DNA from: Escherichia coli
GTDB taxonomy: Bacteria > Pseudomonadota > Gammaproteobacteria > Enterobacterales > Enterobacteriaceae
Assembly: GCF_003334335.1 (NCBI RefSeq)
Contig: NZ_QOWQ01000051.1
Reading direction: 5' to 3' (one strand)
Length of the DNA stretch: 21,033 nt
Shown here: positions 1 through 21,033 of the stretch, piece by piece
Layout: the number at the start of each line of letters is the position of its first letter
Position numbering within the stretch: position 1 is the stretch's first letter
Made by a program: the position numbers and the translations under genes
Notes under the pieces: generated by a model
Databases searched by the model: none
What the model was told of the DNA's origin: nothing
The model's input: the letters and a program-made list of their open reading frames with translations, nothing else

Positions 1-171
1 TCCATAAATTAACCTTCATTTGATGCTGGATTGAACATATCAAAATCAGGCAATTACACAAATCTATGTACAGGCTCGCCATGGACAGAAACTACCTGGC
101 GTCAGTCCTTGCGGGGAGCGGGCTTTCGTAGTAATACCCCGACTCTCCCCGTCCTTAAACACAACCCCCAC

Positions 172-942
172 TCACCACAACCTAAACTCATCCGCATCCT
201 GCCATGCCGGAAACTTTTCTCTATATTCCCGCAATGCTGCCATCGACAGCTCCGCATCAATGCGCGTTGCCTGATGCGCGTCGGCAGTAGCGATAATCTC
301 TCCTTGCGGATTAATCACCCGGCTGTCACCGCGATAATGGCAGCCGTTGCCATCGCTGCCGACGCGATTGCATCCCGCCACATACGCCTGATTCTCAATC
401 GCGCGGGCCGTCAGCAATGCCTGCCAGTGCAGAGAGCGCGGAGCAGGCCAGTTGGCGACGTACAGGGCGAGGTCATAATCGTTGAGATTGCGCGACCACA
501 CAGGAAAACGTAAGTCGTAGCACACCAGCGGCAAAATACGCCAGCCGCGCCATTCCACAATCACTCGCGCATTGCCCGCTTTATAATGTAGATGCTCATC
601 TGCCATGCGGAACAGATGACGCTTATCATAAAAATGTACCGTGCCGCCCGGCTCAACCAGCAAAAAGCGGTTAACCGAACCAGACTCCGTTTGTAATGCA
701 ACACTGCCTGCAATCAGCGCATTGCACTGCTGCGCCTTAGCTGTCATCCAGTTCACTACGTCATCTTGTGCTAGCGACGAAGCTGCCGCTTCCATGGCAA
801 AGCCGCTGGTAAACATCTCCGGTAGAACGATCACATCGCGCCCGGTAATACCTTCCAGTTGACGATCAAAATGACGCAGGTTGGCAGGACCATCCATCCA
901 CACCAGTGGTTGCTGCAAAAGCGTAATCTTCAAACCAGGCAC
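172..942 (-). CDS. yafV: Carbon-nitrogen hydrolase (nitrilase superfamily), omega-amidase-like YafV
   Basis: Track ORF 172..951 (259 aa) begins at a TTG; a GTG three codons in (942) gives MPGLK... and 256 aa, the length I recall for K-12 YafV. Nitrilase-family Glu/Lys/Cys context is visible (VLPEMF, YDKRHLF, LVCYDLRFP). Start choice is from memory. Confidence 0.85.
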   Translation of the reverse strand: MPGLKITLLQQPLVWMDGPANLRHFDRQLEGITGRDVIVLPEMFTSGFAMEAAASSLAQDDVVNWMTAKAQQCNALIAGSVALQTESGSVNRFLLVEPGGTVHFYDKRHLFRMADEHLHYKAGNARVIVEWRGWRILPLVCYDLRFPVWSRNLNDYDLALYVANWPAPRSLHWQALLTARAIENQAYVAGCNRVGSDGNGCHYRGDSRVINPQGEIIATADAHQATRIDAELSMAALREYREKFPAWQDADEFRLW

Positions 943-1095
943 GGTGTACAACTCCTTTATGCGAAGGGTTTTATAACTTTAACACCTTATCAGGCAGTTG
1001 CCTTAGCGCAGAATAAATTGATAACAAATGCTGATATTGGAAATATCTGATTTGCAAATTATCGTGTTATCGCCAGGCTTTAGGAGGTTAATAAC

Positions 1096-1569
1096 ATGGG
1101 CAGGATAAGCTCGGGAGGAATGATGTTTAAGGCAATAACGACAGTCGCCGCTCTGGTCATCGCCACCAGTGCAATGGCGCAGGATGATTTAACCATTAGC
1201 AGCCTTGCAAAGGGCGAAACCACCAAAGCTGCATTTAATCAGATGGTACAAGGGCATAAGCTGCCTGCCTGGGTGATGAAAGGCGGTACTTATACTCCCG
1301 CACAAACCGTAACGTTGGGAGATGAGACGTATCAGGTGATGAGCGCGTGCAAACCGCATGACTGTGGCTCGCAACGTATCGCTGTGATGTGGTCCGAGAA
1401 ATCTAATCAGATGACGGGGCTGTTCTCGACTATTGATGAGAAAACGTCGCAAGAGAAACTCACCTGGCTGAATGTGAACGATGCGCTTTCGATTGATGGT
1501 AAAACGGTGTTGTTCGCGGCGTTGACCGGCAGCCTGGAAAACCATCCGGATGGCTTTAATTTTAAATAA
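1096..1569 (+). CDS. ivy: Inhibitor of vertebrate (C-type) lysozyme, periplasmic
   Basis: 157 aa ORF with an N-terminal signal peptide (…ATSAMAQDD) and the CKPHDC loop motif characteristic of Ivy. Strong SD AGGAGG at 1083-1088, 7 nt upstream of the ATG. Confidence 0.9.
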   Translation: MGRISSGGMMFKAITTVAALVIATSAMAQDDLTISSLAKGETTKAAFNQMVQGHKLPAWVMKGGTYTPAQTVTLGDETYQVMSACKPHDCGSQRIAVMWSEKSNQMTGLFSTIDEKTSQEKLTWLNVNDALSIDGKTVLFAALTGSLENHPDGFNFK

Positions 1570-1583
1570 TTAGCGGATAAAGA

Positions 1584-1605
1584 AACGGAGCCTTTCGGCT
1601 CCGTT
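1584..1605. terminator. Bidirectional rho-independent terminator hairpin between convergent ivy and fadE
   Basis: Perfect 9-bp stem aacggagcc / ggctccgtt with a tttc loop, lying between the ivy stop (1567-1569) and the fadE stop (1612-1614). Flanked by T-rich runs on both strands (attcattt on plus, tctttat on minus). Confidence 0.55.
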
Positions 1606-1611
1606 ATTCAT

Positions 1612-4056
1612 TTACGCGGCTTCAACTTTCCGCACTTTCTCCGGCAACTTTACCGGCTTCGTCGCCAGCTCTTCCGGATCAAAGTCATCAACGTTAATAC
1701 TGCGCAGACGGCTTTCTTCAGCTTTCACCAGAATAGCGGCTTCATCTTTATCAATCAGCCCCTTCACCAGCGCGTTGTGCGCCAGTTCATCCAGACGGGT
1801 AAACGGCAGGTTTTTACCCAGCTCTTTACAGATCCGCTGATGAATTGGGTCGGCGGCAATCACATCCACCAGCGCCTCTTCCAGCAAGCCAACCGGATTA
1901 TGCTCGCTCGGCGTCAGGTACTGACCGCGACCAATGCGGGAACGGGTGGCGTTCGGCACTTGTAAAATCTTCGCCACTTTATGATCCAGCTTGTCAGAAG
2001 GTGCCAGATAATGACGTCCGGTCGGGAAGATCACCACATTCAGCAGCCCGGCAACCACGCGGTTCGGGAAGTTTTGCAGTAAATCATCCATCGCCTGTTC
2101 AGCCTGATACAGCGCATCTTGTACGCCCCAGTGCACCAGCGGCAGGTCGGCTTCATTACGGCCTTCGTCGTCATAACGCTTCAGCACGGCAGAGGCGAGG
2201 TAGAGCTGGCTTAAAATATCCCCCAGACGGGCCGAGATGCGCTCGCGACGTTTCAGGCTGCCGCCCAGCACTGCCATCGAGACATCAGAAAGCAGGGCGA
2301 GGTTGGCGCTCAGGCGGTTCAGGTGCTGATAGTAGCGTTTAGTGGCATCGCCGGTTGGCGTGCTGCTGGTTAAACCGCGCGTCAGGCCCAGCCAGAAGCT
2401 GCGAACTTTGTTGCTACCGACGTGACCGATATGTTTGAACAACAGTTTATCGAACGCGTTGACGTCATTGTTCTTCGCCGCTTCCATCTCTTCCAGCACG
2501 TACGGATGGCAACGAATCGCTCCTTGTCCGAAGATCATCATGCTGCGGGTCAGAATGTTAGCCCCTTCAACGGTGATGGCAATCGGTGCGCCCTGGTAAG
2601 CACGCGCCAGGAAGTTGCTTTGCCCGAGCATAATGCCTTTACCGCCGGTAATATCCATCGCATCAATAATCGACTGCTGCCCGCGGTGGGTACAGTGATA
2701 CTTAACGATAGCCGACAGCACGGCAGGTTTTTCGCCGAGCATAATGCCGTAGGTAATCAGCGATGCCGCAGCATCCATCACGTAGGCATTACCGGCAATA
2801 CGCGCCAGCGGCTCTTCAATCCCTTCCATCTTACCAATAGAGATTTTGAACTGACGGCGAATGTGAGCATACGCGCCGGTTGCCAGCGCTACCGATTTCA
2901 CGCCGCCGGTTGAGTTGGAAGGCAGGGTGATGCCGCGGCCTACCGAGAGGCACTCCACCAGCATCCGCCAGCCTTGCCCGGCCATTTTCGGCCCGCCGAT
3001 GATGTAATCGATCGGCACGAAGACATCTTTACCGCGCGTCGGTCCGTTCTGGAACGGTACGTTCAGCGGGAAGTGGCGACGACCAATTTCCACGCCCGGC
3101 GTGGTGGTTGGGATCAGCGCACAGGTAATGCCTAAATCTTCTGCACCGCCGAGTAATTTTTCCGGGTCGGAGAGTTTAAACGCCAGCCCAAGCACGGTCG
3201 CAATCGGTGCCAGCGTAATGTAGCGTTTGTTCCAGGTCAGACGCATCCCCAGCACCTGCTGGCCCTGCCATTCGCCCATGCAGACAATCCCGGTGTCCGG
3301 AATCGCGCCCGCATCGGAACCCGCTTCCGGGCTGGTCAGTGCAAAGCAGGGGATCTCCTGACCACGCGCCAGACGCGGCAGATAGTGATCTTTCTGCTCG
3401 TCAGTGCCGTAATGTTGCAACAGTTCGCCCGGGCCTAATGAGTTTGGCACGCCGACGGTAATCGCCAGGATCCCGCTCACGCCGGAGAGTTTTTGCAGCA
3501 CGCGAGACTGGGCATAAGCCGAGAACTCCAGCCCGCCGTACTCTTTTTTGATGATCATCGCGAAGAAACGATGCTCTTTAAGGTACGCCCACAACTCCGG
3601 CGGCAGATCCGCCAGCTCATGGGTGATCTGGAAATCATTCGCCATCCGGCAGGCTTCTTCTACCGGGCCGTCGAGAAACGCTTGCTCTTCGGCGGTCAGG
3701 CGCGGCTGCGGATAGTTATGCAGCTTTTTCCAGTCCGGCTTGCCCTGGAACAAGTCGCCCTCCCACCAGGTGGTGCCCGCATCAATCGCTTCTTTCTCAG
3801 TGCGCGACATCGGCGGCATCACCTTACGGAAACCGCGAAATACCGGCGCGGAAATCATCGACTTACGCATAGGCGCAAAGTTAAATGGCACGAGGATAAT
3901 GGCCAGAGGCACCAGTACCCACGCCGACCACAGACCAGCAACGCCGAGGGCGGCTGTCCAGGCGAGCAAAATCAGACTGCTGATAAATAAGCTCACGCGG
4001 TGATAGAACAACGCGCCGAGCAGGACAACCGTAGCGAGAATACTCAAAATCATCAT
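1612..4056 (-). CDS. fadE: Acyl-CoA dehydrogenase FadE (fatty acid beta-oxidation)
   Basis: Track ORF is 840 aa from 4134. The ATG at 4056 ([14 protein letters not shown]…) gives 814 aa, matching the FadE length I recall, with N-terminal hydrophobic segments and an acyl-CoA dehydrogenase body. An AGGGG Shine-Dalgarno lies just upstream of 4056. Confidence 0.9.
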
Positions 4057-4077
4057 AACGAAAAGCCCCTTACTTGT

Positions 4078-4094
4078 AGGAGGTCTGACCACTT
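4078..4094 (-). promoter_or_regulatory. Candidate FadR operator upstream of fadE
   Basis: On the minus strand this reads AAGTGGTCAGACCTCCT, close to the FadR box consensus with a TGGTC-N-GACC core. It sits about 30 nt upstream of the fadE start. Motif match by eye only. Confidence 0.4.
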
Positions 4095-4295
4095 GTGATG
4101 ATATGGTTGTAGTGGATGTAAAAACATTTAGCAATATGTTTACAATATAATTACAACAAAGCTCACATTGTTGCTGTTTTTATCCGCACTTCAGGTCAAA
4201 AAGTCCTGGTCATAGCACCTGCCCGTACTTCTCGCTTTTGGCGGTATCCGGTACACTGCATTTTGTCTATTACATTTATGCTGAAGGATATCCTC

Positions 4296-4874
4296 ATGTA
4301 CCAGGATCTTATTCGTAACGAACTGAACGAAGCGGCGGAAACGCTGGCTAACTTTTTAAAAGATGACGCCAATATTCACGCCATTCAGCGCGCGGCGGTC
4401 CTGTTAGCAGACAGCTTTAAAGCCGGTGGCAAAGTGCTTTCCTGCGGCAACGGCGGTTCCCATTGCGACGCTATGCACTTTGCCGAAGAGTTGACCGGTC
4501 GCTACCGTGAAAACCGTCCGGGCTACCCGGCGATTGCTATTTCTGACGTTAGTCATATTTCCTGCGTCGGTAATGATTTCGGTTTCAATGATATTTTCTC
4601 CCGCTACGTTGAAGCGGTAGGTCGCGAAGGCGATGTACTGCTGGGGATCTCCACCTCCGGTAACTCTGCAAACGTGATCAAAGCGATCGCAGCGGCGCGT
4701 GAGAAGGGAATGAAAGTGATCACCCTGACCGGTAAAGACGGCGGCAAAATGGCTGGCACGGCGGATATCGAAATTCGCGTACCGCACTTTGGTTATGCCG
4801 ACCGCATTCAGGAGATTCACATTAAAGTGATCCATATCCTGATCCAGTTGATTGAAAAAGAGATGGTTAAGTAA
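4296..4874 (+). CDS. gmhA: Sedoheptulose-7-phosphate isomerase (SIS domain), LPS core heptose biosynthesis
   Basis: Track ORF starts at 4263; the internal ATG at 4296 ([10 protein letters not shown]…) gives 192 aa, the length I recall for GmhA/LpcA. SD-like AAGGAT precedes it. Confidence 0.9.
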
Positions 4875-4880
4875 GTCTGG

Positions 4881-5017
4881 CGTAGGCCGGATAAGACGTT
4901 TACGCCGCATCCGGCATTTGTGCGCTGATGCCTGATGCGACGCTGACGCGTCTTATCATGCCTACAAATCTGTACGCGAACCGTAGGCCGAATAATGCGT
5001 TCACGCCGCATCCGACC
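4881..5017. repeat. REP/BIME cluster (three REP palindromes) between gmhA and yafJ
   Basis: Imperfect palindromes of the E. coli REP type: gtaggccggataagacgtttacgccgcatccggca, gcctgatgcgacgctgacgcgtcttatcatgcctac and a third copy at 4981-5016. Confidence 0.8.
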
Positions 5018-5079
5018 TGAAAATTCTTAAATCAATCTTCGCCGGGGGCCATGCGCTCCCGCTGTTGTGGAGGTTACCC

Positions 5080-5847
5080 ATGTGCGAATTGCTCGGGATG
5101 AGCGCCAACGTCCCTACCGATATCTGCTTTAGTTTCACCGGGCTTGTACAGCGTGGTGGTGGAACCGGGCCACATAAAGATGGCTGGGGCATTACCTTTT
5201 ACGAAGGTAAAGGCTGTCGCACATTTAAAGATCCACAACCCAGCTTTAATTCCCCCATCGCCAAACTTGTCCAGGACTACCCGATAAAATCCTGTTCGGT
5301 GGTGGCTCATATTCGCCAGGCTAATCGGGGCGAGGTGGCGCTGGAAAATACTCACCCATTTACCCGCGAGTTATGGGGGCGTAACTGGACTTATGCCCAT
5401 AACGGACAACTGACGGGCTACAAATCACTGGAAACCGGCAACTTCCGCCCGGTAGGCGAAACCGACAGCGAAAAAGCCTTCTGCTGGCTCCTGCATAAAT
5501 TAACGCAGCGTTACCCGCGCACACCGGGCAACATGGCGGCGGTATTTAAATATATCGCCTCACTGGCGGATGAACTGCGGCAGAAGGGCGTTTTCAACAT
5601 GCTGCTTTCGGACGGGCGCTATGTAATGGCGTATTGCTCGACTAATTTACACTGGATCACCCGCCGCGCGCCGTTTGGCGTGGCAACGTTGCTGGATCAG
5701 GATGTGGAAATCGACTTCAGCTCGCAGACCACACCGAATGATGTGGTCACGGTGATTGCAACACAGCCGCTGACGGGCAATGAAACCTGGCAAAAGATTA
5801 TGCCAGGCGAATGGCGCTTATTTTGCCTCGGGGAGCGTGTAGTTTGA
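5080..5847 (+). CDS. yafJ: Class II (Ntn-type) glutamine amidotransferase-like protein YafJ
   Basis: Track ORF starts at 5065; the ATG at 5080 gives MCELLGM… with Cys at position 2, the class II GATase nucleophile arrangement, and 255 aa. GGAGG SD at 5069-5073. Confidence 0.85.
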
Positions 5848-6558
5848 TGCCAGTTGTGGCTGCACAACTTCGTGGCTTAACGGCTTGCTGACCACGTAAC
5901 GACCATTGACCACAGAAACGGTTGGTGGCTTACGGGTTTGCTCAAAGTAGTCGTAACCCGGCTTCAGTTGCTCCCAGAAGTCCTTAAAGTTGGAATATTT
6001 ATGGCGCTTCATATTGGCGTCGGTCATGCGGAACGGGTAAATACTCACTTGCACGCTCGGCTGACCAAACACCAGCGCACCAGTAACGAACTGGAATATC
6101 TCATCAATACCCTGATTGGTCATTGCGTAGCAGCCGATGGAAACACAATCGCCGTGGATCATCAGGTATTTCCCTTCATAACCATGCGCACGGTCATAGG
6201 CATTGGGGAAACCAATATTAATCGCTTTGTAGTAACGGCTGTCTGGTTTTAACTGATTACGCTGGACGCTATAAAACCCTTCCGGGCTTTTGAAATCGCC
6301 CTGACGCTGTTTTGGCCCTAAGCCGCCGGAATATTTACAGATTTTATAGCTGTCGAGCAGTTGATATTGCTCGCCCATTTTGACGTAGAGATCGAGCGTA
6401 CGTTCTTCCTTGAAGATCTGGATGTAGACAGGGGATCCCATCAACTGCTGCTTATACTCTTTGCTCACAGGCGTGGTAGAGCTACTGCTGCCCAGCAAAC
6501 CGGCAAATGAAACGCACGGGATCAACAACATCGCAAGAATTAATGCGATTTTACGCAT
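5818..6558 (-). CDS. yafK: L,D-transpeptidase-fold (YkuD) periplasmic protein YafK
   Basis: 246 aa with an N-terminal signal peptide and the YkuD catalytic region [12 protein letters not shown]. Its 3' end overlaps the 3' end of convergent yafJ by 30 bp. Confidence 0.85.
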
Positions 6559-6713
6559 ACTGCTTATTCCTTGATAAAACGGTTACACACGCCAGGACGG
6601 CAAAATGGATCCCAAATCGGAATAGTCTGGATTTGGAAGGCTCACATTATCACCAAAAGAGTTTTACGCAAGCCTGTCGGCGCAGGGTTTACAAATTTCA
6701 TCGGAAGCGGGCT

Positions 6714-6992
6714 TTACCCAAAGAGCGCCGCGTGAGTTCCAGTTCTCTCAAATCGTAAAAGTTTATCGGTAAGTTTGTAAATCAGGATCCAGTCCGGTTC
6801 GACATGAGCATCGCGATAACCTTTCCATGAACCTTGCAGCGGGTGGTCTTTATAAACAGCTGGAAGCGGTAAAGTATTATTGATAAGAAGCGTCATAAGA
6901 TATTTCAATTTATTCATATCCTTATGACGCTTTTGTGCAAGTTTTACATCCTTTGAATATTGTCCCGAGTATTCAATATCCCTTTGAATCAT
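6714..6992 (-). CDS. yafQ: YafQ toxin (RelE-fold, ribosome-dependent mRNA interferase)
   Basis: 92 aa ORF MIQRDIEYSGQYSKDVKLAQKRHKD… lying 2 nt downstream of dinJ on the same strand. Recognised from memory as YafQ. Confidence 0.9.
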   Translation of the reverse strand: MIQRDIEYSGQYSKDVKLAQKRHKDMNKLKYLMTLLINNTLPLPAVYKDHPLQGSWKGYRDAHVEPDWILIYKLTDKLLRFERTGTHAALFG

Positions 6993-6994
6993 AT

Positions 6995-7255
6995 TTAAAT
7001 TCCTAATTTATCAAATAAATCATCGGCGTCTTTGGCCTTATGAACATCAATGCCAGCTTCGCTGTTTTTGATTGATTGAATGGTTAATTGATTAGGCTCG
7101 CGTAAATCAAACGGCAATGCCTTTTCACGCGCGACCTTTGTGAGGGTTATGCGAACCAGGTCAGAGATGGTCAGCCCCATCCCGGCCAGTACGTCCGCTG
7201 CCTGATTCTTCAGATCTTCATCGATTCGGGCGCGAACAAACGCGTTAGCAGCCAT
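6995..7255 (-). CDS. dinJ: DinJ antitoxin (RHH DNA-binding)
   Basis: 86 aa ORF MAANAFVRARIDEDLKNQAADVLAGMGLTISDLVRI…, immediately upstream of yafQ with a LexA box in its promoter. Confidence 0.9.
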   Translation of the reverse strand: MAANAFVRARIDEDLKNQAADVLAGMGLTISDLVRITLTKVAREKALPFDLREPNQLTIQSIKNSEAGIDVHKAKDADDLFDKLGI

Positions 7256-7271
7256 TGGGGTATCTCCTGTG

Positions 7272-7287
7272 CTGTATATTTATTCAG
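7272..7287 (-). promoter_or_regulatory. LexA (SOS) box in the dinJ promoter
   Basis: Plus strand ctgtatatttattcag; minus strand CTGAATAAATATACAG, fitting the CTG-N10-CAG SOS box pattern. Located 17-32 nt upstream of the dinJ start codon. Confidence 0.7.
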
Positions 7288-7464
7288 CTTGAATTGTAGC
7301 TCAAATGAGCAACAGCGACAATCCATGAGTAATTTAATAAACGGATGTTTTTACATAATTAACTGAAATATATATGTTAATTTTATAATAATGGTTTATT
7401 AAGTTTGTTCAGAAACGATCCGGGATACACTGCAACATTAAAGCATGACCAGCCATTATTGAGT

Positions 7465-8214
7465 ATGTCCTTGCCGTCGATTCCATCCTTTGTATTGTCG
7501 GGATTACTGTTGATTTGTTTGCCGTTTTCTTCATTTGCCAGCGCCACCACATCACATATCTCTTTCAGCTACGCCGCCCGCCAGCGGATGCAAAACCGTG
7601 CGCGTTTATTAAAACAGTACCAAACTCATCTGAAAAAGCAGGCCAGCTATATTGTGGAAGGCAATGCCGAAAGCAAAAGGGCGCTACGCCAGCACAACCG
7701 GGAGCAGATAAAACAGCATCCAGAATGGTTTCCTGCTCCGCTCAAGGCGAGTGACAGACGCTGGCAGGCGCTGGCGGAAAACAACCACTTTTTAAGCAGC
7801 GACCATCTGCATAACATTACCGAAGTGGCGATTCACCGCCTGGAGCAGCAGCTTGGCAAGCCTTACGTCTGGGGCGGTACGCGGCCTGATAAAGGCTTTG
7901 ACTGTAGCGGGTTGGTTTTTTATGCCTACAACAAGATCCTTGAGGCTAAGCTCCCGCGCACGGCCAATGAGATGTACCACTATCGCCGGGCAACGATTGT
8001 GGCGAACAACGACCTGCGCCGGGGAGATTTGCTGTTTTTCCATATCCACAGCCGCGAGATAGCCGATCATATGGGCGTGTATTTGGGCGATGGGCAATTT
8101 ATCGAGTCGCCACGTACCGGCGAAACCATTCGGATAAGCCGATTAGCCGAACCTTTCTGGCAGGACCATTTTTTGGGCGCGCGCAGGATTTTGACGGAAG
8201 AGACGATTTTGTAG
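7465..8214 (+). CDS. yafL: NlpC/P60-family putative peptidoglycan endopeptidase lipoprotein YafL
   Basis: Track ORF starts at a TTG (7405); the ATG at 7465 gives 249 aa with a signal/lipobox-like N-terminus. NlpC/P60 catalytic Cys context GFDCSGLVFYAY and downstream His are present. Confidence 0.8.
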   Translation: MSLPSIPSFVLSGLLLICLPFSSFASATTSHISFSYAARQRMQNRARLLKQYQTHLKKQASYIVEGNAESKRALRQHNREQIKQHPEWFPAPLKASDRRWQALAENNHFLSSDHLHNITEVAIHRLEQQLGKPYVWGGTRPDKGFDCSGLVFYAYNKILEAKLPRTANEMYHYRRATIVANNDLRRGDLLFFHIHSREIADHMGVYLGDGQFIESPRTGETIRISRLAEPFWQDHFLGARRILTEETIL

Positions 8215-8296
8215 GACGGATAAGGCGTTTACGCCGCATCCGGCAGTTGTACGCAGGTGCCTGATGCGACGCTGGCGCGTCTTATCATGCCTACGA
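8211..8296. repeat. REP pair (BIME) between yafL and rayT
   Basis: gtaggacggataaggcgtttacgccgcatccggca overlaps the yafL stop, followed by gcctgatgcgacgctggcgcgtcttatcatgcctac. Confidence 0.8.
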
Positions 8297-8389
8297 GCCC
8301 GCGAATATTTGCGAGCCGCTTTCCCGATATAAAACAACCTCATTGCCAACCTTTCCTTTTCTTCTTACCGTTGAGAAAAAGGAGTCGCC

Positions 8390-8887
8390 ATGTCTGAATA
8401 TCGTCGTTATTACATCAAGGGGGGAACATGGTTTTTCACGGTGAATTTACGAAATCGTCGAAGCCAACTTTTGACCACCCAGTACCAGATGCTCCGTCAC
8501 GCCATTATTAAAGTTAAGCGAGACAGGCCTTTTGAAATCAACGCCTGGGTCGTTTTGCCAGAGCATATGCACTGTATCTGGACATTACCTGAAGGCGATG
8601 ATGATTTTTCCTCGCGCTGGCGGGAAATTAAAAAGCAATTTACCCATGCTTGTGGATTGAAAAATATCTGGCAACCACGTTTTTGGGAGCACGCCATCCG
8701 CAATACCAAAGATTATAGGCATCATGTTGATTATATTTATATAAATCCAGTAAAGCATGGTTGGGTAAAGCAAGTGAGTGATTGGCCATTCTCAACGTTC
8801 CATCGCGATGTCGCGCGAGGGTTATATCCCATCGATTGGGCGGGGGACGTAACGGATTTTAGTGCCGGGGAGCGTATCATTTCATAA
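8390..8887 (+). CDS. rayT: REP-associated tyrosine transposase RayT (TnpA-REP, IS200/IS605 HUH family)
   Basis: 165 aa with the HUH motif (PEHMHCIW) and a C-terminal Tyr region. REP arrays flank it on both sides, the REPtron arrangement. Confidence 0.85.
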   Translation: MSEYRRYYIKGGTWFFTVNLRNRRSQLLTTQYQMLRHAIIKVKRDRPFEINAWVVLPEHMHCIWTLPEGDDDFSSRWREIKKQFTHACGLKNIWQPRFWEHAIRNTKDYRHHVDYIYINPVKHGWVKQVSDWPFSTFHRDVARGLYPIDWAGDVTDFSAGERIIS

Positions 8888-8890
8888 TTG

Positions 8891-9095
8891 TGCGCAGATG
8901 CCTGATGCGACGCTAGCGCGTCTTATCATGCCTACAAACTTGTGCCGGATCGGTAGGCCGGATAAGGCGTTTATGCCGCATCCGGCAGTTATGCGCAGAT
9001 GCCTGATGCGACGCTGGCGCGTCTTATCATGCCTACAAACTTGTGCCTGAACGGTAGGACGGATAAGGCGTTCACGCCGCATCCGGCAGTTGTGC
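8891..9095. repeat. REP/BIME array (at least four REP palindromes) between rayT and lfhA
   Basis: Alternating copies of gcctgatgcgacgct(a/g)gcgcgtcttatcatgcctac and ggtagg(c/a)cggataaggcgtt(t/c)a(t/c)gccgcatccggca. The array ends 16 nt before the lfhA stop. Confidence 0.85.
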
Positions 9096-9110
9096 ACCAA
9101 TGCTGGATAC

Positions 9111-11204
9111 TTACATCAACGCCCCCATAATCTTCAACTCCAGCTCATCCGGCACTTCGTTATACGACAGCACATGCAGCCCCGGCGCAAACAACCTTGC
9201 ATAACGCGCCAGCAAAGGGCGCAGCTGCGGTGGCACCAGCAGCACCGGGTCTTTCCCCGCCGCTTTCATCTGCTCTTTCACCTGTGGCATCGTACTCTGG
9301 AACTGGTTGAGCATATTCGGATCGACCGGCACGCTGTCGAGCATCACTTTCCCGCCCTGTTGCGCCTGATTCACCACGTTGGTCAGCAGATTTTCCAGCT
9401 CATTATTCAGCGTATACACCGTCAGCTCCTGCTTGCGAACGAACGGATGGGTAATGCTGCGCCGCAATGCCAGGCGCACATCGGCCGCCAGCAGAATATG
9501 ATCTTTCGTCACCGTGCTACTGGCGACCAGCACGGTGGCGATGGTGACGATATCGCGCAGGGAAACGCCTTCGGTCAGCAGCGCCCGGTACACTTTCAGC
9601 AACTGGCTGTAATTGAGCGCCGCGCTCAAATCTTCCGCCAGACGCGGTGCCGTCGACGATAAACGGTTATGCAACTGCGTAATATCATCATAGTTAAACA
9701 AATCAGGAATATAGCTGCGCACAATCTTATTTACATGGGTAGCGATCACGCTGGCGCTGTCGATCACCTGATACCCCATATTCAGCGCCTTCGCTTTCTG
9801 CGCCGCCTGGATCCAGGTGACCGGCATCCCGTACGCCGGGTCGTTCCCCTGCACGCCGTCAATCTCGCCGTAGGTTTCGCTGGAGGGCAGGGCCATCAGT
9901 TTATCCGCCGGAATATCCGCTTCATCAGCCTTTATGCCGTTGATGAAAATGGCGTACTGACTGGGCTTAAGGCGGAAGTTTTCCCGAATGCGGATCTCCG
10001 GCAGCAGCACGCCGTTGCCGTCAGAAATCACCTGCCGCACGCCGCGAATCCGCTGGGTGAGCGGGTTACCCTGTGCTTTGTCCACCAGCGCCACCAGTTT
10101 GTAACCGAGGCTTAAACTGATAGGCTCGATCAGCGGAATGGTTTCCCAACTGACCTGCTGCTCGCTGGTTTCGGTGATGGTGCGGGTCAGCGTTTCGAGG
10201 CTTTTCTCTTCCGCCTCCGCCGCCAGCGGCTGTTTGCTCATCCGCCAGCCGGTAAAACCAAGCAGGGCGCTGAACAGCAAAAACGGCAGGTGCGGCATTC
10301 CCGGTACCACCGCCAGCACGAACATAATCCCGGTGGCGGTGTAGAGCACCGACGGGCTTGCCAGCAGCTGGTTACGCACGTCATGGGCGATATCGCCGTT
10401 GTCGCTGACGCGGGTGACGATAATCGCCGCCGCGGTGGAGAGCAGCAGGGAAGGGATCTGCGCCACCAGGCCGTCGCCGATGGTCATCAGCACATACTGC
10501 TGGAAGGCAGCATCGGCGCTCAGGTTGTATTTGAAGATCCCGATACAGACGCCGCCGATCAGGTTGATCGCCAGAATCATCATCCCGGCGATGGCGTCCC
10601 CGCGCACAAACTTCGATGCCCCGTCCATCGCGCCGTAGAAATCGGCCTCGCTGGCAACATCTTTACGCCGGGTTTGCGCCTGCGCCTGGTTGATCAATCC
10701 GGCGTTAAGATCGGCGTCAATCGCCATCTGTTTGCCGGGCATCGCGTCTAAGGTAAAGCGGGCAGAAACCTCGGAAATACGCTCGGCCCCTTTGGTGACG
10801 ACAATAAAGTTGATGATCATCAGGATGATAAACACCACGAAGCCGACGACAAAGTTGCCGCCGATCACCACCTGACCAAACGACTCAATCACCTTACCCG
10901 CCGCGCCCGCGCCGAGATGCCCGTGCAGCAGCACCACGCGCGTAGAAGCAACGTTAAGCGTCAGGCGCATTAAGGTGGTGATCAGCAAAATGGTCGGGAA
11001 CAGGCTGAATTCCAGCGGTCGTTTCGCCGACACCGCCACCAGCAGCACCATCACCGCCAGCACAATGTTGAAGGTGAACAGAATATCCAGCAGCGCAGGC
11101 GGCAGCGGCAAAATAACCATCGCCAGAATACACAGGATCACCAGCGGCACGCCGAGATTGCCGCCGCGCAGCAGCGCGAGGAACGATTTAGTTGTTTTCG
11201 CCAT
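9111..11204 (-). CDS. lfhA: Flagellar type III export apparatus protein, FlhA homolog (Flag-2 LfhA)
   Basis: 697 aa with N-terminal transmembrane segments and the FHIPEP signature region (VILPLPPALLDILFTFNIVLAVMVLL). A GAGGTG Shine-Dalgarno precedes the ATG. Clearly distinct in sequence from what I recall of E. coli Flag-1 FlhA. Confidence 0.85.
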   Translation of the reverse strand: MAKTTKSFLALLRGGNLGVPLVILCILAMVILPLPPALLDILFTFNIVLAVMVLLVAVSAKRPLEFSLFPTILLITTLMRLTLNVASTRVVLLHGHLGAGAAGKVIESFGQVVIGGNFVVGFVVFIILMIINFIVVTKGAERISEVSARFTLDAMPGKQMAIDADLNAGLINQAQAQTRRKDVASEADFYGAMDGASKFVRGDAIAGMMILAINLIGGVCIGIFKYNLSADAAFQQYVLMTIGDGLVAQIPSLLLSTAAAIIVTRVSDNGDIAHDVRNQLLASPSVLYTATGIMFVLAVVPGMPHLPFLLFSALLGFTGWRMSKQPLAAEAEEKSLETLTRTITETSEQQVSWETIPLIEPISLSLGYKLVALVDKAQGNPLTQRIRGVRQVISDGNGVLLPEIRIRENFRLKPSQYAIFINGIKADEADIPADKLMALPSSETYGEIDGVQGNDPAYGMPVTWIQAAQKAKALNMGYQVIDSASVIATHVNKIVRSYIPDLFNYDDITQLHNRLSSTAPRLAEDLSAALNYSQLLKVYRALLTEGVSLRDIVTIATVLVASSTVTKDHILLAADVRLALRRSITHPFVRKQELTVYTLNNELENLLTNVVNQAQQGGKVMLDSVPVDPNMLNQFQSTMPQVKEQMKAAGKDPVLLVPPQLRPLLARYARLFAPGLHVLSYNEVPDELELKIMGALM

Positions 11205-12327
11205 CCAGTTTAAGCACCTCTTTGGGAATGGAAATATGTCTGTTCAGGGCCGGGCGCGGCTGTGCACCCTCGCGCCAGTGTTTCATTTGCAGGACGTAGG
11301 TCAGAACGTGGGCGATGGCCCGGTAAAGCTGAAACGGAATTTGCTGGTTCACCTGGGTGGTGTAGTAAACCGAGCGCGCCAGTCGCGGGAACTCGACCAC
11401 TTCCACCTGATTCTCAGCGGCGACCTGGCGAATATAGAGGGCGATTTCATCGGTGCCTTTCGCCACCACAAACGGCGCGGCGGCGCGCGACGAGTCATAC
11501 TGCAACGCCACGGCGTAGTGGGTCGGGTTGGTGATCACCACGTTGGCTTTCGGCACCACTTTGCGAATTTGCCCCATCGCCAACTGCCGTTGCAGACGCC
11601 GCACGCGCGCCTTCACTTCCGGCTTGCCTTCCTGGTTTTTATACTCTTCTTTCAGCTCCTGTTTGGTCATCTTCAGCCCTTTGGTAAACAGGGCTTTCGC
11701 CAGCGGCACGTCGATTAACGCAAAGAAGATAAACAGGATGACAAAGTTGCGCATCACGCAGGCGTAGAGCGATAAACCCTCATTCATCGCCAGTTTGAAC
11801 GGTAGCGCCTGCAGGCCGAGAAAGGCGGCAAAGTTATTGTGCAGGCTTACCCACAGCATCACCAGCACCACCACCGACTTCACCGTCATCTTTCCCGTTT
11901 CCGCCAGATGTTCACTGGAAAACAGCCGCCCAATGCCTTTTAACGGGCTGATTTTGCTGAAATCCGGGAGGATTTTTTTCGGCAGAAACAGCCAGCCGCC
12001 GGGCACCAGCGAAGAGAGTAGCGCGGCAGCGGGCATCGGCAGCAAGGTGAGAATAAACTTGCCGAGTATTAACAGGTGATGGCGCAGAAACTGGCCGATC
12101 ACCTCCGGGTTATTAATCTCCTGCGCGTACTGATGCACGCTGATAAAACTCTCGCGCACAAAATCGGCATACCACGGGAAGCTGCTGGAGATCACCACAA
12201 ACGCCGCAAACAGGCTCGCCGCCAGCCCCATATCCTTCGAGCGCGGCAGTTGCCCCTCTTCACGCGCTTTACGCAGCTTTTGCGCCGAGGGTTTTTCTGT
12301 TTTTTCTTCGCTGCTGCTATCCGCCAT
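11188..12327 (-). CDS. lfhB: Flagellar export switch protein, FlhB homolog (Flag-2 LfhB)
   Basis: 379 aa with an FlhB-like N-terminus (…EKTEKPSAQKLRKAREEGQLPRSKD) and the conserved NPTH autocleavage motif (VVITNPTHYAVAL). Its stop overlaps the lfhA start by 17 nt. Confidence 0.85.
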   Translation of the reverse strand: MADSSSEEKTEKPSAQKLRKAREEGQLPRSKDMGLAASLFAAFVVISSSFPWYADFVRESFISVHQYAQEINNPEVIGQFLRHHLLILGKFILTLLPMPAAALLSSLVPGGWLFLPKKILPDFSKISPLKGIGRLFSSEHLAETGKMTVKSVVVLVMLWVSLHNNFAAFLGLQALPFKLAMNEGLSLYACVMRNFVILFIFFALIDVPLAKALFTKGLKMTKQELKEEYKNQEGKPEVKARVRRLQRQLAMGQIRKVVPKANVVITNPTHYAVALQYDSSRAAAPFVVAKGTDEIALYIRQVAAENQVEVVEFPRLARSVYYTTQVNQQIPFQLYRAIAHVLTYVLQMKHWREGAQPRPALNRHISIPKEVLKLDGENN

Positions 12328-13099
12328 AGTGACCTTTCAGCGCGTCGAGTTGCTGCAACACAAAATTCGCCAGATGCAGATAGTGATCCGGCAGGTTGTA
12401 GAGCAGGGTGGCAAAGCAGACCAGCCCCGCCAGCATGTTGATGGGAAAACCGAGTGAAAAAAGGTTCAGCGGCGGCGCAATGCGGTTGAGCAGGCCAAAG
12501 CAGCCCTGCACAATCAGCATGATAAAAGTGGTTGGCAGCGCCAGCAGCGATGCGGACGCCAGCACCCAGCTAAAGGCCAGCGCGATGGTGCGCAGGGTTT
12601 GCGGATGCAGCGCGTTGCCAATCGGCCAGTAGGTAAAGCCCTTATACAGCACACTCACCAGCAGCAGATGCCCGTCCATGGCAAAAAACAGCAGGATCGC
12701 GTAGACGTTGATGAGCTCCGCCAGCACGGTGGTCGATGCGCCACTGCTCGGGTCGTTCATCACCGCCATGCTCATCCCCATATTGAACGAGAGAATTTGC
12801 CCGGCCAGCTGTAGCGCCAGAAACAAAAACTGAAACATCAGCCCGAATAACATGCCCCATAAAATTTGCTCCACCGTCAGGATCAGGCTGTTGAGTGAAA
12901 GCAGGTCGTGGGGAATGGGATGCGGAATTAACGGCGTGATGATGATTGCCAGCGCCAGCGACAAAATAATCCGCACGCGCACGGTCAGGGCGCTGTTATC
13001 CAGCACTGGCACATAGCGCAGAAACGCCATAATGCGCACAAAGGGAAACCACAGCCCCAGCGCCAGATCCATCAGTTGCGTAACGTCGCTTGTGCGCAT
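12317..13099 (-). CDS. lfiR: Flagellar export gate protein, FliR homolog (Flag-2 LfiR)
   Basis: Polytopic membrane protein. The start at 13099 (MRTSDVTQLMDLALG…, 260 aa) sits 2 nt upstream of the lfiQ stop codon; the track offers an upstream start at 13150 (277 aa) that would lie inside lfiQ. Confidence 0.75.
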   Translation of the reverse strand: MRTSDVTQLMDLALGLWFPFVRIMAFLRYVPVLDNSALTVRVRIILSLALAIIITPLIPHPIPHDLLSLNSLILTVEQILWGMLFGLMFQFLFLALQLAGQILSFNMGMSMAVMNDPSSGASTTVLAELINVYAILLFFAMDGHLLLVSVLYKGFTYWPIGNALHPQTLRTIALAFSWVLASASLLALPTTFIMLIVQGCFGLLNRIAPPLNLFSLGFPINMLAGLVCFATLLYNLPDHYLHLANFVLQQLDALKGHYGG

Positions 13100-13100
13100 C

Positions 13101-13373
13101 TTAATGCACCAGCAGGGCGGCCTGGGTAAACAGGTGAATGCAGAGATCATGCAACTGGATAATCATCCATTTGCCGCACACGCCCAGCACCACCAGCGTG
13201 ACAATCAGCCTCGGCAAAAAGCTCAGGGTCTGTTCGTTAATCTGCGTTACCGCCTGGAACACGCTCACCAGCAGGCCGACCAGCAAACTCGGCACCACCA
13301 GTACCGAAACCAGCAAAATCACTACTTTTATGCCGCTGGCGACAATGTCGGCGGCAACGTCTACGGTCAACAT
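13101..13373 (-). CDS. lfiQ: Flagellar export gate protein, FliQ homolog (Flag-2 LfiQ)
   Basis: 90 aa with two hydrophobic helices, placed between the FliP and FliR homologs as in fliPQR operons. Confidence 0.8.
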   Translation of the reverse strand: MLTVDVAADIVASGIKVVILLVSVLVVPSLLVGLLVSVFQAVTQINEQTLSFLPRLIVTLVVLGVCGKWMIIQLHDLCIHLFTQAALLVH

Positions 13374-13375
13374 AA

Positions 13376-14128
13376 TCAGCCCAGCCCCAGCCCGCGAATG
13401 CTGGTGGTGAGCGTGCCGATGGTCAGCGACCAGCCGTCGATCAGCACAAACAGCATCAGCTTAAAGGGCAGCGAAACAATCAGCGGCGACAGCATCATCA
13501 TCCCCATCGCCATCAGTACGCTTGCGACAATCAGGTCGATAACCAGAAACGGGATGTAAATCATAAAGCCAATCTGGAAAGCGGTTTTCAGCTCGCTCAA
13601 CACATAGGCGGGCACCACGATAGAGAGATCCTGGTCGGCGGCATTGCCCTTCGCGCCTCCGATGGTCATGATTTGCGCCATCGCTTTTTTGTCGGTCTGC
13701 GCCAGCATAAAGCGTTTGAGTGGCGTCGCGGCGGTGCTTAACGCATCGGTCAGGGTAATCTGATCGTTTTCGAACGGCACTACTGCGTGGTCGTAAATAT
13801 TGAGCCAGATGGGGCGCATCACCAGCATGGTGAGGGAGAGCGCAATGCCAATCAGAATGCGGTTTGGCGGCGTTTGTTGCAGCCCTAGCGCCTGGCGCAG
13901 CAGCGACAGCACGATAATAAAGCGCGCAAAGCAGGTCATCATCAGCGCCATCGTCGGCAGCAAACCGACGAGGGTCATCAGAATCAGTACCTGAATTTTG
14001 ACGCTGTACTCCTGAGTGTTGCCGTGGGTGACCACGTTAAGCAGCGCAATATCGCCGCCCTGGGCGATTGCCAGCGGCGCAAGCGCCAGCAGCCCAAGGC
14101 CCAGCGTCAGTTGAGTGCGGCGTTTCAT
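13376..14128 (-). CDS. lfiP: Flagellar export gate protein, FliP homolog (Flag-2 LfiP)
   Basis: 250 aa with an N-terminal signal peptide (…LALAPLAIAQ) and a FliP-like transmembrane core. Its start overlaps the lfiN stop by 4 nt. Confidence 0.85.
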   Translation of the reverse strand: MKRRTQLTLGLGLLALAPLAIAQGGDIALLNVVTHGNTQEYSVKIQVLILMTLVGLLPTMALMMTCFARFIIVLSLLRQALGLQQTPPNRILIGIALSLTMLVMRPIWLNIYDHAVVPFENDQITLTDALSTAATPLKRFMLAQTDKKAMAQIMTIGGAKGNAADQDLSIVVPAYVLSELKTAFQIGFMIYIPFLVIDLIVASVLMAMGMMMLSPLIVSLPFKLMLFVLIDGWSLTIGTLTTSIRGLGLG

Positions 14129-14496
14129 GGTGCCAGGTCGTTGATATCGCGGGTGTTAAATTCCAGCACGCGCAGGCCGTACTTCTCGTTGACCACCACC
14201 ACTTCCGCTTTGCCCAGCAGGATATTGTTCACTTTAATATCCAGCGGCTCCCCGGCGAGTTTATCCAGCTCAATCACCGTGTCGTCGTCGATGTTAAGGA
14301 GGTCGGCTAACATGATCTCCACCGACGACACTTCCAGCGTTAAGGTCACCGGAATGCGTTTTAGCAGCGTCATCGAGTCGGAAAAACGGTCTTCCAGGCG
14401 GGTGACCAGCGTTTCAGCGTCGGCGGATTTTGCGACAGGCGCAACTTCATCGGTGAGGCCAAAATCCCCGGCTAAAATATCTTCTTGCTTACTCAT
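14125..14496 (-). CDS. lfiN: Flagellar motor switch / C-ring protein, FliN homolog (Flag-2 LfiN)
   Basis: SpoA-like C-terminal domain (…VTLTLEVSSVEIMLADLLNIDDDTVIELDKLAGEPLDIKVNNILLGKAEVVVV). The start at 14496 (MSKQEDI…) is chosen for coupling to the lfiM stop; the track's longest start is 14556. Confidence 0.75.
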   Translation of the reverse strand: MSKQEDILAGDFGLTDEVAPVAKSADAETLVTRLEDRFSDSMTLLKRIPVTLTLEVSSVEIMLADLLNIDDDTVIELDKLAGEPLDIKVNNILLGKAEVVVVNEKYGLRVLEFNTRDINDLAP

Positions 14497-15340
14497 GGCT
14501 ATTCTCATTTTTGCCCGCCAGCTCCGACAAAAACAGTTTGTCTTTGTCTTCCACAATCAGGGCGCTAAATAATTCAGATTGCCCAATCGCCACCGGGAAC
14601 GTTTCTCCCAGCGAGATGGGTAAAATATCCCCGGCTTTTATCTGCGTGAGATCCGCGACATTCATCGATAGCTCGGCGATTTTGACGTTCAGGGTCAGCG
14701 GCAGGGAGCGGATGATCTCTTTAATCAGGGCCGGTTTATTGACGGATTTCGCCACCTGCTGCGGTTTACTGTGCTCGCTGTGGCGGATCAGATTTAAAAT
14801 AAAATCGGTGTGGGCGTCGTCGAGCAAAATACGAAAACAGCTCTCTTCATCGCCCGCAAGGGTAAAGGTTAATTGATACGCCCAGTGGGTAATCACCGTG
14901 CTGCTGTCCAGCTTTAATTTCAGCGCAATACCGGAGGTTTGCAGATTAAATATCAGCGTGCAGATATCCAGCGCGAGTCGGTTCTTTAATCGTGTTTCGG
15001 TTTTGGTCGGCAGGCCGTTATGCGCTTTCGCCTCTTCAAGAGACGACTCCAGACCATAAAAATTGCCCAGCAGCATTAACAGCAAGGAGCGATCAATATC
15101 AAACGCCAGATGCCCGACCTGGGAAATCATTAGTTCAGCGTTTTTATTAATAATATCCATTTCGCAGCCAATCTTTTTTAAGGTGATATTGCTGCGATGC
15201 TTTTTGAGAAAGTAGCTGCCCAGATGCGAATCAATCACGTCAAAATTCCCCGTAAACAGGGTCGGCAGGTGATGGTAGGGGCGTCCGAGCCGATTACCTT
15301 CTAATTTAAAGATGCCTGGCGTTTTACTGTACTTCAGCAT
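14489..15340 (-). CDS. lfiM: Flagellar motor switch protein, FliM homolog (Flag-2 LfiM), short form
   Basis: 283 aa. The C-terminal region (…LTQIKAGDILPISLGETFPVAIGQSELF…) resembles the FliM SpoA-like domain. No LSQxEIDALL-type N-terminal peptide is present. Confidence 0.75.
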   Translation of the reverse strand: MLKYSKTPGIFKLEGNRLGRPYHHLPTLFTGNFDVIDSHLGSYFLKKHRSNITLKKIGCEMDIINKNAELMISQVGHLAFDIDRSLLLMLLGNFYGLESSLEEAKAHNGLPTKTETRLKNRLALDICTLIFNLQTSGIALKLKLDSSTVITHWAYQLTFTLAGDEESCFRILLDDAHTDFILNLIRHSEHSKPQQVAKSVNKPALIKEIIRSLPLTLNVKIAELSMNVADLTQIKAGDILPISLGETFPVAIGQSELFSALIVEDKDKLFLSELAGKNENSHE

Positions 15341-15485
15341 GGCTTACTTTCTCTGCTGTAATGGTATGGGCGATTTTGTGCACGCAAATCCGGCAGTGAC
15401 ACAAGGTGAGGTATTAAATAGAGGGGGAGTGAAAGGGGCAAATTATTAATAGGATGAAAAAATAATTAAATTATTAAAGGGCTAG

Positions 15486-15602
<117 letters not shown>

Positions 15603-15726
15603 ATGGATAACTCATTGTTTACCATAAAATAATATTTTTATTATCGTTTAATTCGAACTTGTTAATCCCGCCGGTGATACGCTTCACAATATCCTGTTTT
15701 CTGTCGCTACTGATATCGTTCACCCT

Positions 15727-16713
15727 ATGTCTGAACTTATTGCAACTGCCGCTTCCAGCATTAACGCTTTTACTCTGGCAAAGCGTGTCGCCGCATTTAA
15801 CGTGCCGGTGCTCATTCAGGGCGAAACCGGCGCGGGCAAAGAATGCGTGGCGAAATATATTCACACCGTAGCCTTTGGTGAAAATGATAACGCGCCCTAT
15901 ATCGGCGTGAACTGCGCAGCGATCCCGGAAAACATGCTGGAAGCTACATTATTTGGCTACGACAAAGGCGCATTTACCGGCGCAATTGCCAGTGTGCCAG
16001 GAAAAATGGAACTAGCGAATAACGGCACCTTATTACTCGATGAAATTGGCGATATGCCGCTGGCGCTACAGGCCAAAATATTACGCGTATTGCAGGAGCA
16101 ACAGGTTGAGCGATTAGGCAGCAACCGACAAATTAAACTCAATTTTCGCCTGATTGCCTGCACCAATAAAAACCTTGAACAGGAAGTGGCTGCCGGGCGT
16201 TTTCGTGAAGATCTCTATTATCGTCTGGCGGTTATTCCTATTACCATGCCGCCACTGCGTGAACGTCTGAACGATATTATTCCGCTGGCAGAGTCATTTA
16301 TAAAAAAGTACTCCACGGTGCTGGTGAAAAATATCACCCTTTCAGAATCTACCCGCCGGGCGCTGCTCAATTACCGCTGGCCCGGCAACGTGCGCCAGCT
16401 GGAGAACGCCATTCAGCGGGGAATGATTTTAAATCGCGACGGCGTGATTTACCCGGATGCCTTAGGCCTGCCGGAAACGGACGTTGCCGACCGCAGCGAA
16501 CTGCAATGGCCTGTTCAGCCCGCCGTCCACATTGCCGAAACCAGCGATTTGGGCCAGCACGGACGAAGCGCCCAGTATCAATATATCGCTGACCTGATGC
16601 GTAAATATCAGGGCAACCGCAGCAAAATCGCCGACCTGTTAGGCATTACCCCGCGCGCACTGCGCTATCGACTGGCCTCCATGCGCAAGCAAGGTATCGA
16701 AGTTTTCTCCTGA
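15727..16713 (+). CDS. lafK: Sigma54-dependent transcriptional activator (AAA+ plus HTH, no N-terminal regulatory domain), LafK-like
   Basis: 328 aa with Walker A GETGAGKE, the GAFTGA sigma54-contact loop, Walker B LLLDEIGDM and a C-terminal Fis-type HTH (…IADLLGITPRALRYRLASMRK). The AAA+ domain starts within the first few residues. An in-frame stop lies at 15649-15651 upstream. Confidence 0.85.
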   Translation: MSELIATAASSINAFTLAKRVAAFNVPVLIQGETGAGKECVAKYIHTVAFGENDNAPYIGVNCAAIPENMLEATLFGYDKGAFTGAIASVPGKMELANNGTLLLDEIGDMPLALQAKILRVLQEQQVERLGSNRQIKLNFRLIACTNKNLEQEVAAGRFREDLYYRLAVIPITMPPLRERLNDIIPLAESFIKKYSTVLVKNITLSESTRRALLNYRWPGNVRQLENAIQRGMILNRDGVIYPDALGLPETDVADRSELQWPVQPAVHIAETSDLGQHGRSAQYQYIADLMRKYQGNRSKIADLLGITPRALRYRLASMRKQGIEVFS

Positions 16714-16727
16714 CCCGGAAGTTAAAA

Positions 16728-17069
16728 ATGAGCATTACCACAATCAACAGCACCATGCAGGCGCAAATCATGCAGGACGTGCAGCGGATGCAGGCCAACG
16801 CCCAGGCGCCGGTGCTACCCGCCATGACCTTCAGTTCCACAGACCCGGACGTGTCGTTTAACCGCATTATGTACGGCGCGCTTGGTCATGTTGATCAGTT
16901 CCAGCAGGTGGCGGAGCTGCAGCAAACGGCTGTCGACACGGGCAAAAGTGATGACCTGGCAGGTGCGATGATCGCCAGCCAGCAGGCGTCGCTCTCTTTC
17001 TCCGCGCTGGTGCAGGTGCGCAATAAAATCGCCACCGGGTTTAACGACCTGATGAGTATGTCGATCTAA
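16728..17069 (+). CDS. lfiE: Flagellar hook-basal body protein, FliE homolog (Flag-2 LfiE)
   Basis: 113 aa small protein directly upstream of the FliF homolog, with a FliE-like C-terminal region (…ASQQASLSFSALVQVRNKIATGFNDLM). Confidence 0.75.
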   Translation: MSITTINSTMQAQIMQDVQRMQANAQAPVLPAMTFSSTDPDVSFNRIMYGALGHVDQFQQVAELQQTAVDTGKSDDLAGAMIASQQASLSFSALVQVRNKIATGFNDLMSMSI

Positions 17070-17073
17070 CCCT

Positions 17074-18720
17074 ATGAATGCACAAATAAAGAAGTTAACC
17101 CAGGCGTTTCCGGCGTTTCGACTGCGTCTCGTAGATAACAAACGCTGGGCGTTGATGGCGGGAGTGGGGCTTGCCGTGGCGGCGACGGCGATTATCGTCA
17201 GCGTGCTGTGGACCGGTAATCGCGGCTACGTTTCGCTCTACGGACGCCAGGAAAATCTGCCCGTGTCGCAGATTGTCACGGTGCTGGACGGCGAAAAGCT
17301 CAGCTACCGCATCGACCCGCAGAGCGGGCAGATTCTGGTGCCGGAAGATGAACTGTCGAAAACGCGTATGACCCTTGCCGCGAAAGGCGTGCAGGCGATA
17401 TTGCCCAGCGGCTACGAGCTGATGGACAAAGACGAAGTGCTCGGCAGCAGCCAGTTCGTGCAGAACGTGCGCTATAAACGCAGCCTCGAAGGGGAGCTGG
17501 CGCAGAGCATTATGTCGCTGGACGCGGTGGAGAGCGCGCGGGTGCATCTGGCGCTCAACGAAGAAAGCTCGTTTGTGGTCAGCGATGAGCCGCAAAACAG
17601 CGCCTCGGTGGTGGTGCGTCTGCACTACGGCGCGAAGCTGAATATGGACCAGGTGAACGCCATCGTGCATCTGGTTTCCGGCAGTATTCCGGGGCTGCAG
17701 GCCAGCAAAGTCAGCGTCGTCGATCAGGCGGGAAATCTGCTAACCGACGGCATTGGCGCGGGCGAGGCGGTCTCTGCCGCTACCCGTAAACGCGATCAGA
17801 TCCTCAAAGACATTCAGGACAAAACCCGCGCCAGCGTGGCGAACGTGCTGGATTCGCTGGTCGGCAGCGGGAATTACCGTGTCAGCGTGATGCCGGATCT
17901 CGACCTCAGCACCATCGACGAAACTCAGGAACACTACGGAGACGCGCCGAAAATAAACCGCGAAGAGAGCGTGCTGGACAGCGACACCAATCAGGTGGCG
18001 ATGGGTGTGCCCGGCTCTCTCAGCAACCGTCCGCCGGTTGCGGCGAATCAGATGACCAACGGCACGGAAGAAAATCGCTCGCCGGAAGCGTTATCCAAAC
18101 ACAGCGAAAGCAAGCGCGATTACTCTTACGACCGCAGCGTCCAGCATATTCAGCATCCCGGCTTTGCGGTGAAACGCCTCAACGTGGCGGTGGTGCTCAA
18201 TCAAAACGCCCCGGCGCTGAAAAACTGGAAGCCGGAACAGACCACGCAGCTTACCGCGTTGCTGAACAATGCCGCCGGGATCGACGCGCAACGTGGAGAT
18301 AACCTGACGCTTTCACTGCTTAACTTTGTCCCGCAGGTGGTCCCGGTCGAACCGGTGATCCCGCTGTGGAAAGATGACAGCGTGCTGGCCTGGGTGCGGC
18401 TGATTGGCTGCGGCCTGCTGGCGCTGTTGTTGCTGTTCTTTGTGGTGCGCCCGGTAATGAAACGCCTGACGGCGGTGCGTGCGCCGGTTATCACACCAGA
18501 ACCGGAAGCTGTCAGCGAACCGTGGATCGCTATGCCGGAAGAGGAGCGCAAAAACGTCGATCTGCCGTCGCTGCCCGGCGATGACAGCCTGCCTTCGCAG
18601 AGTTCCGGCCTCGAAGTGAAACTCGAGTTCCTGCAAAAACTGGCCATGAGCGACACCGATCGCGTAGCCGAAGTTCTCAGACAATGGATCACCAGCAATG
18701 AGCGAATTGACAACAAATAA
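17074..18720 (+). CDS. lfiF: Flagellar MS-ring protein, FliF homolog (Flag-2 LfiF)
   Basis: 548 aa with an N-terminal TM segment, a large periplasmic region and a second TM near the C-terminus (…LIGCGLLALLLLFFVV…). Length and topology fit FliF rather than the shorter injectisome SctJ. Confidence 0.85.
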   Translation: MNAQIKKLTQAFPAFRLRLVDNKRWALMAGVGLAVAATAIIVSVLWTGNRGYVSLYGRQENLPVSQIVTVLDGEKLSYRIDPQSGQILVPEDELSKTRMTLAAKGVQAILPSGYELMDKDEVLGSSQFVQNVRYKRSLEGELAQSIMSLDAVESARVHLALNEESSFVVSDEPQNSASVVVRLHYGAKLNMDQVNAIVHLVSGSIPGLQASKVSVVDQAGNLLTDGIGAGEAVSAATRKRDQILKDIQDKTRASVANVLDSLVGSGNYRVSVMPDLDLSTIDETQEHYGDAPKINREESVLDSDTNQVAMGVPGSLSNRPPVAANQMTNGTEENRSPEALSKHSESKRDYSYDRSVQHIQHPGFAVKRLNVAVVLNQNAPALKNWKPEQTTQLTALLNNAAGIDAQRGDNLTLSLLNFVPQVVPVEPVIPLWKDDSVLAWVRLIGCGLLALLLLFFVVRPVMKRLTAVRAPVITPEPEAVSEPWIAMPEEERKNVDLPSLPGDDSLPSQSSGLEVKLEFLQKLAMSDTDRVAEVLRQWITSNERIDNK

Positions 18721-19708
18721 GAGCAACAGCTACCTGGAACAGGCGGCGATCCTGCTGCTGTGTCTGGGCGAAGAGGCGGCGGCGACGGTGATGCAAAAAC
18801 TCAGCCGCGAAGAAGTAGTGCGCCTGAGCGAAAACATGGCGCGGCTTTCCGGCGTCAAAACCAGCATGGCGCGCAAAGTGATCAATAACTTCTTTGATGA
18901 GTTCCGCGAACAGAGCGGGATCAACGGCGCATCGCGATCCATGTTGCAGGGTATTCTCAACAAAGCCCTCGGCACCGAGATCGCCAGCAGCGTGATCAAC
19001 GGCATCTACGGCGATGAGATCCGCTCGCGGATGGCGCGCCTGCAATGGGTGGAACCACGCCAGCTGGCGATGCTGATCTCCGAAGAGCATTTGCAATTAC
19101 AGGCGGTGTTCCTCGCGTTTCTGACGTCGGAAATCTCGGCGGCGGTGCTCTCGTATCTCAATGAATCGGTGCAAAACGAAATTCTCTATCGGGTGGCGAA
19201 ACTCAACGACGTTAACCGCGACGTGGTGGATGAACTGGACAGGCTGATCGAACGCGGCCTGTCGGTGCTCTCTGAACATGGCTCGAAGGTGAAAGGCATC
19301 AAACAGGCGGCGGATATCGTCAACCGCTTCCAGGGTAACCAGCAGGTGATCCTCGACCAGATGCGCGAGCGCGACGAAGAGGTGCTGGAGCAGCTCCAGG
19401 ATGAGATGTACGACTTCTTTATCCTCAGCCGCCAGAACGAAGAGGTACGTCGACGTCTGCTCGACGAAGTGCCGATGGAAGACTGGGCGGTGGCGCTGAA
19501 AGGCACCGAAGCCCTGTTGCGGCGCTCGATTTACGCGGTAATGCCAAAACGTCAGGTGCAACAACTGGAAGCGATCACCGCGCGCCTGGGGCCGGTGCCG
19601 GTCAGCCGTATCGAACAGATCCGCCGCGAAATCATGGGCATCGCCCGTGAACTGGAAGAGGCGGGCGAAATTCAGCTACAGCTCTTTGCGGAACAGACGG
19701 CGGAGTAA
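18698..19708 (+). CDS. lfiG: Flagellar rotor protein, FliG homolog (Flag-2 LfiG)
   Basis: 336 aa, alignable by eye to FliG throughout (ILLLCLGEEAAATVMQKLSREEV…; …EAGEIQL at the C-terminus). Overlaps the lfiF 3' end by 23 nt. Confidence 0.85.
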   Translation: MSELTTNKSNSYLEQAAILLLCLGEEAAATVMQKLSREEVVRLSENMARLSGVKTSMARKVINNFFDEFREQSGINGASRSMLQGILNKALGTEIASSVINGIYGDEIRSRMARLQWVEPRQLAMLISEEHLQLQAVFLAFLTSEISAAVLSYLNESVQNEILYRVAKLNDVNRDVVDELDRLIERGLSVLSEHGSKVKGIKQAADIVNRFQGNQQVILDQMRERDEEVLEQLQDEMYDFFILSRQNEEVRRRLLDEVPMEDWAVALKGTEALLRRSIYAVMPKRQVQQLEAITARLGPVPVSRIEQIRREIMGIARELEEAGEIQLQLFAEQTAE

Positions 19709-19711
19709 CCC

Positions 19712-20422
19712 ATGACCATTGAAACACTGCGCGGGCGCTATCGCCTGCACCGCTTCCCGCCGCGCCAGCGTGCGGTGACCGGAGAACCGCTCACCGCCAG
19801 CATTAGCGCCGCCGATTACCAGCGCCAGTTGATGGACGGTTTTCAGGAAGGGCTGCAAAAAGGTTTTGCTCAGGGAATGACCGAAGGTCAGGAGCAGGGC
19901 TTTAGCGAAGGTCATCAGCAAGGTTTTGCCGAGGGGCGACGCCAGGGCTACACCGAAGGCAGTCTCGCCGGGCAGCAGGAAGGGCGCAAACAGTTTGTTG
20001 AGGCGGCGCAGCCGCTGGAAGCCATCACCGGTAAAGTGAACGACTTTCTCGCCCATATCGAACGTAAACAGCGGGAAGATTTGCTGCAACTGGTGGAAAA
20101 GGTGACGCGGCAGGTGATCCGCTGCGAACTGGCGCTGCAACCGACGCAGTTGCTGGCGCTGGTGGAAGAGGCGCTGGCGGCCTTCCCGGCGATGCCGGAA
20201 ACCCTGCAAGTGATGCTGAGTACGGAAGAGTTTAACCGCCTGCGCGACGCGGTGCCGGAAAAGGTCAGCGAATGGGGGCTGACGCCTTCGCCGGATCTGC
20301 CACCGGGCGAATGCCGGGTGATCACCGACAAATCCGAACTGGATATCGGCTGCGAGCATCGCCTTGAACAATGCATGACCGCGCTGAAAGAAACACTCAC
20401 GCCGGAGTCGCAGGGTGAGTGA
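19712..20422 (+). CDS. lfiH: Flagellar export ATPase regulator, FliH homolog (Flag-2 LfiH)
   Basis: 236 aa, positioned between the FliG and FliI homologs, with an N-terminal run of GxxxG repeats typical of FliH/YscL proteins. Confidence 0.75.
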   Translation: MTIETLRGRYRLHRFPPRQRAVTGEPLTASISAADYQRQLMDGFQEGLQKGFAQGMTEGQEQGFSEGHQQGFAEGRRQGYTEGSLAGQQEGRKQFVEAAQPLEAITGKVNDFLAHIERKQREDLLQLVEKVTRQVIRCELALQPTQLLALVEEALAAFPAMPETLQVMLSTEEFNRLRDAVPEKVSEWGLTPSPDLPPGECRVITDKSELDIGCEHRLEQCMTALKETLTPESQGE

Positions 20423-20956
20423 TTTTTCTGCGTTCGATAACGCCCTGCGCTCGCTGGAGTCGATCCCGCTGGCCCGCGTCGCCGGGCGGCTGGTGCGCCT
20501 TAACGGCATCCTGCTGGAGAGTGTCGGCTGCCCGCTAATGACCGGGCAGCTGTGCCGCATCGAAAGTGCCAATCACACGCTGATCGACGCGCAGGCCGTG
20601 GGCTTTAATCGCGACATCACCTATTTAATGCCGTTTAAACAGCCGGTCGGCCTGATGGCAGGCGCACGCGTCTTCCCGGAAGAAAAAGCCCACGACATCC
20701 TGATAGGCGAAAGCTGGTTAGGCCGCGTGGTGAATGGCCTCGGCGAACCGCTGGATGGCAAAGGCCGCCTGAACGGCAACGACCTTCTGCCGCCGTTGCC
20801 GCCCTCGGTTAATCCCTTAACTCGTCGTTCGGTAGACGAACCGCTGGACGTGGGCGTGAAAGCGATCAACGGCCTGCTGACCATCGGCAAAGGCCAGCGC
20901 GTCGGACTAATGGCAGGCAGCGGCGTCGGGAAAAGCGTGCTGCTGGGGATGATCCC
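20415..20956 (+). pseudogene. lfiI: Flagellum-specific ATPase FliI homolog (Flag-2 LfiI), 5' fragment truncated by IS186
   Basis: GTG start overlapping lfiH by 8 nt. FliI-like N-terminal domain and Walker A GSGVGKSVLLGM are present, then the reading frame runs into IS186 terminal sequence at about 20957. Only about 180 of an expected roughly 440-450 codons are present. Confidence 0.8.
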
Positions 20957-21033
20957 CATAAGCGCTAACTTAAGGGTTGTGGTATTACGCCTGATATGAT
21001 TTAACGTGCCGATGAATTACTCTCACGATAACT
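20957..21033 (+). mobile_element. IS186 (IS4 family) left end with the start of its transposase; element continues beyond the window
   Basis: The terminal sequence cataagcgctaacttaagggttg… matches the IS186 inverted repeat as I remember it. An ATG at 21012 opens MNYSHDN…, the IS186 transposase N-terminus. The preceding host sequence GGGGATGATCCCC fits the IS186 G-run/C-run target preference. Confidence 0.8.

Follow-up and report, generated by a model that had tools for sequence, protein, structure and literature searches.

The window, the whole stretch of 21,033 nt of E. coli DNA that was analysed, contains the fadE–gmhA locus, in which fadE lies on the minus strand. A 451-nt query across the feature under study matched 5424 of 5426 complete E. 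coli genomes, where it falls under the features fadE and lpcA (gmhA). Positions 78..10814 are 100% identical to K-12, and window coordinates were obtained by subtracting 239247 from the K-12 coordinate. The source of the window differs from K-12, and the divergence begins exactly at the K-12 lfhA'/lafU' deletion scar. Positions 10815..20957 carry a second (Flag-2, lateral) flagellar gene cluster with 99.95% identity to strain 720632, whose annotation gives internal stops for the flhA and fliH homologues. Insertion elements lie at both ends: positions 1..77 are the terminus of an IS1414 (IS256-like) element adjoining yafV, and positions 20958..21033 are an IS421 (IS4-like) element within the Flag-2 fliI gene, a right-hand junction shared with only one complete genome, TUM14664. 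Repeats of ~85–107 nt that are 90–94% identical, at 8211..8294 and 8888..9095, flank rayT, the REP-associated tyrosine transposase. A further copy lies at 15519..15603, and together these are presumably REP/BIME clusters.

The longest open reading frame for fadE occupies 1612..4134 on the minus strand, begins with TTG and encodes 840 aa. The preliminary description had this frame reaching 26 codons upstream of the ATG at 4056, an observation that is accurate since 4057..4134 comprises exactly 26 codons. The coding sequence of the acyl-CoA dehydrogenase itself lies at 1612..4056 on the minus strand (814 aa and stop) and coincides with the K-12 annotation of b0221 (240859..243303, 2445 nt; NP_414756.2). 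The same start is used by PGAP in a strain identical to the window, and the 814-aa translation, found on at least 1000 contigs, matches UniProt FADE_ECOLI exactly. The ATG (4054..4056, minus strand) is the same in 77 of 77 related loci and in a 31-genus alignment, in which the codon that follows it is not fixed (ATG, TTG or CTA). The agreement of these records and the constancy of the codon in the 77 related species identify ATG4056 as the real start, as had been proposed. AGGGG was found where it had been placed, at 4070..4066 on the minus strand, within the Shine-Dalgarno sequence AAGGGG (4066..4071, minus strand) 9 nt before the ATG; its counterparts in relatives are GGGAG or GGAG. It is the only Shine-Dalgarno-like sequence among the three candidate starts, and a search of the 20 nt before GTG4092 and before TTG4134 returned none. 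The in-frame GTG at 4090..4092 (minus strand), which lies within the operator described below, is the source of an obsolete 826-aa annotation. This form was found on 5 contigs, in older GenBank records only (e.g. AEE54908.1), and is a mis-annotation that persists in GenBank. In a database look-up of protein forms, the 840-aa form proved never to have been deposited. Papers on FadE biochemistry and on PPTP-seq said nothing about the N-terminus or the operator.

The extension had also been said to contain a FadR-box-like sequence. The 17-bp imperfect palindrome AAGTGGTCAGACCTCCT at 4078..4094 on the minus strand (4094..4078 in reading direction) is the only site in the window with two or fewer mismatches to ANCTGGTCNGACNTNTT, and has two. 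A symmetrised PWM was constructed from 11 K-12 FadR sites, with fadE left out, taken from the promoter regions of fadBA, fadIJ, fadL, fadD, fadH, fadM, fabA, fabB and iclR. The sites in these nine regions were those that we take to be the FadR sites of K-12, and a consensus search located all of them there. The fadE box scored 16.57 bits with the PWM built in this way, whereas no other 17-mer of the 21-kb window exceeded 10.02 bits; the PWM scan suggested in the preliminary description thus returned the box as the top match. When the 11 established sites were each left out in turn, their scores ranged from 0.7 to 19.5 bits, and 9 of 11 reached at least 12 bits. The palindrome also matches the published FadR consensus, aaCTGGTCnGACC(T/A)Gtt (PMC9329746). 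The same review describes fadE as directly repressed by FadR and, with credit to Campbell & Cronan 2002, the fadE FadR site as overlapping the start-site region (PMC9329746).

Conservation of the box was evaluated in other Enterobacterales. In 77 of 77 loci the fadE ATG was preceded by a box at a distance of 35–40 nt, so that the footprint is conserved throughout the orthologous promoters. The core GGTCnGACCTC was invariant, both in the 77 loci and in the 31-genus alignment, whereas the flanks and the spacer between box and ATG diverge. In Enterobacteriaceae the sequence of the box is AAGTGGTCAGACCTCCT; the form AACAGGTCAGACCTC[TC]T is that of Erwiniaceae, Yersiniaceae and Hafnia. Within Escherichia the sole variant is A or G at the central base (box position 9), which is N in the consensus, a polymorphism consistent with selection on the bases that FadR would contact. 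Chance resemblance to a degenerate consensus was considered as another explanation of the box. By our own arithmetic 21 kb should contain, counting both strands, ~0.5 sites with no more than two mismatches, and 1% of random 21-kb sequences attain the PWM score of 16.57. However, a chance match would not be expected to keep an invariant core in 77 species, at a fixed position before the same gene and among neighbouring bases that diverge, and the downstream gene belongs to the FadR regulon. The conservation data effectively exclude a chance match. The score, position and invariance of the box in Enterobacterales all fit a FadR operator, as the preliminary description had supposed.

The sequence upstream of the operator was analyzed by phylogenetic footprinting of 78 sequences anchored on the box. 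The arrangement TTG(C/A)TA-N17-TAnnnn was present in 77 of the 78, with a divergent 17-bp spacer. The candidate −35 hexamer is TTGCTA at 4129..4134 (minus strand); this sequence occurs in 54/78 and TTGATA in 23/78. Since this −35-like hexamer occupies 4134..4129, its first three bases, and hence its 5' half, are the TTG "start" of the longest open reading frame. The candidate −10 hexamer, TACAAC at 4106..4111 (minus strand), begins with TA and lies 17 bp after the −35-like hexamer; the footprint contains TACAAC in 53 of the 78 sequences, TAAAAC in 10 and TAAACC in 6. In the window 11 nt separate this conserved hexamer from the box downstream of it, a distance found in 55/78 sequences within a range of 4–15 nt. 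A scan of 3900..4400 for sigma-70 consensus promoters found nothing, and phylogenetic footprinting is therefore the basis of the promoter model. The geometry would place the transcription start near 4099, ~7 nt after the −10 hexamer, and the operator at ~+6 to +22. An alternative −10, TATCAT (4103..4098), would shift the start to ~4091, inside the box. TTG4134 is upstream of the transcript with either predicted −10. The conserved −10-like hexamer (4106..4111, minus strand) ends in C and not in the near-universal T, which suggests that the promoter is intrinsically weak and needs an activator or an alternative sigma factor. In standard media fadE is repressed. Its start is absent from the TSS supplements of Cappable-seq, Kim 2012 and Mendoza-Vargas 2009, and a 2022 review describes the fadE promoter as under-studied, with no dedicated start-site mapping.

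A second regulator acts in the same region. An ArcA ChIP-exo peak on fadE/lpcA is centred at K-12 243379, with fadE scored as repressed, and ArcA motifs were reported at K-12 243376–243390 and 243387–243401 (PMC3974632). These two overlapping 15-mers, from the supplement of that study, map to window positions 4129..4154 (both strands) and cover the −35-like hexamer, which is overlapped by the 243376–243390 motif. The direct repeat TTGTAA-N5-TTGTAA within 4129..4154 was present in 78 of 78 Enterobacterales sequences. Direct-repeat motifs under a ChIP peak thus overlap the core promoter, the arrangement of an ArcA-repressed promoter. Farther upstream, TGTGAGCTTTGTTGTA at 4152..4167 (minus strand) contains a conserved TGTGA half-site and is centred ~60 bp upstream of the predicted start. 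As a CRP site it has 3 mismatches in 10, all in the right half-site, and is too weak to claim; the review notes that whether CRP controls fadE directly has never been put to the test.

It is conceivable that the region upstream of the ATG is itself translated and that FadE is longer at its N-terminus, starting from GTG4092 (826 aa) or TTG4134 (840 aa). In Escherichia the upstream frame is open for 41 codons before the ATG, some in-frame start lies at least 12 codons upstream of it in 24/77 species, and a few GenBank records carry the 826-aa form. However, an in-frame start at least 26 codons upstream arises by chance in ~9% of random sequences of the same dinucleotide composition (about 7–9% for an open frame this long), so the open frame in Escherichia is unremarkable. 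Among the 77 fadE loci compared, all from other Enterobacterales species, the open stretch upstream of the ATG ranged from 4 to 68 codons (median 21), and in 49 of the 77 species no in-frame ATG, GTG or TTG occurs before the first stop. The distance from box to ATG was 35, 36, 37, 38, 39 and 40 nt in 2, 3, 5, 21, 44 and 2 species, respectively; all three phases therefore occur (47, 23 and 7 of 77 loci) and the frame is broken, with 1–5-nt indels in the spacer of the 31-genus alignment. In the 44 species with a distance of 39 nt between box and ATG, GTG4092 is out of frame. Calculated for each codon position, column entropy was strongly periodic in the first 30 codons downstream of the ATG (0.72/0.29/1.17) and flat upstream of it (0.85/0.79/0.85), indicating that codon periodicity stops at the ATG. 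Moreover, GTG4092 lies within an invariant protein-binding palindrome and TTG4134 within the conserved −35-like hexamer, both without a Shine-Dalgarno sequence, and the curated K-12, PGAP and UniProt entries alike give 814 aa. Neither a conserved in-frame start with a ribosome binding site nor a maintained frame with third-position-biased substitution was found, and a longer FadE is extremely improbable. The frame-breaking indels, the species lacking an upstream start and the absence of periodicity and of a Shine-Dalgarno sequence, together with the promoter footprint, uphold the proposal that 4057..4134 (minus strand) is promoter and operator DNA and not coding: the "26-codon extension" is the non-coding promoter and 5' leader of fadE.

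A role for the box in the mRNA and its use by other regulators were also considered. In the transcript the right arm of the box (ACCUCCU) might base-pair to AAGGGG or GGGAG and so hold back translation. A 5-bp stem, CUCCU/AGGGG, appeared in a terminator-like scan and in the MFE fold, and 88.6% of cells were able to pair across 30 species. However, an operator arm that bears CTCC is complementary to a Shine-Dalgarno sequence by construction, and GACCTCTT also occurs in other FadR sites, e.g. that of fadM. The fold energy was no better than that of shuffled sequences (z = +0.65; 145 of 200 shuffles at least as good), compensatory changes occurred in no pair and all measures fell inside the shuffle distribution. 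A leader hairpin that sequesters the Shine-Dalgarno sequence was rejected on these grounds and is very unlikely. An Rfam search of the leader returned no family; one sub-threshold match to the S15 leader was taken as chance.

A more substantial alternative is that the box serves chiefly as an operator for LldR (lactate) or PdhR (pyruvate), GntR proteins of the FadR subfamily, which would activate fadE instead of or beside repression by FadR. Both proteins gave a gSELEX peak at K-12 243432. The LldR paper names the exact fadE 17-mer as an LldR box, aligns AggaGGTCtGACCAcTT to that box with 12/14 matches and reports changes in fadE mRNA that depend on lldR; it was the only match in a full-text literature search for the fadE 17-mer. 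The PdhR paper likewise reports PdhR binding and pdhR-dependent expression of fadE. Since the region is an in-vitro gSELEX target of both LldR and PdhR and its 17-mer has been named an LldR box, FadR may not be its sole user. However, by the FadR PWM the box is as good a match as established FadR sites are, fadE has long been established as FadR-repressed, and the resolution of gSELEX is coarse. The TGGT…ACCA core is common to related GntR proteins, so that cross-binding in vitro is expected. The box given in the PdhR paper is elsewhere, at 4204..4220, in poorly conserved DNA, and an operator at the predicted ~+6 to +22 would occupy the position of a repressor and not that of an activator. Control chiefly by LldR or PdhR is therefore considered unlikely. 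The sequence at 4204..4220 (plus strand), TCCTGGTCATAGCACCT, has been published as a PdhR box and also as a second box for LldR; as a FadR site it scores only 4.8 bits, and the part of the fadE–gmhA spacer in which it falls is the least conserved. It is similarly doubtful that the single fadE operator is a docking site shared by FadR (acyl-CoA), LldR (lactate) and PdhR (pyruvate), with an activator-dependent non-canonical −10 (TACAAC). If this were true, competition at one invariant 17-mer would integrate three carbon signals. An Escherichia-only minor 826-aa isoform from the operator GTG is a much less likely variant of the same idea.

The reading preferred here, held with high confidence, is that 4057..4134 (minus strand) is the core promoter and 5' leader of fadE, that its operator is that of FadR and that translation proceeds from ATG4056. 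The identity of the operator (PWM), its invariance and position, the absence of upstream coding signatures and the −35/17/−10 geometry were computed here; repression of fadE by FadR and ArcA is taken from the literature. The footprint gives a testable model of the fadE promoter. In downstream order it would consist of the −35 TTGCTA (4134..4129) overlapped by ArcA, the 17-bp spacer, the −10 TACAAC (4111..4106), a start at ~4099, the operator for FadR at 4094..4078 (~+6 to +22), the Shine-Dalgarno sequence AAGGGG and ATG 4056. Without long-chain fatty acids, by analogy with other FadR-controlled genes, a FadR dimer would be bound at the operator, either immediately after the start point or spanning it. 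The operator lies within DNA that RNA polymerase must occupy and initiation would thus be blocked, so that we infer steric occlusion as the mechanism of FadR repression at fadE. Long-chain acyl-CoA would free the operator of FadR and allow transcription of fadE, and translation from ATG4056 would yield the 814-aa enzyme. ArcA over the −35 hexamer would provide an extra, anaerobic repression.

The feature examined here consists of the FadR operator of fadE, which is already known, and a long-corrected over-extension of the start codon. Its significance lies in little beyond annotation hygiene; the phylogenetically supported model of the core promoter would be a modest addition only. Longest-ORF start calling fails here because the false TTG and GTG starts lie within a −35-like hexamer and a repressor operator.

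Compared with the other E. coli FadR operators (fadBA ATCTGGTACGACCAGAT, fadIJ ATCAGGTCAGACCACTT, fadH, fadM and fadL site 1), the fadE box has the same 17-bp imperfect palindrome with a TGGTC-N-GACC core and a comparable PWM score. It is likewise a single site a few tens of nucleotides upstream of the start codon, at 38 nt compared with 42 (fadB), 43 (fadI), 46 (fadH) and 59 nt for other fad genes, and would similarly place the repressor at or just after the start point. There are also differences. At position 3, in the left flank, the fadE box carries G and the consensus C, the right arm is CCTCCT whereas the other fad operators have CC(T/A)GTT, and fadE has one FadR site while fadL and fadD each have two. 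The transcription start of fadE, unlike those of the genes served by the other fad operators, has not been classically mapped. The LldR and PdhR boxes (AAnTGGTCnGACCAnTT and AATTGGTnnnACCAATT) have the TGGT…ACCA palindromic core in common with the fadE box. However, their binding was shown only by gSELEX or by gel shift on larger fragments, and the claimed effect is activation, a poor fit to a site downstream of the start point. As regards the start codon, the original 826-aa yafH model resembles other mis-annotated longest-ORF N-terminal extensions, in which an in-frame GTG or TTG lacking a Shine-Dalgarno sequence is taken as the start. The yafH/FadE start call was later corrected (NP_414756 is now version 2), and the 826-aa form lingers in a few records. 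No difference from such errors was seen, and FadE is a textbook case in which the false starts fall within an operator and a −35-like hexamer.

Follow-up and report, generated by a model that had tools for sequence, protein, structure and literature searches.

The yafJ-yafK gene pair

The DNA analysed here, referred to below as the window, is a 21,033-nt segment of an Escherichia coli chromosome that carries fadE, gmhA, yafJ, yafK (also named dpaA and ldtF), yafQ, dinJ and yafL. The yafJ gene, with an annotated ATG start at 5080, is convergent with yafK, and the last 30 nt of the two coding sequences are the same DNA (Table 1). Read on the + strand, this DNA is TTA TTT TGC CTC GGG GAG CGT GTA GTT TGA, which encodes YafJ residues 247-255 (LFCLGERVV) followed by the yafJ stop, TGA at 5845-5847. 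Read on the − strand, it is TCA AAC TAC ACG CTC CCC GAG GCA AAA TAA, which encodes YafK residues 238-246 (SNYTLPEAK) followed by the yafK stop, seen as TTA on the + strand. The codons of the two frames are aligned such that codon position 1 faces position 3, and position 2 faces position 2.

A first-pass annotation, made from the sequence alone, had claimed that the 3′ ends of yafJ (+) and yafK (−) share 30 nt. The claim is exact to the nucleotide, and RefSeq agrees. In RefSeq K-12 MG1655, yafJ occupies 244327-245094 and dpaA occupies 245065-245805, with an identical 30-nt overlap (MG1655 positions convert to window positions with a checked offset of 239247). The annotations of EC600 and of a divergent strain (95.8% identity) likewise have both coding sequences and the 30-nt overlap, and 5424 of 5426 complete E. 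coli genomes carry the locus. E. coli YafJ proteins of 308 and 322 aa were considered as possible stop-loss variants and rejected, since they have internal duplications and a normal C-terminus. The feature is already known: every current E. coli annotation has the overlap, a published list of excludons names the pair, and a published table gives the Rho termination regions.

Each reading frame is a genuine protein gene, as judged from homologs, domains, PDB matches and the published enzymatic function of YafK. YafJ is a class II/Ntn-type glutamine amidotransferase-like protein (Pfam GATase_4, PF13230 on homologs) with 7650 homologs at E <= 1e-20. Its match to PDB 1TE5 (2.3e-100) spans residues 1-252, so the LFCLGE sequence encoded by the overlap is part of the conserved domain. 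YafK has a YkuD domain and is identical to the construct of PDB 8IKR, which covers residues 20-246. The protein, as DpaA, is a YkuD-family amidase that detaches Lpp from peptidoglycan (PMC8263019, PMC10653827). The DpaA crystal model ends at residue 229, or at residue 224 after V8 trimming, and the tail from 230 to 246 is absent from it; residues 238-246, which are encoded by the overlap, therefore lie outside the fold. In every respect tested, yafJ and yafK form a conserved, convergent, overlapping pair of protein-coding genes.

Table 1. Features at the 3′ ends of yafJ and yafK, in window coordinates
Feature	Position	Strand	Description
yafJ CDS	5080..5847	+	255 aa; ORF list and RefSeq annotation
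yafK (dpaA, ldtF) CDS	5818..6558	−	246 aa; ORF list and RefSeq annotation
Convergent coding overlap, 30 nt	5818..5847	both	codons in register, phase 123:321
TTA	5818..5820	both	Leu247 codon of yafJ; TAA stop of yafK on the opposite strand
yafJ codons 254-255 and TGA stop	5839..5847	both	opposite YafK Tyr240, Asn239 and Ser238
Conserved stem-loop	5786..5807	−	11 nt 3′ of the yafK stop; within yafJ codons 236-243
U-rich tail UUUCAUU	5779..5785	−	directly after the stem-loop
Hairpin AGTTGTG-GCTG-CACAACT	5852..5869	+	just 3′ of the yafJ stop
Rho region antisense to yafJ	5528 (MG1655 244775)	−	~290 nt beyond the yafK stop (PMC7815308)
Rho region antisense to yafK	6358 (MG1655 245605)	+	~510 nt beyond the yafJ stop (PMC7815308)

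Conservation of the overlap and constraint on its codons

Orthologous loci were collected with YafJ as the query and one genome per GTDB species; the 80 closest loci were listed, with roughly 500 further matches. The closest 80 include Escherichia, Citrobacter, Enterobacter, Salmonella, Klebsiella, Raoultella, Kosakonia and Kluyvera, as well as Leclercia, Cedecea, Buttiauxella, Siccibacter, Erwinia, Pantoea, Mixta, Edaphovirga and others. A convergent yafK with a 30-nt overlap is found in all 80 of the closest species representatives (Enterobacteriaceae and Erwiniaceae; 82 of 82 loci), a count to be read with the proviso that the species are related and that species counts overstate the number of independent events.

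More distant orthologs were examined through the contigs that encode them. Photorhabdus, Edwardsiella, Providencia and Musicola have a 30-nt overlap, with Leu247 of YafJ encoded by TTA or CTA. In Yersinia and Serratia the yafK stop is fixed and the yafJ stop is shifted, leading to overlaps of 27 nt and 66 nt, respectively, and Leu247 is TTA in both. The genes of Limnobaculum and of the Budviciaceae strain CWB-B4 are convergent with 6 nt between the stops, while those of Budvicia overlap by 4 nt (CTAG); all three use CTG for Leu247. Vibrio, Aeromonas and Agarivorans retain fadE-gmhA-yafJ without an adjacent yafK, and the Leu247 codon is CTG in the first two and TTG in Agarivorans. A check of the orthologs for a mis-called C-terminus, on which the first-pass annotation had made its claim depend, found none; both stops are conserved in 86 taxa. 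This comparison shows that orthologs share the overlap, which is not the product of a stop mutation in a single strain.

Codon use at Leu247 provides additional evidence for selection on the position of the yafK stop. Among the closest 80 species, Leu247 is TTA in 58 and CTA in 22, whereas these two codons make up 7.3% at 20 other conserved leucine columns of yafJ. When the six further overlapping taxa are added to the closest 80, Leu247 is TTA or CTA in 86 of 86; in the taxa without a long overlap, it is CTG or TTG in 6 of 6. Loss of the yafK stop in E. coli would lengthen YafK by 57 residues. With the positions kept in 80 of 80 species and Leu247 restricted to xTA, the comparative data argue that the placement of both stops is beyond chance.

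The codons between the two stops show that the frames constrain each other in turn. Variation in yafJ codons 248-253 is nearly all synonymous for YafJ (TGT/TGC, CTC/CTG/CTT, GGG/GGT/GGA/GGC and CGT/CGC/CGA), and these same changes are consequently non-synonymous in YafK (T/A, E/Q/K, P/T/S/A and T/A/S). At codon 254, among those of the closest 80 species that have Val or Ile, valine is GTA in 58 of 58 and isoleucine is ATA in 14 of 14, while GTA makes up 9.8% of the valine codons elsewhere in yafJ. At codon 255, valine is likewise always GTT (60 of 60) and isoleucine always ATT (13 of 13). The remaining species, mostly Erwiniaceae, have other residues at codons 254-255. The first base of these two codons is G or A, an exchange that switches between Val and Ile in YafJ and is silent in YafK Tyr240 and Asn239. 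The yafJ stop is TGA in all 80 of the closest species. These codon choices indicate that, at 5839-5847, the YafK frame constrains the wobble bases of yafJ, with the roles of the two frames reversed relative to codons 248-253.

Synonymous diversity is reduced on both strands. It is 0.60 of the expected value at yafJ codons 246-255 and 0.60-0.73 over codons 236-255, and it is 0.50 of the expected value in the last 10 aligned codons of yafK. As read from sequence comparison, the shared DNA is under double coding constraint.

RNA structures and transcript ends within the partner genes

Because the overlap is real, no intergenic terminator is possible, and each mRNA covers at least 30 nt of the partner gene as antisense. 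With no spacer between them, each gene can have its termination signals only within the other. The statement in the first-pass annotation that the genes have no terminator between them thus holds as far as the overlapping stops are concerned; it needs the qualification that a conserved, terminator-like stem-loop of yafK lies inside yafJ.

This stem-loop has arms CCUGGCA and UGCCAGG, which form 7 bp (5 G-C) closed by an 8-nt loop, with a predicted energy of −12.0 kcal/mol alone and −14.6 kcal/mol in context, and 5 of the 7 bases in the tail that follows it are U. When the 45 nt past the yafK stop were compared with dinucleotide shuffles, the mean z was −3.23, with 86% of the closest 80 species below −2; for same-strand control windows the mean z was −0.28, with 6% of species below −2. 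The wobble positions of yafJ codons in the stem are also held: Pro242 is CCA in 74 of the 80 closest species, compared to 14% elsewhere in yafJ, and Thr236 is ACC in 68 of 69, compared to 59% elsewhere. A CCG codon for Pro242 would keep the pair on the + strand (U.G) but would break it on the − strand (A/C mismatch). The Yersinia stem-loop has 10 bp, including two G.U pairs that are valid on the − strand only, and the Musicola stem-loop also has 10 bp, extended through different inner bases.

Other observations limit how strongly the stem-loop can be argued. Pair counting in the closest 80 species finds 96% of cells paired and a compensatory change in 1 cell only, and RNAalifold, run on 80 aligned yafK 3′ flanks, did not return the structure. 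Given the near-zero covariation and the RNAalifold result, the support for the stem-loop consists of wobble conservation and the shuffle z-scores. The structure follows in part from a conserved Trp...Pro-Gly protein motif, and it is missing from Photorhabdus, Providencia and Edwardsiella, all of which keep the overlap. Rfam has no family match in or near the overlap.

Several other candidate structures were examined. The hairpin just 3′ of the yafJ stop is not conserved, being broken up in other species and in a second E. coli (L002), and is probably non-functional. The yafJ 3′ flank as a whole gave raw folding energies equally strong as those of the yafK flank, but its dinucleotide-shuffle z was −1.15, compared to −0.37 for controls; once its higher G+C and the shuffling are taken into account, the apparent structure is largely gone. 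An RNA element as the explanation of the QPQLAS motif was dropped along with the idea of a yafJ stem-loop. Terminator-like matches on the + strand at 5801-5819 have 5-bp stems and lie upstream of the yafJ stop, where they would truncate the mRNA. A bidirectional intrinsic terminator was also rejected. The stops leave no DNA between them. On the + strand the conserved hairpin at 5786-5807 precedes the yafJ stop and is therefore of no use to yafJ, and the closest T run, TTATTTT at 5818-5824, starts 11 nt after the stem. The pair resembles the bidirectional terminators of Ju et al. (2019), as these are presented in PMC7815308, in being convergent with scant room for termination signals. It differs from them, on the same account, in having no intergenic A-tract/U-tract hairpin and in having a conserved hairpin that is U-rich on one strand only.

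Evidence on where the two transcripts end comes from the study of Adams et al. (2021; PMC7815308, Supplementary file 2), which used DirectRNA-seq with and without bicyclomycin (BCM) and reported a Rho termination region on each strand of the locus. In the region antisense to yafJ, upstream/downstream reads were 122/20 without treatment and 269/289 with BCM (Rho score 6.55; p = 2.8e-17). In the region antisense to yafK, they were 118/28 without treatment and 131/190 with BCM (Rho score 6.11; p = 3.0e-16). The positions are coarse, being derived from 800-nt windows. As a gauge of rut-like composition, C/G ratios of 1.0-1.39 were obtained for 5817-5545 (− strand) and of 1.25-1.79 for 6004-6120 (+ strand), which is a mild C excess only. 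Separately, yafJ-dpaA is among 165 convergent excludons of MG1655 detected by ExcludonFinder in half or more of 58 RNA-seq samples (PMC12288877, Table 1). The first-pass annotation had proposed that each transcript extends into the other gene as antisense, and the Rho regions on both strands, together with the excludon listing, support this. While the data are consistent with read-through from the two genes, antisense RNA at the Rho regions could instead arise at internal promoters. No curated Term-seq 3′ end for yafJ or yafK is given in Supplementary files 1 and 3 of PMC7815308, which may reflect low expression, and the TERMITe and SMRT-Cappable-seq supplements have no entry for mapped 3′ ends of either gene.

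Dar and Sorek (2018; PMC6061677) reported that mRNAs terminated by Rho have their 3′ ends at stable stem-loops and their rut sites a short way downstream. The arrangement at yafK is similar: the stop is followed by the stem-loop, then by a mildly C-rich stretch, and then, 0.3 kb downstream, by the bicyclomycin-sensitive region. The yafK stem-loop differs from the usual protective structures of that study in being followed by a U-rich stretch. By analogy, the stem-loop is probably a 3′-end stabiliser or a weak, leaky intrinsic terminator of the yafK mRNA.

A stronger version of the second possibility, in which the stem-loop is an efficient intrinsic terminator, is a tentative reading that we consider doubtful. 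Most yafK transcription would then end ~40 nt past the stop, and the antisense RNA over yafJ would be short and would matter little. The stable, G-C-rich stem with its U-rich tail is consistent with this, as are the non-random folding in 86% of the closest 80 species, the held wobble positions, and the strand-specific G.U pairs of Yersinia. There is also precedent, since rho-independent terminators are predicted within the partner for 23 of 116 (~20%) convergently overlapping E. coli genes (PMC2174442). However, the run of U is short and broken, and a terminator consensus scan made no call at the stem-loop; we infer that the scan counted an extra G-T pair, after which only 4 T fall in the next 8 bases. 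An intrinsic terminator would be expected to have a 3′ end mapped at its U tract. No Term-seq 3′ end is listed there in PMC7815308, and the bicyclomycin-sensitive region on the same strand lies ~250 nt further downstream, which implies substantial read-through.

Origin, maintenance and meaning of the overlap

The account that we consider likely is that yafJ and yafK are a genuine, ancient tail-to-tail pair that arose by a stop shift, was frozen by coding constraint, and terminates through Rho within the partner genes, with the stem-loop contributing on the yafK side. Under this account, yafK/dpaA would have become convergent to yafJ early in Enterobacterales. The yafK frame would then have extended into yafJ as far as the complement of Leu247, where TTA or CTA reads as TAA or TAG, after Budviciaceae had branched off; the direction of this shift is taken from three Budviciaceae genomes and the assumed basal position of Budviciaceae. 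A stop-mutation route is known for convergent overlaps (PMC2174442).

Once formed, the overlap has been held in place by the proteins that it encodes, as sequence comparison shows. The C-terminal LFCLGE of YafJ sets the first six codons of the overlap, and the YafK tail, TLPEAK, varies wherever yafJ changes synonymously. In the other direction, the YafK stop holds Leu247 at xTA, and the Ser-Asn-Tyr of YafK fixes the TGA stop of yafJ and the third bases of the two codons before it. Coding constraint alone may have been enough to freeze the arrangement.

Transcription would end inside the partner gene in both directions, as suggested by the published bicyclomycin-sensitive Rho regions 0.3-0.5 kb beyond both stops. 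Termination within the partner gene means that the yafJ and yafK mRNAs would be mutually antisense over far more than 30 nt. The 3′ end of yafK would be set by Rho and the stem-loop, and that of yafJ by Rho alone. The stem-loop would either block 3′ exonuclease trimming of Rho-terminated yafK transcripts or terminate weakly. Interference between yafJ and yafK is a possible by-product.

In many respects, the pair resembles the convergent overlaps described by Lillo and Krakauer (2007; PMC2174442), who found 58 such pairs in E. coli. As in that class, conserved protein genes of opposite orientation overlap at their 3′ ends in phase 123:321, a phase that accounts for 33% of convergent overlaps of at least 5 nt, and terminators are confined to the coding sequence of the partner. 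The overlap of yafJ and yafK is 30 nt, unlike the modal overlap of 4 nt. The pair adds to this class a documented age, covering most Enterobacterales, and a constraint that appears at the level of a codon (Leu247 as xTA).

An alternative explanation is that the overlap, along with the want of efficient terminators, is kept as a selected regulatory excludon, in which transcription of gmhA-yafJ and RpoS-dependent transcription of dpaA repress each other by RNA polymerase collision, or by RNase III cutting of the sense-antisense duplex, such that expression is mutually exclusive. We regard this as unlikely. The pair resembles excludons in that the transcripts overlap, the pair is named in the MG1655 list (PMC12288877), and the overlap is conserved in synteny; gene pair and overlap are kept across most Enterobacterales. 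Classical excludons, however, involve overlapping UTRs together with reciprocal expression or RNase III processing, whereas in yafJ-dpaA the coding sequences themselves overlap. The listing adds little, since overlapping coding sequences necessarily pass a coverage criterion, and validation by p19-captured dsRNA was not feasible for convergent excludons (PMC12288877).

Expression data are also relevant to the excludon model. The dpaA (ldtF) promoter is RpoS-dependent and is induced in stationary phase, where its activity peaks (PMC6428754), and the two promoters may therefore fire under different conditions; moreover, the cell envelope is the site of action for both gmhA and dpaA. None of the experiments or datasets consulted shows reciprocal expression of the pair. 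The Rho-limited antisense transcripts on both strands (PMC7815308) are consistent with the model, but the fact that Rho removes the antisense RNA points to tolerated noise and not to a signal. Finally, coding constraint on the two stops and on the YafJ C-terminus fully explains the conservation.

A more elaborate version of this idea, which we consider quite improbable, is that the overlap and the embedded stem-loop together are a selected coupling device, making transcription of gmhA-yafJ, which encodes an LPS core synthesis function and an uncharacterised amidotransferase, antagonistic to that from the RpoS-dependent dpaA promoter through convergent polymerases and duplex RNA. If this were true, envelope tethering, through the detachment of Lpp from peptidoglycan, would be tuned against LPS synthesis, and a function beyond coding constraint would keep the arrangement in place in most Enterobacterales.

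An annotation artefact, in which one C-terminus is mis-called and the true coding regions lie apart, is next to inconceivable: long overlaps in prokaryotic annotations are frequently mispredictions (PMC2478687), but such mispredictions mostly affect start codons and are irrelevant to a tail-to-tail overlap, a stop codon is not a prediction (the frames are open to 5847 and 5818), the conservation of both stops in 86 taxa already refutes the idea by ortholog comparison, the use of Leu247 codons indicates selection on the yafK stop, and the recombinant DpaA that was crystallised covers residues 20-246.

The overlap is an ordinary but sound finding, and its significance outside the locus is small. 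What is new is how deeply it is conserved, that Leu247 is limited to xTA, that codon constraint passes from one frame to the other, and that a stem-loop is embedded in yafJ; these details are useful but unsurprising. They serve those who engineer yafJ or dpaA. Tagging or deleting the 3′ end of either gene changes the partner gene, a clean deletion of yafJ takes away the stop and the stem-loop of dpaA, and synonymous changes to yafJ codons 236-256 are not neutral. More generally, the locus shows clearly what keeps a tail-to-tail overlap in place: one leucine codon is limited to the two rare synonyms that serve as stops on the opposite strand, dominance at the codon level shifts between the frames within the overlap, and an RNA stem-loop of one gene is encoded by the synonymous sites of the other.

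Low sequence variation at the two ends of yafJ

The conserved tail motif of YafK, QPQLASNY, shows almost no variation across Enterobacteriaceae, and it sets the wobble bases of the final two yafJ codons. The motif adjoins an indel-rich stretch and falls outside the crystal model of YafK, which covers residues 36-229. Synonymous diversity in yafJ itself reaches its minimum at the other end of the gene, in the first 10 codons, where it is 0.44 of expected; Leu5 is encoded by CTC in 77 of the 80 representative species of Enterobacteriaceae and Erwiniaceae. This low diversity at the start of yafJ probably reflects a constraint imposed by translation initiation.

The length of YafJ also varies. Two longer YafJ variants from E. 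coli and relatives, P0001 and P0002 (308 and 322 aa), owe their extra length to in-frame internal tandem duplications of ~50-70 residues, and their C-terminus is normal. P0001 was found on 107 contigs. YafJ of Vibrio and Aeromonas carries a C-terminal extension of 14-26 residues.

Gene order around yafJ and yafK

The order fadE, gmhA, yafJ persists out to loci of Vibrio, Aeromonas and Agarivorans (L087, L088 and L092), where yafK is not adjacent to yafJ. Two Budviciaceae loci (L091 and L094) have two tandem YkuD-domain genes downstream of yafJ, whereas other Enterobacterales have a single dpaA (yafK). In the window, yafK is immediately preceded on its own strand by the dinJ-yafQ toxin-antitoxin pair, in which dinJ stops 2 nt short of the start of yafQ; read-through from this operon could provide an added input to yafK transcription.

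Features located in the window
Feature	Position	Strand	Detail
K-12 match	78-10823		identity 99.97%
REP-type element	4885-4962		Rfam naRNA4 (RF02564)
yafJ diversity minimum	5080-5110	+	first 10 codons
QPQLASNY	5839-5862	-	YafK residues 233-240
dinJ-yafQ	6714-7255	-	toxin-antitoxin pair
REP-type element	8214-8291		Rfam naRNA4 (RF02564)
rayT ORF	8390-8887		REP-associated tyrosine transposase
REP-type element	8956-9033		Rfam naRNA4 (RF02564)
Region with second flagellar cluster	9111-21033		FlhA, FlhB, FliR, FliP, sigma-54 activator, FliF, FliG, FliH
REP-type element	15523-15599		Rfam naRNA4 (RF02564)

REP-type elements and the source strain

One of the four REP-type elements lies in the gmhA-yafJ spacer, and the rayT ORF has such an element on either side. 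For one of the four, naRNA4 scores on both strands in Rfam.

To the right of the K-12-matching part lies a second flagellar cluster. In K-12 its counterpart is a truncated flhA pseudogene that overlaps lafU, whereas in the window the cluster is intact. Given this intact cluster and a K-12 match confined to 78-10823, the source is a strain other than K-12, one whose Flag-2-like locus is complete.

What the first reader, a model, noticed from the sequence alone, without database searches (positions are those of the whole stretch)
6714..7287. dinJ-yafQ toxin-antitoxin module with an SOS box
A compact antitoxin-toxin pair with a near-consensus LexA box in the promoter links this module to DNA damage. 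It is a known system, recorded here for completeness.
Basis: established knowledge. Interest (0 to 1): 0.3.

Follow-up and report, generated by a model that had tools for sequence, protein, structure and literature searches.

The report
E. coli dinJ-yafQ with LexA box

Summary
Window 6995-7255 (-) encodes DinJ (86 aa) and 6714-6992 (-) encodes YafQ (92 aa). Both are 100% identical to the crystallised E. coli proteins (PDB 4Q2U, 4ML0, 4ML2) and to MG1655.

A CTG-N10-CAG box sits at 7270-7289 (core 7272-7287). I scored it with a LexA matrix built from 19 boxes that I verified in NC_000913.3. It scores 21.6 bits, which is:
- the best site in the window;
- higher than the held-out dinB box (15.1 bits);
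- not reached by any of 200 random windows.

The box starts 3 nt after the predicted -10 and ends 14 nt before the ATG.

The phrase "links the module to DNA damage" needs a caveat. According to the papers I could read, LexA binds the promoter in vitro and a lexA deletion gives 2-3-fold derepression. Ciprofloxacin did not induce the promoter.

The comparison with other species adds two points. A different palindrome overlapping the -10 (GTTGCTCATTTGAGCTAC, 7296-7313) is conserved in nearly all DinJ homologue promoters and is probably the DinJ operator. The LexA box is found only in the Escherichia and Salmonella versions.

The whole cassette is absent from about 39% of complete E. coli genomes.

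Verdict: already known, low interest.

The parts
6714..6992 (-). yafQ: 92-aa RelE/YafQ-family ribosome-dependent mRNA endoribonuclease toxin. The gene is intact here.
   Evidence: ORF. TIGR00053 YafQ family scores 120.2 bits against a cut-off of 87.25. 100% identical over 92 aa to PDB 4ML2_A. Catalytic residues H50, H63, D67, H87 and F91 are all present (residue roles from PMC4652777).
6995..7255 (-). dinJ: 86-aa RelB/DinJ-family ribbon-helix-helix antitoxin and autorepressor.
   Evidence: ORF. TIGR02384 RelB_DinJ scores 83.4 bits against a cut-off of 45.65. 100% identical over 86 aa to PDB 4Q2U_A. Annotated dinJ (b0226) in NC_000913.3.
7264..7268 (-). Shine-Dalgarno AGGAG of dinJ, 8 nt before the ATG.
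   Evidence: Read from the sequence. A GGAG motif at this position is conserved in the alignment of homologue promoters.
7270..7289 (.). LexA (SOS) box. Gene strand AGCTGAATAAATATACAGCA; plus strand TGCTGTATATTTATTCAGCT. The CTG-N10-CAG core is 7272-7287. Equivalent to K-12 coordinates 246517-246536.
   Evidence: 21.6 bits and heterology index 6.69 on my 19-site matrix; top of the window; 0 of 200 random windows reach it. It outscores the held-out dinB box at 15.1 bits. It is kept in the E. coli alleles sampled and is at the same position in Salmonella dinJ.
7293..7298 (-). Predicted -10 hexamer TACAAT of the dinJ promoter.
   Evidence: Consensus scan, 9 of 12 matches with a 17-nt spacer. TACAnT is conserved in homologue promoters. 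The transcription start was not mapped here.
7296..7313 (-). Conserved inverted repeat GTTGCTCA-TT-TGAGCTAC, which fills the promoter spacer and overlaps the -10. Inferred DinJ / DinJ-YafQ operator.
   Evidence: A matching repeat (GT.GCTCA..TGAGC.AC) lies 18-40 nt upstream of the ATG in 25 of 29 genome loci. It is also present in the Salmonella, Klebsiella and Y. enterocolitica loci. Alignment. The literature says DinJ or DinJ-YafQ represses by binding a single inverted repeat that overlaps promoter elements (PMC12301738, PMC6529426). I could not read the exact published operator sequence.
7316..7321 (-). Predicted -35 hexamer TTGTCG of the dinJ promoter.
   Evidence: Consensus scan. TTGa.. 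is conserved at this position in the alignment.
6699..7528 (.). 830-bp variable segment carrying the whole module: yafQ, dinJ, promoter, LexA box, the dinJ-yafL spacer and the first 64 nt of yafL. TA-less E. coli strains have an unrelated 224 bp here instead.
   Evidence: Homology to strain PT109 stops at 6698 and resumes at 7529. PT109 has no gene annotated between dpaA and yafL. 5424 of 5426 genomes match the flank, but only 3325 cover at least 80% of the query.

Best explanation
[quoted passage not shown] One sigma-70 promoter (-35 TTGTCG, -10 TACAAT) transcribes dinJ, then yafQ 2 nt later. DinJ is a ribbon-helix-helix dimer. It neutralises YafQ by direct binding in a DinJ2-YafQ2 heterotetramer. 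Alone or in that complex it also represses its own promoter. It most likely does so at the conserved palindrome GTTGCTCATTTGAGCTAC, which overlaps the -10. When DinJ is degraded, free YafQ binds the ribosome and cleaves mRNA at in-frame AAA-A/G lysine codons, stopping translation. A second operator, a good LexA box, lies 3 nt downstream of the -10 over the expected transcription start, so LexA acts as an added co-repressor. Both repressors block the same promoter. LexA cleavage alone would therefore give only weak derepression while DinJ is still bound. That fits the small or undetectable SOS induction reported. What is shown here: gene and protein identity, catalytic residues, box strength, element positions and conservation patterns. 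What comes from the literature: toxin activity, neutralisation, DinJ and LexA binding. What is inferred: which palindrome is the DinJ operator, and the two-repressor logic.
For: - Identity: 100% match to PDB DinJ and YafQ chains. 100% DNA identity to MG1655 over window 78-10814, and an exact substring match of 6560-7600 in NC_000913.3. Annotated yafQ/dinJ in RefSeq records. NCBIfam scores above the curated cut-offs.
- Catalytic residues H50, H63, D67, H87 and F91 are present, as defined in PMC4652777.
- LexA box: 21.6 bits. It lies inside the 9.0-30.0 bit leave-one-out range of 19 verified boxes, above the dinB control, and is never reached in 200 random windows.
- Layout: -35, 17 nt, -10, 3 nt, box, SD, ATG.
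- Conservation: the box is identical in an O157:H7 allele and closer to consensus in strain LR-06 (24.8 bits). Salmonella dinJ has a LexA box (18.4 bits) in the same register, 14 nt from the ATG. Its CTG/CAG triplets are kept while the N10 has diverged.
- The palindrome overlapping the -10 is conserved in 25 of 29 loci.
- Literature: YafQ specificity and ribosome dependence (PMC7781912, PMC4652777). Single-inverted-repeat repression by DinJ or DinJ-YafQ without conditional cooperativity (PMC12301738). LexA binds the dinJ promoter (PMC4996492, citing Ruangprasert 2014). dinJ-lacZ is 2-3-fold higher in a lexA deletion strain (PMC6015884).
Against: - SOS induction of dinJ-yafQ was not seen with ciprofloxacin (PMC2826370). 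It is described as not observed experimentally (PMC4996492, citing Fernandez de Henestrosa 2000 and Armalyte 2012).
- The LexA box is absent from most DinJ homologue promoters: Yersinia, Xenorhabdus, Photorhabdus, Pectobacterium and Klebsiella. LexA control is therefore not intrinsic to the family.
- The transcription start site was not mapped here, and I could not read the primary operator paper. The assignment of the DinJ operator to 7296-7313 rests on conservation.
- The Salmonella induction figure (7.8-fold, PMC8072944) is confounded by read-through from the RtcR/sigma-54 rsr promoter (PMC9879122).
Confidence: 0.9

Rival explanations
1. The LexA box is a site that binds LexA in vitro but has no meaningful regulatory effect in vivo. 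dinJ-yafQ expression is set only by DinJ autorepression and DinJ proteolysis.
For: There was no significant activation of a dinJ promoter-gfp fusion by ciprofloxacin, although sulA, tisAB and symE responded (PMC2826370). PMC4996492 states that induction after DNA damage has not been seen. Most homologue promoters work without any LexA box.
Against: The box scores higher than the authentic dinB box and lies over the expected transcription start. It is maintained across the E. coli alleles sampled, one of which is closer to consensus. The LexA-contact triplets are kept in Salmonella while the spacer has diverged, which is the pattern expected under selection for LexA binding. A chromosomal dinJ-lacZ fusion is 2-3-fold higher without LexA (PMC6015884).
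Confidence: 0.25
2. The 7270-7289 palindrome is primarily a second DinJ / DinJ-YafQ binding repeat, and its match to the LexA consensus is incidental.
For: PMC12301738 mentions 'adjacent operator repeats' at dinJ, so more than one inverted repeat has been described in the region. The box is itself an inverted repeat (GCTG-N10-CAGC) next to the conserved one.
Against: The same paper says repression needs only a single inverted repeat. The 7270-7289 palindrome is missing from 28 of 29 genome loci whose DinJ proteins are 51-85% identical, while the other palindrome is retained. The two palindromes share no sequence. The Salmonella counterpart keeps exactly CTG...CAG with a different N10. A 21.6-bit match was not reached in 200 random windows.
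Confidence: 0.08
3. The CTG-N10-CAG match is a chance product of an AT-rich intergenic region.
For: The dinJ-yafL spacer is AT-rich, and AT-rich DNA inflates scores for the TATATATATA core. Weaker partial matches do occur elsewhere in the window, for example 8733-8752 at 16.1 bits without the left CTG.
Against: 0 of 200 composition-matched random windows reach 21.6 bits. No non-training site in 160 kb of MG1655 reaches it. The position relative to the -10 is conserved in Salmonella.
Confidence: 0.01

Closest known systems
E. coli K-12 dinJ-yafQ (b0226-b0225), type II toxin-antitoxin system; structures PDB 4Q2U, 4ML0, 4ML2
   Same: Everything. The DNA from 6560 to 7600 is an exact substring of NC_000913.3. 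The proteins are 100% identical. The neighbours dpaA (yafK) and yafL are the same.
   Different: Only the wider context differs. The window comes from a strain that is not K-12. Past 10814 it carries an intact lateral-flagella (Flag-2) cluster, where K-12 has the lfhA'-lafU deletion followed by dinB.
Salmonella enterica dinJ-yafQ, downstream of the rsr-yrlBA-rtcBA RNA-repair operon
   Same: DinJ is 84% identical. The promoter layout is the same: conserved palindrome, CACAAT, 3 nt, LexA box AACTGTATAGAGACACAGTA (18.4 bits), CAGGAG, and a 14-nt gap to the ATG. PMC8072944 lists it as an SOS-box gene induced 7.8-fold by nalidixic acid.
   Different: It sits at a different chromosomal site, between rtcA and malT. 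It is also transcribed by read-through from an RtcR/sigma-54 promoter (PMC9879122). The N10 of its box differs.
E. coli relBE (RelB-RelE)
   Same: It has a ribbon-helix-helix antitoxin and a ribosome-dependent RelE-fold toxin. The antitoxin gene comes first, and the operator overlaps the -10 (PMC12301738). YafQ also matches TIGR02385 RelE_StbE.
   Different: relBE needs two inverted repeats and shows conditional cooperativity, while dinJ needs a single repeat and shows none (PMC12301738). relBE has no LexA box (my own knowledge, not tested here). YafQ is specific for AAA-A/G codons (PMC7781912).
SOS-linked toxin modules of E. coli: yafNO in the dinB operon, symE/symR, tisB/istR, hokE
   Same: Each is a toxin locus with a LexA box in or near its promoter (PMC2826370, PMC2814082).
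   Different: Those loci are clearly induced by DNA damage. [quoted passage not shown] In dinJ-yafQ a second repressor, DinJ, shares the promoter.

Membership tests
[quoted passage not shown] | Two small adjacent co-oriented genes, antitoxin first, with a tiny or no gap | tested here: met
   dinJ is 6995-7255 and yafQ is 6714-6992, both on the minus strand, with a 2-nt gap.
[quoted passage not shown] | The antitoxin belongs to the RelB/DinJ ribbon-helix-helix family | tested here: met
   TIGR02384 scores 83.4 bits against a cut-off of 45.65. 100% identical to 4Q2U chain A.
[quoted passage not shown] | The toxin belongs to the YafQ family and has its catalytic residues | tested here: met
   TIGR00053 scores 120.2 bits against a cut-off of 87.25. 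100% identical to 4ML2 chain A. H50, H63, D67, H87 and F91 are present (PMC4652777).
[quoted passage not shown] | An autoregulatory palindromic operator overlapping the promoter | tested here: met
   GTTGCTCATTTGAGCTAC at 7296-7313 overlaps the -10 and is conserved in 25 of 29 loci. Binding itself was not testable here. The literature supports a single inverted repeat (PMC12301738).
[quoted passage not shown] | The toxin arrests growth and the cognate antitoxin neutralises it | not testable with these tools
   Published for the identical K-12 proteins (PMC7781912, PMC4652777, PMC4996492).
LexA (SOS) regulon of E. coli | A CTG-N10-CAG box whose score falls in the range of authentic LexA sites | tested here: met
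   21.6 bits and heterology index 6.69. The leave-one-out range of the 19 verified sites is 9.0-30.0 bits. The held-out dinB box scores 15.1 bits.
LexA (SOS) regulon of E. coli | The box is placed so that bound LexA blocks RNA polymerase, overlapping the promoter or transcription start | tested here: met
   The box begins 3 nt downstream of the predicted -10 and ends 14 nt before the ATG. The promoter is predicted, not mapped.
LexA (SOS) regulon of E. coli | LexA protein binds the site | not testable with these tools
   Reported in vitro by Ruangprasert 2014, as cited in PMC4996492 and PMC7781912. I could not read the primary paper.
LexA (SOS) regulon of E. coli | Transcription rises on DNA damage or LexA inactivation | not testable with these tools
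   The literature conflicts. Ciprofloxacin did not induce the promoter (PMC2826370). A dinJ-lacZ fusion was 2-3-fold higher in a lexA deletion strain (PMC6015884).
LexA (SOS) regulon of E. coli | The box is conserved in orthologous promoters | tested here: inconclusive
   It is kept in the E. coli alleles sampled and in one Salmonella locus, and is half-degenerate in a second Salmonella locus. It is absent from 28 other genome loci and from the Klebsiella and Y. enterocolitica loci.

The most novel reading that the evidence does not exclude
The LexA box is a late addition found only in the Escherichia/Salmonella branch of dinJ promoters. It sits between the -10 and the ribosome-binding site of an older promoter controlled solely by DinJ, and the leader there is about 7-11 nt longer than in most other genera. 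The result would be a 'two-key' promoter. It would open fully only when LexA is cleaved (DNA damage) and DinJ is degraded (proteolytic stress) at the same time. This would reconcile the reports that LexA binds with the reports that DNA damage alone does not induce the operon. My data show the restricted distribution and the layout. The AND-gate behaviour is untested.
Probability: 0.35. Interest if true: 0.3.

Novelty: already known. Interest (0 to 1): 0.1.

Why it matters
It matters little. dinJ-yafQ and its LexA box have been in the literature since the 1990s-2000s, and the sequence here is the K-12 allele itself. What can be taken from this work is modest:
- The annotation of this part of the window is settled.
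- The functional claim of SOS control should be quoted with its caveat.
- The comparison separates a family-wide DinJ operator from a LexA box restricted to the Escherichia and Salmonella versions. That suggests a simple test for why SOS induction has been hard to see.

Tried and rejected
- I planned to use the dinB LexA box as an in-window positive control. This failed because the window diverges from K-12 after 10814 and does not contain dinB. I used the dinB box in the MG1655p locus L001 instead.
- I tried to read the primary papers: Ruangprasert 2014 (PMC4110269), Wade 2005 (PMC1276735), Armalyte 2012 (PMC3294823) and Hu 2012 (PMC7261204). None is held. Statements about LexA and DinJ binding therefore come second-hand from papers that cite them.
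- A search for DinJ + LexA + operator + EMSA found nothing.
- After I concluded that the LexA box was Escherichia-specific. I rejected this once Salmonella loci, which the exact-peptide genome scan had missed, showed the same box position.
- No intrinsic terminator was found after yafQ.
- The inverted-repeat tool, run at seed 6 on 7240-7420, reported only AT-rich repeats in the yafL-proximal spacer. It did not report either operator.
- Secondary matrix hits at 8733-8752, 13153-13172 and 4110-4129 (14.6-16.1 bits) lack one CTG/CAG half-site. I set them aside as probable chance matches.

Full report
**What is at the coordinates**

The minus strand of window 6714-7255 carries two ORFs separated by 2 nt. 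One is 6995-7255 (86 aa) and the other is 6714-6992 (92 aa).
- The 86-aa protein matches NCBIfam TIGR02384 (RelB/DinJ antitoxin) at 83.4 bits against a cut-off of 45.65.
- The 92-aa protein matches TIGR00053 (YafQ family toxin) at 120.2 bits against a cut-off of 87.25.
- Both are 100% identical over their full length to crystallised E. coli proteins: DinJ in 4Q2U/4ML0, and YafQ in 4ML2.
- The YafQ residues shown to carry out acid-base catalysis and mRNA positioning (H50, H63, D67, H87, F91; PMC4652777) are all present.

At the DNA level, window 6560-7600 is an exact substring of NC_000913.3. The window-to-K-12 offset is +239,247, so:
- yafQ is 245961-246239;
- dinJ is 246242-246502;
- the LexA box is 246517-246536.

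The neighbours are dpaA (yafK) and yafL, as in K-12.

**The LexA box**

- I wrote down 19 classical E. coli LexA boxes from memory: recA, lexA (two), uvrA/ssb, uvrB, uvrD, sulA, umuDC, recN (three), ruvAB, dinD, dinG, dinI, polB, ftsK, yebG and sbmC.
- I then fetched the corresponding MG1655 regions. Every 20-mer is present exactly, upstream of the named gene.
- dinJ and dinB were left out of the matrix.

Results of the scan:

| Test | Result |
|---|---|
| Score of 7270-7289 (TGCTGTATATTTATTCAGCT) | 21.6 bits, heterology index 6.69 on this matrix |
| Rank in the window | Best of 42,028 positions and strands (mean -31 bits) |
| 200 first-order Markov random windows | None reaches it; their maxima average 10.1 bits, highest 18.8 |
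| Leave-one-out range of the 19 training sites | 9.0-30.0 bits |
| Held-out dinB box in locus L001 | 15.1 bits |
| 160 kb of MG1655 DNA | Every other site of 18 bits or more is a training box; strongest non-training site 17.8 bits |

The core CTGTATATTTATTCAG (7272-7287) differs from CTGTATATATATACAG at 2 of 16 positions.

**Promoter anatomy**

On the gene strand the upstream region reads:

TTGTCG (7321-7316), 17 nt, TACAAT (7298-7293), tca, AGCTGAATAAATATACAGCA (7289-7270), c, AGGAG (7268-7264), 8 nt, ATG (7255).

The box starts 3 nt after the predicted -10, so it covers the expected transcription start. This is the usual place for a functional LexA operator. The promoter is a consensus prediction. 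I did not map the start site.

**Comparison with other species**

I retrieved 30 genome loci encoding DinJ homologues, plus Salmonella, Klebsiella and Yersinia enterocolitica loci found through protein hits. Two patterns emerge.

1. *A palindrome other than the LexA box is conserved across the family.* The pattern is GT.GCTCA-nn-TGAGC.AC. It overlaps the TACAnT -10 and lies 18-40 nt from the ATG in 25 of 29 genome loci. These run from Yersinia, Xenorhabdus, Photorhabdus and Pectobacterium out to distant metagenome-assembled genomes. In the window it is GTTGCTCATTTGAGCTAC at 7296-7313. The literature says that DinJ or DinJ-YafQ represses by binding a single inverted repeat overlapping promoter elements, without conditional cooperativity (PMC12301738, PMC6529426). 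I therefore infer that this palindrome is the DinJ operator.

2. *The LexA box has a narrow distribution.* CTG-N10-CAG is missing from all 28 non-Escherichia genome loci, and from the Klebsiella and Y. enterocolitica loci. I first read this as Escherichia-specific. The Salmonella loci corrected that:
   - The Salmonella dinJ between rtcA and malT has AACTGTATAGAGACACAGTA (18.4 bits) in exactly the same register, 14 nt from the ATG. Its CTG and CAG are kept while the N10 has diverged.
   - A second Salmonella locus has a half-degenerate version (17.0 bits).
   - In Escherichia the palindrome-to-ATG distance is 40 nt. It is 27-33 nt in all but two of the other loci (24 and 18 nt), so the leader is longer where the box sits.

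**Variation within E. coli**

The promoter is present in 3323 of 5426 complete genomes, and 2720 of the matching records are at least 99% identical. Among the variants I fetched:
- An O157:H7 allele keeps the box unchanged.
- Strain LR-06 has AGCTGTATAAATATACAGCA, which is closer to consensus (24.8 bits).
- Strain EC96 has an ISKox3 element inserted inside the box.

**Does the box link the module to DNA damage?**

- PMC4996492 says that LexA binds the dinJ promoter, but that induction after DNA damage has not been seen.
- PMC6015884 found a chromosomal dinJ-lacZ fusion about 2-3-fold higher in a lexA deletion strain.
- PMC8072944 lists Salmonella dinJ as induced 7.8-fold by nalidixic acid. However, PMC9879122 shows that this locus is also transcribed from the upstream RtcR/sigma-54 promoter, so the figure is confounded.

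The layout offers a simple reconciliation, which is inference only. Two independent repressor sites sit on one promoter, so removing LexA alone leaves DinJ in place.

**Mechanism**

Under steady growth, the DinJ2-YafQ2 complex holds the toxin inactive, and the DinJ ribbon-helix-helix dimer shuts the promoter. LexA adds a second block. Loss of DinJ by proteolysis frees YafQ. YafQ then binds the ribosome and cuts mRNA at in-frame AAA-A/G codons (PMC7781912, PMC4652777). All of this is established for the identical K-12 proteins. Nothing in the window departs from it.

**Context and side observations**

- The window is not from K-12 itself. It is identical to MG1655 only over 78-10814. After that it continues into an intact lateral-flagella (Flag-2) cluster, where K-12 has a deletion followed by dinB.
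- The whole module sits on an 830-bp segment (6699-7528). This includes its promoter, the LexA box and the first 64 nt of yafL. About 39% of complete E. coli genomes have an unrelated 224 bp there instead.
- In the three non-identical alleles with the locus intact that I fetched, yafQ is a pseudogene while dinJ is intact.

**Verdict**

The finding is correct and was correctly labelled as known. Novelty: already known. Interest: low (0.1). The only mildly new element is the comparative split between a family-wide DinJ operator and a LexA box shared only by the Escherichia and Salmonella versions.

Noticed in passing
window 78-10814 versus 10815-21033 (and 1-77): The window is 100% identical to K-12 MG1655 only over 78-10814. 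After 10814 it continues into an intact Flag-2 lateral-flagella cluster: full-length lfhA/flhA at 9111-11204, then flhB, fliR, fliQ and fliP homologues. K-12 has the lfhA'-lafU deletion and then dinB at that point. The source strain is therefore not K-12, and dinB is not in the window. The first 77 bases also do not match MG1655p.
   Followed up: partly
window 6699-7528; locus L002 3140-3363: The dinJ-yafQ module is a presence/absence polymorphism. 5424 of 5426 complete E. coli genomes match the dpaA-side flank, but only 3325 cover at least 80% of the query (3323 carry the dinJ promoter). In TA-less strains such as PT109, an unrelated 224 bp replaces the 830-bp segment, which includes the first 64 nt (signal-peptide end) of yafL.
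   Followed up: partly
loci L047 (O157:H7 F8492), L048 (LR-06), L050 (FUJ80154): In the three non-identical E. coli alleles with the locus intact that I fetched, yafQ is annotated as a pseudogene (frameshift or internal stop) while dinJ is intact. This suggests frequent decay of the toxin with retention of the antitoxin/repressor. The window's yafQ is intact.
   Followed up: no
locus L049 (E. coli EC96), about 1433-1500: An ISL3-family ISKox3 element is inserted inside the LexA box. It separates the dinJ coding sequence from its promoter and conserved palindrome.
   Followed up: no
locus L048 (E. coli LR-06), position equivalent to window 7284: A natural single-base variant turns the box into AGCTGTATAAATATACAGCA. 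This is closer to the LexA consensus (24.8 versus 21.6 bits).
   Followed up: no
loci L052/L053 (Salmonella enterica), 490-600: Salmonella dinJ-yafQ lies between rtcA and malT, not at the E. coli site. Its promoter nevertheless has the same order and spacing: palindrome, -10, LexA box, SD, ATG. This points to movement of the whole cassette with its regulatory region.
   Followed up: partly
window 4882-5014, 8211-8294, 8888-9103, 15519-15603: Several copies of an 80-130-bp repeat (81-95% identical to each other) flank rayT and recur between lpcA and yafJ and inside the Flag-2 region. They look like REP/BIME arrays, which would fit the adjacent REP-associated transposase gene rayT (8390-8887).
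   Followed up: no
window 8733-8752, 13153-13172, 4110-4129: These are secondary LexA-matrix hits of 14.6-16.1 bits. They lie inside rayT, in the Flag-2 cluster and at the fadE start. Each lacks one intact CTG or CAG half-site, so they are probably chance matches.
   Followed up: no

Follow-up and report, generated by a model that had tools for sequence, protein, structure and literature searches.

Results

Gene order and REP content of the locus

The window analysed here is a stretch of 21,033 nucleotides from an Escherichia coli chromosome, carrying yafV, fadE, lpcA, yafJ, dpaA, dinJ-yafQ and yafL, followed by the first half of Flag-2 (lfhA, lfhB, lfiR onward). In the annotation, rayT sits between the yafL core block and lfhA (Table 1), which bears out an initial annotation that had placed a REPtron, rayT flanked by REP arrays, at the boundary between the core block and Flag-2. 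The first Flag-2 gene, lfhA, is intact, with a 697-codon open reading frame whose stop codon occupies 9111-9113. The closest complete genome, that of strain 720632 (L006), shares 99.95% identity over window positions 78-20957; internal stops are annotated in its lfhA and fliH, and an IS1 adjoins its lafA.

Table 1. Position of rayT, the REP elements and the neighbouring genes in the window.
Feature	Position	Strand	Basis
BIME cluster Y+ Z2- Y+, between lpcA and yafJ	4882..5017		consensus scan
yafL (C40 peptidase), left neighbour	7465..8214	+	RefSeq annotation of identical DNA (L001 12066-12815 = window 7465-8214)
REP type Y, first of left (5′) BIME	8211..8245	+	consensus scan, hairpin
REP type Z2, inverted relative to the Y copy, completes left BIME	8258..8294	-	consensus scan, hairpin
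rayT (yafM, tnpA-REP), 165-aa HUH/Y1 ssDNA nuclease and strand transferase	8390..8887	+	4ER8_A identity, NF047646
REP type Z2, first in right array	8899..8935	-	consensus scan, hairpin
REP type Y, second in right array	8953..8987	+	consensus scan, hairpin
REP type Z2, third in right array	9000..9036	-	consensus scan, hairpin
REP type Y, fourth and last in right array	9054..9088	+	consensus scan, hairpin
lfhA (Flag-2 FlhA homologue), convergent with rayT, first Flag-2 gene	9111..11204	-	ORF and annotation
BIME Z2+ then Y-, divergent intergenic region between the lfiM-side operon and the sigma-54 activator gene (lafK)	15520..15602		scan; naRNA4

We detected REPs by consensus scans, using Hamming distance and blastn-short. 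The 21-kb window holds 11 REPs, six of which lie inside 885 bp (8211-9095). Scan matches comprise five Y and four Z2 copies, compared with none in 100 dinucleotide-preserving shuffles. One BIME lies to the left of rayT and two lie to the right, giving the order Y+ Z2-, rayT, Z2- Y+ Z2- Y+. Alternating inverted REPs separated by short linkers are the arrangement of BIME-2 elements, and neither Z1-type REPs nor L linkers occur in the rayT-flanking BIMEs. The left pair is located 96-179 nt upstream of the rayT start and the remaining four copies 12-201 nt downstream of its stop. The earlier description of a REP pair on the left and an array of at least four on the right therefore stands, the right-hand number being exactly four. 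The 16 nt previously given between the array and the lfhA stop become 22 nt when counted from position 9088, where the last REP ends; the earlier limit of 9095 takes in 7 nt of linker-like sequence.

As single-stranded DNA, all six flanking REPs fold into a hairpin with a 2x2 internal loop and an unpaired 5′ GTAG (-9 to -11 kcal/mol; z-scores -2.7 to -4.3). The left Z2 and the Z2 copies on the other side of rayT are direct repeats of one another, and the left 37-mer (8258-8294) is identical to that at 9000-9036. The Y-Z2 units also match Rfam naRNA4 (RF02564) above the gathering threshold, with 73.3 bits for 8214-8291 and 77 bits for 8956-9033. This family derives from REP325 BIME units. A promoter and terminator scan returned no intrinsic terminator, and promoter-like sites were no more frequent than in shuffled sequences. 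Positions 8211-8242 correspond to the exact 32-mer, GTAGGACGGATAAGGCGTTTACGCCGCATCCG, that was co-crystallised with TnpA-REP (oligonucleotide sequence from PMC3479197). In this first REP, the TAG of the GTAG (8211-8214) is at the same time the stop codon of yafL (8212-8214), so the RayT recognition motif overlaps the end of a coding sequence.

The flanking REPs are members of a genome-dispersed family: their Y and Z2 types are found again at 4882-5017 and at 15520-15602, and a query including the REPs finds 8-48 places per genome, among the matches listed, in all 5426 complete E. coli genomes. The recurrence of these REP families had been noted before at both sites, the second with a start at 15486, where only a short ATCAGGCA remnant is present. 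The Z2+ copy of the 15520-15602 BIME carries a 1-nt deletion, and the unit scores 85.9 bits against naRNA4. Six of the seven Flag-2-positive strains read, some of them rayT-less hicAB strains, have this Flag-2 control-region BIME in the same place. Strain E7-1N7 lacks it, and its yafL-lfhA spacer is also free of REPs.

RayT and its identity with the K-12 protein

In genomes that match window 7400-9700 at 100% identity, RefSeq labels 8390-8887 'REP-associated tyrosine transposase RayT'. Each of the 165 amino acids of the protein is the same in chain A of PDB 4ER8 ('TnpArep', E. coli MG1655; 100% identity), and the protein scores 179 bits against the NCBIfam equivalog NF047646 (REP_Tyr_transpos; cut-off 80). 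It contains the HUH motif H59-M60-H61 and the catalytic tyrosine Y115 (roles from PMC3479197), which together confirm the previous assignment as a HUH tyrosine transposase. The match to Pfam Y1_Tnp is marginal (E = 0.082), indicating that IS200/IS605 enzymes are only distant kin at the sequence level; it is the NCBIfam and PDB searches that settle the identity of RayT.

In vitro, RayT binds the folded single-stranded REP together with its 5′ GTAG, cuts at CT dinucleotides in the neighbouring inverted REP or linker, forms a covalent tyrosyl-DNA link via Y115 and transfers strands between such sites (PMC3333891, PMC3479197). Recognition requires the unpaired 5′ GTAG and an internal mismatch in the hairpin (PMC3333891, PMC3479197), and a C-terminal extension of the protein supplies E161 to the active site (PMC3479197).

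Alignment of K-12 MG1655 to the window reveals a single mismatch in 9415 bp, at window position 7500. Because this mismatch lies in yafL, the REPtron described here is the K-12 REPtron base for base, and the DNA spanning the 3′ side of yafL, rayT, the REPs and the 3′ part of lfhA is 100% identical between the two. The identification of the REPtron is correct, and the element was already known to the nucleotide.

Population variants of the yafL-lfhA spacer

At a coverage of at least 80%, 3569 of the 5426 complete genomes (range 3569-3575) carry rayT, with a median copy number of one; roughly a third lack it. A two-thirds fraction with rayT had already been reported (74/110; Ton-Hoang 2012, PMC3333891). 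Among the 14 loci that we read, rayT, where present, is always positioned between yafL and lfhA and always has one Y+ Z2- pair to its left. The right array ranges from two REPs up to 7-9, the upper figure depending on the scan threshold.

Other genomes carry different spacers. In some, hicAB replaces the whole REPtron, without REPs. Two Flag-2-positive strains (L008 3675-3776, L016 2114-2212) instead have a 97-bp REP-free spacer and no rayT. This spacer begins with GTAGGACGG at the yafL stop, which corresponds to the first 9 nt of the Y REP, and contains a G+C-rich inverted repeat, CTCCCCAAAGGGGCGAGGGGA. The 97-bp-spacer and hicAB alleles have in common a different last lfhA codon and stop (…TTGAGTTGA vs …TTGATGTAA), indicating that the variable cassette extends into the final lfhA codon.

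Strain D10 lacks rayT and has an uninterrupted alternating Y/Z REP array in the spacer. Its first Z REP is a chimera, one end showing GGTGTCTGATG, the signature of the left BIME, and the other CATGCCGACAAAACCGC, that of the right array. This puts the crossover inside the REP, rayT having been lost by exchange between the flanking, directly oriented Z REPs, and places the endpoints of the rayT deletion in D10 within directly repeated flanking REPs. Ton-Hoang 2012 (PMC3333891) had already described a variable right array, B2 strains from which rayT was precisely excised and B1 strains with hicAB as a replacement.

In the O157:H7 strain M1300706002 (L009 3991-4488), an internal stop interrupts rayT, which is annotated as a pseudogene, and the right array has shrunk to a single Z2-Y pair. 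This pseudogene, together with the absence of rayT from about one third of genomes, shows that the gene is dispensable. In strain SCU-387 (L003 9346-9690), a minus-strand 'hypothetical protein' coding sequence in RefSeq runs through the REP array and is probably an annotation artefact of the repeats. Plasmid-labelled records match rayT at 9 places, lfhA-lfhB at 15 and the K-12 junction at 17. RAYT genes have not been seen on plasmids (PMC8049555), and these records may be F-prime-like replicons or mislabelled.

The Flag-2 deletion

REP-mediated recombination had been proposed as a plausible route for deletions or rearrangements at this locus, including the K-12-type loss of Flag-2. To map the K-12 junction, we aligned K-12 with two sequences, the window and the near-identical strain 720632, which is Flag-2-positive. 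The breakpoint lies inside lfhA at window 10814/10815, and the sequence resumes inside lafU, 36.1 kb away, with a 3-nt microhomology (GAT) at the join. No REP is found at either end of the K-12 deletion, the closest being 1.7 kb off, with its end at 9088. The breakpoint matches the published description of the deletion, within the lfhA and lafU reading frames (De Maayer 2020, PMC6993521). This fhiA/lfhA'-mbhA/lafU' scar had been reported earlier by Ren et al. in 2005, as cited through the same article.

Of the 5426 complete genomes, 4087 contain a 301-bp probe spanning the K-12 junction as one contiguous match, and a further 1290 are Flag-2-positive, containing window 10400-12400 in full. About 49 genomes (~1%) fit neither the intact nor the K-12-type state. 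The K-12 junction thus accounts for ~99% of genomes without the window 10400-12400 part of Flag-2, and the frequencies of 75% deleted and 24% positive compare with 76/100 and 24/100 in the earlier survey (PMC6993521).

In the loci sampled, the state of the spacer does not follow that of Flag-2. All six Flag-2-negative loci read keep the 1719-bp lfhA fragment whatever their spacer type, and hicAB-type spacers, which have no REPs, also carry this remnant. Among the 14 loci, rayT, hicAB and rayT-less or REP-free spacers are each found in both Flag-2 classes. Furthermore, Flag-2-negative K-12 and the Flag-2-positive window show 100% identity in the right-hand array. Since the deletion endpoints fall outside REPs and these two genomes have the same array despite their different Flag-2 status, REP-mediated loss of Flag-2 is refuted for the common, K-12-type deletion. 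What remains of the wider proposal that REPs promote rearrangements at this locus is rayT loss and array copy-number change, both published (PMC3333891).

Two apparent exceptions were set aside. BLAST matches ending at ~9096-9103 looked like REP-bounded Flag-2 deletions, and reading the loci revealed longer REP arrays that split the alignment; strain SCU-387 is Flag-2-positive and OZ197100 has the ordinary K-12 scar. Matches ending at 415 and 424 suggested two junction alleles, and represent the same junction with a zero-net-score BLAST extension of 9 nt containing 3 mismatches.

Sequence divergence changes sharply across the breakpoint. To its left, K-12 differs by 1 mismatch in 9.4 kb from the window and the near-identical 720632. 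To its right (lafU, dinB, yafNOP), K-12 and 720632 diverge by 2.3% over 3.3 kb, then by about 1% to phoE, and are nearly identical beyond. From this pattern, a recombination-tract boundary seems to lie at the breakpoint or inside Flag-2. The presence/absence allele of Flag-2 could have been swapped recently in phylogroup A by homologous recombination, rather than reflecting one ancient deletion, in which case a tract end could lie at or near window 10814/10815. The ~49 odd genomes could also include rare Flag-2 rearrangements that end in the rayT-side REP array. Both the recent exchange in phylogroup A and REP-ended rearrangements of this kind are tentative suggestions, which we think rather doubtful.

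Discussion

Proposed working of the REPtron

Positions 8211-9088 make up the canonical E. coli REPtron, in which a single-copy, vertically inherited rayT is bracketed by its cognate REPs in BIME-2 units of alternating, oppositely oriented Y and Z2 copies. In cells, BIME copy number would change through the activity of RayT, through RecA-dependent recombination of the ~84-bp direct Y-Z2 repeats, or both. These processes would vary the right-hand array, and exchange between the directly oriented Z2 REPs on either side could delete rayT. The REPtron itself stays put, with no movement as a whole unit, and its place beside Flag-2 is positional only, the common Flag-2 loss being an intragenic lfhA-lafU deletion without REPs. 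Taken together, we consider this combination of a canonical REPtron, array recombination in the cell, immobility as a unit and purely positional adjacency to Flag-2 very probable.

Array variation and rayT loss could also arise by RecA-dependent recombination or replication slippage, without RayT. A broader reading holds that these REPs are ordinary intergenic BIMEs in host physiology, to which RayT is irrelevant, and that the REPtron is an IS200/IS605-like fossil. BIMEs may protect the 3′ ends of the yafL, rayT and lfhA mRNAs, bind gyrase or HU, or give rise to naRNA-like transcripts. Consistent with such roles, the arrays lie at the 3′ ends of these three genes, of which rayT and lfhA are convergent, and the naRNA4 scores of the Y-Z2 units exceed the Rfam threshold. 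Dispersed REPs are still kept in the third or so of genomes without rayT, and the Flag-2 control-region BIME persists in rayT-less hicAB strains. A mobilome-sequencing preprint on K-12, moreover, found no circular BIME or rayT DNA, so excised BIME circles have not been seen in vivo. However, these very BIMEs are substrates of the identical protein, which cuts and recombines them in vitro (PMC3333891), and RAYT-bearing E. coli genomes hold more REPINs than RAYT-less ones (PMC8049555). We regard this broader reading as rather unlikely, though host roles for BIMEs and RayT activity on them are not mutually exclusive.

Two further readings give the locus a more mobile or more disruptive part, and we find both highly improbable. 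The REPtron might be an autonomous IS200/IS605-type element inserted at the edge of Flag-2 and moving as a unit, as its HUH/Y1 gene with subterminal hairpins, like those of IS200/IS605 elements, would suggest. Autonomous insertion sequences occupy multiple or variable locations as a mobile unit, whereas rayT is present in one copy per genome and in the same yafL-lfhA position in every rayT locus read. The weak Pfam Y1_Tnp match also argues against this reading, and the literature reaches the same conclusion (PMC3333891, PMC8049555). It is just as hard to sustain the model behind the original proposal, in which REPs of the REPtron recombined with REPs elsewhere to produce the K-12-type deletion. 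REPs are known join-points for other rearrangements. They are present both here and inside Flag-2 (15520-15602, with further sites in the full cluster), and array size varies among strains. Against this, the junction at 10814/10815 has only GAT in common and the nearest REP is 1.7 kb off; one contiguous junction is found in 4087/5426 genomes, with 1290 more Flag-2-positive. Flag-2-negative K-12 and the Flag-2-positive window share a 100% identical REPtron, and REP-less hicAB spacers bear the same 1719-bp lfhA remnant. The published deletion, too, is within the lfhA and lafU reading frames (PMC6993521).

As a discovery the locus carries little weight, for it is the model REPtron behind RayT biochemistry and the crystal structure, and its population variants (the variable right array, rayT excision and hicAB replacement) were published as early as 2012. 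What is useful here is a negative result: REP recombination can be dropped as the cause of Flag-2 loss in K-12 and most E. coli. About 99% of Flag-2-negative complete genomes are accounted for by one lfhA-lafU junction, intragenic and far from REPs, and in the sampled loci there is no link between the state of the REPtron and that of Flag-2. REP-to-REP exchange does explain the loss of rayT and changes in array copy number, both already known.

Comparison with known systems

The K-12-type Flag-2 scar is not part of the REPtron, and the window carries the undeleted allele. Among transposases, the Y1 TnpA proteins of the IS200/IS605 family (e.g. IS608) share with RayT the HUH motif and one catalytic tyrosine, as well as recognition of imperfect single-stranded DNA hairpins with a 5′ tetranucleotide beside the hairpin. 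In contrast to these, rayT is immobile as a unit, occurs once per genome, matches Y1_Tnp only marginally and encodes a protein with a reported E161-bearing C-terminal extension (PMC3479197).

Closer relatives are the REPIN-RAYT systems of Enterobacteria (group 2 RAYTs), in which a vertically inherited RAYT, likewise in single copy, lies between inverted REP doublets whose family is dispersed over the genome. Such systems were reportedly described by Nunvar in 2010 and by Bertels and Rainey in 2011. The present locus combines RAYT identity, REPs on both sides, a dispersed REP family, GTAG hairpins and a single copy between yafL and lfhA, and differs from these systems in nothing of substance; the asymmetry of the E. 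coli doublets (Y vs Z2) was noted already in PMC8049555. The closest counterpart is the REPtron of K-12 MG1655 (Ton-Hoang 2012; Messing 2012, PDB 4ER8), with the same protein, DNA, architecture and crystallised first REP. The two differ only in their right context, which is the lfhA'-lafU' scar in K-12 and full-length lfhA followed by the Flag-2 genes here.

Follow-up and report, generated by a model that had tools for sequence, protein, structure and literature searches.

Sequence comparisons over the 21,033-nucleotide stretch of Escherichia coli DNA analysed here (hereafter the window) show, with high confidence, that positions 9111-20956 carry cluster 1 of Flag-2, the lateral-type second flagellar locus of E. 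coli, in the chromosomal position where it normally lies. Each of the 13 encoded proteins shares 96.8-100% identity with its Flag-2 counterpart in E. coli 042, where gene order and location are also the same. The Flag-2 locus is already known biology, which makes this a correct but ordinary finding, and we uphold the judgement of an earlier note on this DNA that the system is described but cryptic rather than novel. Seven of the genes lie on the minus strand (lfhA, lfhB, lfiR, lfiQ, lfiP, lfiN and lfiM) and six on the plus strand (lafK, lfiE, lfiF, lfiG, lfiH and lfiI). Of lfiI only the first 181 codons remain, the other twelve genes being complete. The open reading frame placements of the earlier note agree with those found here, but its count of twelve genes has to be raised to 13, and the 11.85 kb that it labelled the 5' half represent about one third of the ~38-kb locus, as sized from the nearest complete genome, that of strain EC416. 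Flag-2 cluster 1 has been defined as lfhAB-lfiRQPNM-lafK-lfiEFGHIJ, with lafK as a Flag-2 marker gene (PMC6993521). The gene order in the window fits this definition, with lfhA-lfiM divergent from lafK-lfiI and lfiJ falling past the IS186 element at the window's end, and the marker, which is absent from Flag-1, is present as a 328-residue protein 97% identical to 042 LafK.

The left boundary of the locus lies within the window, where rayT (yafM, 8390-8887) is followed by a REP/BIME array of two tandem 101-nt units (8888-9108) and then by lfhA, so that the cluster does lie immediately beyond rayT and this array, as had been proposed. A related REP/BIME copy is found upstream of rayT (8211-8347), and the REP-derived Rfam family naRNA4 matches at 8956-9033 and 8214-8291. 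The right boundary, lafU-dinB, lies beyond the window's end and was observed in EC416, 042, Santai and U14A. EC416 differs from the window by 4 SNPs over 20,957 bases and holds the remainder of the locus, via lafU to dinB. Extension past IS186, as suggested in the earlier note, was made through the nearest genomes, EC416 and TUM14664: both contain the remainder of the locus, the cluster running on into rod, hook, flagellin and stator genes, with lafA and lafT/lafU all located outside the window. The Flag-2 locus of enteroaggregative E. coli 042, reportedly described by Ren et al., matches the window in gene content, order and orientation and in its location after rayT, and its DNA is ~95% identical. 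It differs from the window in its intact lfiI, which is cut by IS186 here, in a known frameshift in lfgC, in the opposite order of the two REPs in the lfiM-lafK spacer and in the missing upstream dinJ-yafQ.

At the same site K-12 retains only the pseudogenes lfhA' (fhiA, b0229) and lafU' (mbhA, b0230), in agreement with the earlier note, which expected K-12 to carry only the fhiA remnant. Alignment to K-12, which had been recommended for defining the deletion scar, shows window positions 753-10814 to be 100.000% identical to K-12 240000-250061, including the 3' 1,704 nt of lfhA. Of the Flag-2 cluster K-12 thus keeps 9111-10814 only and everything from position 10815 on is missing, which places the left breakpoint of the K-12-type lfhA'-'lafU deletion at 10814/10815. 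Measured against EC416, as was the junction sequence, the deletion spans 35,577 bp (35.6 kb), and the perfect microhomology at its junction consists of GAT only (3 bp). The scar is found in 4,087 of the 5,426 complete genomes, and both ends of Flag-2 persist in roughly one in four complete E. coli genomes.

In E. coli, at least four flank haplotypes, 2-5% different from one another, share the identical junction, and for each of four scar haplotypes there is an intact Flag-2 allele with 99.9-100% identity over 800 bp. Two scar lineages show zero differences to the intact allele over at least 10 kb of flank, and the identical junction is seen in the E. albertii type strain as well, whose flanks are just 92% identical to those of K-12. 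As to the origin of the scar, the conventional alternative is one old deletion that persists as a long-lived polymorphism while homologous recombination homogenises the flanks up to the heterology boundary. We raise as a possible, if doubtful, reading that the scar instead reflects repeated loss of the entire 36-41 kb Flag-2 interior, precise to the junction, by a site-specific or strongly templated mechanism, as opposed to one ancestral accident.

To assign the proteins to families, their scores against NCBIfam flagellar models were compared with those against the matching injectisome Sct models. On the minus strand, lfhA (9111-11204) encodes a 697-residue FlhA of the export-gate ring (TIGR01398 FlhA, 775 bits and above cutoff, versus 583 for SctV) that is 98.7% identical to 042 LfhA and 44.8% to K-12 FlhA. 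It is followed by lfhB (11188-12327), encoding the 379-residue substrate-specificity switch FlhB (TIGR00328 flhB, 341 versus 271 bits), which contains the NPTH autocleavage motif and is 96.8% identical to its 042 counterpart and 36.7% to K-12 FlhB. Next are lfiR (12317-13099; FliR, 260 residues; TIGR01400 fliR, 175 bits and above cutoff, versus 96; 99.6% identical to 042), lfiQ (13101-13373; FliQ, 90 residues; TIGR01402 fliQ, 80 versus 45 bits; 100%) and lfiP (13376-14128; FliP, 250 residues; TIGR01103 fliP, 241 bits and above cutoff, versus 192; 98.0%). The latter overlaps lfiN (14125-14496; FliN, 123 residues; TIGR02480 fliN; 100%) by 4 nt, and no fliO homolog is found between the two. The RefSeq starts of lfiR (13099) and lfiN (14496) give shorter genes than the longest open reading frames. 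Finally, lfiM (14489-15340) encodes a 283-residue, divergent FliM-like C-ring protein, 98.2% identical to 042 LfiM, in which Pfam detects only an FliMN_C domain at residues 210-269. BLASTP finds no match between LfiM and K-12 FliM, and its N-terminus carries no CheY-binding motif of the LSQxEIDALL type; profile comparison with hhalign aligns residues 76-250 to residues 114-292 of K-12 FliM (85% probability, E = 6e-6). With such weak similarity behind it, the putative FliM assignment is the weakest of the gene calls.

The two gene groups are separated by a divergent intergenic region (15341-15726), the presumptive promoter region; it contains a REP pair (15519-15603) and a match to Rfam naRNA4, and across five haplotypes its gene-proximal ends are nearly invariant and the central REP pair is variable. 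A search of this spacer for TGGCAC-N5-TTGCW within 2 mismatches gave no match and revealed no convincing sigma-54 promoter, the best GG-N10-GC site having 5 mismatches on the plus strand, oriented away from lfiM. On the plus strand, lafK (15727-16713) encodes a sigma-54 enhancer-binding protein of 328 residues, 97.0% identical to 042 LafK, with Pfam Sigma54_activat (residues 6-172), AAA lid and HTH_8 (284-317) domains and the GAFTGA motif at residue 81; Pfam detects no receiver domain in it, and the LafK homologs among the matches listed are all from Enterobacterales. Downstream lie lfiE (16728-17069; FliE, 113 residues; TIGR00205 fliE, above cutoff; 97.3% identical to 042), lfiF (17074-18720; the FliF MS-ring protein, 548 residues; TIGR00206 fliF, 222 bits and above cutoff, versus 46 for SctJ; 98.0%), lfiG (18698-19708; the FliG rotor/switch protein, 336 residues; TIGR00207 fliG, 200 bits; 99.1%) and lfiH (19712-20422; FliH, 236 residues; NF009925 FliH, 317 bits and above cutoff; 99.6%). 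The last gene is the 5' fragment of lfiI (20415-20956), with ~181 of the 445 codons of the FliI export ATPase and 98.9% identity to 042 LfiI; residues 7-180 match positions 2-177 of the 434 in the NF005535 FliI model, and the full-length gene in EC416 measures 1338 nt.

The lfiI fragment stops just past the Walker A sequence GSGVGKSVLLGMI, where it joins the left end of an IS186 element (IS186/IS421; 20957-21033, plus strand). The window stops 77 nt into this element, and these are identical at 77 of 77 bases to nucleotides 4-80 of K-12 IS186A, which corroborates the earlier naming of the terminal element. The insertion truncates the export ATPase and would part lfiJ from its promoter. Because lfiI is cut just after Walker A, Flag-2 is probably inactive in this strain, whether crippled or dead, which fits the picture of Flag-2 as a cryptic E. 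coli locus under mutational attrition. Transposases often disrupt Flag-2 genes (PMC6993521), the system has never been shown to be functional in E. coli (PMC3032704), and published E. coli tests for lateral flagella or swarming were negative or ambiguous (PMC4637896; PMC3032704).

It appears quite improbable that Flag-2 remains functional in spite of IS186, with lateral flagella still being built through ATPase-free export or through excision of, or outward transcription from, the element. None of the 12 complete genes is disrupted or shortened, TUM14664 retains the rest of the locus past the same insertion site, and Salmonella mutants without FliH and FliI retain some export, so that truncation of LfiI need not fully block export here. 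However, LfiI is short of 264 of its 445 residues, including most of the ATPase domain, while lfiJ and the downstream genes are severed from the lafK-lfiE promoter region; even the intact Flag-2 locus of the ST131 strain EC958 was not expressed and gave neither LafA nor motility (PMC4637896). Furthermore, the three Flag-2 SNPs private to the window all change amino acids, at positions where five other haplotypes show no variation, and so weakly suggest relaxed constraint.

Probable inactivity presupposes that the interruption of lfiI is real, and we consider it very unlikely that the junction is an assembly artefact at the contig end, with lfiI in fact intact. The window starts and ends with exactly 77 nt of insertion sequence (IS1414 at 1-77, IS186 at 20957-21033), as in a short-read contig broken at repeats, and the junction differs by 1 nt from the native sequence. 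Nevertheless, host DNA passes straight into an exact IS186 terminus at a near-consensus target: the element prefers GGGG(N6/N7)CCCC (PMC6925257), and the native target in EC416, GGGGATGATCACCC, is G4-N7-C3, one C short of that consensus. The same lfiI insertion site is occupied in only one of 5,426 complete genomes, that of TUM14664 (NZ_CP135649), an independently closed genome with both junctions, a 10-bp target duplication (GGATGATCAC) and the rest of the locus beyond the element; a chance graph error would not fall on this very position. The insertion in TUM14664 shares site and orientation with that in the window and differs in one junction base (GATCAC versus GATCCC), and its backbone is ~2% diverged over much of the locus and nearly identical over the last 3.4 kb. 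Since the uninterrupted EC416 is equally similar over those 3.4 kb, a shared insertion event between the two strains is not supported by these comparisons.

With regard to family, the export-gate proteins are homologous across Flag-1, Flag-2 and injectisomes, and the Sct models score significantly too, but every gate protein scores higher with the flagellar model, the FliE, FliG, FliH, FliI and FliN models are matched as well, identity to the K-12 Flag-1 paralogs is only 24-48% (LfiM having no BLASTP match) and the nearest genomes continue into rod, hook, flagellin and stator genes, so that the chance of these genes belonging to the primary flagellum or a non-flagellar injectisome is negligible. 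A Flag-1 or Sct identity was accordingly rejected on the model scores, the Flag-1 identities and the 96.8-100% identity to 042; the earlier statement that these are not the primary E. coli flagellar proteins holds, and the contrary outcome that it allowed for, closer kinship to Flag-1 or Sct than to Flag-2, did not emerge. For the export gate, C-ring, MS ring and ATPase complex, E. coli Flag-1 (flhBA, fliE-R) has homologous components. In contrast to Flag-1, Flag-2 lacks FliO and has FliK and FliL elsewhere in the locus, its LfiM lacks the CheY-binding N-terminus, and its regulator is a sigma-54 activator where that of Flag-1 is FlhDC.

The lateral flagellar (Laf) systems of Vibrio parahaemolyticus and Aeromonas hydrophila, reportedly described by Stewart and McCarter in 2003 and by Canals et al. 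in 2006, likewise show a divergent fliMNPQR-flhBA / lafK-fliEFGHIJ layout in which the sigma-54 activator gene lafK adjoins fliE. The direct comparison with Vibrio proteins covered LfhA, whose best PDB match is the V. parahaemolyticus lateral FlhA (7AMY; 886 bits, ~60% identity), ahead of primary-type FlhA (581 bits) and YscV (366 bits); by these scores LfhA is closer kin to the Vibrio lateral FlhA than to primary FlhA, as the proposed Laf affinity would predict. The divergence of the fliE-J and fliM-R/flhBA groups, which the earlier note had given for lateral systems, is published for both Vibrio and enterics, although the Vibrio Laf genes occupy two separate regions (PMC4481668). The Vibrio and Aeromonas systems are proven to build lateral flagella for swarming, whereas E. 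coli Flag-2 is not so proven (PMC4637896, PMC3032704); the E. coli cluster also differs in its LafK without a receiver domain and its spacer without a detected sigma-54 promoter.

By homology, the two divergent, translationally coupled operons would supply the core components of a rotor and a flagellar type III exporter, with LfhA, LfhB, LfiP, LfiQ and LfiR forming the predicted export gate, LfiG, LfiM and LfiN the C-ring, LfiF and LfiE the MS ring and rod adaptor, and LfiH and LfiI the ATPase complex. By analogy with Vibrio and Aeromonas, LafK would activate the hook, rod and filament genes further downstream; this LafK-dependent hierarchy is only assumed, because the lfiM-lafK spacer has no convincing sigma-54 promoter.

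The description of Flag-2 reportedly dates from 2005 and a survey of it across the Enterobacterales from 2020, and the disruption of its genes by insertion sequences is a reported theme, so the finding as stated adds little. This case contributes a further documented way for the locus to decay, IS186 at a near-consensus target in the export ATPase gene, and maps the K-12 deletion to the base relative to a strain with a K-12-identical flank. The deletion junction is a side result that may be worth follow-up: its recurrence on diverged haplotypes and in a sister species poses a testable question on how large bacterial gene clusters are lost or retained.

The left side of the window carries E. 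coli core genes (yafV, ivy, fadE, gmhA/lpcA, yafJ, dpaA, yafQ-dinJ, yafL and rayT), and from position 9111 on it is occupied by two divergent blocks of closely packed, in many cases overlapping, open reading frames: seven on the minus strand, assigned by NCBIfam models as FlhA, FlhB, FliR, FliQ, FliP, FliN and a FliM/FliN-type protein, and six on the plus strand, assigned as a sigma-54 activator, FliE, FliF, FliG, FliH and an N-terminal FliI fragment of 181 residues. The open reading frame calls and assignments thus bear out the flagellar genes that the earlier note had placed at 9111-20956, apart from two points: the genes number 13 rather than 12, and the 11.85 kb represent about one-third, not the 5' half, of the ~38-kb locus in the closest complete genome, EC416, where lfiI is uninterrupted. 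The 12 complete genes are intact, the NPTH autocleavage motif is retained in LfhB, and no FliO gene was found between lfiN and lfiP among the open reading frames called in the window. The G+C content of the flagellar part is 56.3%, vs 51.3% for the left flank at 78-8887 (49.3% without fadE). Within that flank, the dinJ-yafQ toxin-antitoxin pair (6714-7255) is also found in K-12 and is missing between dpaA and yafL in strains 042 and SE15.

In a protein-by-protein comparison, all 13 proteins are 96.8-100% identical to those of Flag-2, the second, lateral-type flagellar locus of E. coli, in its type example 042, where gene order and chromosomal site are also the same; identity to the primary flagellar (Flag-1) proteins of K-12 is 24-48%, and LfiM gives no BLASTP match to K-12 FliM. 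All export-gate proteins score higher on the flagellar model than on its injectisome counterpart (FlhA 775 vs 583 bits for SctV, FlhB 341 vs 271, FliR 175 vs 96, FliQ 80 vs 45 and FliP 241 vs 192), and so does FliF (222 bits vs 46 for SctJ). The direct comparison with a Vibrio protein concerns LfhA, whose best match among solved structures is the V. parahaemolyticus lateral FlhA (PDB 7AMY; 886 bits, ~60% identity over 685 aligned columns), ahead of primary-type FlhA (581 bits) and Yersinia YscV (366 bits); with LafK, LfiM or an LfiM alignment as query, word-indexed protein searches returned matches from Enterobacterales only. Flag-2 cluster 1 has been defined as lfhAB-lfiRQPNM-lafK-lfiEFGHIJ (PMC6993521), and the fliE-J and fliM-R/flhBA groups adjoin one another in all lateral clusters and are divergent in Vibrio, enterics and Plesiomonas (PMC4481668), in agreement with the layout that the earlier note gave for the V. 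parahaemolyticus lateral flagella and the E. coli Flag-2 locus. Near-identity to 042, distance from Flag-1, the structural match and the literature support the identification as E. coli Flag-2; the proteins are neither nearly identical to Flag-1 nor better described by injectisome models.

LfiM is the weakest assignment among the cluster proteins. Pfam recognizes only a C-terminal FliMN_C domain, a profile search of the PDB reaches FliM at E ~1e-3, and hhalign aligns residues 76-250 with FliM 114-292 at 85% probability; an AlphaFold2 model built on a 12-sequence alignment (mean pLDDT 41.9) fell short of the quality needed for a fold search. LfiM lacks the CheY-binding peptide of the LSQxEIDALL type found at the N-terminus of FliM, in keeping with the published view of lateral motors as non-chemotactic (PMC8042155). 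LafK, on the other side of the divergence, is a 328-residue protein with a sigma-54 interaction AAA+ domain from residue 6 onward, a GAFTGA motif at residue 81, an AAA lid and a Fis-type helix-turn-helix, and no receiver domain was found in it; the homologs listed are all 326-348 residues long and from Enterobacterales, for example Citrobacter, Leminorella, Atlantibacter, Hafnia, Pantoea, Budvicia and Pragia.

Sigma-54 promoter scans of the 386-bp spacer between lfiM and lafK yielded nothing convincing, leaving a LafK-driven hierarchy as one that may be carried over by analogy from Vibrio and Aeromonas; sigma-70 and terminator scans of the spacer remained at chance level. The gene-proximal ends of the spacer are almost invariant across five haplotypes, and its central REP pair varies, with the two REPs in opposite order in 042. 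A stretch with the GG-N10-GC sigma-54 spacing, TGGGCGATTTTGTGCA at 15367-15382 (+), has its core in the conserved lfiM-proximal part and is directed toward lafK; it has five mismatches to the consensus and probably reflects chance. REP/BIME copies, all assigned to Rfam naRNA4, lie at 15519-15603 in the spacer, at 4885-4962 between gmhA and yafJ, and at 8211-8347 and 8888-9108 on either side of rayT.

The plus-strand block is cut short by an insertion sequence. Genome matches all end at position 20957, and the last 77 bases of the window are identical to nucleotides 4-80 of K-12 IS186A, so that LfiI is truncated right after its Walker A motif, GSGVGKSVLLGMI, with 181 of 445 codons left. The uninterrupted target in EC416, GCTGGGGATGATCACCCGCC, has the form G4-N7-C3 and so lacks a single C of the preference published for IS186, GGGG(N6/N7)CCCC (PMC6925257). 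At each of its ends the window has exactly 77 nt that belong to an insertion sequence (the 5' end of IS1414 at 1-77 and the left end of IS186 at 20957-21033). The window is probably an entire short-read contig, interrupted at repeats (k = 77); the end of an ISAs1/ISEc1 copy in 042 is matched by bases 78-130. Such a contig could raise the suspicion that the lfiI-IS186 junction is an assembly artefact, but this is unlikely given the exact IS186 terminus, the fit of the insertion site to the target preference, and the precedent at the same site in a closed genome.

That precedent, TUM14664 (NZ_CP135649), is unique among 5,426 complete genomes in having IS186 at this lfiI site; its element has the same orientation and a 10-bp duplication, GGATGATCAC, and is followed by the remainder of Flag-2. 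Between the window and TUM14664 there is one base difference at the junction and ~2% divergence over much of the locus, with near-identity over the last 3.4 kb. The two insertions are nevertheless more plausibly separate hits at a hot spot than a single shared event, because the uninterrupted EC416 is equally close to TUM14664 over those 3.4 kb; the same similarity and the one-base difference between the junctions leave recombinational sharing of the IS186 allele unsupported. The host/IS186 junction at 20950-20957 reads GATCCC/CATAAG, vs GATCAC(C) in the native sequence and in TUM14664, and the changed base falls inside the would-be target duplication.

As the earlier note had stated, K-12 retains only a remnant at this site: in MG1655, lfhA (b0229) and lafU (b0230) are annotated as pseudogenes between rayT and dinB. 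The proposed alignment to K-12 defined the deletion scar, with its left breakpoint between positions 10814 and 10815, which correspond to K-12 250061-250062. Up to that point, window 753-10814 matches K-12 240000-250061 at 100.000% identity (10,062 bases, 0 mismatches), including the part of lfhA that survives in the K-12 remnant; the K-12 sequence then passes to lafU, leaving a gap of 35,577 bp relative to EC416. At the junction, only GAT is perfectly shared (GTTGAT vs GTGGAT). The source strain is very closely related to K-12 and retains Flag-2. E. coli B (BL21/REL606), a candidate source on account of IS186 and its near-identity to K-12, was rejected: of the complete genomes only TUM14664 has the lfiI-IS186 junction, and the scar is found in B strains (T7Express; PMC3032704). 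The scar is present in one piece in 4,087 of 5,426 complete genomes, and we infer, with 6,714 places spread over 5,425 records, some 1,290 records in which the two halves lie apart, as expected of an undeleted locus. The window is contiguous over at least 80% of its length in 825 of the 5,426 complete genomes; a published Flag-2 frequency of ~20-25% agrees with these counts (PMC6993521).

The identity of the flank to K-12 prompted the question of whether the scar arose once. In-silico scars (400 + 400 bp) built from four intact loci, K-12-like window/EC416, 042, U14A and Santai, differ pairwise at 15-41 of 800 positions and are matched by real scar genomes at 100%, 99.9%, 100% and 100%, respectively, so that at least four E. 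coli flank haplotypes, 2-5% apart, bear the identical junction. Over 1,700 + 750 bp, 108 of 110 variable sites pair the K-12 scar with the intact window/EC416 locus and the C4 scar with the intact 042 locus, and scar-bearing SE15 shows no real difference from intact U14A over 2.6 kb of left and 8.4 kb of right flank. SNP-free intervals at the junction between haplotypes extend for only 12-93 bp leftward and 66-219 bp rightward. The same 24-mer junction occurs in the E. albertii type strain, whose flanks are 92.3% identical to K-12, and E. albertii has been reported as polymorphic for Flag-2 (PMC11420993). One old deletion may persist as a polymorphism whose flanks are homogenized by recombination up to the heterology boundary. 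It is also possible that the deletion arises repeatedly and always identically, but a microhomology of 3 bp makes this hard to explain without a specific mechanism. The idea of recurrence was partly anticipated by De Maayer et al., who ascribed the deletion to direct repeats and noted lfhA-lafU deletions in other genera (PMC6993521). Short contigs with the E. coli Flag-2 scar in two metagenome-assembled genomes labelled Clostridiales and Collinsella (95% and 99.9% identity to K-12) most likely reflect binning contamination by Escherichia DNA.

With its ATPase gene lfiI broken and lfiJ separated from its promoter region, the locus joins other impaired copies: transposase disruption of Flag-2 genes is common (PMC6993521), and 042 itself differs in carrying a frameshifted lfgC (PMC2808357), as also seen in the locus retrieved here. 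Even intact Flag-2 loci are not known to function in E. coli, and in EC958 (ST131) neither LafA nor Flag-2 motility was found (PMC4637896). The window differs from EC416 by only four SNPs (888, 11840, 16918 and 19127), all nonsynonymous; the three private ones in Flag-2, LfhB R163H (11840), LfiE Q64L (16918) and LfiG P144S (19127), alter residues invariant in five other haplotypes and may hint at relaxed constraint, three being too few to test. The description of the system as known and cryptic rather than novel holds: the finding is real, its reading correct and the system already known. We conclude that the window contains a copy of this cryptic system in the course of decay, with the IS186 insertion in lfiI as its strain-specific feature.

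Follow-up and report, generated by a model that had tools for sequence, protein, structure and literature searches.

Overlapping genes in the Flag-2 locus

Six pairs of adjacent genes overlap in the two divergent gene sets, for basal body and export apparatus, of Flag-2, the second, lateral-type flagellar system, in this Escherichia coli window (the whole stretch of 21,033 nucleotides analyzed here, contig NZ_QOWQ01000051.1). The overlaps are genuine and evolutionarily maintained, and the sequence evidence suggests that their most likely consequence is translational coupling, with synthesis at fixed ratios. The genes and features, by coordinates and strand, were as follows.

9111..11204, minus strand: lfhA (FlhA-like export gate), with its ATG at 11204, 17 nt inside lfhB
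11188..12327, minus strand: lfhB (FlhB-like), with its ATG at 12327, 11 nt inside lfiR
12317..13099, minus strand: lfiR (FliR-like), with its ATG 1 nt past the lfiQ stop
13101..13373, minus strand: lfiQ (FliQ-like), starting 2 nt past the lfiP stop
13376..14128, minus strand: lfiP (FliP-like), with an ATGA overlap with lfiN
14125..14496, minus strand: lfiN (FliN-like), with its ATG at 14496, 8 nt inside lfiM (ATGAGTAA)
14489..15340, minus strand: lfiM (FliM-like), leading the leftward operon
15341..15726, no strand: divergent lfiM-lafK intergenic region of lower G+C, the presumed promoter site
15727..16713, plus strand: lafK (protein with a sigma-54 interaction domain), leading the rightward operon
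16728..17069, plus strand: lfiE (FliE-like), 14 nt past lafK
17074..18720, plus strand: lfiF (FliF-like MS ring), with a C-terminal tail (...RQWITSNERIDNK) read across the lfiG start
18698..19708, plus strand: lfiG (FliG-like), with its ATG 23 nt inside lfiF, 13 nt past the conserved FliF Trp codon, and without an SD
19712..20422, plus strand: lfiH (FliH-like), 3 nt past lfiG, with a GGAG SD
20415..20957, plus strand: lfiI (FliI-like ATPase), 5' part only, with a GTG start 8 nt inside lfiH
20958..21033, plus strand: left end of IS186/IS421 (IS4 family), the transposase oriented as lfiI

Direct reading of the window placed the overlaps at lfhB/lfhA (17 nt, 11188-11204), lfiR/lfhB (11 nt, 12317-12327), lfiN/lfiP (4 nt, ATGA, 14125-14128), lfiM/lfiN (8 nt, ATGAGTAA, 14489-14496), lfiF/lfiG (23 nt, 18698-18720) and lfiH/lfiI (8 nt, GTGAGTGA, 20415-20422). 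A single nucleotide separated lfiQ from lfiR (TAAgATG), and the remaining spacings were +2 at lfiP/lfiQ, +14 at lafK/lfiE, +4 at lfiE/lfiF and +3 at lfiG/lfiH. Every overlap listed in an earlier, sequence-only reading was found, with coordinates identical to the RefSeq/PGAP calls; the range it gave for them, 12317-20422, does not take in the lfhB/lfhA overlap.

The gene content and order, in two divergent sets, were those of the Flag-2 cluster as defined in PMC6993521, according to the PGAP products in the matching record, and tblastn recovered an identical gene order in nine other Enterobacterales loci. fliO was absent between lfiN and lfiP, and lafK, a sigma-54-type regulator, headed the fliE-J set. 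We infer a two-operon structure. No match to a sigma-54 -24/-12 promoter (TGGCAC-N5-TTGCW, ≤3 mismatches) was detected in 15096-15792, and across the window matches to this pattern were fewer than in shuffled sequences; a looser regular expression gave a single match, with 4 mismatches, at 15367. One weak sigma-70-like site was present on the plus strand of the lfiM-lafK region, at 15604-15633. A terminator scan returned 14 sites, no excess over the 15.2 in shuffled sequence. Overlapping genes leave no space for intergenic signals.

Spacing between stop and start fell within -8 to +6 at 7 of the 11 junctions (-8, -4, +1, +2, +4, +3 and -8) and outside it at the others (-11, -17, -23 and +14), the first three of these being longer overlaps. 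The chance background was taken from published E. coli K-12 counts, in which 707 of 2,987 co-directional pairs (24%) are spaced -8 to +6 (PMC10666635), and against this null, which takes in non-operon pairs, the binomial P was 0.005. Set against operons for multi-subunit machines, Flag-2 packing is typical; tight packing is usual for flagellar operons, and the overlaps are an ordinary, already catalogued feature.

Start-codon assignments

The PGAP record used for comparison, from strain EC416, matches window positions 1-20957 save one base, and its starts and stops were exactly those listed here. The frames of the overlapping genes open just 3-60 nt upstream of the chosen starts (9 nt for lfhB), and most overlapping starts were the sole start codon from the frame opening to the conserved N-terminus; the lfiG start, for example, was the only one in the open frame in loci L001-L009. 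Because most overlapping starts have no rival before the conserved N-terminus, it is unlikely that the overlap pattern is an artefact of start choice. At lfiN, the start at 14496 was conserved and the alternative ATG at 14508 occurred only in E. coli and Pseudocitrobacter; at lfiR, the start at 13099 was conserved and the longer-ORF start at 13150 was not. The starts chosen in the sequence-only reading, including 14496 for lfiN with its 8 nt overlap, were thus borne out by the match to PGAP, by conservation in orthologues and by the few alternatives in frame.

It is accordingly very improbable that translation really begins past the upstream stops and that the overlaps come from picking the longest or most upstream start. 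Gene finders do favor upstream starts, and in-frame alternatives exist near lfiN and lfiR, but the annotated starts of these two genes are not those of the longest ORFs. Moreover, the next starts in lfhA, lfhB, lfiP, lfiG and lfiI are 54-96 nt downstream (96 nt in lfhB), within conserved N-termini, so that their use would cost conserved residues, and all candidate starts overlap in most orthologous loci.

Conservation in other Flag-2 loci

The comparison set comprised ten Enterobacterales Flag-2 loci, in which homology to their E. coli counterparts guided the orthologue start calls. The overlap was kept in 9/10 loci at M/N, with the same -8 spacing, and in 10/10 at N/P (ATGA in all ten), R/B, B/A, F/G and H/I. 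The lfiR ATG directly followed the lfiQ stop in 10/10 loci, and non-overlapping junctions remained non-overlapping across the set. The sequence-only reading had proposed conservation in other Flag-2 loci as a check and named orthologues with clear spacers and their own SD as the contrary outcome; instead, the same six junctions overlapped in 9-10 of the ten loci, and no spacer >6 nt occurred at these sites anywhere in the set. In most loci, the overlap is unavoidable because no candidate start preceding the conserved N-terminus falls outside the upstream gene.

The starts were fixed and the upstream stops shifted, so that the overlaps ranged from -8 to -17 at lfhB/lfhA and from -23 to -32 at lfiF/lfiG. 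Since lengths differ between genera, no particular overlap length is selected, and the locus offers a clean comparative case in which fixed starts and wandering upstream stops explain the longer overlaps. In the loci from Kluyvera and Enterobacter, the lfiH and lfiE start picks were probably wrong, an ATG lying soon after the upstream stop (for lfiH, the skipped ATG was 3 nt past it). Homology-guided picks also gave gaps at fliF/fliG in Pseudomonas-type loci, which were rejected as false because the conserved overlapping ATG had been skipped.

Comparison with other flagellar systems

The E. coli K-12 Flag-1 system (fliFGHIJK, fliLMNOPQR and flhBAE) has homologous genes in the same order as Flag-2, with overlaps at fliF/G (-8), fliG/H (-8), fliH/I (-1), fliM/N (-4), fliO/P (-1) and flhB/A (-8), also found in the supplement of PMC10666635. 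Flag-2 differs in having no fliO, hence the direct lfiN/lfiP overlap, and lfiR overlaps lfhB because, unlike in Flag-1, the fliR-type and flhB-type genes are contiguous. F/G (-23) and B/A (-17) overlap by more than in Flag-1, and G/H is spaced +3 rather than -8. The laf clusters of Vibrio, Aeromonas and Photobacterium, and the fliO-less clusters of Pseudomonas and beta-proteobacteria, have the same divergent fliMNPQR-flhBA / lafK-fliEFGHIJ layout. As in Flag-2, M/N, N/P, R/B, F/G and H/I overlap in most of these loci, although lengths differ (e.g., R/B -4 or -8, F/G -11 to -38) and B/A, unlike in Flag-2, often has a gap of between a few and about 60 nt. Polar flagellar systems work with spacers of >100 nt at B/A and G/H, an observation that counts against coupling.

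The overlap of fliF with fliG long predates Flag-2 and is ancestral to very different flagellar systems. The fliG start overlapped fliF in 59 of the 62 loci sampled, by 8 to 38 nt across systems, and its ATG lay 13 nt past the conserved FliF C-terminal Trp codon in 31 of 35 loci with a motif match, among Flag-2, lateral and certain other systems, the same offset in the -8 polar loci coming from a hand count only. In E. coli Flag-1, the fliG start is one codon later relative to this Trp. The polar fliF and fliG coding regions of Vibrio alginolyticus overlap with the same geometry as in Flag-2, although the overlap is short compared with the 23 nt at lfiF/lfiG, and a single-nucleotide deletion before the fliG ATG yields a FliF-FliG fusion with two FliF residues lost (PMC10941966).

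Like the spatially coupled pairs of termination-reinitiation type described in PMC6728339, its 2023 follow-up PMC10666635 and PMC12548453, the Flag-2 pairs are co-directional, encode subunits of one machine and include the canonical motifs ATGA (-4) and NTGNNTRA (-8). Their long overlaps (-8, -11, -17 and -23) are all in the 3n+2 phase, the commoner one. They depart from the reinitiation-predictive spacing of -8 to +6 at -11, -17 and -23.

Translation initiation and coupling

SD-like motifs were located inside the upstream gene at lfhA (10/10 loci), lfiQ (9/10), lfhB (7/10), lfiH (7/10) and lfiI (6/10), against a background of 15% at random in-gene positions. The lfhA motif, AAGAGGT (dG about -7), was the strongest and most conserved of the cluster, and an AAGG/GAGG motif was conserved at lfhB. 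No SD was found at lfiN, lfiP (dG -1.5), lfiG or lfiF in any of the 10 loci. Most start regions were unstructured and more open than the in-gene background, with lfiR and lfiI at the 26th-37th percentiles; only the lfiQ start region was clearly structured (P unpaired 0.15). RNA unfolding as a general explanation was rejected, most overlapped starts being already open. In the 10 codons preceding overlapped starts, synonymous third positions ranked at the 80th-95th percentile of their own genes, compared with the 11th-21st at P/Q and G/H, which do not overlap; this signal comes from a small sample of just 3-8 informative codons per junction.

Spacing and geometry lend partial support to coupling at the Flag-2 junctions. 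Published work takes spacings of -8 to +6 as the signature of coupling by termination-reinitiation, and in E. coli spacings of -8 to +10 are 4.5-fold enriched for heteromeric-complex subunits (PMC10666635); 13 of 14 tested short-overlap pairs were strictly coupled (Huber et al., 2019, PMC6728339). A downstream start embedded in, or adjoining, the upstream 3' end would bring the terminating ribosome to or near the next start. Termination-reinitiation may thus operate at the SD-less, stop-adjacent starts of lfiN (-8), lfiP (-4), lfiR (+1) and lfiF (+4), and SD-assisted initiation at lfhB, lfhA, lfiI, lfiH and lfiQ, where the upstream ribosome may keep the start sites open and an embedded SD could let a gene outproduce the one before it. 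A systematic series of reporters showed coupling weakening as overlaps lengthened, with none left at -25 nt (reviewed by Brown and Wade, 2025, PMC12548453), which makes lfiF/lfiG (-23, no SD), and probably lfhB/lfhA (-17), weak candidates for reinitiation. The long overlaps (-11, -17 and -23) would reflect a locked start and a downstream drift of the upstream stop, by which a C-terminal tail of poor conservation is lengthened.

The expected outcome would be co-ordinated subunit synthesis at a fixed ratio, not an equimolar one. The "stoichiometric co-expression" suggested by the sequence-only reading is too strong, as known subunit ratios are mostly not 1:1, and the argument can go no further than a fixed ratio. 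In published flagellar structures, subunit numbers are FliP5:FliQ4:FliR1:FlhB1:FlhA9, about 34 FliM to about 100 FliN, 34 FliF to 34 FliG, and FliH12:FliI6, so that among those pairs only FliF/FliG and FliR/FlhB are 1:1.

A possible but less likely reading is that the starts have long lain within upstream 3' ends, from which they are not easily separated, with no coupling function and with stops drifting neutrally, each gene being translated independently from an embedded SD or an unstructured A-rich site. The wide variation of overlap length among orthologues around a fixed start, start regions accessible without help, the SD of lfhA, lfhB and lfiI, the poor coupling of long overlaps in reporter studies and the long spacers tolerated in related polar systems would all fit. 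However, the SD-less lfiN, lfiP, lfiG and lfiF (0/10 loci) would initiate poorly alone, the Flag-2 set keeps its six overlapping sites free of spacers >6 nt, and E. coli short-overlap pairs are nearly always coupled when tested.

It is quite unlikely that the overlaps exist for assembly in cis during translation, with, for example, the FliG N-domain emerging beside the FliF tail with which it must co-fold, rather than for expression level. The fixed offset of the fliG ATG from the FliF Trp codon, the binding of the FliF C-terminus to the FliG N-terminus (PMC10941966) and the enrichment of complex subunits among overlapping pairs are consistent with such a role. It would not, however, account for overlaps of non-interacting neighbors such as lfiN/lfiP. 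Nor is expression in cis obligatory, since engineered FliF-FliG fusions, and FliF and FliG expressed separately, both assemble. We likewise regard as unlikely, if marginally less so, that the SD-less fliG start marks an obligatory hand-off, in which the ribosome ending FliF would re-initiate backwards and the FliG N-domain fold onto the FliF tail in cis; if true, natural sequences would couple efficiently at overlaps (-23 to -38) for which synthetic reporters give no coupling. No relevant study turned up in a literature search on experimental evidence of fliF/fliG translational coupling.

Deletion or tagging of Flag-2 genes must spare the embedded starts, or the next gene is disrupted, and polar effects are likely from frameshifts and insertions in the Flag-2 operons. 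These findings leave the current view of flagellar gene expression as it stands.

IS186 insertion in lfiI

The locus was not an intact Flag-2 locus: IS186/IS421 (IS4 family) interrupted lfiI just past the Walker A motif, at junction 20957/20958, and the system is probably dead in this strain because lfiI is split. That the insertion would affect downstream genes, as the earlier reading held, is true but trivial; the IS lies downstream of all listed overlaps, so only lfiI, lfiJ and what follows can be affected. The window contains only the 76 nt left end of the element. In strain TUM14664, which carries the same insertion, the flanks are 1,349 bp apart, a distance that includes a 12-bp duplication (GGGATGATCACC), and the copy has matching inverted ends and a PGAP product annotated as IS4-like IS421 family transposase. 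The terminal inverted repeat, the length of ~1.34 kb and the target-site duplication in a G/C-flanked site are those of IS186/IS421.

Gene Layout and Junction Spacings

The window came from the E. coli chromosome and took in yafV, fadE, dinJ-yafQ and rayT, in that order, and then the left part of the locus for Flag-2, the second, lateral-type flagellar system. Its gene layout was that of cluster 1 of the Enterobacterales Flag-2 locus (as defined in PMC6993521). Strain EC416 matched positions 1-20957 with one mismatch (given as 100.0% identity). Gene coordinates in the PGAP annotation of the EC416 record, converted to window positions (locus offset 3000), were exactly those of the sequence-only reading.

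Flag-2 genes in the window (PGAP)
9111-11204, - strand, lfhA (flhA-like)
11188-12327, - strand, lfhB (flhB-like)
12317-13099, - strand, lfiR (fliR-like)
13101-13373, - strand, lfiQ (fliQ-like)
13376-14128, - strand, lfiP (fliP-like)
14125-14496, - strand, lfiN (fliN-like)
14489-15340, - strand, lfiM (fliM-like)
15727-16713, + strand, lafK (sigma-54 interaction domain protein)
16728-17069, + strand, lfiE (fliE-like)
17074-18720, + strand, lfiF (fliF-like)
18698-19708, + strand, lfiG (fliG-like)
19712-20422, + strand, lfiH (fliH-like)
from 20415, + strand, lfiI (fliI-like)

Just left of lfhA, as in other E. coli, lay the toxin-antitoxin pair yafQ-dinJ and rayT, a REP-associated transposase gene (6714-7255, 8390-8887); neither showed anything unusual. 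The 386 bp between the divergent lfiM and lafK (15341-15726) held no recognisable sigma-54 -24/-12 element, though LafK belongs to the sigma-54-type activators and class 2 operons of lateral flagella elsewhere are reported to be sigma-54-dependent. A single weak sigma-70-like site was present (15604-15633, + strand).

Direct reading of the sequence bore out every overlap previously listed, the sole slip being a stated range that left the lfhB/lfhA overlap outside it on the left.

Junction spacings by direct sequence reading (negative, overlap; positive, gap), with overlaps in ten Flag-2 loci
lfhB/lfhA: -17 nt (11188-11204); overlap in 10/10 loci, -8 to -17
lfiR/lfhB: -11 nt; overlap in 10/10, -1 to -20
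lfiQ/lfiR: +1 nt
lfiP/lfiQ: +2 nt
lfiN/lfiP: -4 nt, ATGA; overlap in 10/10, ATGA (-4)
lfiM/lfiN: -8 nt, ATGAGTAA; overlap in 9/10, -8
lafK/lfiE: +14 nt
lfiE/lfiF: +4 nt
lfiF/lfiG: -23 nt; overlap in 10/10, -23 to -32
lfiG/lfiH: +3 nt
lfiH/lfiI: -8 nt, GTGAGTGA; overlap in 10/10, -4 to -23

Spacings of -8 to +6 occurred at 7/11 junctions, three more being longer overlaps, compared with 707/2,987 co-directional pairs (24%) in E. coli K-12 (PMC10666635; binomial P = 0.005, against a null that mixes operonic and non-operonic pairs). Short spacings are 4.5-fold enriched among genes of heteromeric complexes, so the pattern is as expected for a flagellar operon, and the long overlaps were all of the form 3n+2, the commoner phase (PMC10666635).

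An in-frame survey left little freedom of start choice for most genes. The lfhB frame opened 9 nt before its ATG, with the next start 96 nt downstream; the single ATGs of lfhA and lfiP had no further start for 54 and 93 nt, respectively, nor did the lfiI GTG for 78 nt. For lfiG, the ATG at 18698 was followed 9 nt later by a TTG still overlapping lfiF, and then by a start 90 nt on. Orthologue conservation settled the two ambiguous starts as originally chosen: of three lfiN candidates only ATG 14496 was kept in other genera (ATG 14508 occurred in E. coli and Pseudocitrobacter only), and the lfiR ATG lay directly 3' of the lfiQ stop in 10/10 Flag-2 loci, leaving a longer lfiR ORF from 13150 unsupported.

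Conservation of the Overlaps

An alignment of LfiP with relatives served to fetch 80 loci from species-representative genomes, and all 14 genes were placed in each by tblastn. The ten-locus Flag-2 set comprised the E. coli reference and nine fetched Enterobacterales loci (Pseudocitrobacter, two Citrobacter, RIT691, Pseudescherichia, Mangrovibacter, Kluyvera, Enterobacter and Rosenbergiella). The P/Q, Q/R, K/E, E/F and G/H junctions remained without overlap, the only exceptions being one -1 case each at P/Q and Q/R. In most Flag-2 loci all candidate starts 5' of the conserved N-terminus overlapped the upstream gene, which makes the result independent of the start-picking rule. Start codons and their preceding bases were constant while upstream stop codons shifted; with the overlaps thus retained, clear spacers with independent Shine-Dalgarno (SD) sequences did not replace them in the ten loci.

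Lateral-type clusters lacking fliO (Vibrio, Aeromonas, Photobacterium, Pseudomonas and beta-proteobacteria) mostly had M/N, N/P, R/B, F/G and H/I overlapped or abutting, whereas polar-type, fliO-containing clusters kept only the F/G and H/I overlaps, with B/A and G/H spacers >100 nt. Comparison of loci L038-L081 with L002-L036 showed lateral or Flag-2-type clusters without fliO to be far more compact than those of the polar type: flhB/flhA and fliG/fliH overlapped or lay within a few nt of each other in the fliO-less clusters, against a typical separation of >100 nt in the polar ones. E. coli Flag-1 has its own set of spacings (fliF/G -8, fliG/H -8, fliH/I -1, fliJ/K -4, fliM/N -4, fliO/P -1, flhB/A -8, flhA/E -1), its overlapping pairs being already tabulated (PMC10666635, supplement). 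The Flag-2 overlaps are an ordinary feature, already catalogued in kind.

The most striking junction was fliF/fliG, where the fliG start overlapped in 59/62 loci (L001-L082). A motif search found the codon for the conserved FliF C-terminal Trp in 35 loci, and in 31 of these the fliG ATG lay 13 nt after that codon's first base; a hand count of C-terminal sequences gave the same offset in polar loci with a -8 overlap, where the search had missed the Trp. E. coli Flag-1 has one codon more (16 nt). Overlap length (-8 to -38) was set only by FliF tail length, the fliF stop alone varying, so that the -23 at lfiF/lfiG (18685-18720) is an ancestral start with a five-codon tail extension. The fliF/fliG overlap has been noted in Vibrio alginolyticus, where a one-base deletion before the ATG yields a FliF-FliG fusion (PMC10941966).

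Three database proteins 96-98% identical to LfiP (P0001, P0017, P0051; 280-342 aa) carried both FliQ and FliP Pfam domains, and look like calls that merged lfiP and lfiQ across their 2-nt gap, probably as a result of frameshifts or assembly errors.

Initiation Signals and Proposed Translational Coupling

Anti-SD duplex energies across the ten Flag-2 loci (background 15% at random in-gene positions) revealed conserved SD-like motifs within the upstream gene for lfhA (AAGAGGT, 10/10), lfiQ (9/10), lfhB and lfiH (7/10 each) and lfiI (6/10), and none in any genus for lfiN, lfiP, lfiF, lfiG, lfiM and lafK. Start regions were mostly predicted to be more open than the in-gene background (9/13 above the 70th percentile), as suits real initiation sites, and this speaks against the unmasking of hidden starts by an upstream ribosome as a general model. 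The clear exception was lfiQ, whose start was predicted to be much more strongly paired than all the others in the cluster (P unpaired 0.15); lfiP/lfiQ (13373-13395) is the one junction where such unmasking is plausible. The lfiQ start sits in a G-rich repeat, GGGCTGGGGCTGGGC. Over the ten codons preceding overlapped starts, synonymous third positions fell at the 80th-95th percentile of their own genes, against the 11th-21st at the non-overlapping P/Q and G/H junctions (3-8 codons each), a suggestive contrast.

The interpretation placed on the overlaps, translational coupling with stoichiometric co-expression, was partly supported. Stop/start spacing of this kind is a recognised signature of coupling, and since 13/14 short-overlap pairs tested were strictly coupled (PMC6728339), the geometry makes coupling likely at the SD-less -4, -8, +1 and +4 junctions. 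The literature points away from coupling at the long overlaps: its efficiency declines faster with growing overlap than with growing spacing, and a systematic series saw none at -25 nt (PMC12548453). With its own strong SD, lfhA may simply initiate de novo; the lfiG start, at -23 and without an SD, is a weak candidate for reinitiation.

Published structures contain mostly unequal subunit numbers (FliP5, FliQ4, FliR1, FlhB1 and FlhA9; about 34 each of FliF and FliG, about 34 FliM with about three FliN each, and FliH12 with FliI6), making fixed-ratio synthesis plausible and equimolar synthesis not. Speculatively, SD strength could tune ratios in addition to coupling, and one pattern would at least agree with this: the strongest embedded SD preceded lfhA, needed about 9-fold over FlhB, and the weakest preceded lfiP, needed far less than FliN.

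Insertion Sequences

Positions 20958-21033 were the left end of IS186/IS421, inserted just past the Walker A codons of lfiI and in that gene's orientation. The element had been expected to affect downstream genes; it lies downstream of all the listed overlaps and can affect only lfiI, lfiJ (spacing +2) and whatever follows. TUM14664 was alone among 5,426 complete E. coli genomes in having an insertion at this site (L085, 4058-5460), where the element measured 1,349 bp with its 12-bp target duplication, GGGATGATCACC. At 20955 the window had C in place of the A of both the intact allele and TUM14664, rendering the flank palindromic (GGGGATGATCCCC); this could mean that the element inserted here independently, the site being a hot spot, or that the base changed during insertion. 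Transposase insertions are common in Flag-2 loci (PMC6993521).

At the other edge (1-77), most E. coli genomes matched the window from position 78 only, and in EC416 the adjoining sequence was the transposase gene of an IS1414 element (IS256 family), which ended at about position 5; the first bases of the window thus seem to belong to the end of a second insertion sequence, beside yafV.

What the first reader, a model, noticed from the sequence alone, without database searches (positions are those of the whole stretch)
14489..15340. FliM homolog lacks the N-terminal CheY-P binding peptide
LfiM is about 283 aa against roughly 334 aa for E. coli FliM, and begins MLKYSKTPGIFKLEGNRL… with no LSQAEIDALL-type motif, while the middle and C-terminal switch domains are recognisable. 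This suggests the Flag-2 rotor is not directly controlled by CheY-P through FliM, or uses a different input. No che genes occur in this window.
Basis: inference. Interest (0 to 1): 0.45.

Follow-up and report, generated by a model that had tools for sequence, protein, structure and literature searches.

The report
Flag-2 FliM lacks CheY docking peptide
The second (Flag-2, lateral-type) flagellar system of E. coli encodes a very diverged rotor-switch protein FliM that lacks the short N-terminal peptide where the chemotaxis signal CheY-P normally docks.

Summary
lfiM (14489-15340, minus strand) is a 283-aa ORF. An in-frame TAA lies two codons upstream of its ATG. RefSeq and all homologues use the same start. 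No LSQxEIDALL-type peptide occurs in LfiM, in LfiN, or in any frame of the window.

LfiM is a real but extreme FliM. Pfam and TIGRFAM FliM models fail on it (27.8 bits against a 219.6-bit cut-off). A family profile, hhalign (99.4%; LfiM 10-273 aligns to FliM 35-317) and an AlphaFold model (pLDDT 89.6; best PDB match Salmonella FliM) show the CheC-like middle domain and the SpoA domain. FliM residues 1-34 have no counterpart.

This is a family trait, not an E. coli peculiarity. All 83 diverse relatives and all 110 Vibrionaceae lateral FliMs lack the motif. That includes V. alginolyticus, whose lateral motor is nevertheless reported to respond to CheY. So "no canonical docking" is supported, while "no CheY control" is not established.

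The gene is under strong purifying selection (dN/dS about 0.04) and is present in 24% of complete E. coli genomes. The general point is already in the literature on lateral flagella.

The parts
14489..15340 (-). lfiM CDS, 283 aa: lateral/Flag-2-type FliM (C-ring protein)
   Evidence: ORF and translation. RefSeq CDS WP_000922499.1. hhalign to canonical FliM: probability 99.4%, E=1.7e-21. AF2 model pLDDT 89.6; best PDB match is Salmonella FliM 8umd_C, E=6e-11.
15344..15346 (-). In-frame TAA stop two codons upstream of the lfiM ATG; excludes any N-terminal extension
   Evidence: Identical in five other E. coli alleles.
15314..15340 (-). Codons 1-9 (MLKYSKTPG): the only residues N-terminal to the position equivalent to FliM residue 35. 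They take the place of FliM 1-34 (CheY-P peptide plus linker).
   Evidence: hhalign aligns LfiM 10-273 to FliM 35-317. No EIDAL-type match. AF2 pLDDT 63 for residues 1-10.
15263..15313 (-). Codons 10-26 (IFKLEGNRLGRPYHHLP): counterpart of the FliM linker L1 (about residues 35-51). It includes the family signature LGRPxHxL and covers the most conserved 16-residue stretch of the protein (residues 11-26).
   Evidence: Residues 11-26 rank 1 of 268 sliding windows among 17 enterobacterial homologues. L18, G19, R20, P21 and H23 are invariant or nearly so across 83 diverse members. Alignment to FliM 35-51.
14768..15271 (-). Middle domain (residues 24-191) with a CheC/FliM_M-like fold
   Evidence: AF2 secondary structure and pLDDT above 90. 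Foldseek hits to FliM middle-domain crystal structures 4gc8, 2hp7, 4fhr (TM 0.58-0.65) and to CheX/CheC/FliY. Family profile aligns to Salmonella FliM 101-296. Not detected by Pfam PF02154.
15044..15061 (-). F94-Y-G-L-E-S99: position of the FliG-binding GGxG motif of canonical FliM (G132-G-D-G135). Only the first Gly (G96) is kept.
   Evidence: hhalign column mapping. Y95 and G96 are nearly invariant in the family.
14513..14713 (-). C-terminal SpoA (FliMN_C) domain, residues 210-276
   Evidence: Pfam PF01052, residues 210-269, E=1.1e-6. Found in 83 of 83 family members. BLASTP 29% identity to E. coli FliM 250-286.
14125..14496 (-). lfiN CDS (123 aa): FliN partner of LfiM. Its start overlaps the lfiM stop by 8 nt.
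   Evidence: TIGR02480 fliN 83.4 bits against a cut-off of 84.05. RefSeq CDS. Sequence.
14455..14496 (-). LfiN residues 1-14 (MSKQEDILAGDFGL): conserved N-terminal peptide, followed by a hypervariable linker
   Evidence: 100 enterobacterial LfiN sequences: consensus MSKQEDILEQGFEL with 60-90% majority, then 20-50% in the linker, then a nearly invariant SpoA domain. Not significantly EIDAL-like (3-4 bits).
18698..19708 (+). lfiG: FliG partner of LfiM. It carries EHLQ in place of the EHPQ of the FliM-binding EHPQR motif.
   Evidence: TIGR00207 fliG 200.1 bits against a cut-off of 226.7. Sequence inspection.

Best explanation
lfiM encodes the FliM subunit of the C-ring of the E. coli Flag-2 (lateral-type) flagellar system. 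It keeps the two structural domains: a CheC-like middle domain expected to sit under LfiG, and a SpoA domain expected to assemble with LfiN. It has no counterpart of FliM residues 1-34, that is, the CheY-P docking peptide LSQxEIDALL and its flexible tether.

This is not a truncation or an E. coli-specific loss. It is the ancestral state of the whole 260-300-aa FliM family of lateral/secondary flagella in Enterobacterales, Vibrionaceae, Pseudomonas and beta-proteobacteria.

Shown here: correct gene start, absence of the motif, FliM fold and homology, family-wide absence, purifying selection.

Inferred: a Flag-2 motor cannot capture CheY-P by the canonical tether-and-dock mechanism. It is therefore most likely blind to chemotaxis, or at most modulated with low affinity through another surface, as must be the case for the CheY-responsive lateral motor of V. 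alginolyticus.
For: 1. Start is correct. In-frame TAA two codons upstream; same start in RefSeq; same start in six E. coli alleles and in 17 genera-level homologues.
2. Motif is absent. Regular expressions give 0 hits in the window and L001 in six frames, 0 of 83 diverse family members and 0 of 110 Vibrionaceae lateral FliMs, while 4 of 4 canonical controls are positive. FliM_N HMM: controls 24-33 bits, family 6.4 bits or less.
3. Homology and fold. A2 profile against Salmonella FliM, E=4e-10. hhalign 99.4%, with LfiM 10-273 aligned to FliM 35-317. AF2 pLDDT 89.6; the top PDB matches are FliM in the C-ring and FliM_M crystal structures.
4. Distinct family. Only 199 cluster representatives out of 1.84 billion reach E<=1e-3. 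Nearly all are 260-300 aa, and canonical FliMs appear only in the weak tail.
5. Same family and same synteny in V. alginolyticus: lafK | fliM-fliN-fliPQR-flhBA.
6. LfiM is the outlier of its cluster. It reaches 13% of the TIGRFAM cut-off, against 88-171% for FlhA, FlhB, FliP, FliQ, FliR, FliF, FliG and FliN.
7. The gene is maintained. It is present in 1292 of 5426 complete E. coli genomes, with dN/dS 0.02-0.08 at dS up to 0.27.
8. Literature. Lateral FliG and FliM have long branches, and lateral motors are described as having lost chemotactic ability (PMC8042155). S. putrefaciens lateral motors do not respond to chemotaxis (PMC8203827). Pseudoalteromonas CheY does not bind lateral FliM (PMC10304486).
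Against: 1. The V. alginolyticus lateral motor is reported to be controlled by CheY (Kojima 2007, cited in PMC10304486), although its FliM (P0173) also lacks the peptide. Absence of the peptide therefore does not prove insensitivity to CheY.
2. The LfiM N-terminal region is not a degenerate stub. Residues 11-26 are the most conserved stretch of the protein and residues 1-16 are above average, so it could bind something.
3. The FliN patch implicated as a secondary CheY site looks partly retained: LfiN keeps the VVVV run seen in canonical FliN (sequence; the comparison rests on my recalled E. coli FliN sequence and on V113-V114-A115 as cited).
4. No experiment on E. coli Flag-2 rotation was found, and expression of Flag-2 in E. 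coli is itself uncertain (PMC6993521).
Confidence: 0.8

Rival explanations
1. The CheY-docking peptide is present in LfiM but diverged. Residues 4-15 (YSKTPGIFKLEG) would be the homologue of FliM 6-17 (LSQAEIDALLNG) and would still recruit CheY-P.
For: Same position and same 12-residue length, with shared S, L and G. The closest non-E. coli relatives read LSETSGVFRLEG (P0077) and YSANEVEEVIKIE (P0079, Pantoea), the latter being EIDAL-like. The N-terminal tail is conserved above the protein average in Enterobacterales.
Against: The residues that build the CheY-binding helix (E10-I11-D12, L14) are replaced by P-G-I and K, and Pro-Gly breaks a helix (established knowledge of the CheY-FliM_N complex). 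The HMM and regular expressions find nothing. hhalign places LfiM residue 10 opposite FliM residue 35, which leaves only 9 residues for FliM's 34. The segment is not conserved outside Enterobacterales. There is no flexible linker between the tail and the domain.
Confidence: 0.06
2. CheY docking has moved to LfiN, as in FliY-type switches. The conserved LfiN N-terminal peptide (MSKQEDILEQGFEL) on its variable tether would be the CheY-P, or other regulator, capture site.
For: LfiN has a motif-plus-hypervariable-linker architecture across 100 LfiN sequences. The motif has an acidic-then-hydrophobic pattern (EDLLEQGF). LfiN N-termini crowd the top of the noise in the FliM_N HMM search. FliY of B. 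subtilis carries an EIDAL motif at its N-terminus (PMC12826062). Something other than FliM_N must mediate the CheY effect in V. alginolyticus.
Against: Scores are only 3-4 bits with E about 8-18, which is not significant. The motif looks more like the N-terminal DDLWADAL of canonical FliN (Salmonella FliN), which is not known to bind CheY. The motif is not conserved in Lelliottia or V. alginolyticus lateral FliN.
Confidence: 0.06
3. The gene start is mis-called, or the gene is truncated, and a CheY-binding N-terminus lies upstream.
For: None found.
Against: In-frame TAA at 15344-15346. No motif in any frame of the upstream 386 bp, which holds REP-like palindromes. The M-L-K-Y start is identical in all homologues, and family lengths are 260-300 aa.
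Confidence: 0.01
4. lfiM is a decaying gene of a defunct system, and the missing peptide is part of that erosion.
For: Flag-2 has been regarded as non-functional in some E. coli, through deletion or through the lfgC frameshift in strain 042 (PMC6993521). IS1 interrupts lfiM in one strain. Ferreira et al. attribute the long lateral FliM branches to relaxed constraint (PMC8042155).
Against: dN/dS is 0.02-0.08 among six alleles with dS up to 0.27, all six have intact 283-codon ORFs, and 1283 of the 1292 genomes with a match cover at least 80% of the gene. The peptide is absent from the whole family, including the lateral systems of Vibrio, which are used for swarming.
Confidence: 0.03

Closest known systems
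Lateral FliM of Vibrio alginolyticus / V. parahaemolyticus (fliM2, VPA1540)
   Same: Same protein family: hit by the LfiM profile, and a member of alignment A2. Short (272 aa). Same LG(R/K)PxH motif near the N-terminus. No EIDAL peptide. Only FliMN_C is seen by Pfam. Same gene order lafK | fliM-fliN-fliPQR-flhBA.
   Different: Only about 20% identical to E. coli LfiM. The N-terminal tail differs (MENRVSEPISDSQLLDVELLGKPIH). The Vibrio system is expressed and is reported to respond to CheY by slowing (Kojima 2007 via PMC10304486). Nothing comparable is known for E. coli.
FliM2 of the secondary (lateral) system of Shewanella putrefaciens CN-32
   Same: A secondary, proton-driven lateral motor reported not to be controlled by the chemotaxis system (PMC8203827). 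From my memory of Bubendorfer et al. 2014 (paper not held, not verified here), FliM2 lacks the CheY-binding N-terminus.
   Different: The sequence was not retrieved here, so membership of the same family is assumed from the literature and from the gamma-proteobacterial lateral clade described in PMC8042155.
Canonical FliM (E. coli / Salmonella, PDB 8UMD chain C)
   Same: Same two-domain architecture and fold, and same operon position upstream of fliN. hhalign 99.4% over 264 columns. Best structural match.
   Different: 14% identity. FliM residues 1-34 (CheY-P peptide plus tether) are missing. About 10 residues are deleted around the R94 loop. GGxG is reduced to one Gly. LfiM falls far below the Pfam and TIGRFAM FliM thresholds.
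FliY (B. subtilis, T. maritima)
   Same: A precedent for a CheY-docking EIDAL peptide carried by the FliN-like subunit rather than, or as well as, FliM (PMC12826062). LfiN has a conserved N-terminal peptide on a tether.
   Different: LfiN has no CheC-like domain, and its peptide does not score as EIDAL.
SctQ (YscQ/HrcQ/SpaO) of injectisomes
   Same: A C-ring-like protein of similar length with no CheY input. Weak NCBIfam hits to the C-terminal region of LfiM.
   Different: The LfiM middle domain is CheC/FliM_M-like, the best structural matches are FliM rather than SctQ, and the gene sits in a complete flagellar cluster.

Membership tests
Canonical FliM (flagellar switch protein; Pfam PF02154 + PF01052, TIGR01397) | N-terminal CheY-P binding peptide (LSQxEIDALL) on a flexible linker | tested here: not met
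   Regular expressions and the FliM_N HMM are negative. hhalign leaves FliM 1-34 unmatched.
Canonical FliM (flagellar switch protein; Pfam PF02154 + PF01052, TIGR01397) | CheC-like middle domain | tested here: met
   AF2 model with pLDDT 89.6. Foldseek hits to FliM_M structures 4gc8, 2hp7 and 4fhr, and to CheX/CheC. Profile alignments.
Canonical FliM (flagellar switch protein; Pfam PF02154 + PF01052, TIGR01397) | GGxG motif that contacts the EHPQR motif of FliG | tested here: not met
   The aligned positions read G96-L-E-S, and only the first Gly is conserved in the family. LfiG has EHLQ. Whether the interface is kept by co-variation was not testable.
Canonical FliM (flagellar switch protein; Pfam PF02154 + PF01052, TIGR01397) | C-terminal SpoA (FliMN_C) domain | tested here: met
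   PF01052 at residues 210-269, E=1.1e-6.
Canonical FliM (flagellar switch protein; Pfam PF02154 + PF01052, TIGR01397) | Scores above the curated family thresholds | tested here: not met
   TIGR01397 gives 27.8 bits against a cut-off of 219.6. PF02154 is not detected in LfiM or in any of 83 relatives.
Canonical FliM (flagellar switch protein; Pfam PF02154 + PF01052, TIGR01397) | Encoded immediately upstream of fliN in a flagellar export and basal-body operon | tested here: met
   Gene order lfiM-lfiN-lfiP-lfiQ-lfiR-lfhB-lfhA.
Lateral / Flag-2-type short FliM | Length 260-300 aa, with the N-terminus ending about 10-25 residues before an LG(R/K)PxHxL motif | tested here: met
   283 aa. L18, G19, R20, P21 and H23 are invariant or nearly so in 83 members.
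Lateral / Flag-2-type short FliM | No EIDAL-type CheY/FlhG-binding peptide | tested here: met
   0 of 83 and 0 of 110 members carry it.
Lateral / Flag-2-type short FliM | Synteny: a divergent sigma-54 activator lafK and fliE-J on one side, fliM-N-P-Q-R-flhB-A on the other | tested here: met
   Window and L001. The same order in V. alginolyticus L002 and Lelliottia L003.
Lateral / Flag-2-type short FliM | Motor not switched by CheY-P (functional property claimed for lateral motors) | not testable with these tools
   The literature is split. Insensitive in S. putrefaciens and Pseudoalteromonas. CheY-responsive in V. alginolyticus. No data for E. coli.

The most novel reading that the evidence does not exclude
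The Flag-2 C-ring has its own input site in place of the EIDAL peptide. That site would be the highly conserved LfiM N-terminal segment (MLKYS...KLEGNRLGRPYHRLP), the conserved LfiN N-terminal peptide on its hypervariable tether, or both. It would recruit a regulator: CheY-P through a non-canonical surface (as must happen in V. alginolyticus), or a different effector such as a c-di-GMP/PilZ protein of the MotL/FilZ type. E. coli strains carrying Flag-2 would then run two rotors under different control logic.
Probability: 0.15. Interest if true: 0.55.

Novelty: already known. Interest (0 to 1): 0.2.

Why it matters
The finding explains, at sequence level, why lateral-type motors are generally treated as non-chemotactic. 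It places the E. coli Flag-2 rotor, present in about a quarter of complete E. coli genomes, in that class.

Two points go slightly beyond the literature read here:
- LfiM is under strong purifying selection, and its N-terminal L1-like segment is its most conserved part. This argues against simple relaxed drift of the lateral C-ring.
- The CheY-responsive V. alginolyticus lateral motor lacks the docking peptide too, so a non-canonical CheY contact must exist somewhere in this family.

Neither point changes the overall picture.

Tried and rejected
- Upstream extension or alternative start. Rejected: in-frame TAA two codons upstream.
- Frameshifted or relocated EIDAL peptide elsewhere in the window or in the Flag-2 part of L001. 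Six-frame regular-expression and HMM scans were negative.
- Standard domain tools on LfiM. Pfam sees only FliMN_C, NCBIfam FliM scores far below its cut-off, single-sequence phmmer against the PDB gives E=1.2, and BLASTP against FliM aligns 38 residues. These gave no information on the middle domain.
- First AF2 run on 17 close homologues. It failed (pLDDT 47). It was repeated with 83 diverse sequences.
- The search for related loci on genome contigs with alignment A2. Organism names came from cluster look-ups instead.
- Sigma-54 promoter consensus upstream of lfiM. No match above chance. The sigma-70 and terminator scan was uninformative.
- Inverted-repeat finder on the intergenic region. It found nothing with a 9-nt seed, while folding showed the REP-like palindromes.
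- Papers not held: Ren et al. 2005 (Flag-2), Stewart & McCarter 2003 and Bubendorfer et al. 2014. I therefore could not check whether the absence of the peptide in LfiM, in Vibrio lateral FliM or in Shewanella FliM2 is stated explicitly there.
- Pseudogene hypothesis. Rejected by dN/dS.
Full report
**Context.** The window is E. coli chromosome. It runs yafV-ivy-fadE-gmhA-yafJ-dpaA-yafQ/dinJ-yafL-rayT, followed by cluster 1 of the Flag-2 (lateral-type) flagellar locus. On the minus strand are lfhA, lfhB, lfiR, lfiQ, lfiP, lfiN and lfiM. On the plus strand are lafK, lfiE, lfiF, lfiG, lfiH and the start of lfiI. A 2-kb stretch around the finding is 100% identical to several complete E. coli genomes, and RefSeq annotates the same genes there.

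The ORF at 14489-15340 (-) encodes 283 aa starting MLKYSKTPGIFKLEGNRL. The sequence upstream reads AAG TAA GCC ATG, so an in-frame stop at 15344-15346 excludes any ATG, GTG or TTG extension. Five further E. coli alleles, 95-98% identical, have the same stop and start. RefSeq uses this start. M1-L2-K3-Y4 are invariant in 17 homologues from other enterobacterial genera that are 49-78% identical overall. Canonical FliM is 334 aa: my recalled E. coli sequence aligns end to end with PDB 8umd_C.

Three regular expressions for the CheY-binding peptide found nothing in six frames of the window or of 42 kb of the same locus. An HMM built from five real canonical FliM N-termini scored independent controls at 24-33 bits. 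The best LfiM-family member scored 6.4 bits, LfiN N-termini 3-4 bits, and everything else in the window or L001 3.0 bits or less. No che gene is annotated across the stretch.

**What LfiM is.** Standard tools see only the C-terminal SpoA domain:
- Pfam FliMN_C covers residues 210-269, and PF02154 (FliM) is absent.
- TIGR01397 gives 27.8 bits against a cut-off of 219.6.
- BLASTP against E. coli FliM aligns 38 residues.

Those methods settle the question.
- A profile of enterobacterial homologues searched against 1.84 billion cluster representatives found just 199 proteins at E<=1e-3. Almost all are 260-300 aa, and canonical FliMs (with LSQxEIDALL) appear only in the weak tail.
- A profile of 83 diverse members hits Salmonella FliM at E=4e-10. 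It aligns the DRxLLLxxLxxRYG and TxTExRL blocks with FliM SPSLVFIAVDNLFGG and THTEQRV.
- hhalign against five canonical FliMs gives 99.4% probability (E=1.7e-21) over 264 columns, with LfiM 10-273 aligned to FliM 35-317.
- With the 83-sequence alignment, AlphaFold2 gives pLDDT 89.6. A 17-sequence alignment had given 47.
- Foldseek returns full-length Salmonella FliM from the C-ring cryo-EM structures first (E=6e-11), then FliM middle-domain crystal structures, then CheX, CheC and FliY.

LfiM is therefore a genuine two-domain FliM. Only nine residues (MLKYSKTPG) stand where FliM has 34, namely the CheY-P peptide 1-16 plus its tether. In the same alignment, GGxG (132-135) corresponds to G96-L-E-S. 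The FliM loop 90-100 that carries R94 falls in a deletion. R94 is cited as a middle-domain CheY contact in PMC11087270. This part of the alignment has low confidence.

**LfiM is the outlier of its own cluster.** Against the TIGRFAM equivalog cut-offs the scores are FlhA 775/772, FlhB 341/349, FliR 175/169, FliQ 80/89, FliP 241/217, FliF 222/130, FliG 200/227 and FliN 83.4/84.05, but FliM 27.8/219.6. This matches the published remark that FliG and FliM of gamma-proteobacterial lateral motors sit on long branches. Ferreira et al. attribute that to loss of chemotactic function (PMC8042155).

**The missing peptide is a family trait.** None of 83 diverse members carries it. These include Lelliottia, Pantoea, Rouxiella, Pseudomonas/Ectopseudomonas khazarica, Iodobacter, Paludibacterium and Photobacterium. 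None of 110 Vibrionaceae lateral FliMs carries it either. All four canonical controls are positive.

P0173 is the V. alginolyticus lateral FliM. It is 272 aa, the length given for fliM2 in PMC10956519. It lies in the same gene order as Flag-2 cluster 1. P0434 is the V. parahaemolyticus protein. Both begin ME(N/T)RVSE...LDVELLGKPIH, with no EIDAL peptide.

This matters for interpretation. The V. alginolyticus lateral motor is reported to be controlled by the single CheY, which slows a unidirectional motor (Kojima 2007, cited in PMC10304486). In contrast, S. putrefaciens lateral motors do not respond to the chemotaxis system (PMC8203827), and Pseudoalteromonas CheY does not bind lateral FliM in a two-hybrid assay (PMC10304486). 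Absence of the docking peptide is thus compatible with both outcomes. It removes the canonical high-affinity capture step, not necessarily all CheY influence.

**The gene is maintained.** lfiM occurs once per genome in 1292 of 5426 complete E. coli genomes. Among six alleles, dS reaches 0.27 and dN/dS is 0.02-0.08 (pooled pN/pS 0.044). lfiN gives 0.084.

Within Enterobacterales, residues 11-26 (FKLEGNRLGRPYHRLP) are the most conserved 16-residue window of the protein, ranking 1 of 268. By hhalign they correspond to FliM linker L1, residues 36-51. Residues 1-16 are also above average. The short N-terminus is therefore constrained rather than vestigial, which leaves room for a different binding partner. 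That is the basis of the 'novel case', but nothing tested here identifies such a partner.

**Rival readings.**
- A hidden upstream start is excluded by the sequence.
- A diverged docking peptide in LfiM 4-15 has some appeal: same length, shared S, L and G, and an EIDAL-like YSANEVEEVI in one Pantoea relative. However, Pro-Gly replaces the helix core, no method detects the motif, and the segment is not conserved outside Enterobacterales.
- Relocation of docking to LfiN is suggested by a conserved N-terminal peptide (MSKQEDILEQGFEL) followed by a hypervariable linker. The peptide scores only 3-4 bits against the FliM_N model. It resembles the DDLWADAL of canonical FliN, and it is not conserved in Lelliottia or Vibrio lateral FliN.
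- Gene decay is contradicted by the selection data.

**Comparison and novelty.** LfiM works like, and is a member of, the lateral/Flag-2-type short FliM family. It meets the fold, SpoA-domain and synteny criteria of FliM, but fails the CheY-peptide, GGxG and curated-threshold criteria of canonical FliM.

The Flag-2 locus has been known since 2005. Lateral motors are described in the literature as non-chemotactic with diverged C-ring proteins (PMC8042155). I could not read Ren 2005, Stewart & McCarter 2003 or Bubendorfer 2014 to check whether the missing peptide is stated explicitly there. From memory, it is stated for Shewanella FliM2.

I rate the finding as correct, already known in kind, and of low-to-moderate interest. 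The modest additions are the quantified divergence, the purifying selection, the conserved N-terminal segments of LfiM and LfiN, and the caveat from Vibrio.

Noticed in passing
window 14455-14496 (-), LfiN residues 1-14: LfiN has a conserved N-terminal peptide (consensus MSKQEDILEQGFEL; E. coli MSKQEDILAGDFGL). It is followed by a hypervariable linker of about 25 aa and then a nearly invariant SpoA domain, in 100 enterobacterial sequences. This is a short motif on a tether, and its function is unknown. It resembles the DDLWADAL of canonical FliN and is not significantly EIDAL-like (3-4 bits).
   Followed up: partly
window 15727-16713 (+), lafK: LafK (328 aa) starts directly at the sigma-54 AAA+ activator domain. 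It aligns only from about position 120-200 of the NtrC, FlbD and FlgR-type profiles, so it has no receiver domain. V. alginolyticus LafK is 443 aa and the Lelliottia protein is 343 aa.
   Followed up: partly
window about 15520-15602, lfiM-lafK divergent intergenic region: Two REP-like palindromes lie here (DNA fold -27.7 kcal/mol, z -3.6). A 2-kb query containing them hit all 5426 E. coli genomes at a median of 25 places each, while lfiM alone hits one place in 1292 genomes. The intergenic length differs between strains. A rayT REP-associated transposase gene lies at 8390-8887.
   Followed up: partly
window 14489-15340 compared with NZ_CP024275.1 (hits H1 and H13): In E. coli O6:H16 strain M9682-C1, the lfiM match is split into two pieces by an IS1 transposase, so that strain appears to have an insertionally disrupted lfiM.
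   Followed up: no
window 18698-19708 (+) lfiG; window 15044-15061 (-) in lfiM: The two halves of the canonical FliG-FliM contact are both altered. LfiG reads EHLQ where FliG has EHPQ. LfiM reads G-L-E-S where FliM has GGxG. This may be co-variation of the interface.
   Followed up: no
window 15263-15340 (-), first 78 nt of lfiM: Only 2 sites segregate among six E. coli alleles, where about 6.6 are expected from the rest of the gene. Pooled pS is 0.018 against 0.13-0.16 elsewhere. This may reflect a nucleotide-level constraint on the translation-initiation region. The sample is small.
   Followed up: partly
window 15269-15271 (-), LfiM residue 24: This window's allele has His24, while five other E. 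coli alleles have Arg and Arg is nearly invariant in the 17 enterobacterial homologues (RPYHRLP).
   Followed up: no
L002 14261-15058 and L003 16014-16775: EAL-domain (c-di-GMP phosphodiesterase) genes lie close to the fliM...flhA operon in the lateral clusters of both V. alginolyticus (directly downstream of flhA) and Lelliottia (two genes further on). This hints that c-di-GMP, rather than CheY, may be a common input to these systems.
   Followed up: no

Follow-up and report, generated by a model that had tools for sequence, protein, structure and literature searches.

The Flag-2 locus and lafK

The stretch of Escherichia coli DNA analysed here (the window, 21,033 nucleotides) belongs to Flag-2, the second, lateral-type flagellar locus of the species. 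The segment 15200-16900 is 100% identical to the Flag-2 locus of strain 300709 (NZ_CP025903.1); at least 80% of it was found in 1276 of 5426 complete E. coli genomes, and it is identical or nearly so across many independent complete genomes. No gene of the 300709 locus, from the flhA homologue through lafU, is flagged as a pseudogene in the annotation. The genes around the region of interest are arranged as follows:

14489-15340, minus strand: lfiM (FliM-like), first gene of the divergent lfiMNPQR-lfhBA operon (open reading frame list and annotation)
15341-15726, no strand: non-coding divergent intergenic region between lfiM and lafK, 386 bp (three-frame translation)
15727-16713, plus strand: lafK, coding sequence of the Flag-2 sigma-54-dependent activator, 328 aa plus stop (open reading frame list, Pfam, identity to LafK)
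16728-17069, plus strand: lfiE (FliE-like), 14 nt 3' of lafK (open reading frame list and annotation)

Given this position and the published gene order lfhAB-lfiRQPNM-lafK-lfiEFGHIJ (PMC6993521), the open reading frame 15727-16713 is lafK. Strain 300709 carries the gene between its lfiM and lfiE homologues under the annotation 'sigma-54 interaction domain-containing protein' (WP_001292204.1), and the query protein shares 98% identity with a widespread cluster of E. coli LafK; NCBIfam has no HMM for LafK. The gene heads the string lafK-lfiEFGHIJ, an order shared with Hafnia, Citrobacter, Vibrio and Aeromonas, and the 300709 annotation lists no kinase gene in the Flag-2 locus, either adjacent to lafK or elsewhere. 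No experimental work on E. coli LafK was found in the literature searched. E. coli lafK is a known, intact gene, and an ordinary one within its own clade.

Domain architecture and start of LafK

The protein begins MSELIATAASSINAFTLAKRVAAFNVPVLIQGETGAGKE (translation of 15727-16713, plus strand). Its domains and motifs, together with the stop codon that precedes it, are:

15649-15651, plus strand: TAA stop codon 5' of the lafK start and in frame with it (three-frame reading)
15742-16242, plus strand: AAA+ sigma-54 interaction domain, residues 6-172 (Pfam PF00158, Sigma54_activat, E 8.6e-64)
15820-15843, plus strand: Walker A motif GETGAGKE, residues 32-39 (read from the sequence)
15967-15984, plus strand: GAFTGA loop, the sigma-54 contact, residues 81-86 (read from the sequence)
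16258-16464, plus strand: AAA+ lid, residues 178-246 (Pfam PF25601, AAA_lid_14, E 1.1e-19)
16576-16677, plus strand: DNA-binding Fis-type HTH, residues 284-317 (Pfam PF02954, HTH_8, E 2.3e-8)

The 25 sense codons that follow the TAA include no ATG, GTG or TTG, and 15727 is therefore the earliest possible start. The PF00158 match spans model positions 3-167 of 168; given that it is nearly full-length, the AAA+ domain of LafK is complete and begins at the first residues of the protein. The Pfam search of LafK identified no domain N-terminal to the AAA+ core, neither a receiver nor a FleQ-type N-terminal domain. In an alignment of 16 enterobacterial orthologues (alignment A1), the Walker A residues G32, E33, T34, G35, G37, K38 and E39 are invariant, residues G81-A86 of the GAFTGA loop show no variation, and the Walker B residues D105/E106 (segment LLLDEIG), R160/R166 and R223 are the same in 16/16 sequences; the HTH segment ITPRALRYRLA is almost invariant. 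That the catalytic and sigma-54-contacting motifs are all invariant argues that E. coli LafK should be a working sigma-54 activator, predicted to activate transcription at -24/-12 promoters. The first-pass annotation of this DNA had described an open reading frame with Walker A within its first 40 residues, an in-frame stop 25 codons upstream and a PspF/HrpS-like architecture of AAA+ and HTH domains only, and this description is correct throughout.

Conservation of the short form

The nearest 90%-identity protein clusters to LafK are all 324-348 aa in length with the same Pfam architecture, and come from E. coli, Citrobacter, Leminorella, Enterobacter, Pseudescherichia, Scandinavium, Atlantibacter, Siccibacter, Budvicia, Pantoea, Hafnia, Pragia, Regiella, Paramixta and others. 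The enterobacterial LafK orthologues found, down to about 60% identity, lie within the same 324-348 aa and share both the start region and synteny. Within the 16-sequence alignment, conservation begins at the E. coli N-terminus, other genera having no more than 10-20 extra, unconserved residues, and an N-terminal extension is absent from 114 of the 118 proteins retrieved at 60% identity or above. The four exceptions, P0053, P0068, P0110 and P0080 (62-73% identity, 462-521 aa), were considered as long LafK proteins and rejected as chimeric metagenome assemblies: they consist of the N-terminal half of GlnG, TyrR or another regulator and a LafK C-terminus, with joints at or near conserved AAA+ motifs, for example FREDL...PPLRER.

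The lfiM / lafK-lfiE-lfiF arrangement is common to Hafnia, Citrobacter and E. coli, and the lfiM-lafK intergenic regions of Hafnia and Citrobacter are about 630-640 bp long, 31-39% GC, with stops in all frames. All three plus frames of 15341-15726 in E. coli also contain stop codons; a longer lafK open reading frame, or a sequencing error that hides one, is ruled out by stops in all plus frames of E. coli, Hafnia and Citrobacter. A tblastn search of five enterobacterial loci and of the whole window with seven receiver-like N-terminal domains taken from longer relatives found no receiver relic upstream of lafK, the best match (E = 0.34) being located elsewhere in the window and representing noise only. 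The earlier suggestion that a 5' coding segment had been lost from the intergenic region is contradicted by both results. Furthermore, lafK is under strong purifying selection, with a dN/dS of 0.07 between two E. coli alleles (dS 0.25) and of 0.04-0.05 between E. coli and two Citrobacter species. In summary, the short LafK has not arisen by local damage: all enterobacterial LafK proteins share this form, which is old, conserved and under selection.

The region upstream of lafK

Two features of the intergenic region bear on the origin and expression of lafK:

15520-15602, no strand: REP pair (BIME-like), E. coli-specific (inverted repeats)
15616-15679, plus strand: AT-rich block of 64 bp conserved between E. 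coli and two Citrobacter species (alignment A3, blastn)

The first-pass annotation had noted REP and AT-rich DNA adjacent to lafK and had raised the possibility of an N-terminal truncation associated with it. The REP pair is present, as are AT-rich stretches at 15400-15500 and 15600-15700 (GC 31-34%); the association with a truncation does not stand, since the short form occurs in Citrobacter, Hafnia and Enterobacter, where REP is absent from the lafK upstream regions. The REP segment matches 5426/5426 E. coli genomes at many places in each, and REP is also found in a second E. coli lafK-upstream allele that is about 7% divergent. Given that REP is found only in E. coli and the short form across Enterobacterales, REP came later and is unrelated to the short form.

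Outside the block at 15616-15679 the spacer is otherwise diverged between E. coli and the two Citrobacter species, and the block is a candidate sigma-70 promoter of lafK, with a possible -35 element TTGTTT at about 15615-15620, an 18-nt spacer and a possible -10 element TATTAT at about 15639-15644. C. amalonaticus has a perfect TATAAT at the candidate -10 position. A promoter scan upstream of lafK proposed another -35/-10 pairing, a single site compared with 1.3 expected by chance. No sigma-54 promoter for lafK or lfiM was found: 15341-15726 contains no -24/-12 site before either gene at two mismatches or fewer. Neither E. coli nor Citrobacter has a Shine-Dalgarno sequence at the lafK start; Vibrio lafK has one.

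Candidate target promoters

Across 38 kb of the Flag-2 locus there are three sites with one mismatch to TGGCAC-N5-TTGCA, all outside the window, all intergenic and correctly oriented, and each about 30-50 nt before the first gene of a string:

TGGCACGGCGATTGCT: candidate -24/-12 promoter of lfgB, 1 mismatch
TGGCACGCCTTTTGCC: candidate -24/-12 promoter of lafB, in the string that contains the sigma-28 gene lafS, 1 mismatch
CGGCACGCTTATTGCA: candidate -24/-12 promoter of the gene preceding a glycosyltransferase gene (probably one operon), 1 mismatch

The number of sites is by itself not significant (0.95 expected, with 17/200 shuffles reaching three); the telling feature is their placement. In the published Laf hierarchy, LafK and sigma-54 activate class 2, to which the sigma-28 gene belongs, and flagellin is then activated by sigma-28. 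The placement of the putative sites, before flgB-type and fliD-type operons, matches this hierarchy. The Flag-2 flagellin LafA was undetected in E. coli EC958 at 28 or 37 °C (PMC4637896). LafZ, which is specific to Flag-2, has as its only domain an N-terminal winged-helix DNA-binding domain of the ToxR/OmpR type and is a candidate transcriptional input to the locus. Other Flag-2-specific genes, LafW and hypothetical proteins, are likewise uncharacterised.

The long LafK proteins of Vibrio and Aeromonas

V. parahaemolyticus-type LafK forms a cluster of 1333 members (P0446, 444 aa), among them proteins named from V. parahaemolyticus, V. harveyi and V. alginolyticus, and its context in Vibrio is motY-lafK-fliEFGHI, next to fliMNPQR-flhBA. 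The A. hydrophila protein that NCBI names LafK is 458 aa long and encoded directly before fliE. Like E. coli lafK, both genes lie directly upstream of fliE-fliFGHIJ in a lateral-type cluster, and the proteins are 48% identical to E. coli LafK over the AAA+-lid-HTH region, with GAFTGA and the ATPase motifs intact: residues 1-328 of E. coli LafK align with 123-438 of the Vibrio protein and residues 4-326 with 140-452 of the Aeromonas protein. The identity and the fliE-upstream position together bear out the LafK-like assignment made in the first-pass annotation. The difference lies at the N-terminus, where E. coli LafK is without the first ~122 (Vibrio) or ~139 (Aeromonas) residues; unlike Vibrio, E. 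coli is also without motY upstream of lafK. LafK is thus short in intact Flag-2 loci (324-348 aa) and about 120 residues longer in the Laf systems of Vibrio and Aeromonas, so that the question of whether intact systems share the short protein is answered yes for the former and no for the latter. P0157 (368 aa), considered as a short Vibrio-type LafK, was rejected: its start is mis-called and the true protein is P0272, of 462 aa.

Residues 7-113 of Vibrio LafK give a full-length but weak Response_reg match (E 0.0046), and comparison with the GlnG receiver places Ser at the phospho-acceptor Asp and Arg at the conserved Lys. The receivers of LafK relatives in Shewanella, Thaumasiovibrio and others are equally degenerate, and Aeromonas LafK keeps the Asp and the Lys but not the acidic pocket. 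To judge from these comparisons, the extra ~120 residues of Vibrio and Aeromonas LafK are a degenerate receiver domain that is gone in Enterobacterales. A 2011 survey placed LafK with PspF and HrpRS in class Ic, 'lacking the signal recognition domain' (PMC3162934), and this class description sets no requirement for an N-terminal receiver in LafK; the weakness of the Response_reg match probably explains the placement, the survey being based on Pfam.

Relationship to other sigma-54 activators

LafK resembles PspF and HrpR/HrpS in having AAA+ and HTH domains only, with nothing N-terminal to the AAA+ core, and its alignment with PspF starts at LafK residue 4 and PspF residue 8. Nevertheless, LafK and PspF are not orthologous (236.4 bits against TIGR02974, cut-off 443.55; 204.6 against NF008622, cut-off 529), the LafK regulon differs from those of PspF and HrpRS, and no candidate for a PspA- or HrpV-like anti-activator was recognised among the annotated Flag-2 genes. 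FleQ, FlrA and FlaK are, like LafK, sigma-54-dependent flagellar activators atop a hierarchy, and their AAA+ core has 47% identity with that of LafK. However, LafK has no counterpart of the N-terminal domain of FleQ and FlrA and begins where the FleQ LFRS motif would lie.

Among solved structures the best match to LafK is the AAA+ domain of V. cholerae FlrC (4qhs, E 3.7e-75), which ranks ahead of NifA, NtrC1 and FleQ. Among the matches listed, LafK relatives at 44-51% identity are nearly always encoded upstream of fliE, the flrC/fleR position, and several carry the JGI name 'response regulator FlrC'. FlrC, FleR and FlaM are NtrC-type response regulators of polar flagella, and genes of the FlrC type likewise lie just upstream of fliE; LafK differs from these regulators in having no receiver, no phospho-acceptor Asp and no adjacent histidine kinase gene. 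The affiliation with FleQ/FlrA-type master regulators assumed in the first-pass annotation is therefore replaced by one with FlrC/FleR-type regulators upstream of fliE, which are the nearest relatives.

In a neighbour-joining tree of the core region (100 bootstraps), the enterobacterial LafK proteins form a clade in 100/100 replicates. The nearest neighbours of this clade are long forms, namely a Pseudomonas fragi protein (468 aa, 56% support) and the Vibrio/Aeromonas/Shewanella LafK group (53%). From these comparisons, we infer that enterobacterial LafK is an anciently receiver-less derivative of a FlrC/FleR-like regulator. The simplest account is that the receiver was lost once, long ago, at the base of the enterobacterial Flag-2 loci; the preference for loss over gain is in part an argument from parsimony, as the branch that joins enterobacterial LafK to the receiver-bearing lateral LafK clade has moderate support (53%). 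Among the matches listed, Steroidobacteraceae, Pseudomonadales and several gammaproteobacterial MAGs also have short forms beside fliE, interspersed with long ones; this suggests independent losses, although the deep branches are weakly supported.

Control of LafK activity

The best explanation of these findings, and in our judgement a probable one, is that lafK is an intact and functional gene whose product has long been without a receiver and works as a constitutive ATPase, regulated by how much of it is expressed. The ancestor of LafK would have been a FlrC/FleR-like response regulator encoded directly upstream of fliE, the receiver of which was presumably kept in degenerate form in the LafK proteins of Vibrio, Aeromonas, Shewanella and Photobacterium and lost completely in the common ancestor of the enterobacterial Flag-2 loci. 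Without a receiver, any LafK present in the cell most likely assembles and turns over ATP. Regulation would then fall on lafK expression: a sigma-70-type promoter within the AT-rich lfiM-lafK region, which is probably silenced, would drive transcription, and translation would begin at a site without a Shine-Dalgarno sequence. Once made, LafK would act at the -24/-12 promoters before lfgB, lafB and the gene preceding the glycosyltransferase, and sigma-28 would subsequently switch on lafA, which encodes the flagellin. Four elements of this account are inferred: that LafK is constitutively active, that its expression is the point of control, that the promoter is correctly assigned and that the region is silenced. 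The lack of a -24/-12 site at lafK, the candidate sigma-70 block, the lack of a Shine-Dalgarno sequence and the undetected flagellin all fit an output that is set by the amount of LafK. Loss of a receiver does not, however, always give an active protein, since enteric NtrC needs its phosphorylated receiver for assembly.

An alternative is that LafK is controlled in trans at the protein level, with an anti-activator that holds it inactive or a co-activator that it needs, in response to a signal such as the state of flagellar assembly. Precedents for such control are PspA-PspF, HrpV-HrpS, FliX-FlbD and, in Rhodobacter, FleT with FleQ. LafK has the architecture of the PspF/HrpRS class, members of which are so controlled (PMC3162934), a degenerate EAL protein encoded in the laf system of V. 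parahaemolyticus, LafV, represses surface-regulon genes with LafK present (PMC9303241), and the uncharacterised genes specific to Flag-2 could supply a partner. However, this is rather unlikely for three reasons: first, no candidate partner was found among the Flag-2 genes. Second, the winged helix of LafZ points to transcriptional and not protein-level control. Third, the annotation of the E. coli Flag-2 locus includes no homologue of lafV. Control in trans is nonetheless compatible with control through lafK expression, and both could hold together.

Far less probable is that c-di-GMP binds the ATPase core of LafK and switches the protein off, as it does FleQ and FlrA, which would make a separate sensor unnecessary. 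The AAA+ domain of FleQ binds c-di-GMP in solved structures (5exx and others) and c-di-GMP generally represses lateral flagella in Vibrio (PMC9303241), yet none of the five FleQ contact residues is conserved in LafK (R144, R185, N186, E330 and R334 correspond to S2, K43, Y44, S190 and K194), and the position of the LFRS motif coincides with the start of LafK, making a FleQ-style mode of c-di-GMP binding unlikely.

Finally, a recent local truncation, by which lafK would be a non-functional remnant that lost its 5' part through REP insertion, deletion or sequencing error, can draw on the REP pair and AT-rich DNA directly upstream and on the ~120 additional residues of the characterised Vibrio and Aeromonas proteins, but is scarcely credible and is refuted in practice by the conservation and selection data, given a short form with an unchanged start region in Citrobacter, Leminorella, Atlantibacter, Hafnia, Budvicia, Pragia, Pantoea and other genera, the lack of REP at the non-E. 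coli loci checked, a dN/dS of 0.04-0.07, a Pfam AAA+ match from model position 3, the absence of a receiver relic in every frame and a sequence that varies little or not at all among many independent complete genomes.

A broader proposal may be put forward tentatively, as possible though more doubtful than the explanation given for E. coli LafK itself: that the receiver was lost repeatedly and independently in EBP genes upstream of fliE, enterobacterial LafK being a natural receiver-deleted FlrC-type regulator. There may then be a recurrent route from two-component regulators, through orphans with a pseudo-receiver, to master regulators controlled by expression or by a partner, and the input to Flag-2 might be the ToxR-like membrane regulator LafZ.

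Significance for Flag-2

The missing signal domain of LafK is already known from the 2011 survey (PMC3162934); no comparison of LafK domain architecture between Enterobacterales and Vibrio was found in the literature searched. What is added here is that the short form is ancient, conserved, selected and unrelated to REP, that the LafK proteins of Vibrio and Aeromonas have a degenerate receiver compared with none in Enterobacterales, and that the lineage is FlrC/FleR-like, not FleQ-like. This corrects an easy misreading of lafK as a truncated gene and opens no new question. About one in four complete E. coli genomes carries Flag-2, yet the system seems silent in the laboratory. Given that its top regulator is without a sensory domain, the inducing signal should be sought at the lafK promoter, in the silencing of the region and in possible partners, and control of LafK itself by a kinase or a ligand is unlikely. 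It is predicted that expression of lafK alone should switch Flag-2 on, which would provide a practical route to the study of this system.

The receiver domain in LafK and fliE-linked activators

The N-terminal domain of the V. parahaemolyticus-type LafK (residues 1-122 of the 444-aa cluster representative P0446, encoded at 6001-6366 of the Vibrio lateral cluster L008) is a pseudo-receiver. It gives a weak Pfam match (E 0.0046), the phospho-acceptor position is occupied by Ser, the conserved Lys is replaced by Arg and the acidic pocket by EPNE. No kinase gene lies within the retrieved part of this lateral cluster. Unrelated Gammaproteobacteria, a Steroidobacteraceae MAG among them, encode receiver-less AAA+-HTH proteins of 336-350 aa directly upstream of fliE. 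The genes found in this position are:

L005 5001-6011, receiver-less AAA+-HTH gene 5' of fliE
L007 5001-6038, the same arrangement
JGI contig of P0216, the same arrangement
L034, the same arrangement
L040, the same arrangement
L049, the same arrangement

A second sigma-54 activator gene adjoins the receiver-less gene in three of these loci (L005, L007 and the P0216 contig). The scattering of these short proteins among long forms in the tree suggests that the receiver has been lost repeatedly among fliE-linked activators.

Artefacts in public protein data

Four proteins of 462-521 aa from public metagenome assemblies (P0053, P0068, P0110 and P0080), apparently receiver- or ACT-bearing forms of LafK, were rejected as assembly chimeras: in these, a LafK C-terminus is fused behind E. 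coli GlnG, TyrR or another regulator, with the junction at or near conserved AAA+ motifs such as FREDL...PPLRER. Such proteins could misdirect surveys of domain architecture. The 90%-identity cluster of P0446 holds LafK proteins of 443-444 aa together with 340-aa V. parahaemolyticus MotY proteins, a mixture that probably reflects a clustering artefact connected with the overlap of motY and lafK.

The region upstream of lafK

In Vibrio the lafK start is preceded by AAGG at about -8. Neither Citrobacter nor E. coli (window 15667-15726, cgttcaccctATG) has a recognisable Shine-Dalgarno sequence before the lafK ATG, an absence that may hold LafK levels low. Within the lfiM-lafK spacer, an AT-rich block at 15616-15679 is common to E. 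coli and two Citrobacter species, and the rest is unalignable. The conserved block contains sigma-70-like hexamers as well as the TAA at 15649-15651, upstream of lafK and in its frame. The spacer also carries a REP pair, and a gene for a REP-associated transposase lies approximately 6.6 kb from it, just beyond the Flag-2 boundary and adjoining the flhA homologue:

Window 8390-8887, + strand, REP-associated tyrosine transposase RayT

A candidate input to lafK transcription is encoded outside the window:

L004 6252-7094, - strand, LafZ, annotated 'transcriptional regulator'

The only Pfam domain in LafZ is an N-terminal OmpR/ToxR-type winged helix (residues 24-96) and the following ~180 residues have no Pfam match; LafZ is possibly a ToxR-like membrane regulator.

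Candidate LafK target promoters

Three near-consensus sigma-54 -24/-12 sites, each ~30-50 nt upstream of its gene, are likely LafK targets:

L001 28753-28768, + strand, ahead of lfgB
L001 27108-27093, - strand, ahead of a hypothetical gene preceding a glycosyltransferase gene
L004 8738-8753, + strand, ahead of lafB (fliD-like)

All three belong to the same Flag-2 locus, beyond the downstream end of the window, and none lies inside it.

Allele divergence and Flag-2 decay

The lafK alleles of the window (15727-16713) and of a second E. coli strain, UID2309220026 (L091 828-1814), differ at 6.5% of nucleotides, with a dS of 0.25, and their proteins differ by only ~3%. This divergence is very deep for a single species and fits the reports of Flag-2 as a recombination hot spot. 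Just downstream of lafK-lfiE in the second strain, the Flag-2 fliF homologue is annotated as frameshifted (L091 2175-2301), and therefore some Flag-2 loci are decaying while lafK remains intact.

What the first reader, a model, noticed from the sequence alone, without database searches (positions are those of the whole stretch)
19850..19990. Long uninterrupted GxxxG repeat in the FliH homolog
LfiH residues in the stretch QKGFAQGMTEGQEQGFSEGHQQGFAEGRRQGYTEGSLAGQQEG have Gly at every fourth position for about 10-11 consecutive repeats, encoded by imperfect repeats of roughly 12/24 nt. FliH and YscL proteins are known for AxxxG/GxxxG helix repeats of variable length; this one is long and regular. 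The repetitive DNA may be prone to slippage and so to length variation between strains.
Basis: seen in the sequence. Interest (0 to 1): 0.4.

Follow-up and report, generated by a model that had tools for sequence, protein, structure and literature searches.

The report
Known glycine-repeat helix in lateral-flagellar FliH
The FliH homologue of the E. coli second (Flag-2, lateral) flagellar system has a glycine at every fourth residue 13 times in a row; this is a real and conserved helix motif that was already described for FliH proteins in 2009, and it is stable between strains rather than hypervariable.

Summary
LfiH (window 19712-20422, +) has Gly at residues 43, 47 ... 91: 13 glycines, 12 uninterrupted GxxxG, nt 19838-19984. 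In 100,000 shuffles of the protein the longest run never exceeded 5.

It is the known FliH "primary repeat segment". Trost & Moore 2009 cite an E. coli FliH with 12 repeats as the longest they knew. K-12 FliH has 7, so I infer their protein is this Flag-2 protein.

AlphaFold2 puts the array inside one confident helix (residues 33-142). That helix matches the long helix of V/A-ATPase peripheral-stalk subunit E. The likely role is a Gly/aromatic seam that pairs two FliH helices into the rod linking the export ATPase to the C ring.

The slippage idea is only weakly supported:
- The 12-nt units are 48% identical on average.
- All 89 sampled complete E. coli genomes keep the full length, and none of 1276 has a large deletion.
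- Orthologues down to about 60% identity keep 12 repeats.
- Rare in-frame deletion alleles (9, 8 and 1 repeats) do exist. The two best-documented junctions lie at 7-10-nt in-phase direct repeats, and one deletion arose twice.

Twelve is no longer extreme: fliH genes with 25 and 36 repeats exist. Already known; low interest.

The parts
18698..19708 (+). lfiG (FliG homologue), the gene upstream of lfiH
   Evidence: ORF of 336 aa; annotated as flagellar motor switch protein FliG in the 99.95%-identical locus L001
19712..20422 (+). lfiH, FliH homologue of the Flag-2 (lateral) flagellar cluster, 236 aa
   Evidence: Pfam FliH; NCBIfam NF009925 316.6 bits, cut-off 192; annotated fliH in 1276 E. coli genomes
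19739..19762 (+). Conserved N-terminal motif YRLHRFPP (aa 10-17), a candidate peptide for binding the FliN-type C-ring protein (inferred)
   Evidence: consensus YRxxRFPP with P16 at least 90% conserved in the 91-sequence alignment A1; low pLDDT in the monomer model; function inferred from what is known of the FliH N-terminus (PMC6248999)
19808..20137 (+). One continuous predicted alpha-helix, aa 33-142, that contains the Gly array
   Evidence: AlphaFold2, mean pLDDT 88.6, blocks over the array 93-97; Foldseek matches to FliH_C 5b0o and to V/A-ATPase stalk subunit E
19838..19984 (+). The GxxxG array: 13 Gly at spacing 4 (aa 43-91), 12 uninterrupted GxxxG
   Evidence: shuffles; conserved at 12 in orthologues
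19844..19853 (+). Left copy of the exact 10-nt in-phase direct repeat CAGGAAGGGC
   Evidence: left end of the natural 132-nt deletion in L002 (P0052)
19976..19985 (+). Right copy of CAGGAAGGGC, 132 nt (11 repeats) downstream
19895..19901 (+). Left copy of the 7-nt in-phase direct repeat CAGGGCT
   Evidence: left end of the 48-nt deletion found in L003 and L008
19943..19949 (+). Right copy of CAGGGCT, 48 nt (4 repeats) downstream
20003..20374 (+). C-terminal FliH domain (aa 98-221), the part that dimerises and binds the ATPase in solved FliH
   Evidence: Pfam PF02108 E=2.8e-25; PDB 5b0o matches aa 121-220
20415..20957 (+). 5' part of lfiI (FliI export ATPase homologue), cut off by an insertion sequence
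   Evidence: colinearity with the intact locus L001 ends at 20957
20958..21033 (.). End of an IS4-family IS421/IS186-like element inserted in lfiI
   Evidence: the last 94 nt match thousands of places annotated as IS421-family transposase; the same fliI/IS junction is in strain TUM14664 (H91)

Best explanation
The stretch is the 'primary glycine repeat segment' of a FliH-family protein, here LfiH of the E. coli Flag-2 (lateral flagella) cluster. It is a protein-level motif kept by selection, not a DNA repeat.

The 49 residues G-[F/Y/L/M/polar]-x-[E/Q/K] form the N-terminal half of a single alpha-helix about 165 Å long (aa 33-142); the array itself spans about 73 Å. On an alpha-helix a 4-residue period makes the Gly/x1 seam wind rightwards by 40 degrees per repeat. 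Two such helices can stay in Gly-to-Gly contact only as a tightly intertwined right-handed pair. At a 6-7 Å axis separation the crossing angle would be about 40 degrees, the geometry of GxxxG helix dimers.

I infer that the array zips the N-terminal helices of the LfiH dimer into a thin rigid rod. The rod would continue the coiled coil seen in FliH_C (5b0o). It would serve as the spoke or stator stalk between the LfiI ATPase hexamer and the FliN-type C-ring protein, which the N-terminal YRxxRFPP peptide would bind.

Shown here: the motif, its conservation, the helix prediction, family membership and the fold resemblance to the peripheral-stalk E subunit. Inferred: homodimeric pairing through the Gly seam, and the spoke role.

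Length changes arise rarely, by deletion between short in-phase direct repeats. In other lineages arrays grow by block duplication.
For: Motif and significance.

Family and context.

Selection acts on the protein. All 13 Gly are kept in 51 distinct orthologue arrays while x positions vary (that set was selected for 12 repeats). The unfiltered list shows that the only replacement seen at a Gly position is Ala (P0068, P0084-P0087). Six of 13 Gly codons differ synonymously between two lineages, and syn/nonsyn changes in the array (10/7) resemble those in the rest of the gene.

Helix: AF2 pLDDT 93-97 over the array, helix 33-142.

Fold: 5b0o FliH_C, then V/A-ATPase peripheral-stalk subunit E aligned over about 200 columns.

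Geometry.

Literature. FliH GxxxG repeats are predicted helical, with aromatic residues at x1 and Glu/Gln elsewhere (PMC2674601). FliH dimers form the spokes between the FliI hub and FliN, and spokes are longer in the large flagellar C ring than in injectisomes (PMC6248999). That parallels FliH having up to 12 repeats against 0-2 in YscL. In the eukaryotic deca-GX3 proteins Yae1-Lto1, Gly mutations abolish complex formation, and those authors note the same motif in FliH (PMC4523923). AF3 models show an intertwined coil with the glycines rendered on the two helices (PMC12810181).

Length change.
Against: No solved structure contains any FliH Gly array; 5b0o starts after it. I could not obtain coordinates or a dimer model, so the pairing mode (parallel homodimer, hairpin or hetero-partner) is untested. 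An allele with a single GxxxG lies in an apparently intact lfiEFGHIJ operon, so a long array may not be strictly required. Many FliH proteins have 0-3 repeats (PMC2674601). In this window's strain lfiI is disrupted by an IS, so the protein may currently have no function at all.
Confidence: 0.7

Rival explanations
1. One reading: the array is a slippage-prone repetitive DNA tract whose copy number varies between strains, as in a contingency or variable-number locus.
For: Rare in-frame deletion alleles with 9, 8, 8 and 1 GxxxG exist. The 132-nt deletion ends exactly at the two CAGGAAGGGC copies. The 48-nt deletion ends at the CAGGGCT copies. It occurs in two backgrounds that are 93.8% identical, with different SNPs within 25 nt of the junction, so it arose at least twice. 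Five of 8-9 in-frame deletion events in Escherichia lfiH alleles fall in the 21% of the gene occupied by the array (binomial p about 0.01-0.02). A 25-repeat fliH elsewhere carries a 60-nt tandem repeat, 3.3 copies, 87% matches.
Against: The units are only 48% identical, and Tandem Repeats Finder sees 1.9 copies of a 24-nt unit. Of 1276 complete E. coli genomes, 1272 are at least 95% identical over the array, none lacks 42 nt or more, and all 89 sampled rows have the full span. Of 15 listed members of the 1586-member 90% cluster, 14 are 236 aa. The count of 12 is fixed across genera, and no expansion was seen. Similar direct-repeat deletions occur elsewhere in the gene.
Confidence: 0.1
2. The Gly-rich stretch is a flexible or disordered linker between the N-terminal docking peptide and the C-terminal domain, and the regular spacing has no structural meaning.
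For: Glycine is a poor helix former. The segment is rich in Gln and Glu. No experimental structure exists.
Against: Exact 4-residue spacing is kept over 49 residues in dozens of orthologues, with Ala as the only replacement seen. The x1 position is 55% F/Y/L/M and x3 is 81% E/Q/K. AF2 predicts a helix with pLDDT 93-97. A linker would tolerate indels that are not multiples of four, yet the deletions lying wholly inside the array remove 12, 16 or 44 residues.
Confidence: 0.05
3. The Gly seam is a docking surface for something other than the second LfiH chain. Candidates are neighbouring FliH dimers bundled side by side, FlhA, FliJ, or the C-ring protein.
For: In Borrelia, 3-4 spokes leave each FliI, and the authors propose that FliH dimers bind adjacent FliH dimers in parallel (PMC6248999). 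In Yae1-Lto1 the GX3 arrays mediate a heterodimer. Dimerisation of FliH is ascribed to a small central region, not the array (PMC6248999).
Against: There are no data for any such contact. A homodimer brings two identical arrays into register by itself. The monomer model shows the array continuous with the helix that forms the dimeric coiled coil in 5b0o.
Confidence: 0.15

Closest known systems
FliH primary glycine repeat segment, AxxxG(xxxG)m xxxA (Trost & Moore 2009, PMC2674601)
   Same: Same protein family, same position N-terminal to the FliH domain, and the same residue preferences (aromatic/Leu at x1, Glu/Gln/Lys elsewhere). The paper names an E. coli (strain 53638, EDU66533) FliH with 12 repeats as the longest it knew. 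Because K-12-type FliH has 7, I infer that protein is this Flag-2 LfiH.
   Different: LfiH lacks the flanking Axxx and xxxA. I could not retrieve EDU66533 to confirm identity (one search found nothing in the supplements).
E. coli K-12 / Salmonella primary FliH
   Same: A paralogue with the same role, gene order fliG-fliH-fliI, and a C-terminal domain alignable to 5b0o.
   Different: It has 7 GxxxG (aa 55-83) with A flanks and a longer acidic N-terminal lead. LfiH has 12 GxxxG and a short lead.
YscL/SctL of injectisomes
   Same: Homologous stator or spoke protein of type III secretion; weak NCBIfam hits.
   Different: 0-2 GxxxG repeats (PMC2674601). Spokes are shorter (PMC6248999).
Eukaryotic deca-GX3 proteins Yae1 and Lto1 (Pfam Yae1_N, PF09811)
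   Same: Ten or more consecutive GX3 units in a soluble helix. Gly mutations break Yae1-Lto1 pairing (PMC4523923). AF3 predicts an intertwined coil with the glycines rendered on the two helices (PMC12810181). LfiH gives faint Yae1_N hits.
   Different: Hits are below significance (E 0.01-0.1). They form a heterodimer in Fe-S protein maturation, with no FliH domain. This is an analogue, not a demonstrated homologue.
Peripheral stalk subunit E (with G) of V/A-type ATPases
   Same: Long N-terminal helix plus a small C-terminal globular domain; Foldseek aligns about 200 columns. From general knowledge, the E-G stalk is a right-handed coiled coil that holds an ATPase hexamer.
   Different: The stalk uses hendecad-type packing, not a Gly-every-4 seam, and it is a heterodimer.
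GxxxG (GASright) transmembrane helix dimers such as glycophorin A
   Same: Small-xxx-small with the following residue in the interface, and a crossing angle near -40 degrees, which a 4-residue period reproduces (motif knowledge from memory and PMC4523923).
   Different: One or two motifs in a membrane, against 12 in a soluble, Gln/Glu-rich helix.

Membership tests
FliH/SctL family (flagellar assembly protein FliH) | C-terminal FliH domain recognised by curated profiles | tested here: met
   Pfam PF02108 aa 98-221, E=2.8e-25; NCBIfam NF009925 equivalog 316.6 bits against a cut-off of 192
FliH/SctL family (flagellar assembly protein FliH) | Gene lies between fliG and fliI homologues in a flagellar export operon | tested here: met
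   lfiG 18698-19708, lfiH 19712-20422, lfiI from 20415; fliE-F-G-H-I-J order in L001
FliH/SctL family (flagellar assembly protein FliH) | Fold: long N-terminal helix plus a small alpha/beta C-terminal domain like FliH_C / stalk subunit E | tested here: met
   AF2 model; Foldseek 5b0o_E E=1e-4, 3v6i_A and V-ATPase E subunits
FliH/SctL family (flagellar assembly protein FliH) | Forms a dimer that binds the FliI-type ATPase and the C-ring protein FliN | not testable with these tools
   Needs biochemistry or a multimer model. Only a conserved N-terminal YRxxRFPP motif was seen.
FliH primary glycine repeat segment (Trost & Moore) | Run of contiguous GxxxG N-terminal to the FliH domain | tested here: met
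   12 GxxxG at aa 43-91
FliH primary glycine repeat segment (Trost & Moore) | Flanking AxxxG and GxxxA | tested here: not met
   Residue 39 is Q and residue 95 is F. The paper says 5 of 44 FliH proteins also lack both flanks, so this is not disqualifying.
deca-GX3 / Yae1_N (PF09811) | Significant match to the Yae1_N profile | tested here: not met
   Best i-Evalue 0.01 at 15.9 bits; three overlapping weak hits
deca-GX3 / Yae1_N (PF09811) | At least ten consecutive GX3 units | tested here: met
   13 Gly in register
Slippage-prone variable-number tandem repeat / contingency locus | Near-identical tandem DNA units | tested here: not met
   Mean unit identity 48%; Tandem Repeats Finder finds 1.9 copies at 81%
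Slippage-prone variable-number tandem repeat / contingency locus | Frequent copy-number polymorphism, gains and losses, among strains | tested here: not met
   No deletion of 42 nt or more in 1276 complete genomes, 89 of 89 sampled at full length. Only rare deletions and no gains among 120 homologues.

The most novel reading that the evidence does not exclude
The Gly array may be an evolvable length ruler for the ATPase-to-C-ring spoke. Its number of 4-residue units would be tuned by in-phase deletion (12 to 9, 8 or 1 in Escherichia) and by block duplication (25-36 units in other bacteria). The natural 8-repeat and 1-repeat lfiH alleles sit in operons whose neighbouring genes are intact where the contigs reach. 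They are ready-made tests of whether spoke length matters for type III export.
Probability: 0.15. Interest if true: 0.5.

Novelty: already known. Interest (0 to 1): 0.2.

Why it matters
The GxxxG array of FliH was characterised statistically in 2009, and a 12-repeat E. coli protein was named there, so the finding adds no new kind of feature. Two things remain open. No experimental structure of any FliH Gly array exists. The reason why flagellar FliH proteins carry long arrays while injectisome SctL proteins carry almost none is also unknown. Three small additions from this work could help someone design that experiment: natural 12/9/8/1-repeat alleles, a recurrent 48-nt deletion at a 7-nt direct repeat, and fliH genes with 25-36 repeats. 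They do not change the picture.

Tried and rejected
- Hypervariable tract: rejected on unit identity and on population data.
- Confirming that EDU66533 (E. coli 53638) is this protein: the paper's supplements hold neither the accession nor the peptide. The cluster look-up lists other accessions only. The link stays an inference.
- A solved structure of the array: sequence searches of the PDB with the whole protein and with the array alone found only 5b0o (aa 121-220) and chance low-complexity hits.
- Dimer packing: the structure tool returns no coordinates and takes a single chain. I considered a linker-fused dimer run but did not do it, because its output (pLDDT, pTM, secondary structure) could not show which face pairs.
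- Unbiased family-wide distribution of array length: my representative search was made with a long-array query, so it favours long arrays (median about 10). I rely on the 2009 survey for the unbiased mean of 2.84.
- Membership in Yae1_N: tested and not met.
- The 298-aa ORF on the opposite strand (19676-20572): it is a mechanical ORF opposite a well-supported gene, and I did not pursue it.
They were repeated later.

Full report
**Observation**

The ORF at window 19712-20422 (+) encodes a 236-aa protein. Its glycines at residues 43, 47, 51 ... 91 are all exactly four apart. That makes 13 Gly, or 12 uninterrupted GxxxG, encoded by nt 19838-19984. The units are GFQE GLQK GFAQ GMTE GQEQ GFSE GHQQ GFAE GRRQ GYTE GSLA GQQE G.

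The array actually starts two units earlier, at 19838. In 100,000 shuffles of the protein the longest in-register run never exceeded 5. The pattern is therefore real and far beyond chance.

**What the gene is**

- The window is 99.95% identical, from 78 to 20957, to the Flag-2 (lateral flagella) cluster of E. coli strain 300709. The gene order there is flhA-flhB-fliR-Q-P, two FliM/FliN-family genes, a sigma-54 activator, fliE-F-G-H-I-J and so on, with lafA further on.
- The protein has a Pfam FliH domain at aa 98-221 (E=2.8e-25).
- It passes the NCBIfam FliH equivalog NF009925 at 316.6 bits against a cut-off of 192.
- The gene is present in 1277 of 5426 complete E. coli genomes. That agrees with the 24/100 reported for flag-2 in E. 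coli (PMC6993521).

**DNA level**

The array is not a DNA tandem repeat in any strong sense.

- Tandem Repeats Finder reports only a 24-nt unit, 1.9 copies, 81% matches.
- The twelve 12-nt units are on average 48% identical, or 38% outside the GG of the Gly codons.
- The Gly codons use GGT, GGG, GGA and GGC.
- There are, however, short exact direct repeats that are in phase (the 132-nt and 48-nt pairs also appear):

| Repeat length | Left copy | Right copy | Spacing |
|---|---|---|---|
| 10 nt | 19844 | 19976 | 132 nt |
| 10 nt | 19860 | 19920 | 60 nt |
| 9 nt | 19882 | 19906 | 24 nt |
| 8 nt | 19880 | 19952 | 72 nt |
| 7 nt | 19895 | 19943 | 48 nt |

**Variation between strains and species**

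Complete E. coli genomes:
- With a 207-nt query centred on the array, all 1276 genomes that have it cover at least 80% of the query in one place. That rules out any deletion of 42 nt or more.
- 1272 genomes are at least 95% identical.
- All 60 rows sampled evenly down the ranking span exactly 207 nt.
- All 29 full-length rows of the first search span 711 nt.
- Small deletions of 12-36 nt cannot be excluded for roughly 20 unsampled genomes at the bottom of the ranking.

The wider protein database:
- The exact protein occurs on at least 1000 contigs.
- Of 15 listed members of its 1586-member 90% cluster, 14 are 236 aa.
- Orthologues in Citrobacter, Pseudescherichia, Atlantibacter and Siccibacter, down to about 60% identity, all keep 12 repeats. 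The only replacement at a Gly position is Ala.
- A more distant group (Serratia, Enterobacter, Pragia, Citrobacter koseri) has 10-11 repeats. No relative at 59% identity or more has over 12.
- Between two lineages that are 87% identical in DNA, 6 of 13 Gly codons differ synonymously. Synonymous/non-synonymous counts in the array (10/7) resemble those of the rest of the gene.
- The array is therefore old and maintained by selection on the protein.

**Rare deletion alleles**

| Allele | Source | Length | GxxxG left | Deletion |
|---|---|---|---|---|
| P0052 | Escherichia sp. 93.0743 | 192 aa | 1 | 132 nt |
| P0013 | Escherichia sp. 20412-1 | 220 aa | 8 | 48 nt |
| P0012 | GCA_053184105.1 | 220 aa | 8 | 48 nt |
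| P0009 | metagenome | 224 aa | 9 | 36 nt |
| P0035 | metagenome | 199 aa | 4 | 111 nt |

- The 132-nt deletion joins the two CAGGAAGGGC copies. Both copies are present in its intact 94.6%-identical relative.
- The 48-nt deletion joins the two CAGGGCT copies.
- The 48-nt deletion occurs in one allele that is 100% identical to the window outside the gap, and in another that is only 93.8% identical. The two carry different SNPs within 25 nt on both sides of the junction. It therefore arose at least twice.
- The operons around P0052 and P0013 look intact: FliE 113, FliF 548, FliG 336, FliI 445 and FliJ 144 aa.
- In-frame deletions between short repeats also occur elsewhere in the gene (P0014/P0018 lack 23 aa, P0041 lacks 54 aa).
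- Five of 8-9 deletion events fall in the 21% of the gene occupied by the array (p about 0.01-0.02).

**How long is long**

- K-12 FliH has 7 GxxxG (aa 55-83).
- Trost & Moore found a mean of 2.84 (SD 2.53, maximum 10) in 50 non-redundant FliH proteins, and 0-2 in YscL. They singled out an E. coli 53638 FliH with 12 repeats as the longest known (PMC2674601).
- A scan of 1.84 billion representatives now finds FliH-domain proteins with 13-17, 25, 32 and 36 repeats. The 36- and 25-repeat genes lie directly downstream of fliG.
- The 25-repeat gene contains a 60-nt tandem repeat (3.3 copies, 87% matches). This is a recent block duplication of five units.
- That search is biased toward long arrays because the query carries one.

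**Structure and mechanism**

- AlphaFold2 with a 91-sequence alignment gives mean pLDDT 88.6. It predicts one continuous helix over aa 33-142, with pLDDT 93-97 over the array, followed by a small alpha/beta domain.
- Foldseek matches FliH_C of 5b0o, and then V/A-ATPase peripheral-stalk subunit E over about 200 columns.
- No PDB chain contains a FliH Gly array.
- In the array, x1 is 55% F/Y/L/M and x3 is 81% E/Q/K. The Gly plus x1 positions form a seam.
- With 100 degrees per residue, a 4-residue period moves the seam +40 degrees per repeat. Two helices can keep Gly-to-Gly contact only in a right-handed supercoil of about 54 Å pitch. At a 6-7 Å axis separation the crossing angle is about 38-44 degrees, the GxxxG-dimer geometry (this step is inference).
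- Gly mutations in the eukaryotic deca-GX3 proteins Yae1-Lto1 abolish their pairing, and the authors note the same motif in FliH (PMC4523923). AF3 models show an intertwined coil with the glycines rendered on the two helices (PMC12810181).
- Cryo-ET shows that FliH dimers are the spokes between the FliI hub and FliN of the C ring. The spokes are longer in flagellar motors than in injectisomes (PMC6248999).
- I therefore infer that the array zips the two LfiH N-terminal helices into a thin rod about 73 Å long, and that this rod forms part of the spoke. The pairing mode itself was not tested.

**Context caveat**

In this window lfiI is interrupted at 20957/20958 by the end of an IS421/IS186-like IS4 element. 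The Flag-2 export ATPase is broken in this strain, so LfiH may be idle here.

**Verdict**

The feature is real, correctly attributed and already described in the literature, very probably including this very protein. The hypervariability hypothesis is largely refuted. The modest new items are the recurrent direct-repeat deletions and the existence of much longer arrays.

Noticed in passing
window 20415-21033: lfiI (FliI ATPase homologue) is cut at 20957/20958 by the end of an IS4-family IS421/IS186-like element. The junction reads GGGGATGATCCCC|ATAAGCGCTAACTTAAGGGTTG. The same fliI/IS junction is present in E. coli TUM14664. The Flag-2 system of this strain is probably non-functional.
   Followed up: partly
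lfiH alleles P0014, P0018, P0041, P0011 (aligned to window 19985-20260): In-frame deletions also occur outside the Gly array. P0014/P0018 lack 23 aa between two LLxLVE copies (aa 127-149). P0041 lacks 54 aa. P0011 lacks 13 aa starting at the last Gly of the array. This suggests relaxed constraint on lfiH in some Escherichia lineages.
   Followed up: partly
L010 1445-2686 and L011 3109-4101: fliH genes directly downstream of fliG carry 36 and 25 uninterrupted GxxxG. L011 has a 60-nt tandem repeat (3.3 copies, 87% matches), a recent duplication of a five-unit block. L010 has no DNA-level repeat.
   Followed up: partly
proteins P0224 (807 aa) and P0255 (1054 aa): Large proteins with 67 and 24 consecutive G[YF]xxG-type units (for example GYNSGTTDGYNSG). 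They matched only through the array and do not look like FliH.
   Followed up: no
window 19739-19762: A conserved N-terminal motif YRxxRFPP (P16 at least 90% conserved across 91 FliH relatives) lies in a low-confidence, presumably disordered lead. It is a candidate docking peptide for the FliN-type C-ring protein. Unlike Salmonella FliH (from memory), it has no Trp.
   Followed up: no
window ~8208-8310, 8888-9095, 15500-15607: Short interspersed repeats, similar to each other and to several sites in the reference locus. They are probably REP/BIME elements near rayT and in the intergenic region upstream of the sigma-54 activator gene.
   Followed up: no
window 1-77: The first 77 bases are not colinear with the reference locus L001, which has an ISAs1 transposase gene at that edge. 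The left flank differs between strains.
   Followed up: no
window 19676-20572 (- strand): A 298-aa open frame runs antisense to the whole of lfiH. It is a mechanical ORF in GC-rich coding DNA, with no evidence of a gene.
   Followed up: no

Follow-up and report, generated by a model that had tools for sequence, protein, structure and literature searches.

An IS186 insertion in lfiI of the Escherichia coli Flag-2 cluster, at a site carrying a rare substitution

The sequence analysed here, referred to throughout as the window, is 21,033 nucleotides of Escherichia coli DNA and constitutes an entire draft contig (NZ_QOWQ01000051.1, assembly GCF_003334335.1). It contains flagellar genes in the order flhA, flhB, fliR, Q, P, N, M, a sigma-54 activator gene, fliE, F, G, H and I, collinear with the annotations of the complete genomes EC416 and TUM14664. 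This order, as given in PMC6993521, and the chromosomal position beside yafL and rayT are those of a locus for Flag-2, the poorly understood second flagellar system. Of the cluster-1 genes in the window, 13 are full length; the exception is lfiI, the gene for the export ATPase and FliI paralogue of this system (designated fliI by PGAP), whose start occupies the final 620 bases. The rayT gene, encoding a REP-associated tyrosine transposase, lies between yafL and lfhA (8390-8887), and blastn self-hits against TUM14664 revealed repeats of ~85 nt, likely REP/BIME elements, at several intergenic places (4880-4980, 8210-8295 and 15520-15603). Positions 1-77 are the terminus of an IS1414 (IS256-like) copy beside yafV, an insertion common to EC416, PEC1009, LR-64-2, LR-29-1, GDSC2BY4G and EEC_W5; most other strains match the window from position 78 only.

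The lfiI frame has a GTG start that overlaps the end of lfiH, and is open through codon 180 (20952-20954), as the earlier note had read it. The native codons end ...GSGVGKSVLLGMI (also given as ...AGSGVGKSVLLGMI), after which the frame reads PISANLRVVVLRLI before terminating at a TGA (20997-20999). The Walker A motif (GSGVGKS, G168-S174) is retained and the break follows codon 180, placing the interruption just after this motif, as had been claimed. The features at the junction are listed in Table 1.

Table 1. Features at the lfiI-IS186 junction, in window coordinates
Feature	Position	Strand	Evidence
lfiI 5′ fragment, Flag-2 FliI paralogue, codons 1-180	20415..20954	+	translation, NF005535.1, 2DPY/5B0O alignment
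Insertion-truncated ORF, 194 aa: 180 native residues plus PISANLRVVVLRLI from the junction/IS	20415..20999	+	translation
Left copy of the 12-bp target-site duplication, GGGATGATCCCC	20946..20957	+	same geometry as K-12 IS186A and TUM14664 lfiI
SNP in lfiI codon 181, ACC to CCC (T181P)	20955..20955	+	junction/empty-site comparison
IS186 left terminal inverted repeat, CATAAGCGCTAACTTAAGGGTTG, 23 bp	20957..20979	+	identical at both ends of complete K-12 and TUM14664 copies
IS186 core, first 76 nt; contig ends within the element	20958..21033	+	76/76 vs K-12 IS186A
insL transposase start (MNYSHDN...), same strand and frame as lfiI	21012..21033	+	WP_001300563.1 CDS in TUM14664, K-12 insL1

The uninterrupted LfiI (445 aa) scores 772 bits against the FliI equivalog model NF005535.1 (cut-off 715) and aligns end to end with Salmonella FliI (E = 6e-135; structures 2DPY/5B0O). 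The product encoded in the window, being truncated, falls below this cut-off with 287.7 bits and spans only profile positions 2-191 of 434; by profile and alignment it is a fragment of a true FliI family member. Alignment to the FliI structures indicates that the 194-aa stump retains the N-terminal domain and the P-loop and has nothing from the GERGRE segment on, so that the catalytic Glu, Walker B and the C-terminal domain are all absent. A protein of this predicted structure cannot be an active ATPase, and these losses would therefore inactivate LfiI. The 3′ fragment of lfiI opens with an in-frame ATG (M179), without a P-loop. An exact-protein look-up of the 194-aa stump returned no record, likely because short-k assemblies end before its stop codon and the product is then not called whole. 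Salmonella fliI null and truncation mutants are the nearest known counterparts: truncation after the P-loop costs LfiI these same parts, as in a null allele, and lfiH stays intact. A fliI single mutant is essentially non-motile; flagellar export without FliI can occur weakly, on the proton-motive force, if FliH is also absent. LfiI differs from FliI of Salmonella in being a paralogue within Flag-2.

Beyond lfiI, IS186 makes up the terminal 77 bases of the window, beginning with the C at 20957. Over its first 76 nt the core does not differ from that of IS186A in K-12 MG1655, a match to an IS terminus that rules out chance, and the earlier assignment of the sequence from about 20957 to IS186 is thus borne out. 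The insL start codon was also correctly placed, at the position of the annotated CDS in TUM14664. Only codons 1-7 of insL (MNYSHDN) are within the window; the complete gene, which encodes the 370-aa DDE transposase InsL (WP_001300563.1), is present in the equivalent insertion in TUM14664. The terminal sequence and the 23-bp inverted repeat place the element in IS186, with the left end alone contained in the window. Thousands of IS186 copies in E. coli genomes match the end of the window. A comparison with IS-free lfiI loci had also been proposed: among 5,426 complete RefSeq genomes, the uninterrupted lfiI alleles (>1,000 complete E. coli genomes) match the window up to 20957 and not beyond. 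IS186, present in E. coli K-12 as IS186A, IS186B and IS186C, is also called IS421 and belongs to the IS4 family; its hot spots include the lon promoter, menC and fimA.

The complete genome of TUM14664 has IS186 at the same place in lfiI, with a core identical to that of K-12 IS186A (1337/1337). Its junctions, ...GGGGATGATCACC before the element and GGGATGATCACCCGCC... after it, constitute a 12-bp duplication, and the remaining 267 lfiI codons, lfiJ and the next gene directly follow. RefSeq annotates TUM14664 lfiI as two pseudogene fragments, one on either side of an 'IS4-like element IS421 family transposase'. The geometry is that of K-12 IS186A, in which the element is flanked by GGGGATCACTCCC and GGGATCACTCCCC; the duplication is 12 bp if the element is taken as the 1337-bp core ATAAGC...GCTTAT, and is the 10-bp GGATGATCCC if the terminal C and G are given to the IS. 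There is no second copy of lfiI in TUM14664, the sole complete genome with the insertion, and complete genomes generally have a median of one copy of the site and at most two.

Additional assemblies establish that this site has been struck repeatedly. With A at position 20955, IS186 is present in the forward orientation in TUM14664, in GCA_003175635.1, which has the local haplotype of TUM14664, and in metagenome ERZ27259050, where both junctions are seen in an EC416-like haplotype; it is present in the reverse orientation in ERZ27246386 (both junctions), GCA_021082365.1 and SRR12769686. With C at this position, the element is in the forward orientation in the window and in two groups of right-junction contigs, L035 (4 SRA samples) and L036 (2 SRA samples). 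The same 12 bp of lfiI are therefore occupied by IS186 in at least three independent forms. Among complete genomes EC416 is nearest to the window, with 4 SNPs over 20.9 kb; its lfiI is free of IS186, which dates the insertion to after the divergence from EC416. TUM14664, by contrast, differs from the window by ~2% over 21 kb. The insertion in the window is therefore recent and independent of that in TUM14664. lfiI is a natural IS186 hot spot, and one for which we found no description in the searchable literature. As at the other hot spots, either orientation occurs at the one site (PMC5009759, PMC6925257), and lfiI can be added to the lon promoter, menC and fimA among the places where this element lands recurrently.

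The window has GATCCCC immediately before ATAAGC, whereas TUM14664 and all of the uninterrupted alleles first examined have GATCACC. Every A-allele junction and empty site has A at 20955, and none of 1,248 complete genomes in which this region of lfiI is present has C there. Searching for exact matches to the protein expected from the 3′ fragment, with Pro as its third residue (MIPRQTK...), identified the L035 and L036 contigs, which read GCGCTTAT followed by GGGATGATCCCCCGCCAGACC. They begin with the IS186 right end, GTTCAACCCTTAAGTTAGCGCTTAT, oriented as in the window, continue into a copy of the duplication (GGGATGATCCCCCGCCAGACC) that also has the C, and then into the rest of lfiI, lfiJ and a cytidylyltransferase gene. 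They come from other sequencing runs. The right copy of the duplication is accordingly seen in contigs of other samples and, with the A allele, in TUM14664, and the window has the left copy. An uninterrupted, full-length T181P allele, with the site CTGGGGATGATCCCCCGCC, is present in two draft genomes, GCA_000356385.1 and GCA_000627905.1, the first of which differs from the window at only 2 of 2,543 compared positions.

Each copy of a target duplication keeps one parental strand. As the C is in both copies, it was therefore in the target before the element: the SNP came first and the IS second, and the T181P substitution is real and older than the insertion. Its presence in right-junction contigs and in uninterrupted alleles excludes a sequencing error or a post-insertion mutation; the same evidence speaks against an extra C of IS origin and against a 1-nt deletion combined with a shifted cut. 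In the second draft genome (GCA_000627905.1, JJMA01000025.1, 1309-2019), lfiH has a Q78* nonsense mutation and an 11-bp deletion near its 3′ end, lesions that suggest ongoing decay of Flag-2 cluster 1 in that lineage.

IS186 inserts at GGGG(N6/N7)CCCC, as established from 59 newly mapped insertions (Lee et al. 2016, PMC5009759) and quoted identically in PMC6925257; of these sites, 41 had a 6-bp core and 16 a 7-bp core, and an imperfect palindrome was seen in only 7, with insertion in either orientation (PMC5009759). The common lfiI allele, GGGGATGATCACCC, reads GGGG-ATGATCA-CCC, with a 7-bp core and one flank mismatch. The T181P empty site, GGGGATGATCCCCC, reads GGGG-ATGATC-CCCC, a perfect GGGG(N6)CCCC with a 6-bp core. 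The G-run/spacer/C-run target originally proposed is therefore accurate for this lineage, as its empty-site allele demonstrates, and imperfect in the usual allele. The motif GGGGATGATCCCC (20945-20957) is the sole GGGG(N5-7)CCCC match in the 21-kb window; a single match per window is not significant (shuffle mean 0.79), and its weight comes from its position exactly at the IS junction. In its terminus, inverted repeat, target and 12-bp duplication geometry, this insertion is like that of K-12 IS186A. It is unlike known IS186 sites in its location, lfiI, and in the point mutation that made an imperfect site perfect before the insertion.

We conclude, with a probability of about 0.88, that the window records a simple insertion of IS186 into lfiI of an E. 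coli Flag-2 cluster, with LfiI inactivated. The geometry of the insertion in TUM14664, the right-junction contigs with the rare SNP and the absence of a second lfiI copy from TUM14664 all support a simple insertion. The rare missense change ACC to CCC had first converted GGGG-ATGATCA-CCC to the perfect GGGG-ATGATC-CCCC. IS186, an IS4-family element with a 1337-bp core encoding the DDE transposase InsL, would then have recognised this GGGG(N6/N7)CCCC target, duplicated ~12 bp of it and inserted with insL in the direction of lfiI, splitting the gene after codon 180. The upstream part would yield the 194-aa stump, and the downstream 267 codons are predicted to lose normal expression in the split gene, as probably would lfiJ, on which a polar effect is likely. 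A promoter and terminator scan of the IS region found no promoter-like sites, with terminator-like sites at the level expected by chance, and is uninformative on polarity. Reading of the window stops 77 nt into IS186, and the right end of the element, the second copy of the duplication and the 3′ part of lfiI are read in other assemblies only; in this strain, the full element followed by the 3′ part of lfiI presumably lies beyond the contig end.

With the downstream side of the element out of view, the IS186 copy might instead mark the end point of a larger rearrangement, generated by recombination or an adjacent deletion involving another IS186, in which the remainder of lfiI and some of the Flag-2 genes beyond it were removed or displaced. 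En bloc deletions mediated by IS elements are described as common in flag-2 loci (PMC6993521), and IS copies in E. coli frequently recombine with one another (PMC5009759). Such an event predicts that, in the source genome, the IS186 right end does not continue into GGGATGATCCCCCGCCAG; all of the assemblies that show the other side, the rare C-allele contigs among them, have a simple insertion with a matching duplication, and we consider a rearrangement improbable. It would be more surprising still if the junction, or the C at 20955, were an artefact of assembly at a repeat-collapsed contig end and lfiI were really intact. Both contig ends do lie exactly 77 nt inside IS elements, as is typical of de Bruijn graph breaks, and the C was unique among the junctions first compared. 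A contig runs from unique lfiI sequence into an IS, however, only if reads cover the junction, the closed genome of TUM14664 has the same junction geometry, and there is independent confirmation of the C, both from uninterrupted alleles and from several sequencing runs that yielded right-junction contigs.

More plausible than either, although still on the unlikely side, is that IS186 entered a gene that was already dead, its function removed earlier by T181P, which places proline in the helix after the P-loop, or by decay of a silent Flag-2 locus. The SNP is older than the insertion, and T181P alone may have damaged LfiI: the aligned solved homologues have A, I or C at position 181, and never P. 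The lfiH lesions in one carrier of uninterrupted T181P, frameshifts in lfiI of other strains and the undetected expression of Flag-2 in E. coli EC958 (PMC4637896) point in the same direction. On the other side, the remaining 13 cluster-1 genes of the window all have their full length, and no pseudogene is flagged among the EC416 Flag-2 CDS shown, from lfhA to the gene for a FliA-like sigma factor. Prior loss of function would, in any case, add to a simple insertion as the explanation rather than replace it.

The insertion is ordinary in kind, combining a known element, a known target rule and the known tendency of flag-2 loci to decay. These loci contain 25 distinct transposase genes, IS4 family included, and reading frames of single genes are disrupted by transposase integration (De Maayer et al. 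2020, PMC6993521); the same survey noted frequent transposase disruptions in flag-2 and singled out lfgF and lfiG. The lfiI insertion is the same class of event. In E. coli EC958, neither LafA nor Flag-2-dependent motility was detected (Kakkanat et al. 2015, PMC4637896), and no Flag-2 expression or function in E. coli is shown in PMC3032704 or PMC4637896, which makes the effect of lfiI loss on phenotype uncertain. The earlier view that Flag-2 is probably non-functional in this strain is therefore reasonable for the ATPase, the catalytic parts of which are gone, and an overreach as a statement of phenotype. For annotation, lfiI here is a pseudogene split by an IS, and it would be a mistake to score the Flag-2 locus as intact.

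The additions made here are modest, a recurrent IS186 site in lfiI and a prior point mutation that made a perfect target, and neither changes understanding of IS186 or of flagellar export. T181P illustrates how a highly site-specific IS can gain a perfect target through one substitution, the opposite of the idea of escape by mutating the site discussed by Lee et al. (2016, PMC5009759). We advance only tentatively, as the less probable account, that IS186 has a natural hot spot in the part of lfiI coding for the P-loop, with at least three independent hits in both orientations, and that T181P in this lineage turned a degenerate site with a 7-bp core into a perfect one with a 6-bp core, priming the gene for capture by an IS. 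Should the alleles truly differ in insertion rate, they would exemplify, in nature, a transposon target made by a point mutation; a SNP-primed site together with recurrent hits could also mean that selection favours, and does not just tolerate, loss of the Flag-2 export ATPase.

Further lfiI alleles are interrupted by 1-nt indels, at this place or close to it. In L022 (CP024266.1, 2990-3004) and L024 (SRR13221426), the GGGG of the IS186 target is reduced to GGG; L023 has a deletion of 1 nt in 'atggcagg', and L027 an additional nucleotide in the A-run of GGGAAAAGCG. Such differences may be genuine frameshifts or sequencing errors at homopolymers, and we know of no link between such lfiI indels and IS186 excision.

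The TGA of the truncated lfiI frame precedes the insL ATG by 12 nt, and the two share both strand and frame. With this arrangement, transcription from the lfiE-J operon might read into insL and so could feed transposase expression.

A scan for the junction pattern gave 0 matches in the genome_contigs set and 17 in metagenome_contigs, all at other IS186 sites with the usual GGG...CCCC flanks. All 17 (L003-L019) conform to TTAT/GGG(G), then 4 to 7 nt, then CCCC(C), a biased sample as the scan pattern required the C-run. Contig ends at 77 nt into a repeat on both sides, as in the window, are a typical product of k=77-type short-read assembly, and mean that the window is a whole contig bounded by repeats, with the rest of each element unreadable there; the contig break at lfiI stems from IS186, and not from missing sequence. 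Most of the 17 metagenome junctions similarly lie ~30 or ~100 nt from a contig end, which shows that IS186 regularly breaks short-read assemblies.
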